Shown in pieces: positions 1-64,000 of a stretch of 64,000 nt of DNA. A model generated the notes under the pieces. It did not search any database. It worked only from the letters and a program-made list of their open reading frames with translations, and was not told the DNA's origin. The DNA is taken from positions 124,001 to 188,000 of the forward strand of contig NIVC01000460.1 in assembly GCA_002269645.1 (NCBI GenBank). Reading direction: 5' to 3'. The stretch is from Macrostomum lignano. Its lineage: Eukaryota. The translations under genes and the position numbers were made by a program. How positions within the stretch are numbered: position 1 is the first letter of the stretch; every line of letters starts with the position of its first letter.

Positions 1-788
1 TAGATATACCCAATGCTGTTTGATGTTGCTGTTTGAATCATATAACCTTTTTTTCAGAAGCTGTGCTCTTTCTGCATGAAAATTGCACTGCTACTTTACA
101 CATGCCTTGCTGTAAAAAGACACATTAAAGACCAACAAAGATGCTTCACAAGCTAAGATAATCTTTAGCAATGGTTATTACTATGTTTTCTAAATACTTA
201 GTACACTGAATGCCTGTCTTTGGCATTTGCACATTCTCCAGTTGTTCGGTAGGCGATTTTGCTTACCCTTGTCAGAACTGTCAATTGCGAATTGCTTCGA
301 GACTGGGTCAATTTTGCCCAACAACCTGGCCCAACAATAACAAATTTTTTTGTTTATGACAGAAAGTTCTAAACTCACAAAGGACACAGACATACATCTA
401 CATATATGTATAAAATCTTTCACTCTGTGGTCTTTCCGACTGGAATGGGAATGCAATGTTTGAGCAGAAAGAAAGTGTCTATGGCCCAATTTTGACCCAT
501 CTGACTGAAATGGAGAGTGACAAATATCTTCACTGTCTTGAAGAAGTTAAATACTACCTAACATTTTTTACATATGCTCTCAATAATCTTACCTTAATAA
601 TAATAATAGTAGTACAGTATATAATCATAGTAGTATTGGTAATAATAACAGGACAGTAACATTAATAGTAACAATATTAATATTAATAATAATAAAAAAA
701 TAATAAATCCAAAAAGCATTTATTATTATTATAAAAAAATAATATTAATTTTAATAGTATTCAGTGTACTTAGTATTTAGAAAACATC

Positions 789-1250
789 GTAACAACCATT
801 GCTAAAGAATATCTCAGCTTGTGAAACATATTTGTGGTGTGTCTGGGGTGTCTTTTTAAAGAAGAGACATGCGTAAAGCAGCTGTGCAATTTTTATTCAG
901 AAAGAGCAAAGTGTAACAATGTAGTTGGCTTCCCAAAAAATGACCATATATGGTATTTGGTAATATTGGGAAATGTTGTAACAACCATTGCTAAGGAATA
1001 TCTCAGCTTGTGAAGTATTTTTGTGTATGTCTGGGATGTATTTTTAAGGTAGAGACATGCATAAAGCAGCTGTGCATTTTTTATTCAGAAAGAGCAAAGT
1101 GCGACAATGTAGCAGCTCCTCAAAAATGACCATATATGGTATTCAGTATATTGGGAAACTTTATAACAACCATTGCTAGGGAATATCTCAGCTTCTGAAG
1201 CATCTTTGTGTGTGTCTGATGTGTTAAAATAGACACATGCGTAAAAAGTT
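789..1250. repeat. Tandem direct repeat, ~190-bp unit, about 2.5 diverged copies
   Basis: The block TAACAACCATTGCTA(A/G)(A/G)GAATATCTCAGCTT recurs at ~790, ~979 and ~1163, followed by matching downstream sequence (AGAAAGAGCAAAGTG...GACCATATATGGTATT). Confidence 0.85.
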
Positions 1251-2266
1251 AAAAATGTACACTATCTTGCATACTAAATAGACAATTTTGTTAACCATTT
1301 ACTGAACAATTTCTAAATGTCTATCTGAATGTCTGTTGGGAAACCAATACATTGGCAAGAGTAACAATAACACTTTTAAGTTATGATTAGGCCCAATACT
1401 TAAACAATGATTACCTTAAAATATTATTGCAACTTTAGGTTTAATGCCCTAAAGGTCCCAAAGTAAATAACTTTATTTAATAAAACTTTTTAACTATATG
1501 TTACTTTAAAACTTACAATTGTAAAATGAAAAAAAAACACTAAATTTTACCTTTTTAATTCTTAATTTACTAGCCTAATTAATTTCCTATTTCAAAAGTT
1601 TTATTTCTTAAATGTTTGCATTTGTTTTGGTTTCTTGATTTTTTTAGATTTGGAAGCACATTAAAAATATTTGGAAAGAGTTTTTGAATCCAAAACATTT
1701 ATATTTTTAAAAATAAAACATTTTTTCATTTTAGTCATAGATTTCAAATTCAAATCCAATATTGGATCCATCACTATTTATTGAATATTAATACTAGTAA
1801 GGAGTCTAATAAAAACTTATTTTTTGGAGCAGTTAGAAAGTGGTCTGATAACTGATATATTATGGTTAAAATATAATTGGTCTAAGATATGATAATGAGC
1901 TTAGGCCTTTATTTATTGAAAAAGGAAAAAATCATTTTTAAATCATGTAGGCCTACACAAGGCATCAGGCTTTGGCAAGCACTTGGTAATTTCTTAGCAG
2001 GGTCTAACAAAAATTTTTTCACCAAAAAACCCTTTCTTAGAAAATGATTATATACAAATGTTGTCTGAGGCCTACACTACAACTCGAATCTACATGTATT
2101 ATGGCAAGGCCAAGGCCCAAGGCTAGGCCTAATTTATGGTCAAATCAAGTCAGTCTTCCAGATTTTCCATCTTTAATCAGAATTCCTTGGCCATGCCGTG
2201 ACACACACAAACTGTTCAATCAGTTTACTTGCTGTAAAAGAGATAAAGAAGTTAAACATTTGGGTT

Positions 2267-2370
2267 ATCCTGAAGATTCCCGCGTTTAATTATAACCCCC
2301 ACCCCCCACCACCCTTGAATAGAGGGCGAAATAATTCCGTAAAATAATTAAACGCGGGAATCTTCAGGAT
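2267..2370. mobile_element. Miniature inverted-repeat element (MITE-like), 26-bp perfect inverted repeats
   Basis: ATCCTGAAGATTCCCGCGTTTAATTA (2267-2292) is the exact reverse complement of 2345-2370. The spacer is 52 bp. No target-site duplication is evident. Confidence 0.6.
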
Positions 2371-2931
2371 TGCCAACATTTGTAGGGCCTACTATACATG
2401 ACATGACTTAACAATTGGGAACTAGGAATTATTAGGGCCATTAAAATACAAGTCATATCGGTTATTTAAGATTGTCAGTCACGTGATTCACGACCATTTG
2501 AAAGAGTCAAAGTTTGCCGGAGGAAGGTTGTACACCTTGAAGCCGACTAAACTGAAACGGTTACGTACGGCAAGGAATCGCGAAAATGTCCTGGAAATTT
2601 TCATACATTTAAAAGTTTACACAGGTATAACAAATTTAAATGCCTAAAATATTATTGCTGCTATGATTAGCTACTAAAAGCACGTATCTGAATCTGCGTC
2701 CTAAAGAAAGTCAAAATTTGACTAATAATAATTTTATTTTATTGGTAAACAAATTACCACACGTTCTTAGCAGTCCACCAGAAGGCCCAACGATTTCTTA
2801 GAAATGCGTTGGATGAGAAAAATTCAAAAATTTAAAACAGGGTGCAGCTCATCTGGGCGATGTGGAGTCGATCTATAACCAACGTGGTTAACTTTTGTTT
2901 GACATTGCTTTAATAGCAATGTAACGATATA

Positions 2932-3020
2932 TACCGATTTTTTTCGGCAGCAATTGCGTAAGCTGAAGCCGCGTAGCGGCTGAAGCTTAGTAGAGCAATT
3001 GCTGCCGAAAAAAATCGGTA
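2932..3020. repeat. 89-bp near-perfect palindrome/hairpin
   Basis: TACCGATTTTTTTCGGCAGCAATTGC (2932-2957) is the exact reverse complement of 2995-3020. An inner arm TAAGCTGAAGCCGC / GCGGCTGAAGCTTA closes around a GTA loop. Confidence 0.85.
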
Positions 3021-3299
3021 CATGTCATTATTGTACCCTTTTGACTTCCCCTGTCTATGGCCCAGACATGTATAGTGCGGATGCTGAGTATGAAATGCGA
3101 TTGTTGCCGGAATGCGCTTTGAAAGGGTTGTAGAGATAATCAATCGTCTATGGCAAATTTAGTTGCTCTCTAAATGAAAGGGTTGTAGAGATAATTAATC
3201 GTTTATGGCAAATTTAAAGGACAGTGAAGACAGCTAGCCTGGCTGCCATGAGTTAATTCTCAAGTTGATTTTGAGCTTGAATTAATTCTCCTATTCGGA

Positions 3300-3700
3300 G
3301 TGCAAATAGGAAAACTAGCTATGATTCGCTACGCAAACATTCCTGGCGGAGAAATATGTGGACTCTCCACGGACGAGTTGGCTTTTGTCACCCGAGAGTC
3401 GAGCACGCGCTACGTTCTGGAGATGGACAACCTGGATGCGTCGTCCAGTTCCAACGGGCTGCCTGAGCTAGGTAGCGAAGATCTGGAAATGTTGGACCGA
3501 CTTGAGAGTGACTCAGTGCCGAAATCGACCGAGACGCAACGGAAGCTTCACGTGGCAAGGTTCCGACAGTTCCTCAACGAGAAGGGGCTCTGCCAGGAGT
3601 TTGAGCGTGTTCCGGATCGATTTTTGAACGATTATCTGAGGCTTTTCTGAGGTTTGTTCTTAAGAACTTTTTGTGACTATGAAACACTTTCGCCGTGTTG
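3300..3700 (+). pseudogene. Truncated Crypton/DUF3504-type tyrosine-recombinase-associated ORF fragment (transposon remnant)
   Basis: ORF 3300-3650 ends LESDSVPKSTETQRKLHVARFRQFLNEKGLCQEFERVPDRFLNDYLRLF*. This resembles the N-terminal core-binding region of Crypton/QRICH1/KCTD1/ZMYM-like proteins (P..T...T...+..F..WL......E.+P...LN.YL..F). It stops before any catalytic domain. Confidence 0.5.
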
Positions 3701-4132
3701 CTATTGTTGTTCCTTGTTTTGATAGCCAAATACATTCGTCTGAAATCCGGCAACAATCGAAAAAAGCCGACAAACAATTAAATTGTTACCGCAAGTATGA
3801 ATGCCGGAAACCATAGACAAAAGGGAACAATAATAAATCCAGTCTGTGGGTAGTCGATATACAAATTAACCTGCATGGCTTGAGTCCTAATTTCTAAATT
3901 TTTTTCCCACCCTCTCCTACCTCTTTACCGCTCCTACCGCTTCGCTTTACACAAATCGAAGGCATGATGGTCAACCCCCACAAAACACTGAATGATTACC
4001 ATTCGATCTACATGTAACTGCATGCTTTCAATAAAAAACTATCGTTTTATGCCGTTAAAATGAAAAGTTTCTATCTCCGTGTAGTGTGTATTTATCAACA
4101 CATCGTGACATCCAGCCCCAGAAGTTTTATTC

Positions 4133-4243
4133 AAGGACCACTAGAAGTTTAGCATCGCTAAATATACACGTAAACAAGCGGGCCTTCAAAAAAAATTGCA
4201 ATTATTGCGTCCTGACACAACAGTAACTTCTATAGTGGTCCTT
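4133..4243. mobile_element. Short degenerate inverted-repeat element
   Basis: CAAGGACCACTAGAAGTT (~4133-4150) versus AACTTCTATAGTGGTCCTTG (~4224-4243): an inverted repeat with one 2-nt indel. Confidence 0.4.
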
Positions 4244-4689
4244 GGTTATTATAAGCTTCCCAAAATCCTCGTTAGTCGACAGACTTTACTAATCTTTAAT
4301 TAACGGCTCAAATGTACTAAATCTTTTTGCAACTATCATGTAAGATTAATGGTCATGCAAAAGACGGTTGTGGGAAACATGGGCACCCCGGCTCCGACGC
4401 CTTCGACGACATTGTCACAAAATAACCTGCGCTTGAGGAAATTCTGCTTCCGATGATGACTCGAGCCTAAGCACAATGCTAGCACAAAGGTACAGCGGTC
4501 AGCGGCCCTTACTTTTTAATCGTGTATTTGAAGTACACTCTGTACCGGGGGATGGTTAATTGACTTTCGATGGTGTGAATCACACGAAAACACGCGCCGC
4601 GGTCAATTTTCGTGCACAATTGTCCCAGATGAATGTGCATGTTTGCGCACGGAATCGAACCAGGATGCCCCCACCCCGAAATTTACCCC

Positions 4690-4786
4690 CATCAAAATTC
4701 CGGAGAAGAAATCCCTTCCCCTTCCCTCTTCTGGGGTGCTGAATGCCCCCCCCCCCCGAAATGATAAATTCCTGGCTGCGCCACTG
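4690..4786 (-). mobile_element. One terminus of a non-autonomous DNA transposon (CAGTGGCGCAGCCAGG...poly-G type end)
   Basis: The minus strand reads CAGTGGCGCAGCCAGGAATTTATCATTTCGGGGGGGGGGG, a common terminus style of invertebrate MITE/hAT-like elements. No partner end was found. Confidence 0.35.
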
Positions 4787-5354
4787 GGCCCCGTACGCGA
4801 TCACACACAGATTGTACGTTACACATGTAAATTCTACTTAAAATTGTGATATAAATAATATAGCTCGTAAATAGAGGCATAATAAAATGATCGATCAAAA
4901 CAAAGCGTTTATTGATAAACAAGAGTCATAATTGAGAGTTCACTTTACATGTGATCATATCGTCAATTAGATCGATTGATATTGAAGCAGTGAATTCACT
5001 GAATAGAGAGACAACAATCAAAATGAACTTGAATTTACACTCAATGCAAAGATGCTAATACTGACAAATTTACACTATGTTTTTATGACCTCAAGAAAAT
5101 CCTCATACCCAGACTTTGGCGAATCACTTTAAGCAGCTAAACGCTGATCGTTCTTCGTAACATATTTGCTTATCTAGGAGCAAAGTAATAAAAACCCCAT
5201 CATCGTCCGGAAATGTTCCTCAAGCATTAATTATTTGTGTGGGGGCATATTTGGCGCACTTTTATGAAAATTAATAATGCTTCTGTGGTGCTGCGCGTAC
5301 AACCCCTATAGAAGGCAAGTTTGCAATGATATGCGGTTATTGGTTGCACAGTGT

Positions 5355-8300
5355 TCATTTGGACATTCCAGTTTTAACTGCGGATCCAGTGTTGGGTATT
5401 AGTTGATTGAAGGCGCTCAAAATTAGCTTCATTTGTTGTCGCTGATTTTCCAGTCCGCGTACCAAAGCAGCTTGATCTTCCCTCAGACTCCGCAGCTCCT
5501 GATGCAGACTGTTCTGAGCAGTTGACAATTGAGTCACTGCCTGTTGCAGCTGCTCCCAGTTACTCTGCATCTCGCCTTGCAGCCTCACCAGTTGTTTCTG
5601 CGATTCAAATTTTATCTCGTGCATCCCATCGTCGAGGCTCTCCCGCATCAGCTCCAGCATATCGGCCTGTCTCTCGATGGCGCTCTCGCTCTCGTTCTGC
5701 ATCTCCAGCAGCTGCTCAGTGTGCCCAATCAGCTCCTGCAGCTCTCCCCGATTCTGCGATACCGCCTGCAGCAGCTTCGGTCGTGACACTCGAAATCGTA
5801 GGGCCTGAAGCTTCAAAAACTTCTGGTAGTCCGCCGGAATGTCCGGCCCGTCGCCCGACCACCAAGGCTGAAAAGGCGATTTCAAACGCATCTATAGTTA
5901 CAGATGCATGCAGAGTGCATACAGATTGGCTATGCGAAGCCATGTGGCCTAATAAGTCAACTATTATTATCAATTTGAACTCGGCCACTGTACTTACTTC
6001 GGCAGCACTTCTTTTAGAGCATTTTGATGCATCGTCTCGCCTCCGACAGGTGCGGTACCACTTAGCCAGGTAGTAGATAAAAGATATCGGCGGAGGCAGA
6101 AAGCTGATGTGCCTGTATTCCTGGAGCATATCGTAGTACTTTCGCCTCCAAATCACCAAGGCCTTATCCGCCATTCTGTTCACAGTTAGACTGAATAGAG
6201 CAATCAGTAAGTTGACCATGACGATGTTGACGAGAATGAGGAACGCAAATATTAGAATATTGTAGAACCACCAGTGTCCTCTAGGATGAGCGATTTCGCC
6301 AACCTTGACGTTGGTTGAGTTTGCCTCATTGAAATTAGCCTGATTAAAGTCGAATTTCTCGAAAATTCCAAACATCATGTAGAAAGGCATGGTGAATATT
6401 TGAGCCGTAATCACCGAGAATGCTCGGTCATCGGATTCAATAGCGGCCACAGGAAATAGCAAGTTTAAAAAGAACACACCGAATGAGTAGAAGATTATGA
6501 AAATGAGCAGCAGAAACGGTAGCAAGTCTTTGATGATCAAGCTGCCTAGGATCGAGATCACGGGGCCGATTTTGTGGTAGTAGTAGAGAAACGCAACAGA
6601 CCGAAATCCCCAGAGCAGGAATGAGGTGCTTAAAACAATCTGGTTGGCGTGGCAGATTTTTCCTCTCGACTGCGCGTAGACAATCCCCGTCAGGTTTAAC
6701 AAAACGCCAGTCCACATCGCTAAAATCGCTAAAATATCGAAATAATTCAGCATGTCTTTGAAGTACTGGGGACACCAGAAGCCTTTGCCGAATGCGAACG
6801 TCCTTCGTTTGCACTTGCGCCTGTAGAAGTCGTCGATCTCGTGACAGGTGAACGATAGCGCGTACAGTGCGATGACCACTAGAAGAGCTAACTCCCTGGG
6901 TGGAACTTCCGTTGACGACAGTGGCAACCGAAAGCAGATGATGTGGTAGGCAAAAACGCAGAGAAAAACAATAAATGAGAAAAAGTATGAATAGAATTTC
7001 TTTTTGGCGGAGAGCTTCCACATTGGCACAACAGCGTCAGGTTTAGGCGCTGCCCAATCGCTGCATACGAAGTGGTGCATGCACTCGGTTGCAAACATGT
7101 CGTCGCAGTCGGACTCTTCTATTAATTTCAGCACCGTCTTGAATCCCGTTGTGCCATCTAGGGACGATCTGCTAGAGAATTTTGGTCCCTTTGTCGAGCT
7201 CCTGGACGAATCATCATCTTCATCCGAATTTGGCTCGAAGTCGATGTCCCCTCGAATGTAGTTATAGAGCAGTTCCTTGTCCTGAACAAAGCCATTCAAA
7301 TACAAGTCATCCAAGCACGTGGCCGTCACAGTGATAATTCGCTTTCTGAGCTTGCTCAACTGATCGTGCTTGCCTTCCCTGGCGACAACCTTCGACTTCA
7401 ACTGAATGATAGCGTTCAGAGCGCAAGGTATGATGTCGAACTGTCTGATGATAATCAGATCGGGTAGAATGTTCACTCTCTCGTGCAGAGCCGCGACGTC
7501 AGACATTGTGAGACTCTCGGCCTCGAGTGAGCTGATGCTAGAGTTTCTGCTCAATGAAAATCCTTGTTTAGCTTTCGCTCTTCTCAGAATCATCGGCATT
7601 TCTTTCGTTGGTCCCGCGTCCAGCTCACAACTGAACATGCTGAGGAACTCTTTCTCGGCTTTCAGGCTCAGAAGTTTGAGCCGAATCGCGCAACGGAGAA
7701 TGACCGGCGAATCCTGTTCAAAAGCTTTGCACAGAATGCTAATATCTGCACCGAATTCATCCGACTCATTGCCGAGACTGGCACCGCCGCCGTCATCTTG
7801 TCGCTTAGTGTTTCGGTCCTTTTCCACTTCGGCTAAGACAGAAGCGTCCGCGATCAGTGCGAGAGATTTTCTAGCAGTCTCCAGATCCGGCAGTTTCAGT
7901 CCGCACTTTGGCGGATCGATGAGACGCAGAAAGTCGACCTGGGAAACACCGTTGGCCGATGCAACTTCTGAAATGACGTCCAATCTTCCCTTGTCGAAGC
8001 CGAAATCGATGCAGGATAGGCCCGCGTGGGTCTCATATGAGAGTGACAGTCCTTTGTCTAGCAGGAAACGAATGTTCTCTTTGTGACCGGCTTCGCATGC
8101 AAAGTGGAGGCATGTTGCGCCGGCGTACGGACCCTTGGAAACCGGAAGCCGAACCAAATCCTCGGCAGACATTTCCGAAATCTCCGCAAGCGGCTCCAGT
8201 ATTTTTTTCAAGTCGTAGCGCCTAGAAAATGTGTGAGCAGCATGAAGTCCCTGAGAATTGACTAAAATCCGCTTGAGAATTTCAGCCATTTCAGTGTCAG

Positions 8301-10770
8301 TAGACGAGTATTTGAGAATCTTGGCCAGAAATTCTGTTGGCAGCACGGAACAGTGAAGAAAATTCTCGTGCACATTGTTCTCTCTGCTCGGATCAACACC
8401 GCTTGAGCACAGAAGCTTAACAAAGCGAATGTGATTCAGAGTAGCATTGTGATCGGCATAGAAATGGTTGTCAGGCGGCATGAAAAGCGAGTGAAGCAAG
8501 GTGCCCTGGCTCAAGTTGGCATGCCTGAATGATATTCTATCGCTATACTCGACTAAAAAGTCGTACAATTTATTTCTTTGATCGAATTTCTTTGGCAACG
8601 GCACGTAACGCAGAGCCAATTGAAGAGGCGTCTCACGGTCTTTGTTCAGCCACTTCAAGCTGTCCAGACCGCTTAATTCAACCACTCGAGTGAATGTTTC
8701 CTGAAAGCCTCTGGCGGCGTAGTGCAGACAAGAATTGCCGGCTTCGTCCGTCAGTTTGAGGCTGTGACGTGACGTCAGCGCCAGGCAGTGCTCGACAACT
8801 GACCAGCTCTGGTGCTCCAGCAGAAAGTGAAGCGGCATTTGCTTCTGCCTGTTTCCTTGAAACAGACCTTCCTGACCGAATGTGTTAATTATTTTAGACC
8901 ATTCTGTCCTACTAATTCTCTTATTCTTGGACAGATAGTGAAGACACGTATTGCCGTTAGAATCCGCCAGATTCGGACAAGCGCTCACTTTGCACGCAAT
9001 CTCAAGCAGTTTCATGCAAATTTCCGGCTTTTGAACCTCACAGGCAATGTGCAGCGGCGTTCTCTGGTTGTTATTCTCGAGAAGAATGCACTTCTCTTTG
9101 TCGTCTGCCATCTTTATGAGTTCGATGATCATCAGTCCATTGTCGCGCTTCTTAGCCGCAATGTGGTAGCACGTGTCGCCGCTCTGGTCTTGCAGGACCT
9201 CGAGAAAGTTCTTCCGAATGCTGGCATTGAGTGCCATGAAAACAAGCTCTAGGACTGTCTCAGCATTCTGATGCCTGCAGGCGATGTGCATGGGTGTCTG
9301 CATCGACTCATTCAGCTGCAATAGGCTCATTTCCTTAAACTCGGTTCTGTTAACCAGTTCAACGATGAGTCGCCCGTCGTGCCATCGCTTCGCAGCCATG
9401 TGGAAGCACGTATTCTTCTTTTGATCGCACTTCTGTGTTAGACAGTAACGATTCTCCTGCTGGGCCAGTTCGACAAGTTTCAGAGCGGTGCTCATGCCTT
9501 TGAACTCGCACGCTATATGCAGCGGCGTCTGCTTCCAGATGTTTTCAAGCAGCAGACCTTTCTCCTTGCTGGCTGCCATCTTCACGATCTCCATGATCAG
9601 CATGCCGTTGTCTCGCTTTCTTGTTGCGATGTGAAAGAAAGTGTCCAGATTGTGATCGGCCATCTCTAAGCAGTCACTGTTAACTGCCAATGCCAGTTTG
9701 ATCAGCTTCAATGCCGTGTGCGCATCCTGCTTGTCGCAGGCAATGTGCAACGGAGTCTGCTTCCAGTTGTTGAGCAGAAGCAGGCACTGCTCACTGCAAT
9801 ATCCTTTCTCGCCAACTAACTTGGCAATGAGTGTCTCCGTGTCCTTTTTCCTGGCTGCAACATGAAGGCACGTGTCCCCATTCTGATCTCGGGCGGTCTC
9901 TAAGCAGTTCTCATCGGCTTTGACTGCCTGAGCTACTAGCTGGAGCACTGTAACTGCCGGCTGCTCTTCGCATGCAATGTGGAGCGGCGTCTGCTTGTTG
10001 CAGTTCTCAGCCAGTAGCAGTCTACCGCTGCAGTCCACCAGCTTCACCAGCTCCGCGATCAACGTGCCGGTGTCCCGCCGACCGGCAGCAAAGTGAAAGC
10101 AGGTGTCTCCATTGCGATCCTGCATCTTCTCGAGGCATCTGGCGTCAACTGACAGCGCCGCCTCCACTAATTCGGTAATGATCTGCGAGCAGTGGCATTT
10201 GCACGCGTTCAGGATTGGCGTGCAGCAGTTGTTGTCCTCCTGCAGCAGGCAGGTGGGGCCGAAGGCCTCCAGCAGGGCTTTCAGAGCGAAGGCTCCGCGG
10301 CAATCCAAAGCGGCAAAGTGAGCAGCGGTTCGGCCGGATGTCAGCGAAGCGAGCAGCTTCTTGCCAGCCGTGGGAACCGGTATGACTTTCGTCAGCGAGA
10401 CAACTTTGTCGAAGAGCTTCGCTTTGGCAGCGTCAAGCAGCTGCTGCTGCCAGCAGTCGGCGGCGAAGCGGGTTCCGCTTATTGACGGCCGCGGGTTCAG
10501 CCGGAACGACACATCGGCTGCGTCAATCGAATCCGACCGCTGATTCAGCGACGTGAAGTACGGCCGAGTCGACCGAGCTTCTTCCACAGCTTCGGCCGTG
10601 ATTGCGTAGAACTGCGGCCGGCCCGTCTGCCGCGCTGGAGAGGCCGGCGTAGCTGCGGCCTGCGGTGTTCGCGGTGGCCTGGGTGGCGGAGGCGGCGCCG
10701 GCGGAGGCAGCGACGGCAACTGCGGCAGCAACGGCTCCAGTTCGACTTCATCAGGCAAATTTCCGCTCAT
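5355..10770 (-). CDS. TRP cation channel with ~20 N-terminal ankyrin repeats and a TRPM-like transmembrane/TRP-box/coiled-coil region (~1761 aa, 2 exons)
   Basis: Exon 1 is 10770-5998 (donor GAA|GTAAGT). Exon 2 is 5867-5355 (acceptor TTTTCAG|CCTTGG, phase 0), and the intron is 130 bp. There are repeated TPLHIAC / DTCxHxAA ankyrin motifs and six hydrophobic segments. Motifs: S4-S5 KIGPVISILGSLIIKDLLPF, pore FTMPFYMMFG, S6 NIVMVNLLIALF, TRP box WRRKYYDMLQEY..LPPP. Exon 2 encodes a long coiled coil. Confidence 0.9.
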
Positions 10771-11499
10771 TTTTGCGCCTCTAAACTAGGCGTCAACGCC
10801 CGCTAATAACTGGAGCCAGCGCGGAAACTCTGCGAATATTAGTTTATGCTTTTTCTTATCTGAAATTTGCATATTTCAATAAAGGCCCAGCGAGAGTCTG
10901 GTCGGTTAATCTGTTCAGGCGTGAAGTGACTCTGTAGCCGCGGCAGTGTAAATCTTTAGGTATTAAAGTTAAGTCTTAAGATTTCTGTTACCGATAGGCT
11001 TACTATGCTAGTATCAAATGAAGCAGATTGGCCGGGGTATGGTAGCTTTTGAATCAGCATTCACTTATCTGCAGAGTGGGGTCGGTAACATCTTAATAAA
11101 AGGTAGAGAGACAAAAACAGAGGCAGAGAGAGAGACCAACTAGCAACGTCCATCGCTGATGCGTACAGCCCACGCAACCTCACAATTTGCTATTGTAAAA
11201 TAATGCCACAATAGTGAAGAGAATGCTCTTCTTATCACAGTGCGTAAGAAGTTAGTTTGTTTACCGCGGTGCAATAACTAATGTAATGCCGCGATTGCAG
11301 AAGCCTACAAAATTTCTAACGCACTACTTATATACGTCAACTAAGTAGTCAAGATGGAACTTCGATTTCTAATCTACATATTGACGTGATTGGCTGATCG
11401 TTTAGTGTCGACTAGTTTTGACTTTTGAAAACCTTTCTGTTACAAATTAGGTTAGGGACGGTGGTTGAGACCAGTGCAGAAGGCGGCTGCTGCTCACGT

Positions 11500-11899
11500 T
11501 GCAGGGGACTCATCACTAGAGAACGCATAGCGCTGTGTGAGGTTTCATTGTCGCTCAGGCAGTGAAAGCGCCAAGCACTTTATCTGCCACTGCCCGAGCT
11601 TCACCAGGGCCAGGCTCACTCGGCCAAACCCGGTTCTCTTCGACGTTTGCAGACCCGAGAGCACCCCGCTGCTCGTTCGGTACGTCAGTGACACGGGACG
11701 AACAAAATTCTTCCCCACAGCGAGACCGACGGGTCCCCCTGAGCGACATCACTTCGATGGAAATAGGCGGTCCTCTCCGCCTCCTCGCTGCACCTGCCAG
11801 TCGATGCTACCCTGCAGCCGAGTCAAGGGGTGTCACCATAGACAAATCTGGTCGAGAAAAACCCGCGTTCCTATAGAGCCTTTGTTTAGCGATGCTGTT
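11500..11899 (+). mobile_element. 3' fragment of a non-LTR retrotransposon (ORF2 C-terminal CCHC zinc knuckle)
   Basis: Translation RCVRFHCRSGSESAKHFICHCPSFTRARL matches the C-x(2-3)-C-x(n)-E(S/T)xxH(F/L)xxxCP...R knuckle at the end of LINE ORF2 proteins. The frame is interrupted by stops upstream. Confidence 0.5.
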
Positions 11900-12452
11900 C
11901 AGGTGTGTCGCCACCGGCGACATGTCCCCCCCCCCTGTAAAAGCTATGGGGGGCATGCCAATACTTTGTCCCCCCACCCCACCTTGTGACCCGATTTGGA
12001 AATCTATTTTTTGCTTCAGGGCGATAAAGCATAGCGCTTGCGGCGCCAAAATGAGTGCCTGCGGCGCTAAAATGAGTGCCTGCGGCGCTAAAATGAGTGC
12101 CTGCGGCGCTAAAATGAGTGCCTGCGGCGCTAAAATGAGTGCCTGCGGCGCTAAAATGAGTGCCTGCGGCGCTCAAGTGAGTGCCTGCGGCGCTAAAATG
12201 AGTGCCTGCGGCGCTCAAGTGAGTGCCTGCGGCGCTAAAATGAGTGCCTGCGGCGCTAAAATGAGTGCCTGCGGCGCTAAAATGAGTGCCTGCGGCGCTA
12301 AAATGAGTGCCTGCGGCGCTAAAATGAGTGCCTGCGGCGCTAAAGTGAGTGCCTGCGGCGCTAAAATGAGTGCCTGCGGCGCTAAAGTGAGTGCCTGCGG
12401 CGCTAAAATAAATGCCAGGTAAAAAATTTTTACCTAGAGGTGGCGATGCCTG
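11900..12452. mobile_element. Non-autonomous element with degenerate TIRs carrying an internal 21-bp minisatellite (~17 copies)
   Basis: The left end CAGGTGTGTCGCCACC pairs with the right end GGTGGCGATGCCTG. The internal array (GCCTGCGGCGCTAAAATGAGT)n spans 12041-12410. The head and array are homologous to 37219-37882. Confidence 0.65.
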
Positions 12453-13050
12453 GCAAAACAGCCAGTTCCCGAGAGTGCCACGGTTTCCGCTTCGATGTAG
12501 CTGCGGTTGAGTCCCAGCAGGGCCCTGCGGAGGGCGGGGAAGGACAGGGGACGGTCACGCGGGATTGCCGGCAGTCTGGGGGGAGGGGTTAGTCCACCTC
12601 TCCGAATGGTTGGCCATGCACCAGCAGCCCTACACTATATGACTCTTTCTACAAAATTTTCGGCATCGACCCAGTTACCAACCGAGTGAGCGAGTGAGTC
12701 ATTATATTGTCGATCTAGCAATACAGCAAGAAATCTTAATTATATATACAGACACAGCTTAATTGCACTTTTCAATTTTAATAAGCAATGGCGCGGGTAG
12801 TATAGAGTGAGAGCGAAAATTGCATTTTTTAATTGCAACAAATTTTTCCACTCCGAACCAGAGTGGTTTGGGGGAGCCTTGTTGATCGGAGCGCGAAAGC
12901 TTTGGTGCTCCAGTTTCAAGCCGTCTGCCGCTGCCGCCAAGGAGGGGCTGCTGACGCACTGGAAGGGAGGCTGGCTGGGCTGGGAGGGAGCCAAACGGGA
13001 CCAAGCGACAGCAATTGACCTGCTGCAGCCCTGAACTTGATCGGAAAACA

Positions 13051-13230
13051 GGTGTGGGGTAACTGCAACTGACTGTTCAGGATGTGGGGTAACTGTAGCT
13101 GACTGCTCAGGGTGTGGGGTAACTGCAGCTGACTGTTCAGGGTGTGGGGTAACTGCAGCTGACTGCTCAGGGTGTGGGGTAACTGCAGCTGACTGTTCAG
13201 GGTGTGGGGTAACTGCAGCTGACTGTTCAG
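13051..13230. repeat. 30-bp minisatellite, 6 copies
   Basis: Unit GGTGTGGGGTAACTGCAGCTGACTG(T/C)TCAG. Confidence 0.9.
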
Positions 13231-13867
13231 GGTGTTGCAAACGCGAATAGCAGGGCGCAGTTTAAAATGTTTTTCTTTTTTGATTCAGCATTTCCATTTT
13301 CGTTGTTAGACTTTCGCTTTTTAGCAGCGCATGTTATTGCTATTAATCAATAATTTCAAATGAAAAGGGTACAGGGACTACTCCAGCAATGTCGGCAGAC
13401 TTGCCAGCAGTGAAAGTTTCAAAGTTCAAAAGCAGTCTATATAGTTTGCAATCTAGGGTTTTTTCAAAAGCAAAGTCGCACAGCCTAAAAAAATACCCGC
13501 TGCATTTGAATAATTATATGGTTGAAAAAAAACTACAATTGAAACTAGAAATAAATTTTGTCAAACGCATTTTAACTGCGCATTAAGTATTTACTAATGG
13601 GGTCAACAGTCTAGCCTATGTGAGCTGTGCTGTGTTTATATAATATGCTTAGCTTCGTATGCCAAATTTCTGACGTATGCCAAATAGCTCACGAGAGTCA
13701 CATACAGGAGACAGACTGGAAGGTTTTTTGTTATTTATGACAGCAGGCACCAACGCAACAGCAATAGAAATTAATGAAATTTTTTGTTATAATTAATTTC
13801 AGAAAATTGCGCATTTTTATTTGGTTATACGAAAGTTGCTTTAAGAATGTTGTTCCTCGCAGATGCA

Positions 13868-14268
13868 GGAGTTCCAGGTTCCAACTGATCCGTCACTCCA
13901 GCTCATCCAGGGTCCTTCAGGATTCCGTCACTCCAGTTCATCCAGGGCCCTTTAGGATTCCGTCACTCCAGCTCATCCAGGGTCCTTCAGGATTCCGTCA
14001 CTCCAGTTCATCCAGGTTCCAACTGATCCGTCACTCCAGCTCATCCAGGGTCCTTCGAGATTCCGTCACTCCAGCTCATCCAGGGTCCTTCGAGATTCCG
14101 TCACTCCAGCTCATCCAGGGTCCTTCGAGATTCCGTCACTCCAGCTCATCCAGGGTCCTTCGAGATTCCGTCACTCCAGCTCATCCAGGGTCCTTCAGGA
14201 TTCCGTCACTCCAGTTCATCCAGGGCCCTTTAGGATTCCGTCACTCCAGTATATCCAGGGTCCTCGGG
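13868..14268. repeat. ~34-bp minisatellite
   Basis: Unit GATTCCGTCACTCCAGCTCATCCAGGGTCCTTC(G)A repeated ~11 times. Confidence 0.9.
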
Positions 14269-15160
14269 ATTTATTCACAGACTCATTCCAATGTCCAGTC
14301 TGCCCAGGTCCTTAGTACTTAAGGGGCTATAAAACCACCCAATGACAAGGCGGTCTCATATTGGAGTCAATATCCAATATTGTTACATTCGACCAGCGAC
14401 CACCCAAGCTGCTCAACACCAGTCAGACAGACAGACTCTTTTTTGCTCAAACAATTTTTACAATGCGAGAATGGCCAATTTTAGTAATAAAAAGCGAAGG
14501 AAAAGCGGGCCGGGCCAGACGCAGGCAAAAGGTGTGAGAAGTTTGTTTCTTTATAGGGAAACTCATCTCTGACCATTCAGTGGATGAAGTGTGCATGTGA
14601 ATGTCATAGGAAACCGTGAGGTACCTGATCCCATTATTCGCTCGCAGACATATTTCTATATTATAGCAATAAGACAAGTTCCAGTGTGCGAGAACTTATC
14701 ATTGAGTGACCTTAGCAATGGTGCCCTGTGCTCTTTCTTTGCCTCTTTTTTACGATCCCATGGCCATTTTTTCGGAATCTTATAACATAACAAATCTCTG
14801 CGAGAATAACGTTTGGAGCTTACACGGGAAATCTGAGAGTCTCTCAGAGACACTTTATGATCCCCCGCTTTTGGCGGTAGAAAAGGAAACTTCTCCCCCC
14901 CCGCCACCTACCCCCAACTGGACTGGAGGAGGGGAGGGGTGATGGAGCCAGAGTGTCTGGGAGAATTCCCAGGATCTCGGCACAGTCAGCGATATGAAAT
15001 ATTACATGTGCGGAGGCTGAGGCCTGAGGGGCCCAAATGCAAGGCCCTCAACGCCTGTGAACCACACCAAGGAGACCAACGAATCAAAACCTGGAGTAAC
15101 AGCACCGCTTTGAAAACATCCGAAGTATCAATTTGTCTCCGAAATTCTAATCTGAGATCA

Positions 15161-15424
15161 TGGAATCCCAATCCCGAAATCCTGGGATCCCGATCCCGAA
15201 ATCCTGGGGCCCCGATCCCGAAATCCTGGGATCCCGATCCCAAAATCCTGGGATCCCGTTCGCGAAATCCTGGGATCCCGATCCGGAAATCCTGGGATCC
15301 CGATCCCGAAATCCTGGGATCGGATCCCGAAATCCTAGAATCCCGATCTCGAAATCCTAGGACCCCGATCCCGAAATCCTGGGACCCCGATCCCGAAATC
15401 CTGGGATCCCGATTCCGAAATCCT
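15161..15424. repeat. ~22-bp minisatellite
   Basis: Unit GATCCCGATCCCGAAATCCTGG with variants. Confidence 0.85.
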
Positions 15425-15964
15425 GAAAAGAGCTTAATTAGTCTGAAATTGGACTTGGGGGGGGAGGGGCAATCGCTATACCAGAATCTTGCTATAGCAC
15501 TCTTTGGCCCTACTCCTCCAGACAGGCCATTAGCACACATATAATAGCGGGCCACCTGGTTCTAATTGCGTGCAAAGAACAAACTCAATTCCAACTCAAC
15601 ATACGCACCTGCAATTCAATTCAAAGGGAAATATCAAGCAAGCAAAGAGAAGTTGGAAGAGGCGGCAATGTTGATGCAGTAGATTAATATAATGAAGACA
15701 TTAATGTACACTTAAAAATTGAATTGAGATTTTTATGTTGGGAGTTTTACGAGTTTTGAGCATAAAATTATTTTTATTTTTATTTGATTCATTTCACGTT
15801 CCTAAGATTTATTTTTTATGACAGCCTGTCTTACATAAGAATTCAGGTACAGAAATTCATATGGTGCCTCTATTCAAGCTCATTTATTGGATATATAAAC
15901 CCCCACTGATCTAATCTCTAACTGACTAAAAATTAGTCTCGTTGATCTAATGAGTATGTAGTGT

Positions 15965-16680
15965 GATCTCTCACTGATCTAATCTCACACTGATCTAATC
16001 TCTCACTGATCTAATCTCTCACTGATCTAATCGCTCACTGATCTAATCTCACACTGATCTAATCTCTCACTGATCTAATCTCTCACTGATCTAATCTCTC
16101 ACTGATCTAATCTCTCACTGATCTAATCGCTCGCTGATCTAATTTCTCGCAGATCTAATCTATCACTGATCTAATCTCTCACTGATCTAATCTCTCACTG
16201 ATCTAATCTCTCACTGATCTAATCTCTCACTGATCTAATCTCTCACTGATCTAATCGCTCGCTGATCTAATTTCTCGCAGATCTAATCTATCACTGATCT
16301 AATCTCTCACTGATCTAATCTCTCACTGATCTAATCTCTCACTGATCTAATCTCTCACTGATCTAATCTCTCACTGATCTAATCTCACACTGATCTAATC
16401 TCACACTGATCTCATCTCTCACTGGTCTAATCTCTCACTGATCTAATCTCACACTGATCTAATCTCACACTGATCTAATCTCTCACTGATCTCATCTCTC
16501 ACTGGTCTAATCTCTCACTGATCTCATCTCTCACTGGTCTAATCTCTCACTGATCTAATCTCTCACTAATCTAATCGCTCGCTGGTCTAATTTCTAGCAG
16601 ATCTAATCTATCACTGATCTAATCTCTTACTGATCTAATATCATACTGATCTGATCTCTCATTGATCTAATGTACCGGCT
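15965..16680. repeat. ~16-bp minisatellite (CTCACTGATCTAATCT)n
   Basis: More than 40 copies with a periodic variant block (CGCTCGCTGATCTAATTTCTCGCAGATCT). Confidence 0.9.
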
Positions 16681-16899
16681 CTCGCAGATCTATTTAATCT
16701 CTCAGGTTGAGCTTTCGCAGATCTAATCTCTCAATGATTCAATGCTTCAGAATCTGTGTTTATCTAATCTAATCTATTATTAATCTACCAACTGTCGCTA
16801 ATCTCTCTGTCAATAGTTATTGTCTAATCAATCACAATTAAAGTAAATTAATTAATTACCATACAACAGGTATTCGCATTCCTTCTGTGCTGCGGCGAT

Positions 16900-17173
16900 C
16901 CAGGCCGAGCTCCCTGATTGGCCAGAGCTACGGCCGCTCGGGGGAGCGGAGTGAAAAGCCCGGTTGGCCCTGAGCTCCTCCCCTCTCCCCCCGACCACGA
17001 CCTCCCGCCTCAAAGCTTCAATAAGACCCTTCCGAAATATCAGTTTTTTTACTAAAGTCTATTTCTCAGTTACATTTCGAAGGACAATTGTATGCGTACA
17101 AACTAGCAAACTCGATAGCTTCCTGCCAGTTTGAAATACCAATTTCTGCTTTTAATAAAACCATTCAAATAAG
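16900..17173 (+). promoter_or_regulatory. Candidate promoter and non-coding first exon of the 2DBD nuclear receptor
   Basis: A unique GC-rich island between two arrays, with a CCAAT box (GATTGG ~16917) and a strong donor AAG|GTAAGA at 17173/17174. A matching acceptor CTGTAG| lies at 21464, 36 nt before the ATG. Confidence 0.35.
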
Positions 17174-17235
17174 GTAAGAAGTTTCTTATTGTGCTTTTTT
17201 TGCATTTGTGTATCTTTCATCTGTACGAACCCTGC

Positions 17236-18432
17236 ATCATCTCCATCTACCTCTCTCACACTCCTATCCCCATCTCTATCTCCCCTCTCATTCATATCCC
17301 CATCTCAATCTTCATCCCTCCATCTCAATCTCCATCCCTCCATCTCAATCTCAATCCCTCCATCTCAATCTCCATCCCTCCATCTCAATCTCCATCCCTC
17401 CATCTCAATCTCCATCCCTCCATCTCAATCTCCATCCCTCCATCTCAATCTCCATCCCTCCATCTCAATCTCCATCCCTCCATCTCAATCTCCATCCCTC
17501 CATCTCAATCTCCATCCCTCCATCTCAATCTCCATCCCTCCATCTCAATCTCCATCCCTCCATCTCAATCTCCATCCCTCCATCTCAATCTCCATCTCAA
17601 TCCCCATCCCTCCATCTCTATCTCCATCTCAATCTCCATCCCTCCATCTCAATCTCCATCTCAATCTCCATCCCTCTATCTCTATCTCCATCTCTATCCC
17701 CATCTCAATCTCCACCCCTCCATCTCTATCCCCATCTCAATCTCCATCCCTCTATCTCTATCTCCATCTCAATCCCCATCTCAATCTCCATCCCTCCATC
17801 TCTATCCCCATCTCAATCTCCATCCCTCCATCTCTATCTCCATCTCAGTCTCCATCCCTCCATCTCTATCTCCATCTCAATCTCCATCCCTCCATCTCTA
17901 TCTCCATCTCAATCTCCATCCCTCTATCTCTATCTCCATCTCAATCTCCATCCCTCAATTTCTATCCCCATCTCAATCTCCATCCCTCCATCTCTATCCC
18001 CATCTCAATCTCCATCCCTCTATCTCTATCTCCATCTCAATCCCCATCTCAATCTCCATCCCTCCATCTCTAATCCCCATCTCAATCTCCATCCCTCCAT
18101 CTCTATCTCCATCCCTCCATCTCAATCCCCATCCCTCTATCTCTATCTCCATCTCAATCCCCATCTCAATCTCCATCCCTCCATCTCTATCCCCATCTCA
18201 ATCTCCATCCCTCCATCTCTATCCCCATCTCAATCTCCATCCCTCTATCTCTATCTCCATCTCAATCCCCATCCCTCCATCTCTATCCCCATCTCAATCT
18301 CCATCCCTCCATCTCTATCCCCATCTCAATCTCCATCCCTCCATCTCAATCTCCATCTCAATCTCCATCCCTCTATCTCTATCTCCATCTCAATCCCCAT
18401 CTCAATCTCCATCCCTCCATCTCAATCTCCCT
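17236..18432. repeat. 20-bp pyrimidine-rich minisatellite (CCATCTCAATCTCCATCCCT)n
   Basis: About 1.2 kb, homogeneous at the 5' end and increasingly scrambled 3'. It produces the spurious S/P/H/L/I ORFs in all three plus frames. Confidence 0.95.
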
Positions 18433-19074
18433 CACACTCTGAAGGGCGCTTCAGTGGCTCTGATCTTTTTCTCGTTTTAATGCTCCCACCAGCACCTATA
18501 GCATATAGTCTAAAATGTTTTCCTCTTAGTCTCACGCCTCCTATGCATTCCCAAATAGAATTACAGGTTCAGAGCTGCATCGCTACATGCTTGCTACACT
18601 GGCCAGAAAAGTATCAGAAACTGACGCAAACCAAATAATGAACAGCTAACAGACTTAAAAGCTCATAACAGAATTTAGCACTGCTCCGAAGGCCAAACCG
18701 ATCGAGGTATTGTATTTCTCTCGGAATACAGTAGCACACAAACACACAGAATCCCCTGGAACTGTATACTTCATTTCCTCATTTGGGAAAAATATCCGTA
18801 TACCCAACACTCTGCAGAGAGTGTGCGCTCTTCAGATGCAGTATGTTAATGAAATCTGATCCTTTTGTTCGAAGAAGTTGTGTCAGTGACTAATAACAGT
18901 ATAATACTATACAACGGTTACGATATATAGAATTGCCACAATATTCTTCTTGATGCGGTGGGTTGAGTTTTATATATACATGTGAACCAACACTTTTACC
19001 CTGCGTGTGGGTGGCTGCTATATTTATTTTATTTAGCTAAATTTGGTGCTGTGCTGTCTGTCAGGCTTGTATGG

Positions 19075-20000
19075 GATTGTGGTGAAGTTTCGGGGGGATT
19101 GTGGTGAAGTTTCGGGAGGATTGTGGTGAAGTTTCTGTGGGGATTGTGGTGAAGTTTCGGGGGGATTGTGGTGAAGTTTCGGGAGGATTGTGGTGAAGTT
19201 TCGGGGGGGGGTTGTGGTGAAGTTTCGGTGGGGATTGGAAGTTTCGGGGGGATTGTGGTGAAGTTTCGGTGGGGATTGTGGTGAAGTTTCGGTGGGGATT
19301 GTGGTGAAGTTTCGGGGGGGATTGTGGTGAAGTTTCGGTGGGGATTGTGGTGAAGTTTCGGGGGGGATTGTGGTGAAGTTTCGGTGGGGATTGTGCTGAA
19401 GTTTCGGGGGGGATTGTGGTGAAGTTTCGGTGGGGATTGTGCTGAAGTTTCGGGGGGATTGTGGTGAAGTTTCGGTGGGGATTGTGGTGAAGTTTCGGGG
19501 GGGGGATTGTGGTGAAGTTTCGGTGGGGATTGTGCTGAAGTTTCGGTGGGGGTTGTGGTGAAGTTTCGGTGGGGGATTGTGGTGAAGTTTCGGTGGGGAT
19601 TGTGGTGAAGTTTCGGTGGGGGATTGTGGTGAAGTTTCGGGGGGGGATTGTGGTGAAGTTTCGGTGGGGATTGTGCTGAAGTTTCGGTGGGGGTTGTGGT
19701 GAAGTTTCGGTGGGGGATTGTGGTGAAGTTTCGGTGGGGGTTGTGGTGAAGTTTCGGTGGGGGTTGTGGTGAAGTTTCGGTGGGGGATTGTGGTGAAGTT
19801 TCGGTGGGGATTGTGATGAAGTTTCGGTGGGGATTGTGGTGAAGTTTCGGTGGGGGTTGTGGTGAAGTTTCGGTGGGGATTGTGATGAAGTTTCGGTGGG
19901 GATTGTGGTGAAGTTTCGGTGGGGATTGTGGTGAAGTTTCGGTGGGGGTTGTGGTGAAGTTTCGGTGGGGATTGTGGTGAAGTTTCGGTGGGGGTTGTGC
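19075..20000. repeat. 23-24-bp G-rich minisatellite (TTGTGGTGAAGTTTCGGTGGGGA)n
   Basis: About 39 copies with variable G-run length. Confidence 0.95.
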
Positions 20001-20707
20001 TGATATTTCAGAGAGGGGGTTGTGCTGAGGTTGCAAAATTTAAGCTTATAGTTTAGCCTGCAGAAGTGGCCACTTCTCACTGTGGTAGGTTTGTCTTACT
20101 TCTACAATAACTGTTATAAAGTCGGACATTCCGTTTGAAGCGCCCCCACGCCTCCTACAGGCCACGCAAGGGGCACCTGCAATTTTCCAAAGAATCCAAC
20201 TTTGAAATCGCAGCGGGTTTATAGCCGCCTCCTAATATAAAAAAACAGCTAGATAGATATATTGGAAATTGGCTGAGTGACTGAGTGTGAGTCGGCATTA
20301 TACTCGTAAAATGACGAATGCATTGCTCAAGTTGACTCTGGCCCAGATACCGGCTACACTCTCTCTTTCATTCGGTTCCTTCGTATTGGCAAAATTTGAA
20401 TTATGAGGCTTCAAAGCGGCTCTCTTGCAGTACGAAAACCCAAGGCGTCGCAAAAATCACGATCCCAAAAAGCTGCCCCCATGAAACTAGATAATAAATT
20501 TTAACTGTTTCTCGTGACTGCTCAGGGCTCACGTGGCCCGTGCGGTGAAATAGCAAATCACTTCACTATAGGCAGACAAACTTGCGAAAAATTGAGGATT
20601 TTGACTATTCAGAACTTCTCTTTTTTCTCTTTTCTCTCTTTTGGGAATTTAGTCTTTTGAAATAACTGATTTTTCTCGTTATATGAATCCTTTCCTTAAT
20701 CTCACGC

Positions 20708-21455
20708 CCAGATCTCGATCTCACCCTTAGATTTTGATCTCACCCCTAGATCTCGATCTCACCCCTAGATCTCGATCTCACCCTTAGATTTTGATCTCAC
20801 CCCTAGATCTCGATCTCACCCTTAGATTTTGATCTCACACCTAGATCTCGATCTCACCCTTAGATTTTGATCTCACCCCTAGATCTCGATCTCACCCCTA
20901 GATCTCGATCTCACCCTTAGATTTTGATCTCACCCCTAGATCTCGATCTCACCCTTAGATTTTGATCTCACCCCTAGATCTCGATCTCACCCTTAGATTT
21001 TGATCTCACCCCTAGATCTCGATCTCACCCTAGATTTTGATCTCACCCCTAGATCTCTATCACACCTAGATCTCTATCTCAGCTAGATCTCTATCACACC
21101 TAGATCTCTATCTCACCTAGATCTCTATCACACCTAGATCTCTATCTCACCTAGATCTCTATCTCACCTAGATCTCTATCACACCTAGATCTCTATCACA
21201 CCTAGATCTCTATCTCACCTAGATCTCTATCTCACCTAGATCTCTATCACACCTAGATCTCTATCTCACCTAGATCTCTATCTCACCTAGATCTCTATCA
21301 CACCTAGATCTCTATCTCACCTAGATCTCTATCTCACCTAGATCTCTATCACACCTAGATCTCTATCACACCTAGATCTCTATCACACCTAGATCTCTAT
21401 CTCACCTAGATCTCTATCACACCTAGATCTCTATCACACCTATATCTCTATCTCA
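20708..21455. repeat. Bipartite minisatellite: 19-bp units changing to 17-bp units
   Basis: (CTAGATCTCGATCTCACCC / TTAGATTTTGATCTCACCC)n runs to ~21050, then (CTAGATCTCTATC(A/T)CAC)n runs to ~21455, ending just before the acceptor at 21464. Confidence 0.95.
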
Positions 21456-21500
21456 CCACTGTAGGACACCGCGGAGCGCCAGAGCAGTCCTGAAGCTGCC

Positions 21501-33489
<11,989 letters not shown>

Positions 33490-34342
33490 CAGACCGCCTC
33501 AAATTGATATTGTTATAATCGACGATAATTGTTCACATAGACACAAAATTGATGTTTTCCAATTTTGTTGTAACATTGCGCCCTTGTTATTGTCTGGCTG
33601 TTGTCAGTTTTGGTTTGACTCTGTAATATTTGTTGTTTTATGTGAATTGTTTATCAGCATTGCTGCGCCCATTTGTTAAATAATGCATCAAATATCTCTA
33701 GTTCGAGACAATTAGACAAGCCCTACTACTCTTCTGTTAGTAGGCGAGTAGGGAATTTTTGCGTAGAAATTTGACTGCGTGTAAAACTGGTATTGGTTTA
33801 TCATACTGTTATTTAATTACCACGGTAAGTGGCCCAGTATAATTTAATTTTATTGCAATTAAAACTTTTCTGTCTTACCTTAAAACAATTAATTCTTACA
33901 TTTAAACCACTGCTTGCCACAAAGAAAAGGCAGTTTTATTATTATTTTTACATACTGTTTAAATTAATATAAGGAATTCAATTGCGTCCGCCGCCACCCC
34001 TCTCCCTCAAAAAACCCGAACGGCTTACTCCCAGCAACATTTTCTCAACCGTTTTTTCAGGTCGAAACAGCCAGTGCGTTTTTATAATATTGAGTGGCTA
34101 CCCTGTTTAATATTGGCTTTGTTTCTGTTTGCTTTTGTGAGTCTCTCTGCTTTTGTTTGTTTGTTTGTTTCATTTACTGATATCATATCGTATCTCAGTT
34201 GCTTTAAAATTGGCTTAATTAATGAGGTATTTATAGTGCAATGGCAAATACACTGCAATGCCCCGATGAATCTTCATGGCAGTTCGAGACCAGTTCGCCT
34301 GCACCTAATGAACCCACGGCTAGCAAGAATTTGCATTGGATT

Positions 34343-35506
34343 TAGGGATAATGAATCTGGATGTAAGGATAGTGAATCTGGATGTAAGGATAATGAATCT
34401 GGATATAAGGATAATGAATCTGGATATAAGGATAATGAATCTTGATATAGGGATAATGAATTTGGATATAGGGATAATGAATCTGGATATAGGAACAATG
34501 AATCTGGATATGGGGATACTGAATCTGGATAAATGAATCTGGATATAGGGATAATGAATCTGGATATAAGGATAATGAATCTTGATATAGGGATAATGAA
34601 TCTGGATATAGGGATAATGAATCTGGATATAGGAACAATGAATCTGGATATGGGGATACTGAATCTGGATAAATGAATCTGGATATAGGGATAATGAATC
34701 TGGATATAAGGATAGTGAATCTGGATATAGGGATAATGAATCTGGATATAGGGATAATGAATCTGGATTTAGGGATAATGAATCAGGATATAGGGATAAT
34801 GAATCTGGATATAGGGATAATGAATCTGGATGTAAGGATAGTGAATCTGGATATAAGGATAATGAATCTGGATATAGGGATCATGAATCTGGATGTAGGG
34901 ATAATGAATCTGGATATAGGAATAATGAATCTGGATATGGGGATACTGAATCTAGATAAATGAATCTGGATATAAGGATAGTGAATCTGGATATAAGGAT
35001 AATGAATCTGGATATACGGATAATGAATCTGGATCTAAGGATAATGAATCTGGATATAGGGATAATGAATCTGGATATAGGAATAATGAATCTGGATATA
35101 AGGATAATGAATCTGGATATAGGGATAATGAATCTGGATATAGGGATGCTGAATCTGGATATAGGGATAATGAATCTGTATATAAGGATAATGAATCTTG
35201 ATATAGGGATAACGAATCTGGATATAGGGATGCTGAATCTGGATATAGGGATAATGAATCTGGATATAAGGATAATGAATTTCGATATAAGGATAATGAA
35301 TCTGGATATAAGGATAGTGAATCTTGATATAGGGATAATGAGTCTGTATATAGGGATAATGAATCTGGATATAACGATAATGAATCTGTAATATAAGGAT
35401 AGTGAATCTGGATATAAGGATAATGAATCTGGATATACGGATAATGAGTCTGGATATAGGGATAATGAATCTGGATATAGGGATAATGAATCTGGATATA
35501 GGGACA
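34343..35506. repeat. 21-bp minisatellite (GATAATGAATCTGGATATAGG)n
   Basis: About 55 copies, punctuated by a recurring GGATACTGAATCTGGATAAATGAATC variant (higher-order structure). Confidence 0.95.
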
Positions 35507-36244
35507 ATAAATAAACTCAAATTAAATTGAATAGGATCAAGTTGAATTGAATAAAAGCTGGCAAGGCACCCGCAAAATTGGGGCAGGCGGTTTTGATTTG
35601 CTTAATTTTGACCAAACAGCCAGCGCTGAAGAAACTCCAACCTGAGCACGCCAAACTCCTCCACAAAACATCCAATTAACAATGCAGTCAATCAGTCAGC
35701 TTCTGACAGGGTTATCAACAAACTGTGGAGCAAAAACTGATTTGGTATTTTTTTTCAAGTCAAGAGCCGGCAAAGTCAGCTCAAGGGCTGCATAGCAACC
35801 AAACGGTCCAGACGAACTGAATCCTGCAAGCCGCCTGGTGACGCAAAGCAGCGCCCTTATCAACCAGATAAAATATAATAATAAACTCGCAATATCAAAA
35901 AATTCAACACAGCGGCTTCAATATTGATGATTAGCAAATTATCCAACTTCCTTTTTTGGTCACCGTTCTGACTTGGCGACTTGAGACTACAGATTTGAGA
36001 TTAGACCGTGGGTCCGATCAGCTAAAACAAGCCCCTACTCAGACTCGACAAACTCAGTTAATTATTGATGATCCTACCGAGATGCGTGCAGCTCAACAAC
36101 ACTCGACAGAGTTTGCCTGTTAGGTAGATTTGGAGCATGAGCTTCTCGGGCATAAAAGCAAAGATGGATTCGCACCGACTCTGCCGGTTGCCAGCCAGAT
36201 AGTTGAACTCATCCATCAGCACCAGTTAATATTCTCGCTAAACT

Positions 36245-36847
36245 ATGCAACGACTGACCGCATCCCGTCTGATGGCCCTCATGGCGCCCATCCTAGTCCT
36301 GACCATCGTGCAGGCGGCTGCGCTGGCTCACGGATCTCCAACGGAGCAGCAGCACCATCGTGCCGTAAGTGACACCCATCCTCTCTCTGTCGAAACCAAT
36401 CCCCAACATTCGTCACTCTCTCGTCTGCAGTCGAGACTCCGTCGCGACGTTCCCGACATCCTCCTGCCGGACGTTCTTCACGATGGACGTCGGAAGCGCG
36501 GCGTTCCGGCTGCGACTGCCAACCGGCCCGGCCGGTCCTGCGTCAAATTCGACGAGGCCGCCTTGCAAGAGTTAGCCAGACTGCTCAACGACGCTGAGTT
36601 GTCGCAGGCGGCGCCGACAAGTCTGGCTAAGCGCTTCTTTGACAGCCTGGTCCGCCCGGTCCCCATCAACAACGGGCGCAGGAAGCGATTCCTGGACAGC
36701 CTCGTGCCCGCCAGGTCAATCTACAACGGCAAGCGGAAGAGATTCTACGACAGTCTGGTCAGGCCAAGCTCGTTCTTCAATCGGGCCGCTCGTCGAATGG
36801 CCAGAGGCGACTTGGTCAGGGATGGGGAGGCTTGGTGTCCGATTTGA
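36245..36847 (+). CDS. Neuropeptide precursor (200 aa, single exon) with repeated F(F/L/Y)DSLV peptides
   Basis: Hydrophobic signal peptide (MALMAPILVLTIVQAAALA). Basic cleavage sites RR, RRKR, KR and KRKR flank DVPDILLPDVLHD-G, FFDSLVRPVPINN-G, FLDSLVPARSIYN-G and FYDSLVRPSSFFN. Gly before basic residues is the amidation signal. AATAAA is at 36915-36920. Confidence 0.85.
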   Translation: MQRLTASRLMALMAPILVLTIVQAAALAHGSPTEQQHHRAVSDTHPLSVETNPQHSSLSRLQSRLRRDVPDILLPDVLHDGRRKRGVPAATANRPGRSCVKFDEAALQELARLLNDAELSQAAPTSLAKRFFDSLVRPVPINNGRRKRFLDSLVPARSIYNGKRKRFYDSLVRPSSFFNRAARRMARGDLVRDGEAWCPI

Positions 36848-37218
36848 ATGTTGACGCGCAGTAGATTTTGACCAATAATTGAAAAATTGAAAAAACTTTG
36901 CGAATTTCATTGGAAATAAATCTGCCGATAAAACTACATTGATCTCCTTCAGTCTTCAACCCACAGGAGTGCCGGAAAGTTTCGGCGAAAGATGTTAATT
37001 TTGTTGCATATCAATTGCTACTGATAGTAGCTTGAATTGAATGCTTAAAACCAGAGCTAGCTCGTATTTGCTTTGTTTCTCGGTCTCTTTGAAAAGAGCA
37101 TCGAACTGACTTTGCGGGCTGCCTTTCGCTCTGTAGGTCAAGGCTCTGCCTGTAAGCACTGCGCAAAGACGCTAGCGGATACTTTTACAACCGCTCTAAT
37201 ACTAAAAGTATTAATTAA

Positions 37219-37882
37219 GTGGCAGGGGACAGGGGGGACATGCCCCCCTCAGTAACAGCCATGGGGGGACATGCCAATGCTTTGGCAACCCGCCCCCACC
37301 TTGTCAACCGTTATGGAAATCAACAGTTTTGCTTCAGGGTGCCAAAAAAGCGCCTTCGGCCTCGGCGCCGAAATGAGGGCCTGGCTGCGGCGCCAAAATG
37401 AGTGCCTGCGGCGCCAAAATGAGTGCCTGGCTGCCGTGTCAAAATGAGTGCCTGGCTGCCGTGTCAAAATGAGTGCCTGGCTGCCGTGTCAAAATGAGTG
37501 CCTGGCTGCCGTATCAAAATGAGTGCTTGGCTGCGGCGCTAAAATGAGTGCCTGCGGCGCCAAAATGAGTGCCTGCGGCGTCAAAATGAGTTGCCTGGCG
37601 GCGGCGCCAAAATGAGTGCCTGTCTCTGGCGCCAAAATGAGTGCCTGGCTGCCGTGTCAAAATGAGTGCCTGGCTGCCGTGTCAAAATGAGTGCCTGGCT
37701 GCCGTGTCAAAATGAGTGCCTGGCTGCCGTATCAAAATGAGTGCTTGGCTGCGGCGCCAAAATGAGTGCCTGCGGCGCCAAAATGAGTGCCTGCGACGCC
37801 CAAATGAGTGTTTGCGGCACCAAAATGTGCCTGCGGGGCGCCAAAGTAAGTGCCTGCTTGCGGGGCGCCAAAGTAAGTGCCA
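37219..37882. mobile_element. Second copy of the minisatellite-bearing non-autonomous element
   Basis: The head GACATG(T)CCCCCC..(C/T)ATGGGGGG(A)CATGCCAAT..CCCCACCTTGT..TTTTGCTTCAGGG matches 11919-12022. It is followed by a GGCGCCAAAATGAGTGCCTG array with CTGGCTGCCGTGTCAAAATGAG variants. Confidence 0.65.
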
Positions 37883-38719
37883 ACATGATTCCCAAAACAA
37901 TATAGGATTTTTGTTATGTCGAATTCTTTGCTATGAATAAATGAGCTGATAATATATTTTATTTACTTAGTGCAAGGAATCTTGCCAGGAAATAAACGCA
38001 CACACAGACATCTGACTTTGCACAGTAGTATGAATGCACATAATTTCAATATTCGGGAAAAAATAAGATAAAATGACACGCAAACAAAGATTTATAGACA
38101 AACATTTTCCCTACACAAATAGACTTCAGGCTACTTGAACGCACACAATTTAATAAATGGATTGCGTATAAATTGCAATAACGGAATAACACAAAATAAA
38201 GTACATCGAGTCCCAGAAAACCGAAAAAAGCAGAGGGAACAGATTGGTAGGACATGGAAATTGGTTTCAATAAAAAATGGATTTTTATAACGACAAATAA
38301 ATATTGAGGAAAACACAATATTTTCAAATTTGACTAGAAGGACACGAGGTGACAAGATAAATATTTGATTCTATATTAGAGGTTAAATATATTGAAAATA
38401 CACACATTTGGAATTGTTTTTTGCTATATTTAAAAAAAACCTGACCCCAATTCAACTTTAAAAAATGCGGGCACTAAAGTAGTTGTACTATTTTGTTTAA
38501 ATAATCTGCATTTACGATAAAGACAACAGTCAAAAAAGCTACCGCGGCCATTTGCTTTACGACACAACCGAAAATTTTAAGCCGATTAAATAAATCAATA
38601 AATGAAATTTGCGAGTCCAATTGGCCGATTTTAACTAGTTGTAGGATTGGGTTGTGCTTTTTAAAAAACTATTTCATAGATATTAATATGTGAAGGCATT
38701 CACGTCGAAGCGAGAAAGT

Positions 38720-39125
38720 GGGGGGCTGACCGGGAGAGGATGTACATTGGAGAGAAGTAGGAGTGGGGCTGCCCGGGAGAGGATGTACATTGGAACGAGT
38801 AGGAGTGGGGCTGCCCGGGAGAGGATGTACATTGGAGCGAGTAGGAGTGGGGCTGCCCGGGAGAGGATGTACATTGGAGCGAGTAGGAGTGGGGCTGCCC
38901 GGGAGAGGATGTACATTGAAGCGAGTAGGAGTTGGGGCTGCCCAGGAGAGTATGTACACTGGAGAGAGGAGTAGAGGCCGCCCGGGAGAGGATGTACATT
39001 GGAGAGAGTAGGAGTGGGGGCTGCCCGGGAGAGGATGTACATTGGAGCGAGTAGAAGTTGGGGCTGCCCATGAGAGGATGTACACTGGAGGGAGTAGGTA
39101 TTGGGGGCTGCCCGGGCGAGGATGT
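38720..39125. repeat. ~42-bp minisatellite, ~9 copies
   Basis: Unit GAGTGGGGCTGCCCGGGAGAGGATGTACATTGGAGCGAGTAG. Confidence 0.9.
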
Positions 39126-39466
39126 ACATCGGGACACTAAGTTACAAGGGAAGTCACATAGGTCATAGAGTCACATCGGAAGTCATTTACATATTCGAAA
39201 GATACTGGATGAAAAGATCACAACAACATCCGGCAATATCTAGTAAGACTTATAATAATATAGTAAATCATAAAATGGTTTCTGTAATGCCATATCAATG
39301 AGAATTTATAGAGCTTTAGCAGAAGTATAATCGAGCATTCGAAAAAAATCTTATTCGATTAGCTCTGCTAACAATCTTAGCTCGTAGCAATAACGCACAA
39401 AGCCACAATTTTGTAAAGCTTAATTAAGATCGTGCAAATTCCATCATCAAATAGCAATCCAGTTAT

Positions 39467-44384
<4,918 letters not shown>

Positions 44385-47300
44385 TGTTGTATAATTTTAA
44401 TATGAAAGAAACCAATGGAGCACTAAATTTTTAGTTAGATTCAATATATTCTGAAATCTTATTAAGAAACATTTTGCAATGTAGAAGTTGAAGTATAAGA
44501 GAGCCTATATAGTGAAAATAAATACAAACATATATTTAATTATAGTATAAAAATATCCTATAACAACAATCATTGTAAACATTACAAAATAAATAAAAGG
44601 ATAGAATGTATCTATCTATCTAGGTAATGAGGTATACAATTGATTTTAGTTAAAGTTATAAGTTGTAAGTTTTTACTAAAAATCAATACTTATTTTATAT
44701 ATTATATTTTTAAAAATTTATTATAGTCATAGATTATTAATATTTTTTCTTTTTAACAATTATATCAATTAAAAGTCAGAAATACTAGACTTTTGCTAAG
44801 CTTTAATTTTACCAGACCATTATAAAAGTTTTTTAAATATAGTTTTTTTAATTCTTAGATTTTTAACATCTATTTTTTGTTGATTGAACAAAAACATATA
44901 TTTTAAATTAGTTACTTATTAAATGTTTGTTTAAAGTTAGTTATAGTTATAGCTTATTTATAGTTATAATTATAGCTTAGTTAAAATTGATATTGATAAA
45001 TATAACTTATGGATAAATTTCAAATATATCAATTATTTAAAGATTGCATATAGAAAATCATAGACTTATTATTGATAAATTTATTTATGCAAACATGACC
45101 AAATAGGACAATATAAAATAATTTTGATGTTATATTAGATATCTGCTATAGATGCGATAGAAATCATGCAAAACATACACTAGAACAAAATCAACTGGTT
45201 AATAACTTAATGCCAAAGTAAGCCAAAGGTTTATGCCAAAGGTTTAGATAGAGATATGTGATAACTGTCTAAATTATTGAATTACTGAATGATAAATTCT
45301 TGACTTATAAACAGCTGGATAAAAATTTATTGGTTACTTTATTGCTCTATCGGTGAAATAAAAACGGACTGTTGTATTGCAAATTGTATCTCAATGCTTT
45401 TATGACAATTGACAACAGGACTATGACTTAGAGTGAGCAGAATATGAGCAACTATGAATTGAACCCTGTAATAGACTTGGTAAATATTAAACAAAGGGAC
45501 CATACGAGCGTATTTTATAGAAATTAATAGAGAATAATCAAAGCCAAAATAATGTGGTTGCGTTGCATACTATTCCAAAAATGATTCACGAAAATAGAAA
45601 TGTAAAGATGTAACTTTATGTTCGTCAACAAAATTTGAACATCCCTTGTTTAAAAAAAGAGAATGTGACGAATCTTTATGAATAGCCCTTATTCACAATA
45701 AAAAATCAGTCCTTATTCAGTTCAGGCTTTAGTTAAGTAAACTTTTGGATTTAAAAGTGCGAATTTTGTTTTCCTTCAATGCTGCGGAATTGGTAACTCA
45801 TAAATTTTAAATTTGCTTAACTTCGTAAATATCGTGTGACGAATAAGGCGGGAAGACGGTTTGTGTAGCGGTTAATTGGATAGTTCACGATTTAGATTTT
45901 GCAAATCGGCAAGCCGCTTTCACCCTTAGCGTTACTTTGAATCGTTATGCCTTGCAAAGATCCGGATTCAGTTGATTGGTTGGGGGCCGAAGTAGGCGGC
46001 GGGAGAGTTGAGGCAAGGAAGCCGGATAGCTAAGGGGTTCGCGAGCCTAGAGCGAGAAGCGAAGCAAAGAGGGAGCGCAGGGAGAGAGCGGCCGCTGACT
46101 GCTGCAAGTGTATATTTAATTGATAGGTAAACAGATAACAACACCCCTAATCCAAAAGCCAGACAAGCCCCCCACGCGCAATGTACATGTACAAATTAAT
46201 CGATAAAATGAGTTATCGTGCAAGAATATCATACGAGCGTAACGTCAATACATGTACATAGATATAACTACTTTCAGAGAAATAATAACGATATGAATGA
46301 AATACAAATATTTAAATCAATACATACAAGGCTACAAAAAACAAAAAATTTAACAGTAACATAAGCGCGTTAATAATACGTATAGAATATTCTTAAAATC
46401 ATCATGTTTTTCAATAGTATTAAAATCTTTACCCAGTTTCGTAAAAATCTTTTGAACCGGTTGGCCGAAAATTTGCACCAAATTAAAGAATACAAGCAGT
46501 ACGGTATGAATGAGAGATAAGGAAATACGATGCGCATATACTTCTACGAACTACACTGTCACAATCGGTTCCCATTTTCGCCAATAGCCAACTGTAACTG
46601 CACATTGATTTGAGCAATATTGGACCTGCTGTTGTAATGTGAACCGGCCTTTAATGGCCAAATGGTAAGGACCAGCCTTTAATCATGATTTCAAAATAAT
46701 TCTTTATAAGGAAAAAAACACGGTACGCTTTTCGACAACATTGAAAACGGTATTTGTATTTAGCTCAAGACTGAAAGATTCAGTTAAACGATTCTTTCAA
46801 TACCTTCTGAAAAGCGAGGATAATTTCGTCGTAAAAATATTTTGTTGGTGTTTGAAACAAAAACGCACCAGTACATGTACAACAGCAATAAGTACAATAA
46901 AGAAACCGGTTAAAACTCTGCACAGATAATTACATGCACCTAGCATGTAATAGAAAAACAATCAAACAGCCATATCGAGTGAAATCAAAATCTAATATAA
47001 AGGGCACAAGATTTGCTTTGTAAGCAATCGTTGAGAGAGAAGAGAGAATAGAAAAGCATGCAGATAATACCATTCATTTTTCAGAATTATCAAAGCTGTA
47101 TCAGTCAGCTGCCACTCGACAGTGTGATGGGTATAAAATATTCATAAATTACAGACGGAGGTAAAGGTAAATATCAAAGATTAAAAAATAATGATGTACA
47201 GTCATATCTTGTTTTTTTTCTTCAAAAACAGCATTAGCAACAGCAAAAGCAATTAAATTTACTTTTCAAGCGATCGATTAGATACCTTGAACTGCCCGTA

Positions 47301-47543
47301 TGGATTTAAAATAATATCCATTTATTTCCATTTATTTCTGAAGCCTCTCATTAGCTAAATGTATAGCCTCACTATGTTTTAATCCCATAACAATTCTGGA
47401 AAATCCAAAGAATTAAAAAATTCTTAATTCTTATAAGAGTTCTAAAAGCTTCTAAAACAGTATCAATGTAATATTAGTTTGAAAACATAGCTAGTTTTAT
47501 AATTATCAATGAAACAGTTGTCACACTACACAGCGCAGCTGAA

Positions 47544-50500
47544 TCAGTAGACAGAATAGGGCGAGACCAGCTGCGCTAATCGCTTGTTGGTGTGCGAAAA
47601 TATTGGACTAGCCGAGACGCGCAGGAATCTCGACCGGCTGTATTTGTCGCGGGCGCCGTGCAGCGTTGCCGTGCCGTTGCTAAGGGCAACTAGCAATCCG
47701 GCGTAGGCGGCAACGCAGGGCCGCAGCTCGGACTCTGAGCAGCGGCTGTAGTGCTGCAGGGTGGCATTCCAGGCCGGCAGGTCACGGAACATCAGGTGTC
47801 GGCTGAGCCAGATGCAAGCGGCAGCTTTTCTGGGCACAGTGCATAGGAAAGTACATGTACTATTAATAGCGGCTACTGCCACTGCTACTGCCATACTGCC
47901 AAAACTAATTAATGAGTGATAAGGCTGCTTGGCACAATGGTTACTCATTGTCTATTAAAATCCTAAAATAATCGTACTAGCTCGTAGTGATCAACTGATA
48001 GACAAAGTACAGTCACCCGATAGACAAAGGAGCAGTCAGTCACCCGATAGACAAAGGAGCAGTCAGTCACCCGATAGACAAAGGAGCAGTCAGTCACCCG
48101 ATAGACAAAGGAGCAGTCAGTCACCCGATAGACAAAGGATCAGTCAGTCACCCGATAGACAAAGGAGCAGTCAGTCACCCGATAGACAAAGGAGCAGTCA
48201 GTCACCCGATAGACAAAGGATCAGTCAGTCACCCGATAGACAAAGGATCAGTCAGTCACCCGATAGACAAAGGAGCAGTCAGTCACCCGATAGACAAAGG
48301 ATCAGTCAGTCACCCGATAGACAAAGGAGCAGTCAGTCACCCGATAGACAAAGGAGCAGTCAGTCACCCGATAGACAAAGGAGCAGTCAGTCACCCGATA
48401 GACAAAGGATCAGTCAGTCACCCGATAGACCAAGGAGCAGTCAGTCACCCGATAGACCAAGGATCAGTCAGTCACCCGATAGACAAAGGAGCAGTCAGTC
48501 ACCCGATAGACAAAGGAGCAGTCAGTCACCCGATAGACAAAGGATCAGTCAGTCACCCGATAGACCAAGGAGCAGTCAGTCACCCGATAGACAAAGGAGC
48601 TGTCAGTCACCCGATAGACAAAGGAGCAGTCAGTCACCCGATAGACCAAGGATCAGTCAGTCACCCGATAGACGAAGACCCAGTAAACCGACAGGCAAGT
48701 AAAGCCTGGCACACGGAAGGACACACCTGGACGCAGGCTGGTGCGCCAAGTCGAGGTCCAGCAGGCCTAAATCGGCGATGTAGGCGCAGCAGACCCTGTG
48801 GAGGCTCAACTTGCCGTCTCCGTGCTGCTGATCGCGCAGGTCGCAGGCGGACGCTTCCAATAGGCGAGCCAGGAACTGCGTGACAGTTGGCGAATGCAGC
48901 CGGAACTCCAGCGCCTCAAGCACGGAAAGTTCCATGCGCAGAAATTCCTTATTAGTGTAGGCATTGTCTGTTAAATAGACAAGCTTGGATACTTTTGGCG
49001 GAAATCTTTCCACAACTTTGCAAGCAATGAAAAAGCAGACAGAAGCAACCAGCTGGTAGAGCCGTTCGGAGAATGGCAGCCTGAGGCAGGCGTGGTCGGC
49101 TAAAGCGACGCCAAGGTGTAGCGAATCGGTGCTGCATCGTTCGTGAACCTGCACCTGCAGGCGAGAATAGCATGCATCTTATAAGACTACAAAGACTTAT
49201 TACCGTAATGTAACATCTCATTTTTAATATTGATATATAGAATAATAGAGCATTTCACAAGGCTTTCTTTAACAAGACACTCTCAAACACGCTTCACAGA
49301 TCACTCTGCACAAATCACTCTTCACAAATCACTCTGCACAAATCACTCTTCACAAATCAAATCACTCTGCACAGATCACTCTGCACAAATCACTCTGCAC
49401 AAATCACTCTGCACAAATCACTCTTCACAAATCACTCTGCACAAATCACTCTGCACAAATCACTCTTCACAAATCAAATCACTCTGCACAGATCACTCTG
49501 CACAAATCACTCTGCACAAATCACTCTTCACATATCACTCTTCACAAATCAAATCACTCTGCACAGATCACTCTGCACAAATCACTCTTCACAAATCACT
49601 CTGCACAAATCACTCTGCATAAATCACTCTGCACAAATCACTCTGCACAAATCACTCTTCACAAATCACTCTGCATTAATCACTCTGCACAAATCAATCT
49701 TCACAAATCACTCTGCACAAATCACTCTTCACAAATCACTCTGCACAAATCACTCTGCACAAATCACTCTGCACAAATCACTCTGCACAAATCACTCTTC
49801 ACAAATCACTCTGCACAAATCACTCTTCACAAATCACTCTGCACAAATCACTCTTCACAAATCACTCTGCACAAATCACTCTTCACAAATCACTCTGCAC
49901 AAATCACTCTGCACAAATCACTCTTCACATATCACTCTTCACAAATCAAATCACTCTGCACAGATCACTCTGCACAAATCACTCTTCACAAATCACTCTG
50001 CATAAATCACTCTGCACAAATCACTCTGCACAAATCACTCTTCACAAATCACTCTGCACAAATCACTCTTCACAAATCACTCTGCACAAATGAATCTGCA
50101 CAAATCACTCTGCACAAATCGCTCTTCCTAAATCAATCTGCACAAATCAATCACCAAAAATCACTCAACACAAATCATTCATCAAAAATCACTCAATACA
50201 AATCACTCACCAAAAATCACTAAACACAAATCACTGCACTCAATAAAAATCAGTCACCAAAAATCACAGCACTTAACAAAAATCACTCACCAAAAATCAC
50301 TCAACACAAATCACTCACCAAAAATCACAGCACTCAACGCGAACACGAATCACTCCGGAAAAATCACTCTTCACAAATCACTCAGTCACTCAATACAGGC
50401 AGCTTTTACAGTGTAAAAACTTTATCCATAAGCTTACAAGTACCTGCAACAGCCAGTCGTTAATAACGCCACGAAATTCGCACTTCCCGGATCCAATTAG

Positions 50501-51465
50501 CACAGAAAATCCCAGCGGAAGTCGGTAGGAAGCCTCGCTTTCAAAAAGTTGGTCCATCACTTCCGGCCAGTAGGGCTGCGACACCTTGCAGCTATAGAAC
50601 GGATTGGAGCGGCATGTCACGAATAGAAAAAGTACAGCCTAAGATTAAAAAGCACAACAACAACAGGCGCTGTGAGCTGGACGTACGGTTTCAGGAGCCC
50701 ACTAAAACATCTGGAGGTGCTGGGGTGTCAGGAGCACACTAAAACATCTGGAGGTGCTGGGGTGTCAGGAGCACACTAAAACATCTGGAGGTGCTGGGGT
50801 GTCAGGAGCACACTAAAACATCTGGAGGTGCTGGGGTGTCAGGAGCACACTAAAACATCTGGAGGTGCTGGGGTGTCAGGAGCACACTAAAACATCTGGA
50901 GGTGCTGGGGTGTCAGGAGCACACTAAAACATCTGGAGGTGCTGGGGTGTCAGGAGCACACTAAAACATCTGGAGGTGCTGGGGTGTCAGGAGCACACTA
51001 AAACATCAGGCATTGGGTGTTAGGAGCACACTAAAACATCAGGCATTGGGGTGTTAGGAGCACACTAAAACATTATGTATTGGGGTGTCAGGAGCACATT
51101 AAAACATCAGGCATTGGGGTGTCAGGAGCACATTAAAACACTAAGTGTTGGAGCTTGAGTAGGGCATAGTCAATAAATCATCAGGACCGTGTCACTTACT
51201 TGTTAGCGTCAATATCCTTAGCTTCCGCCGCAACCGCTGCTGCAGCCGCAGCCGCTGCTGCTCTAAGCGCCAACTGCAAGCTGGACCGGCTGCTGCTCGC
51301 CGCGCTGCATTTCGACTTGGCCTTGGTTACCCTACTGCCGTTGCTACTGGCAACCGAAGCGCGAGAATTGGCGCCTGCCATTGGGCCTCCGCCGCAGGCT
51401 GCGCTACTGTTCTCTTTGTCAATGAGAACCATCTTGTTCGAGCGAGCATTGTGTCTTGTAAGCAT
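47544..51465 (-). CDS. Divergent cyclin A-like protein, ~375 aa, 4 exons
   Basis: Exons (minus) 51465-51200, 50591-50444, 49154-48727 and 47829-47544, with phases 2, 0, 2. The N-terminus has KEN (IDKENS) and RxxL (RSSL). Cyclin box RGVINDWLLQ|VQVHERCSTDSLHLGV...QLVA...VYLTDNAYT...LRME...PTVTQFL. The C-terminal W..TL.HY...L..C and RDKYSRSRF are as in cyclin A/B. Confidence 0.82.
48008..48670. repeat. 27-bp minisatellite, ~24 copies (cyclin intron 3)
   Basis: Unit CAGTCACCCGATAGACAAAGGAGCAGT. Confidence 0.95.
49295..50390. repeat. 14-bp minisatellite (CACAAATCACTCT(G/T))n with a degenerate tail (cyclin intron 2)
   Basis: About 60 clean copies to ~50110, then AAATCACTCA variants. Confidence 0.93.
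50693..51140. repeat. 37-bp minisatellite, ~12 copies (cyclin intron 1)
   Basis: Unit GGAGCACACTAAAACATCTGGAGGTGCTGGGGTGTCA. Confidence 0.95.
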
Positions 51466-52844
51466 GCTAAATTCAAATTTAAATTAAATTAATTTCACTG
51501 CTTGTTGCGCCGCTGCGGTTCAAATCAGTCTTCAAGGAATCAAGTTAGAGCATATAAGATGTTTCGTTTCTCTCTCTCTCCCAGTTTGCGACTTTCAATT
51601 TTGGCAATTAAATTACACTCTATATAGAGGCGTATTGCCCTAAAACTACACGGTTCAATTATTGGAGAAACCCTATTAGCTCTACCCCGCCCGCGCTCAC
51701 ACTCAGGTCTTTGAAGGGGGGACGAGATTGAGTGTACATTGCTGTCTGCCTAGCCAGTTTTACTCGCCAACCCCAACCCCCATAAAACCAATTCAGCCAA
51801 TCAGCGACAAGGGGGAATTTTATTACCAAACCATGCTGACAGACGAGGAAAAACTGAATGTACACTGTGCCGTGTACATATCCCTCGAGAAGAATTTTTA
51901 GCATGTACATAGCGTAGATTATTTAACCAACACCATGGGGTAGAAGCTTTTTATGTGAAACTCTCCCCAAGCCCCTAAACTCCAAACAATTATCTGATGG
52001 ATGATTTATTTTACTTGTATTGACTTTGTCGTGGTAGTTAAGTCCTACTGAAGTCATTTAATGACAAATTCATGTATGAAAAAAAAACAAAAAACGAACG
52101 GATTAATGATGATTTGTGTTCCTTGTTTTTCCTCAGAAAGGTACAGTTTTACTGTTAATATTGAGTCAGCTAAGCAAAGCATTATAATTATATTAAGATT
52201 TCGTTTGACAAAACGCGTTGCAATAAAATAATGAAATGTAAATATTGCAAGCTTAGTGAATGGTCATTGGTTTACTGTTATAGTAATAGTATTTACAAAA
52301 ATGTAAAGCACAAGCATATAAATCAGATGCATTGCTAAGCTAAACAAATACACAGATTGTTGATCCGTTCATAAGCAAAGGCGGATAACAATTAACAAAA
52401 ATCTTTAAATTCGAGCCAGTTGAATTGGTCAGTATGTAGTGACATTTAAAATACAAATGTAAATTTAAGCTACGCTTGTAAAATGACTTTATGAGATTAT
52501 TAATAATTTTTGTGTAGCATCAGAACAATTTATAATTAACGCAGGTAAAGAAAACAAGTAATCGACTAATTTTTCTGGCCCTACACACTGTGTCTACTAC
52601 AAGTAGCACGAAATACACAAAATTACAGTGGAAAGTTGTAAAAACAATATAATGTATTCGGAAAACAGAGTCAACACTATTTATGCTGTCCGACGGTAAA
52701 CACAATTTAGCAAAAAGCAAATTTTGCAAAAATTTGAGAAAAATCATCAACTCCAGCTAATGGTTCATGCAGAAAAAAGTGTAATTATTAAATAAAAATT
52801 ATTGATATTTTAATTGACTACTTACTTATGAAGTAGATGCGATT

Positions 52845-53768
52845 TTCTAGGCTGGGGATGTACAGGGATGGGAGATTCTCTAGGCTGGGGATCTAAAGGA
52901 GTGGGAGATTCTCTAGGCTGGGGATCTATACGGAGGGGATATTCTCTAGGCTGGGGATCTACAGGGATGGGAGATTCTCTAGGCTGGGAATGTACAGGGA
53001 TGGGACATTCTCTAGGCTGGGGATGTTCAGGGATGGGAGATTCTTTAGGCTGGGGATCTAAAGGAGTGGGAGATTCTCTAGGCTGGGGATCTATACGGAG
53101 GGGATATTCTCTAGGCTGGGGATCTACAGGGATGGGAGATTCTCTAGGCTGGGGATCTATCGGGATGGGAGATTCTCTAGGCTGGGGATCTATCGGGATG
53201 GGATATTCTCTAGGCTGGGGATCTATCGGGATGGGAGATTCTCTAGGCTGGGGATCTATCGGGATGGGATATTCTCTAGGCTGGGGATCTATCGGGATGG
53301 GAGATTCTCTAGGCTGGGGATCTATACGGAGGGGATATTCTCTAGGCTGGGGATCTACAGGGATGGGAGATTCTCTAGGCTGGGGATCTATCGGGATGGG
53401 AGATTCTCTAGGCTGGGGATCTATCGGGATGGGAGATTCTCTAGGCTGGGGATTTATCGGGATGGGAGATTCTCTAGGCTGGGGATCTATCGGGATGGGA
53501 GATTCTCTAGGCTGGGGATCTATCGGGATGGGAGATTCTCTAGGCTGGGGATCTACAGGGATGGGAGATTCTCTAGGCTGGGGATCTATCGGGATGGGAG
53601 ATTCTCTAGGCTGGGGATTTATCGGGATGGGAGATTCTCTAGGCTGGGGATCTATCGGGATGGGAGATTCTCTAGGCTGGGGATCTATCGGGATGGGAGA
53701 TTCTCTAGGCTGGGGATCTATCGGGATGGGAGATTCTCTAGGCTGGAGATCTATCGGGATGGGAGATT
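52845..53768. repeat. 33-bp minisatellite, ~28 copies, just downstream of the RING1/RNF2 stop
   Basis: Unit CTCTAGGCTGGGGATCTATCGGGATGGGAGATT; it produces the spurious PQPRESPIPID and GDSLGWGSIGM ORFs. Confidence 0.95.
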
Positions 53769-53818
53769 CTAGCTTGGTGAAAAATTTTTGGTTTGACAAT
53801 TCTAAAACAACCTGTCAT

Positions 53819-55408
53819 TCAACTTGAAAGCCGTTCAAAGAACAGGTCCAACACTTTGTTTGCGCTCCAGTATTGGTCGCGAATCTGTTCCAGAGTGAGG
53901 TGATCGGGCAGTCGCTGATAATTGGTGGCGCCTTTCCCACCGCAATAGATGGCGTACTCAGGACTCGCTGTTGCGGAGCTACCCGATGAAGTTGCGGCAG
54001 TTGACGTGGCCGCGGCAGCGGCGGCAGCTTCGGCGGCGGCGGCTTCAGTAGCGGCCGCGGCGGTTGCGTCGCAGGTGGCGGCGTCGACTCCAGCCGCGGC
54101 GGCGGCTGCCGTGGCCGCGGCGGCTGCGGCAGCGGCAGCGGCGGCTACGGAGCTGGTCGCTTCGGGCCGATCGAGCGAATGCCGCAGGCGTAGGTAGCTG
54201 ATGAGATGAGCCACCGTGGCGGTGCACACGGTTTTCAGATATTTTGTCTCGACGCCCCGGCCGGCGGACCAGCTGGGCAGCGGCTTCAACAGCAGCTCGA
54301 TGTCCGTGTCAACCGAGGCGCTGCTAAATGTCGACGCGATTCGAGCCGAGGACGAAGCGGCGCCGCCTCGATTAGCTGCGGCGCCGTTGCCAAGGCAACT
54401 ATCAGCGTCGTCGCGTGATCGTTTATTACCGTAACCATGGTGATGATTACTGCTAATATGGTTGTCAACGGAGCCGTTCGAACTGATCTCGTCGGCGTCA
54501 TCTGCCTGCTGCTGGTGCGCCGTTGACCCAGCCGCCTGCTGACTGCTGGATGGACGCTGGCGCTTCTTGGCACCGCCGTGCGGACGCTGCTGAGAGCCGG
54601 GCTCGCCGCCGGCGCCGCCAGAGGCAGCGGAGTCGCAGCTCACCGTGCTGGCAAATTTTGACAGCTTGGCAAGGACCCGCTCCTCGTGCGCTTCGAACTC
54701 CTCGCGGCTAGGATAGATCTTGGCTATTAGCTGGTCGAAGTTCGGATCGTGCCGGAGAGAGCGCTTGGACACCAGCTTCTTGCGGCAGGTTGGGCACTCC
54801 TTGTTGCCGCTGCGCAGTGCTGTGATTATGCACACCTGGCAGGTGCAAGTCAATAAGATATTCTTCAGCTATTCTTTTATCAGACATTCACGTTGCAACA
54901 TGAACTTGGTCCTTTAGAAACTGCCCACTGCCATATGTACTCTGGTCCTTCAGTGACATTTCCCACTCTACCCTCTCTGGTCCTTCAGTGACATTTCCTG
55001 CTCTACCCTCTCTGGTCCTTCAGTGACATTTCCCGCTGTACCCTCTCTGGTCCTTCAGTGACATTTCTGGCTCTACCCTCTGGTCCTTTAGTGACATTTC
55101 CCGCTGTACCCTCTCTGGTCCTTCAGTGACATTTCTGGCTCTACCCTCTGGTCCTTCAGTGACATCTCGGGAGGTTGCGCATGCATAGTTGCTACACTAT
55201 TATTGATACCAACCTGGCAGAATCGGTGCAGACACTCTTTAGTGGTCATGGTGTGCTTGAGTATGTCCAAACAGATTGGACACATCAGTTCGCTGTGCAA
55301 AGCCCGCGGCGATACAGCAATTTCTGTATTGTCAGTAATGGCTTCTTGTGGCCGACGTTTGGTCTCATACAACGAAAGCTCCCAAGTTTTCAATGGCGCA
55401 CTTTCCAT
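53819..55408 (-). CDS. RNF2: E3 ubiquitin ligase RING1/RING2 (PRC1 catalytic subunit, Sce orthologue), ~403 aa, 2 coding exons
   Basis: Exon 55408-55214 encodes KTWELSLYE...[37 protein letters not shown]. Exon 54835-53819 encodes [44 protein letters not shown] and a C-terminal RAWUL domain. The true N-terminus could extend to the acceptor at 55444. Confidence 0.95.
54940..55165. repeat. 33-35-bp minisatellite (RING1/RNF2 intron)
   Basis: Unit CTCTGGTCCTTCAGTGACATTTCC(C)GCT(G/C)TACC, ~7 copies. Confidence 0.9.
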
Positions 55409-56689
55409 TATTAATTTTAATGGACTGGCAAGTGGACCCTTACTCTGAAGAAACAATACAATTTCGTAGGTAAACACTTCAGGTTATTTTAACTTTTATA
55501 GCTGTATGCTGTGTGTATAGATGTTTAGGTTTTTGGACTTTTAACTTCAAGTGTTCATCATTTTAGCAATATATTAATTCAAAATATAAGATACTCATTA
55601 AATATACGCCAACTTTTACAATTAGCTAAACCAAGTCTATTTTTACTAAAAATACAACTAAATTTGTCACTCCTACTATTCAGTTGTCTATTTTTGGGGC
55701 TATTTAATAATATAATTATTGTTGTGAAAAATTTGAATTTAGAGAAGAAATCTGTACCTCTTAAAATACAAAAGGCTTTTTCTATCAAGATTTATATTAA
55801 CCTAGCATCAAACTTTAAGAAAAACTAAGACTGGAATTAAGTAAGGTTAAGTTGTAATTTTTTATTTCAAACAAAACTTGAAAAAGGTTTCTGTATGAGC
55901 AAGTGACTCCTTACTAAGCCTATATATAAGTTAGCCTATCATTGCATAGGACTACTAGGTCTAGGCTAGATAAAAGAGAATTTTAATAAGTTAGTTGGAA
56001 AAAACAAAGAAAAGTTATGACCTGCATAATTAGTTTGGAGCAATCCTTAGTGGAATAGGCAACCCTTGCCTCTGTTGTCTATAGACTACCTTGTAGCCTA
56101 TAGACAGCCTATATTTGTTTTGAAAATATGCAACAAAGGCAATATCAGATGCTATGTTAAGCAATACTTTTCTTGTTCCAACTTTATTTTTAGATCTAAA
56201 ATACTCTTTAAAATTATTTATAGACTTAAGAACAAAAAGAACAAAAATTTCTTACAAAAAGCTACAAAGCTTGAAATCCTAACTAAAAGGAACCACATTG
56301 ACCATAATTGTTTGTTTAAAAGTTTGACACAGCCATTTTAGCACATGACCATATTTTTGATATATGGCTATTTTGATGAATGGTCATTTTATTATAAGGT
56401 TACTAGCTATATATCACCTCACTATTTTGACATGACCAACTAAACTAGGCCTTTTAAATATATGGCTATTGTTTATCTTATATTAAGAAACCATTTAATT
56501 TGGCAACCAGTTGACATGGCAATAGTCAATTTGGTAACAAATCAATTTGATGATCATTAAGGGCCTCAAGGGATTTTCAAAGTGCCAAAAAACCCTATTT
56601 GGCCTAAAAACCAGGTTTTAGGACCATTAAATACTATAATGCAGCCAACATCATCAAAGAGTGGAGCAAAGCATGGAAGATACCCATCT

Positions 56690-57200
56690 CAGTCAACAAA
56701 GCTCTATAACATTATTTAGTATGGGTGCAACAAAGCTCAAAGAGGGAAACTTTGTTAGGATGCTAGCCCATGATGCAAGTAGGAGGAATTTCCCTCTTTT
56801 TCTAAGGGTTACACTTGATGGCAAGCTAACATTCAAGCAACATATGAGCAACAGTGATAAAAATATTTTTTATTTTCTATAATAATTTTTCTGCTTAAAA
56901 TACTAGAATTTAGTACTACAATTTGCTAGAAAAGGCTGAACCTAATGCATAAGCTAGCTAGAACCAACTGGGGCTAGGATGGCAATATCCTTAGACAAAC
57001 CTACCTGGCAGTCATCTATAGCCAGATGCTATATAATGAGTAGAATAGAAACCCTTAGATCAAAGATGAGCTATGGCAGAGGCTAGATTTTGTCTAGAGA
57101 ATAGCAGATAAAATCATTGCTAGCCTTATAGTGACCATGCCCATTGCAGCAGTGTTCATGGAGAGTGAGCTATCTGCCAAGGTCTTTAGGTAGCTTAATG
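56690..57200 (+). mobile_element. Decayed non-LTR retrotransposon reverse-transcriptase C-terminal fragment
   Basis: Fragments LRVTLDGKLTFKQHM, KLARTNWG and ILRQTYLAVIYSQMLY occur in shifting frames and match LINE RT motifs (LGVxLDxKLTFxxH; LAGxxWG; LRxxYxAxIxxxLxY). Confidence 0.65.
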
Positions 57201-57779
57201 AAACATGTTCATTAGGTTAGAACTGCACTTACTTTGCTGGGAACCTGCCTTTAAGGAGCAGATGGAGCACATGGTAGGGATGGATTTGTCTAGTGTGGGA
57301 AAGGGATGTCTAGCAGGTTGCCAAGGGCCCTAGCTCAGCTTGGCCAAACAATAAGCAGGGAACAGCCTTGAAACTGTGAGGAATGTGCCCTGTCTGATTA
57401 ACAAATTAGGACAGTTACAATTGAAGCTTAAGGCTTGTGCTCAGTCTGAGCTTAGCACCCTTGCCATTAATCCCTGTTGCATACCAGTTCTTACCCCATG
57501 CTGATTGCTAACGATTTCTTATATTCCTACTAATCTCAAAGGCACCATTTTAGTAGAGCATTTATACCAAGCACTTACTTTTAACTTTAAATTTCTTTGT
57601 GAAAATGAGTTCTCTTCAGAGCCTTGAAAATTAGCGAAGTCAAGTTTTTGTCCTTTGGTCAATAGGATGGAGTGGAGCCAAGATTTCTGACCACTTATTC
57701 TCCATCCATGGTGAGAACAGCCTAGAAAAACTGCAATTTATAGATAGATTGAATGCTTTAGAGATGGCCAGTCTGCTAT

Positions 57780-57965
57780 GAATGATCAGCTATGCTTTGC
57801 CTCTGGCAATCCTTGCATGTTGGATGGCAAGACATTCTATCAAGGGATCAAAACAGTTTTTTGCCCAGGCCATTAATGGCATGCTTTCAAGGTGGCAGAG
57901 GTGTGTCCAGCTGAATGGGGACTATGTAGAGAAGTTGCAGGTTGAGCTTGACAATTCGCTTTGAA
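57780..57965 (+). mobile_element. Mariner-type transposase C-terminal remnant
   Basis: FFAQAINGMLSRWQRCVQLNGDYVEK resembles the conserved mariner end F(Y/F)xxGIxxLxxRWxxCVxxxGxY. Confidence 0.55.
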
Positions 57966-58981
57966 TTTTGAACTGGTGCATGCCCTAAGGATTTATCAAC
58001 AGTATGAATTGTTCTGTGTTTTATTGTTTAAAATCATTGCCATAAATTTTTGAGATTGTGTAACACTACCCCTGACCTTCACGCACATTTCTTGCTACAG
58101 CTCTGAGCTCCTGAATAAAAAAGATAGGCCTAGCCCTAGGCCTATCAACATGATTTTAACTTTTTTGTGACAATTTTTTTTCATTTGATATGCCTTACCA
58201 TGGGTGTGAAATTTCATGGCGCCATTGAAGAGCTACATTAGACATTCCGGGAACTTTTGGGACACCCCTGGTAGTAGCCTTTTGCATTGCAAAATACAAA
58301 TTTCATTTTTCTAAAGGCAGGATGCAGGTGAAGCGGCTCGCGTGCGGCAAGATGAAGACCACTTGTCTTTTAATAAAGTGCTGCGGCTGGGCCTTTTACG
58401 GCTCGAGTTTATTTGGGCCATAGACAGTTTGAGCAGCAGTGGCTGGCTCTGTCAAAAGTACATGTGTCTGCTACACAGGGCAATTACCCTTATGCCCTAT
58501 ATAGCAGGTTGTTTAATTATTATAAACATAAGATGAAACACTTTATAAAAATTAAAAAAATGCCTAGGTCTACATTATATAGTTGTGGCTGAAAAATTAA
58601 AATTTAAAAACTAAAAAAGGTCAGCTTCAACTATAACCTATACTATAGGCCAATATTGCAGAAGGTGTAGTATACGCCAGAAAATTCCGGCATACAACGC
58701 TTTAGCTGGCATACATCTGGCGTACAAATGCTTTAGCTAATGTACATATTGGCGTACAATGAGGAAAAACTACTTTCTGGCAATCATTGGCTTACAATTT
58801 TTAACAATACATGTTCAAGCTTGCGGTGCGGCAAACATAAGCATTGATGTATAGTCAATAATTGTGTAAATTACGCTAAGCTTCAATTTTGATAGGATCA
58901 TAATTTTGTCTCTATAGGGGTTTTTGATGGTGCTGATTTCAAATTTGAGCTCCATTTTTAGGTAGCTTTAACCCAATTATA

Positions 58982-59303
58982 TGTAGCTTAAAGCCAACCA
59001 CCGGGGCATGGGGAATGGGGGGTTTTAGGGTGGGGAGATTCTTCATGAGGATTGGTTTTATCAACATAAACTTGAATAGAGGCATGGAGACCTATTCAAG
59101 ATTGTGTTGATAAATTCCAATTCTAATAGGGGGGGGGGGTTGTAGCTTAAAACCAACTACCGGGGCATGGGGAATAGGGGGTTTTAGGGTGGGGAGATTC
59201 TTCATAGGGATTGATTTTATCAACATAAACTTGAATAGAGGCATGGAGACCTATTCAAGATTGTGCTGACAAATTCCAATTCTAATAGGGGGGAGGGGTT
59301 GTA
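58982..59303. repeat. Tandem duplication of a ~159-bp unit containing an internal hairpin
   Basis: Units start at 58982 and 59141. Each has arms TTATCAACATAAACTTGAATAG / CTATTCAAGATTGTGTTGATAA (20/22 complementary in unit 1). A partial copy lies at ~59927. Confidence 0.8.
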
Positions 59304-62057
59304 ACTCCACGACACGAGAAAAGAGAGAATCCACCAAAGAGTCAACATAATTATGTCAGAAGTTGGTTGAATTCTATAACTTTATCTAAATGAATTTGCT
59401 TACCAAAATCAAGTGCTGTTACTTCCTTAATACAATAGAATTAGTAATCTAGCCTTGTATAGTAATTGGTTTTGAGGAGCAAAATGCTTTAAAGTTGCGA
59501 ACATTGCTTTGGCTGGGTGCAGTGAAAGTGGTAGTGCAAAGATGAGCCAGTCGTGACAGTTTTTAAAAAAAGCGAACAGTGACATGGCACTGTCTATGCA
59601 TTATAACTAAATTGAAAAACTATTATCAGCCAACATAAAAGACAATTGCATATTAATTTGTAGATATGATTATTCATCTTTGATTGGCCTAATGAAGTTC
59701 TAGCACATGTGCTATTAGATTAAAAGTCTAGTGGATACACTTTCAAAAATGTATTTGTGGAAACTTTTTCTCACCAAACATCATTAAAAGAATAGGGAAT
59801 CGAGTAAAAATCGTGATTGCATCAACTGTACAGGTAATTTTCTACACTTTTTTTGCATTTTTATAATTTTGGGTACCCCATAAGTCTCCAATGCAAGTTT
59901 CAGAAAAATCGAAAAATCGGAAGTATTTTATCAACATAAACTTGAAGAAGTCCCGCTAAGCAATCCTTTGTTGTAGTAGAAGTTAACTGAAGTTTTAAGA
60001 CTATGAATTAATTTTTAAAATAATAAACCTAATTTTTCTTTAGTAACTAGTAAAAACAATATCTAAAACAATATTATACATAACTATTTTGTTTTTACTT
60101 ATTATTTAGGTTTTTTAAATAATAGGCCTACTACGCTTCGTTAAATTTGCTGCCATGCCATCATTATTAAAATTGCTACGCATATGCGTACTAGGCCTAC
60201 TGCTCGTGGTATTAGTTATCTGCTTTTTCATTACGCAATTTTTAGTGGCGTACAATTTACTAGACCACTTAATTGATGTAATTTACTGGCGTACATTTTA
60301 CTAGATAGCCAAATAATTTCCGGCGTACATGTAACACGATCCACAATATGGCCTATCTTAGCTATCTATAGGGCCTAGCTAATAACAGCCTAGTGGATCC
60401 AGGATTTTTTGGAGGTAGAGCTAAAGGCCTAAAAATCAATTTTTGGGTGCCACCGAATTTGTCAACATCTTAAGTTTGTCTTATCTTAGGTTAACCTAAC
60501 CTAACTAATCTTAGGTTTACCTTAGGGCCTACCATGCAGTGGCATGCACAGGCATACACTGTTGACAAATTTGGTTACCTGACAATAGGCTATTGGTATT
60601 GACCAGCTAGTATATTTTTATAGTCCAATGCTATACTGCTAGCTACTAATAGTAATAGAGGGTATTGCTACTGCTGATTTTTCTCAAATTTTGGAAGCTA
60701 GATCTACCTTAGCTTAGGATGTTTTAAGGTTTTTTGCTAAATCAAAGATGACACAAATTTTAACACAAGAACTTCATCTTATTAAAATTTCTTAAGTGGT
60801 ATTTCATAACTTAGATTTTTAAGGAGCATAAATATACATGTATCTACGTGTTTCCATTGGATAAGATATATATTGCCCCATAAGAGCCACTGAAATTATA
60901 TAGAGGTATATATTTCTTCTACAAGTGTTGCGAGTATAAAAATATATTAGGAACAAAATTGACACAAGTTTCACAAATTTCCATTATGTATTTTTTTCGA
61001 AAAATATTTACTATTCTTTAACTTCATTTTAACATGCTTGGGAAACATTTTTTTATTAATTTTAGATTAATTATATCTTTGTAAGTAACATGTGACTTTG
61101 TAGTAATCGTAAACATTTGAAACTTATGCTGTTACAATTTTTATGAACATTTTTTGAAAACTAACATAAATAAATTACATAATTTATTAGTAAATTATGT
61201 TACCAATTTTTCACTTTGTCACCAGCTCATCCGTCATCAGTAATTAGTGACCAGCCCTCACAAAAGCAGAAGACAGCAATTGGGCCAAGCAAGAGTGAAA
61301 GCAAAGTGGAGCGCAGAAAGCAAAGTGGCCTTCAACTAACTATATGAGCGTTTATTGTTATAAAGAAAGACAAGTTTTGGAGTTTAAAATTAAATGTTCA
61401 TGTGTAAGAAAAAAAATTATAGCAGCAAGAACACTAAGCACAATGCTGAATATGGCATGCTAAATAGCCTACAAAGGAGGTGGGGCTAAGTACAGCCTGC
61501 CTTAAACAGATGCACAAAGGCAGGGGGGTGGCTGGTCACTAAAGTTGGTTTGCACAAGTTTCAAGCACCTATGCAAACCATTGCAATATGAAATTTTTGT
61601 TCCTTTACAATATGTGCAGCAAGATTTTGTTGACATAGATTAAGTCATATGTTGATAGGAGCTAAAGTATTTTTTTTCCGAATATGCAATGTAATGTATA
61701 CGAAAATTGTCAGGTGAGATAGGAAGATACAAGGATGGTCACCTAGGGGCTGCAGCCCCCTTTTCCCCTGCCTATGCTACTACTGTGGCTTATATATTTA
61801 GGAATATTTGCTTGGTTTCTATACTTAGCAGCACTTGCAACTCATATGCCTAGCTATGCTAAGACCTATTTAAATCTTTGTCATGCTATAAAGCTCTTTT
61901 TAAAGGTTATAAAGCTGTCTTAGCAGTTTTATCTTCTAATTTTAATTTTTAGGCCTAAAAGCTCTGAGCTTTATAATCTAGAATATTTTAAGTTAGATAG
62001 ACTAGACTTGGAATATAAGAGAAATATTATTAGCCTTAACATATAAACAATACCATA

Positions 62058-62220
62058 TGCATGCTTGGGTGCAACCTAGGGATTCACCAGCTGTTTCAAT
62101 TGGCAACACACAAATTGCTATTGGACAAAATAGTAGTCACGTGACTGCTTTCAGCCAATAGCAACTTACTATTGTTGCCAATAGAAACGGCTGGGTGATT
62201 CCCAAGGTTGCGCATGCATG
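62058..62220. promoter_or_regulatory. ~160-bp imperfect palindrome centred on GTCACGTGAC with mirrored CCAAT boxes, upstream of Tim8
   Basis: The left arm GCAACCTAGGGATTCACCAGCTGTTTCAATTGGCAAC..TTGCTATTGG..AGTCAC mirrors the right arm GTGACT..CCAATAGCAA..GTTGCCAATAGAAACGGCTGGGTGATTCCCAAGGTTGC. The centre is at 62140/62141. The palindrome is certain; its function is inferred. Confidence 0.5.
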
Positions 62221-62544
62221 CAGGGTCCATATAGGCCCCAAACCTTCAATTCATAGTGAGTCTTCATTACGCTATGAAGTCTTAGCAACTCCCTTTGGGC
62301 TTTAAAATCTCAACAACTCCACCTGAACTCTGGAATCTCAATGAAATGAGCTTTGGAGTCTCAGCAACTACTTTTTAAGCATTGAATCTCCATCACTACC
62401 TTTGTATCTGATGTTAAAATTTGTGAATGCTGCACTTTGCATCTGTGGCTAGCTATCATGACTTGATATCCTTAACTTAAGCACAAAGTGGTGCAATTCT
62501 AAAATTAAAAAGCCCGAAAAACTTTTTCTAGCTAAACTTCAGCG

Positions 62545-62919
62545 ATGTCCTGGAGCTCCTGGTTCGGCGGCGGCTCGTCTGGCGGAAGCGACAAGCCAGC
62601 CTCTAGCGATGCCTACAACGACACGAGTAGCTTCCAGTACGAGACGGTGCCCAGCATAGGCTCATCCAGCAGCTACGGCAGTTCGAGCGGCGGCACTGCA
62701 GAATTCCAGCAGCAGGTTCAGCAGCAGATGCTGGTAGCGGAACTGCAGCGGCGCATCGGCCAGCTGAGCGGCCTGTGCTGGGAGAAGTGCATGACGGCCT
62801 ATCCGAAATATTCTATCAGCTCTCGCGAGGAGAACTGCGTGACCAACTGCGCCGAACGTTACCTGGACGTCAGCTCGCTGATTGCCGAAGGACTGGCTAA
62901 AAAATTTGAAGCCTCTTAA
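62545..62919 (+). CDS. TIMM8: Mitochondrial small Tim chaperone, Tim8-like (twin CX3C), 124 aa, single exon
   Basis: LCWEKCM...EENCVTNCAERYLDVS gives a twin Cx3C motif, with the CWEKC and NC.ER..D.S residues typical of Tim8. AATAAA is at ~63022. Confidence 0.85.
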   Translation: MSWSSWFGGGSSGGSDKPASSDAYNDTSSFQYETVPSIGSSSSYGSSSGGTAEFQQQVQQQMLVAELQRRIGQLSGLCWEKCMTAYPKYSISSREENCVTNCAERYLDVSSLIAEGLAKKFEAS

Positions 62920-63521
62920 CATTATTTGGTCGGCATCAGCTCGGTTTGCTATTAGTGTTTTTTTAGCCTTTTTAGCGTATTATTAGTTTAGCCAGCTAAA
63001 ATTGACGCTACCTTTAATTAAATAAATTCGGTAATCAACAACTATCAGGCAGTGTTTACGTTATTTTGATTGAATACGCTTAAATATGCTTTGTTACTCC
63101 TACATTGTTGCAGCCTTTAAAGTTTATTTTTATGTAAAAAATGGAGTCGGTTACGCTTAAGAGCAGCATGTACAGGTTTGGTCATATATATGTACATATT
63201 CATATGCTGTAAATGACCATAAGAAAAAAGCTATATAAAAACAAAGCAAGCAGTTAAATTAATTTTGTTTTTCATCATAAACAGCAGTAACAAATTAGTT
63301 AATGCCAGTGTTCAAGTAAAATTACATGAAATTTAAGTAGTCACCTAAAATGCAAAAATTACCTGTTGATTTTGCAAAAGCTGGAAGTTAGGCAAAAACT
63401 TACTTTTTTTAGTCAGAAAAACAGAAAATTCAGCTCAAGCGAAACGAGTAATAAATACTGTTATTAAATGTAATTTTTCTGCAAACTGCTGCTTTAGTGG
63501 GCCCTTTTTGGTCCATCGCTG

Positions 63522-64000
63522 GGTTGACAACACCCCACTTCCGGTTCATCAATGAGTTGACAACACCCTACTTCCGGTTCATCAATGAGTTGACAACACC
63601 AGACTTCCGGTTTAACAAGTTGAAGGAGTTGACAACCCCTACTTCCGGTTCATAAATGAGCTGAGAACATCCTACTTCCGGTTTATCGATGGGCTGAGAA
63701 CATCCTACTTCCGGTTTATCGATGGGCTGAGAACATCCTACTTCCGGTTTATCGATGGGCTGAGAACATCCTACTTCCGGTTTATCGATGGGCTGAGAAC
63801 ATCCTACTTCCGGTTTATCGATGGGCTGAGAGCGTCCTACTTCCGGTTTATCGATAGGCTGAGAACATCCTTCCGGTTTATCGAGGGGCTGAGAACATCC
63901 TACTTCCGGTTTATCGAGGGGCTGAGAACATTCTTCCGGTTTATCGAGGGGCTGAGAACATCCTACTTCCGGTTTATCGAGGGGCTGAGCATCCTACCTA
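63522..64000. repeat. 33-bp minisatellite running off the window end
   Basis: Unit TACTTCCGGTTTATCGATGGGCTGAGAACATCC, preceded by ancestral-looking variants CACTTCCGGTTCATCAATGAGTTGACAACACC. Confidence 0.93.

Follow-up and report, generated by a model that had tools for sequence, protein, structure and literature searches.

Ankyrin repeats and channel core in a single intact gene

A locus in the analysed stretch of Macrostomum lignano DNA (64,000 nucleotides of contig NIVC01000460.1; hereafter the window) raises the question of whether a long ankyrin array and a TRP channel core belong to one protein and, if so, which TRP family that protein represents. A sequence-only reading had described a TRPA/TRPN-like array joined to a TRPM-type core and had suggested a possibly undescribed TRP subfamily. 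The minus-strand reading frame 10770..5716 is open for 1684 codons, and exon 1 is unbroken, its ATG being preceded, 4 codons earlier, by an in-frame stop (Table 1). The splice proposed at 5998/5867 was borne out by canonical sites (GTAAGT donor at 5997-5996, TTTTCAG acceptor ending at 5868), an in-frame join of exon 1 to exon 2, and a product identical letter for letter to PAA82638.1 (A0A267G9E7; Macrostomum lignano, "hypothetical protein"). The locus is an intact gene with ankyrin repeats and channel in one protein. It is one gene rather than a fusion artefact because repeats and channel share a single 1591-codon exon, the model equals the public annotation, the same architecture is present in 21 of 23 close relatives, and an environmental relative carries it in a single 4.6-kb ORF. 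The intron position is common to the window gene and the environmental relative L002.

Table 1. Features of the ankyrin-bearing channel gene in the window.
Feature	Residues	Position	Strand	Remarks
Whole gene BOX15_Mlig016225g1	1761 aa	5355..10770	(-)	two exons and one 130-nt intron
Exon 1	codons 1-1591	5998..10770	(-)	Pro-rich N-terminus, ankyrin array, linker, S1-S6, TRP helix
Intron		5868..5997	(-)	GTAAGT...TTTTCAG, 130 nt, read from sequence
Exon 2	codons 1592-1761	5355..5867	(-)	codons at 5867..5358; stop 5357..5355
Proline-rich N-terminus	1-140	10351..10770	(-)	pLDDT <50 in model
Ankyrin array, ~20 repeats	~159-939	7954..10296	(-)	Pfam, AlphaFold, Foldseek
Family-specific post-ankyrin segment	940-1097	7480..7953	(-)	LRLIDPP..LKLPD..A motif, then low-complexity
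MHR4-like linker	1098-1252	7015..7479	(-)	LPDLIIIRQFDIIPCALNAII...LDDLY...FKTVLKLIEESDCDDMFATECMHHFVCSDW
S1-S4 voltage-sensor-like domain, S4-S5 linker, S5, pore helix, S6	1258-1538	6157..6999	(-)	
TRP helix, TRP box	1536-1561	6088..6165	(-)	IWRRKYYDMLQEY + FLPPP; aligned to TRPM TRP helices

Ankyrin solenoid and MHR4-like linker

The predicted array of ~20 repeats over the first ~950 residues was confirmed by Pfam Ank families (E 4e-38 to 4e-18) and by an AlphaFold model of aa 101-1000 (mean pLDDT 74; mostly 80-94 over aa 260-950), in which ~20-21 helix-pair repeats lie between aa ~159 and 939. The central array consists of 77-78-aa double-repeat units, 43-53% identical to one another. Its best structural matches by Foldseek were 24-repeat ankyrin-R/B solenoids and NOMPC, and NOMPC (5vkq) and Drosophila TRPA1 (7ykr) were among the matches of the N-terminal model. 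The label "TRPA/TRPN-like" was not upheld: the array resembles long ankyrin solenoids in general, and nothing ties it to those of TRPA or TRPN in particular. The repeats are indeed Cys-rich (4.6%, vs 1-3% elsewhere). These cysteines recur at fixed sites of the duplicated repeat unit (TPLHIAC, GDTCxH, xxCL), some of which are consensus positions normally occupied by a buried Ala, a pattern which argues for a structural rather than reactive role. Nothing was found in support of the suggested mechano- or electrophile-gating.

The segment following the array (aa 940-1097) is conserved within the family, is modeled with low pLDDT, and has no Pfam match. Beyond it, the proposed MHR4-like segment was examined by profile comparison. 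Two clades are named here: clade W, the lineage-specific expansion which holds the window gene, and clade M, a flatworm ankyrin/TRPM-like clade which includes the TRPM-MCLZ orthologues. Direct hhalign comparison of the window linker with canonical TRPM N-termini was not significant. The linker did match the pre-S1 region of clade M (Prob 95, E 3.6e-8), and that region matched canonical TRPM MHR4 (Prob 99.3, E 3.6e-20); because the M-clade region matches both, the window linker is tied to canonical MHR4. In a family profile, the last 40 linker residues align to the end of TRPM3 MHR4 ("ktvlelieeaeceDlfAtdC...eeW" with the TRPM3 segment ending "...DMW"), so a remnant of MHR4 has been kept downstream of the ankyrins, as proposed. 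A linker motif, RQF[DE]x[IL]P, is common to clades W and M. Pfam search of the window protein found no SLOG/MHR1-2 domain, in keeping with the claim that the ankyrin array stands where MHR1-3 would be. Nor did it find a match to PF25508 or TRPM_tetra, a point against the TRPM reading.

A TRPM-type channel core

All motifs quoted in the sequence-only reading were located in the protein: AALHERVNILPDL at aa 1093 and LDDLY at 1153, FATECMHHFVCSDW within aa 1210-1239, HKIGPVISILGSLIIKDL at aa 1399, PFYMMFG within 1454-1473, and WRRKYYDMLQEY...FLPPP within aa 1536-1561. Pfam Ion_trans covers aa 1262-1536, with TMPFYMMFGIFE as the pore helix and NIVMVNLLIALFS as S6. When the single sequence was searched against the PDB with phmmer, the best 60 matches were TRPM except for one Chlamydomonas TRP-like channel (6pw4), and the best match was NvTRPM2 (5e-21), in an alignment that starts at S1 and extends into the C-terminal helices. 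The best 60 matches of the family profile were all TRPM (2e-30 to 8e-15), as were the top 50 Foldseek matches (700-820 aligned columns). Mean family core HMM scores were 60 bits for two bona fide TRPCs, 130 for SLOG-TRPMs, and 141 for M-clade members. With TRPM dominating the best PDB and Foldseek matches and the TRPC controls far lower, the core is shown to be TRPM-type, as had been claimed.

Conservation across the family is 100% for the Trp of the TRP helix and 88% for the Glu of QEY. Columns corresponding to the TRPM Ca2+ site are Glu (100%), Asp/Glu (in place of the S2 Gln), Asn (100%), Asp (100%), and the TRP-helix Glu (88%). Both pore-loop cysteines are missing from the window protein, as had been noted, and both are present in clade M. 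The selectivity filter reads FGIFE in the window protein and F[T/G][N/I]F[D/E] in the family vs [YF]GE in TRPM; because this filter is atypical, conduction properties are not transferable from TRPM. Exon 2 encodes a post-TRP "rib"-like motif (PWW...YQKFLKLQALRFRVSRPKLL) followed by a long helical, heptad-rich tail. The motif (WW..YP..Y..FL.FQA..FR..RP.L) is conserved in paralogues and the environmental relative, and the rib-like motif is likewise conserved in clade M. The tail forms long helices in a model of the C-terminal half of only moderate quality (pLDDT 58.5), has a crude heptad score of 0.62-0.88, and aligned with the C-terminal helices of NvTRPM2 in the phmmer search.

Placement of the gene and alternative explanations

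Clade W is separate, strongly supported (bootstrap 97-100), expanded, and almost entirely from Macrostomum: its named members are all Macrostomum lignano, the remainder being an environmental contig and unannotated clusters. The named members of clade M are all from flatworms. The TRPM-MCLZ clade was identified by the spacing of three landmarks, the S4 Tyr, pore Tyr, and TRP Arg-Thr (found at 93/175 residues vs 92/174 published; PMC10788528, PMC12861061). The species represented, and an S4 Tyr in the Heterobilharzia and Fasciola proteins, gave the same identification. Its members, along with other M. lignano proteins with Ank, PF25508, and Ion_trans domains, were the best matches outside the family. 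The ingroup of W, M, and SLOG-TRPMs was separated from the outgroup with bootstrap 100 in a tree whose outgroup was limited to two TRPCs.

Clade W is most parsimoniously viewed as a fast-evolving offshoot of the ankyrin-bearing flatworm "TRPM-like" channels, a placement which was favored, as W+M, in 53% of quartets. Alternatively, W might have split off earlier as a TRP lineage in its own right, with either TRPM plus the flatworm TRPM-like clade or TRPM+TRPS as its sister group and with an ankyrin array acquired or kept separately; W would then constitute a genuinely separate TRP subfamily. We consider this unlikely, despite several observations consistent with it. A neighbor-joining distance tree placed W (bootstrap 97) outside M plus the SLOG-TRPMs, 33% of quartets agreed, and W has neither the pore-loop cysteine pair nor a detectable PF25508, both of which M keeps. 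By HMM and hhalign scores the W core shows no preference for M over canonical TRPM (profile-profile scores 286 vs 306, with 485 between M and canonical TRPM), and because of this equidistance either an older independent lineage or long-branch attraction may be at work. However, the node joining M to the SLOG-TRPMs had a bootstrap of only 48%, and W is the longest branch (distance to outgroup 2.17 vs 1.85-1.90 for others), the classic set-up for long-branch attraction. The linker, moreover, is significantly similar to that of M and not to canonical TRPM and shares the RQF[DE]x[IL]P motif with M, and a single ankyrin gain in flatworms, to which the named members of both clades belong, is more parsimonious.

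Two further explanations fared worse. In a highly repetitive, polyploid genome, the locus could be a duplicate undergoing decay or a chimeric annotation, for example one that merges an ankyrin gene and a channel gene; minisatellites fill the window, and the family includes many fragmentary or fused M. lignano models. A second genomic copy, however, is collinear with the window gene over 5416 nt and differs by 1 nt in the intron, and the two differ by 27 synonymous and 16 non-synonymous codons (crude dN/dS ~0.19) with frames intact in both. This excess of synonymous changes between two intact copies shows the window gene to be under purifying selection. Together with 1591 + 170 open codons, canonical splice sites, and an architecture kept across paralogues and an independent environmental contig, it makes decay or chimerism highly improbable. 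Least credible of all is a flatworm TRPN (NOMPC) or TRPA, with a long ankyrin spring on its own, superficially TRPM-like core. The ~20 repeats fall in the TRPA/TRPN range, and 5vkq and 7ykr appear among the N-terminal structural matches, but the preference of the array for ankyrin-R/B indicates a generic solenoid fold, and neither sequence nor profile retrieved a TRPN or TRPA chain among the best 60 PDB core matches, whereas real TRPCs do pick up NOMPC as next-best family. TRPN/TRPA identity is also contradicted by the end of MHR4, the TRP helix, and FLPPP, all of which align to TRPM.

Proposed channel and comparison with known systems

The window protein probably forms non-selective cation channels of the TRPM superfamily as one of four subunits, and is most parsimoniously an offshoot of the flatworm TRPM-like clade. 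In it, a ~20-repeat ankyrin solenoid replaces the SLOG/MHR1-2 module and most of MHR3, while the MHR4-like linker, S1-S6 core, TRP helix, and helical, coiled-coil-like C-terminal tail are kept. The solenoid would act in the cytosol, either as a scaffold or to bind partners. Tetramers may assemble via the core and C-terminal helices, and the S1-S4/TRP-helix pocket may gate the channel as in a TRPM. A contribution of intracellular Ca2+ to gating is probable, since the S2 Glu, S3 Asn and Asp, and TRP-helix Glu of the TRPM Ca2+ site are kept.

The closest known system is Sm.TRPM-MCLZ (Smp_333650, A0A5K4FCC0), published as a TRPM-like channel that carries ankyrin repeats at its N-terminus and has no MHR1/2-SLOG (PMC10788528, PMC11731825). 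It is the meclonazepam target in Schistosoma mansoni (PMC10788528, PMC11731825, PMC12861061) and the one characterised member of the ankyrin-bearing group, and the name "TRPM-like" has been used for its clade (PMC12861061). Because the ankyrin-for-SLOG design belongs to this described clade and is already published, the suggestion of an undescribed TRP subfamily or new system fails: the window gene represents a known channel design in an undescribed relative from a free-living flatworm, not a new design. Both proteins have ankyrin repeats where SLOG/MHR1-2 would stand, an MHR4-like linker with RQF[DE]x[IL]P, a TRPM-type S1-S6 core with a TRP helix (...EY....PPP), a post-TRP F[IL]xxQAxxxR motif, and few exons (three in Sm.TRPM-MCLZ, two in the window gene), and both are flatworm-restricted. 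What is new in the window gene is its separate expanded clade, its longer array (~1250 aa before S1 vs ~830-850 in the orthologues), the lack of the pore-loop cysteine pair and of a Pfam-detectable PF25508, and its divergent filter (FGIFE vs FYSIFEV or FY(A/S)MVG(D/E) in clade M). The TRP box likewise differs (WRRKY vs WLA(E/G/D)RY or WQFER), the S4 pocket position which sets meclonazepam sensitivity (His/Tyr) is Gly1388, and identity is only ~23% in the aligned linker-to-TRP region.

With canonical TRPMs (TRPM1-8, NvTRPM2, TRPM-PZQ) the window protein shares the six-helix core, S4-S5 linker and pore helix, S6 NxxxxNLLIAxF, a TRP helix with conserved Trp, Glu-Tyr and PPP motif, the terminal MHR4 motif (T.L.L.....D/F.A..C...L...W), the VSLD Ca2+-site residues, and long C-terminal helices. 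It differs in having ~20 canonical ankyrin repeats instead of SLOG/MHR1-2, no Nudix or kinase domain, no pore-loop disulfide cysteines, a non-canonical filter, and no Pfam TRPM_tetra match. TRPN/NOMPC (29 repeats) and TRPA1 (~16-17) also place a long N-terminal ankyrin solenoid on a six-helix TRP core; their arrays resemble that of the window protein only in generic ankyrin fold, whereas its core, TRP helix, and linker are TRPM-type, and no evidence points to tethering to microtubules or to a reactive-cysteine coupling domain of the TRPA1 type. TRPS (ced-11-like, Himmel et al. 2020) is similarly a divergent TRPM relative with an altered TRP domain, but is defined by SLOG + Nudix without ankyrin repeats (PMC7306681); the window protein, with ankyrin repeats and without SLOG/Nudix, is the opposite.

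Gene structure, second copy and neighborhood

The channel gene is carried by a minus-strand open reading frame of 1684 codons (10770..5716), with an in-frame stop four codons 5' of the ATG, and its two exons encode a product of 1761 aa. By exact-sequence look-up, this product is identical to PAA82638.1 / A0A267G9E7, annotated in M. lignano as "hypothetical protein BOX15_Mlig016225g1", and the splice from 5998 to 5867 proposed by a sequence-only reading of the locus is the annotated one. A second copy of the protein, g2, is 99.1% identical. The corresponding genomic copy on contig NIVC01000930.1 is collinear with the window gene along its entire 5416 nt; the two differ at 44 positions, distributed as 27 synonymous and 16 nonsynonymous codon changes and one change in the 130-nt intron. 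The window gene is under purifying selection, as indicated by a dN/dS of ∼0.19 (a crude estimate) and by the intact frames of both copies. A pseudogene was rejected on the grounds of two intact copies and an excess of synonymous changes. When window positions 5355-13770 were compared with the second contig, identity was 99.2% across the gene and 98.8% over the first 500 nt downstream. Over the 500 nt preceding the ATG, ungapped identity fell to 43%, pointing to an indel or to upstream sequence that differs between the copies.

Minisatellites fill the window from 782 to 63997, with more than 35 distinct arrays (TRF score ≥150; periods of 12–241 nt). Many long ORFs outside the TRP gene are mere translations of these arrays, which also account for the extreme local GC-skew swings. 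Three further exon-sized ORFs with Pfam domains appear to belong to neighboring animal genes.

Coordinates of the channel gene, neighboring features of the window and the related environmental contig
Feature	Coordinates	Strand	Basis or content
Exon 1	up to codon 1591, then GTAAGT donor at 5997-5996	minus	DNA read directly
Intron	130 nt; acceptor TTTTCAG ends at 5868	minus	DNA read directly
Exon 2	5867..5358, stop 5357..5355, frame kept	minus	DNA read directly
Nuclear-receptor C4 zinc finger ORF	21501-22724	plus	Pfam, exon-sized
ICA69 C-terminal domain ORF	39467-39988	minus	Pfam, exon-sized
RAWUL (Polycomb-group RING finger-like) ORF	53819-54853	minus	Pfam, exon-sized
Minisatellites (examples)	12039-12416, 15966-16671, 17264-18430, 19073-20003, 22756-23746, 30869-31993, 34337-35512, 49284-50235, 52841-53770
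Environmental contig JAZBNS010000602.1 (5106 nt)	ORFs 42-4655 and 4718-4966		ankyrin repeats + channel, 521 bits

The channel core is of the TRPM type

When residues 1086-1761 were searched against the PDB, the best 60 distinct sequences were TRPM channels except for one Chlamydomonas TRP-like channel (6pw4), the top match being NvTRPM2 (5e-21), with an alignment that begins at S1 and extends into the C-terminal helices. With the family profile as query, the best 60 were all TRPM (2e-30 to 8e-15), the alignment starting with "ktvlelieeaeceDlfAtdClyklvkeeW" opposite the end of TRPM3 MHR4. Likewise, the top 50 Foldseek matches to a model of the C-terminal half were all TRPM (700–820 aligned columns), and the family core HMM gave two clear TRPC controls an average of 60 bits versus 130 for SLOG-bearing TRPMs. 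The TRP box IWRRKYYDMLQEYRHISFLPPP aligns with TRPM WKFQRY.L..EY....P.LPPP, with the Trp invariant in the family. These results bear out the TRPM-type core of the sequence-only reading, whose quoted motifs are all present where it placed them. Since the best PDB and Foldseek matches are TRPMs and the TRPC controls score far lower, the core does not group with TRPN, TRPC, or TRPA.

Individual assignments to other ankyrin-bearing families were also rejected. The TRPN channel NOMPC (5vkq), a core behind ∼29 ankyrin repeats, lies outside the best 60 core matches, and the likeness of the array to it is generic; for the TRPC controls, unlike the window protein, NOMPC ranks as the next-best family. 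No TRPA chain occurs among the best 60 core matches, and a TRPM-type TRP box is present, whereas TRPA channels have a TRP-like helix lacking that box and a cysteine-rich coupling domain.

The pore loop FNQANFNEANSTNVKVGEIAHPRGH contains no Cys, so that the conserved TRPM cysteine pair is missing, and the selectivity filter reads FGIFE (family consensus F[T/G][N/I]F[D/E]). Because of this filter and the missing pore-loop cysteines, selectivity is not transferable from TRPM to the window channel.

Ankyrin array and domain anatomy

Pfam detected only ankyrin families (E-values of 4e-38 to 4e-18) and Ion_trans (aa 1262-1536) in the window protein; at E≤0.1 the scan found no SLOG domain (PF18139, LSDAT_euk), nor did Pfam find PF25508 (the TRPM2-like domain), TRPM_tetra (PF16519), or Nudix. 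An AlphaFold model of aa 101-1000 (pLDDT 74 overall, mostly 80–94 at aa 260-950) contains ∼20–21 helix-pair ankyrin repeats from aa ∼159 to ∼939, consistent with the long array that had been read from the sequence. Structural matches to the array model are led by 24-repeat ankyrin-R/B solenoids, followed by NOMPC, latrotoxins, and Drosophila TRPA1, and the modeled array is a generic long ankyrin solenoid.

The central array is built of double-repeat units of 77–78 aa that are 43–53% identical at the protein level, and at the DNA level a tandem-repeat search over the ankyrin-coding sequence detected no recent repeats; the units are old. The high Cys content of the region (4.6%) reflects residues that recur at fixed places in the duplicated unit (TPLHIAC, GDTCxH, xxCL), the Cys of TPLHIAC standing where the consensus has a normally buried Ala, and these cysteines look structural.

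The model of aa 948-1761 is of moderate confidence (pLDDT 58.5) and displays the expected helices together with three long C-terminal helices. The C-terminal tail has a crude heptad score of 0.62–0.88 and is paired by phmmer with the C-terminal helices of NvTRPM2; PF16519 gave no match to it.

Relatives in sequence databases

The family profile, run with HMMER against the full set of 1.84 billion representatives, yielded 1307 matches at E<1e-3, 47 of them at E<1e-30, and these fall into three tiers. The close family (>400 bits) comprises ∼26 clusters at 50% identity, with Pfam ankyrin repeats in 21 of 23 proteins; per-protein ankyrin calls rely on Pfam scans, home-made ankyrin HMMs being too insensitive beyond the close family. 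Named members that were looked up are all from M. lignano, bar one labeled "Kangiellaceae bacterium MAG". The main ORF of this environmental contig (JAZBNS010000602.1) ends at a GTAAGT-like site past the TRP helix, and the following small ORF contains the family exon-2 motif. These features mark the gene on the contig as eukaryotic (flatworm-like), with two exons and its intron positioned as in the window gene, and its place in a bacterial bin as a mis-binning. Conservation of the ankyrin-plus-channel architecture in this gene and in the paralogues led us to reject a gene-fusion artifact.

Proteins of the next tier (230–115 bits) combine ankyrin repeats with the second half of PF25508 (MHR3/4) and Ion_trans. 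Their named sources are M. lignano, Schistocephalus, and Opisthorchis, to which a follow-up search added Fasciola, Paragonimus, Heterobilharzia, Echinostoma, Mesocestoides, Anoplocephala, Hymenolepis, and Protopolystoma. The third tier, from ∼127 bits downward, consists of canonical SLOG-bearing TRPMs.

Two further observations concern individual database entries. The Opisthorchis viverrini protein KER32702.1 (P0039; 1906 aa) contains two separate channel cores (residues 669-998 and 1364-1697) and most likely represents two tandem ankyrin/TRPM-like genes merged in one annotation. A 12-member TRPM-like clade (bootstrap 100; proteins of 1200–1400 aa, including P0067, P0069, P0084, P0089, P0109, P0113, P0120, and P0126) has long N termini in which Pfam detects neither SLOG nor ankyrin repeats, and at most a weak match to the end of MHR4.

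Phylogenetic placement

A neighbor-joining tree of 127 sequences was built from Scoredist distances over 278 S1-TRP columns; two TRPCs served as outgroups, and 200 bootstrap replicates were run. The ingroup received a bootstrap of 100; the window family with two divergent M. lignano proteins (clade W) received 97 (core family, 100), and the TRPM-MCLZ orthologues of parasitic flatworms with M. lignano ankyrin/PF25508 proteins (clade M) received 95. A home-built SLOG HMM identified 43 SLOG proteins among the matches, none of them in clade W or clade M. The node uniting M with the SLOG-TRPMs, with W outside, had a bootstrap of 48. Quartets gave W+M 53%, W basal 33%, and W+canonical 14%, W having the longest branch, and hhalign profile-profile scores of the cores were 286 for W-M, 306 for W-canonical, and 485 for M-canonical. 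Measures drawn from the core (NJ, quartets, HMM cross-scores, and hhalign) are thus divided over a sister relation of W and M.

The signal on the place of W is clearer outside the core than within it. The W linker, the pre-S1 segment at aa 1098-1252, matched the M pre-S1 region in hhalign (Prob 95, E 3.6e-8, 133 columns), with the motif RQF[DE]x[IL]P common to both, and the PF25508-positive M region in turn matched canonical MHR4 (Prob 99.3, E 3.6e-20). Direct comparison of the W linker with canonical TRPM N termini was not significant (Prob 0.9), and the family profile places the last ∼40 linker residues opposite the end of TRPM3 MHR4. For the MHR4-like segment of the initial reading, hhalign matches reach significance only on a two-step route, from the W linker through the M region to canonical MHR4. 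In view of the linker match, the common ankyrin N terminus, and the flatworm-only distribution, W is most parsimoniously read as a rapidly evolving Macrostomum branch off the flatworm ankyrin/TRPM-like lineage.

Against this stand two readings that give W a deeper root, the position to which the node of bootstrap 48 and a third of the quartets correspond. An older origin of W on its own is unlikely given the same linker match and distribution. Less probable still is that W constitutes a TRP subfamily in its own right, branching basally to TRPM plus TRPM-like channels and expanded in macrostomids, whose ∼20-repeat solenoid would serve as a gating spring or tether in the manner of NOMPC; this would be a second mechanosensory channel with an ankyrin spring, evolved independently on a TRPM-type core. 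The window gene is an uncharacterized member of a distinct, expanded, Macrostomum-centered clade within or adjoining the known flatworm ankyrin-bearing TRPM-like channels.

Predicted gating mechanism

The window protein has a gating apparatus of complete TRPM type, with the S6 motif N-IVM-VNLLIALFS, the invariant Trp and Glu-Tyr in the TRP helix, and an S4 Arg. Across clade W, conservation is 100% for the S2 Glu, the S3 Asn, and the S3 Asp and 88% for the TRP-helix Glu, while the S2 Gln position of TRPM is Asp or Glu. We take these S2, S3, and TRP-helix residues to correspond to the VSLD Ca2+ binders of TRPM2/4/5/8, as placed in established TRPM structures. The protein would be expected to form a tetrameric cation channel that may be gated through the S1-S4/TRP pocket, with a probable contribution of intracellular Ca2+, and the ankyrin solenoid could act as a cytosolic scaffold. 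The stretch or electrophile gating proposed earlier found no support: the cysteines of the array seem to have a structural role, and the TRPA1 coupling domain and the pre-S1 region are unrelated.

Comparison with known channels

The architecture itself has a published precedent. Sm.TRPM-MCLZ (Smp_333650), the schistosome target of meclonazepam, is encoded by a three-exon gene; multiple ankyrin-like repeats lie in the long N terminus of its product, which also has a VSLD, pore, and TRP helix of the TRPM type (PMC10788528). According to a 2024 review, it "lacks the NH2-terminal MHR1/2 or SLOG domain" and has ankyrin-repeat modules instead (PMC11731825), and a 2026 paper proposed the name "TRPM-like" for the group on account of its N-terminal ankyrin repeats (PMC12861061). 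The window protein has in common with this group the N-terminal ankyrin repeats, the lack of SLOG, and a TRPM-type core with TRP helix. Because the same design is reported in these papers, the claim of an undescribed TRP subfamily fails (PMC10788528, PMC11731825, PMC12861061); every detail of the initial observation that was checked holds, and so do its domain arrangement, its link to TRPM, and its MHR4-like segment, but not an undescribed kind of channel. In the literature searched, the window gene and Macrostomum ankyrin/TRPM-like channels are not described, and free-living flatworm members are untreated. Surveys of TRPM/TRPS call the family ankyrin-free, with Platyhelminthes outside their sampling (PMC7306681, PMC13143021), and an abalone survey reported SLOG in all its TRPM-like proteins.

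The trematode and cestode clade recovered here is the TRPM-MCLZ clade, as judged by landmark spacing, the S4 Tyr, and matching species lists. In P0127, one of the protein matches, the S4 Tyr, pore Tyr, and TRP-helix Arg-Thr are 93 and 175 residues apart, versus 92 and 174 for H946, Y1038, and R1120 of Sm.TRPM-MCLZ, and the S4 site is Tyr in Heterobilharzia and Fasciola, in agreement with the publication. A single TRPM-MCLZ-clade query returned trematode, cestode, and monogenean orthologues, the S. mansoni entry not among them, and in a homologue search with a mixed alignment Macrostomum words dominated and no schistosome proteins were returned; the clade is therefore identified by spacing, species, and S4 residue rather than by accession.

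Flatworm TRPM-like channels, including the Macrostomum clade, record at least one exchange of the SLOG module for an ankyrin array within the TRPM superfamily, followed by enlargement of the array through tandem duplication of a two-repeat unit. The sole characterized channel of this architecture, TRPM-MCLZ, is targeted by an anthelmintic. As a free-living model, M. lignano is tractable and open to transgenesis. Its TRPM-PZQ has already been functionally expressed (PMC9910428), with HEK293 as host, and for these reasons a catalog of M. lignano ankyrin/TRPM-like paralogues would offer a route to the role of the ankyrin module.

TRPS channels (soromelastatins) have SLOG and Nudix domains, are ankyrin-free, and form a separate clade sister to TRPM (PMC7306681); the window protein, compared with them by domains alone, reverses these criteria, lacking SLOG and Nudix and possessing ankyrin repeats. 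Clade M sequences retain C...C ahead of the (H/N)P.G motif, whereas the pore loop of the window protein is Cys-free. The meclonazepam pocket of TRPM-MCLZ has His or Tyr in S4 and Arg-Thr in the TRP helix, whereas S4 of the window protein has Gly1388 and the TRP-helix ERT is replaced by RHI. With ∼23% identity over the aligned linker-to-TRP region, the window protein is a distant paralogue of TRPM-MCLZ rather than its orthologue.
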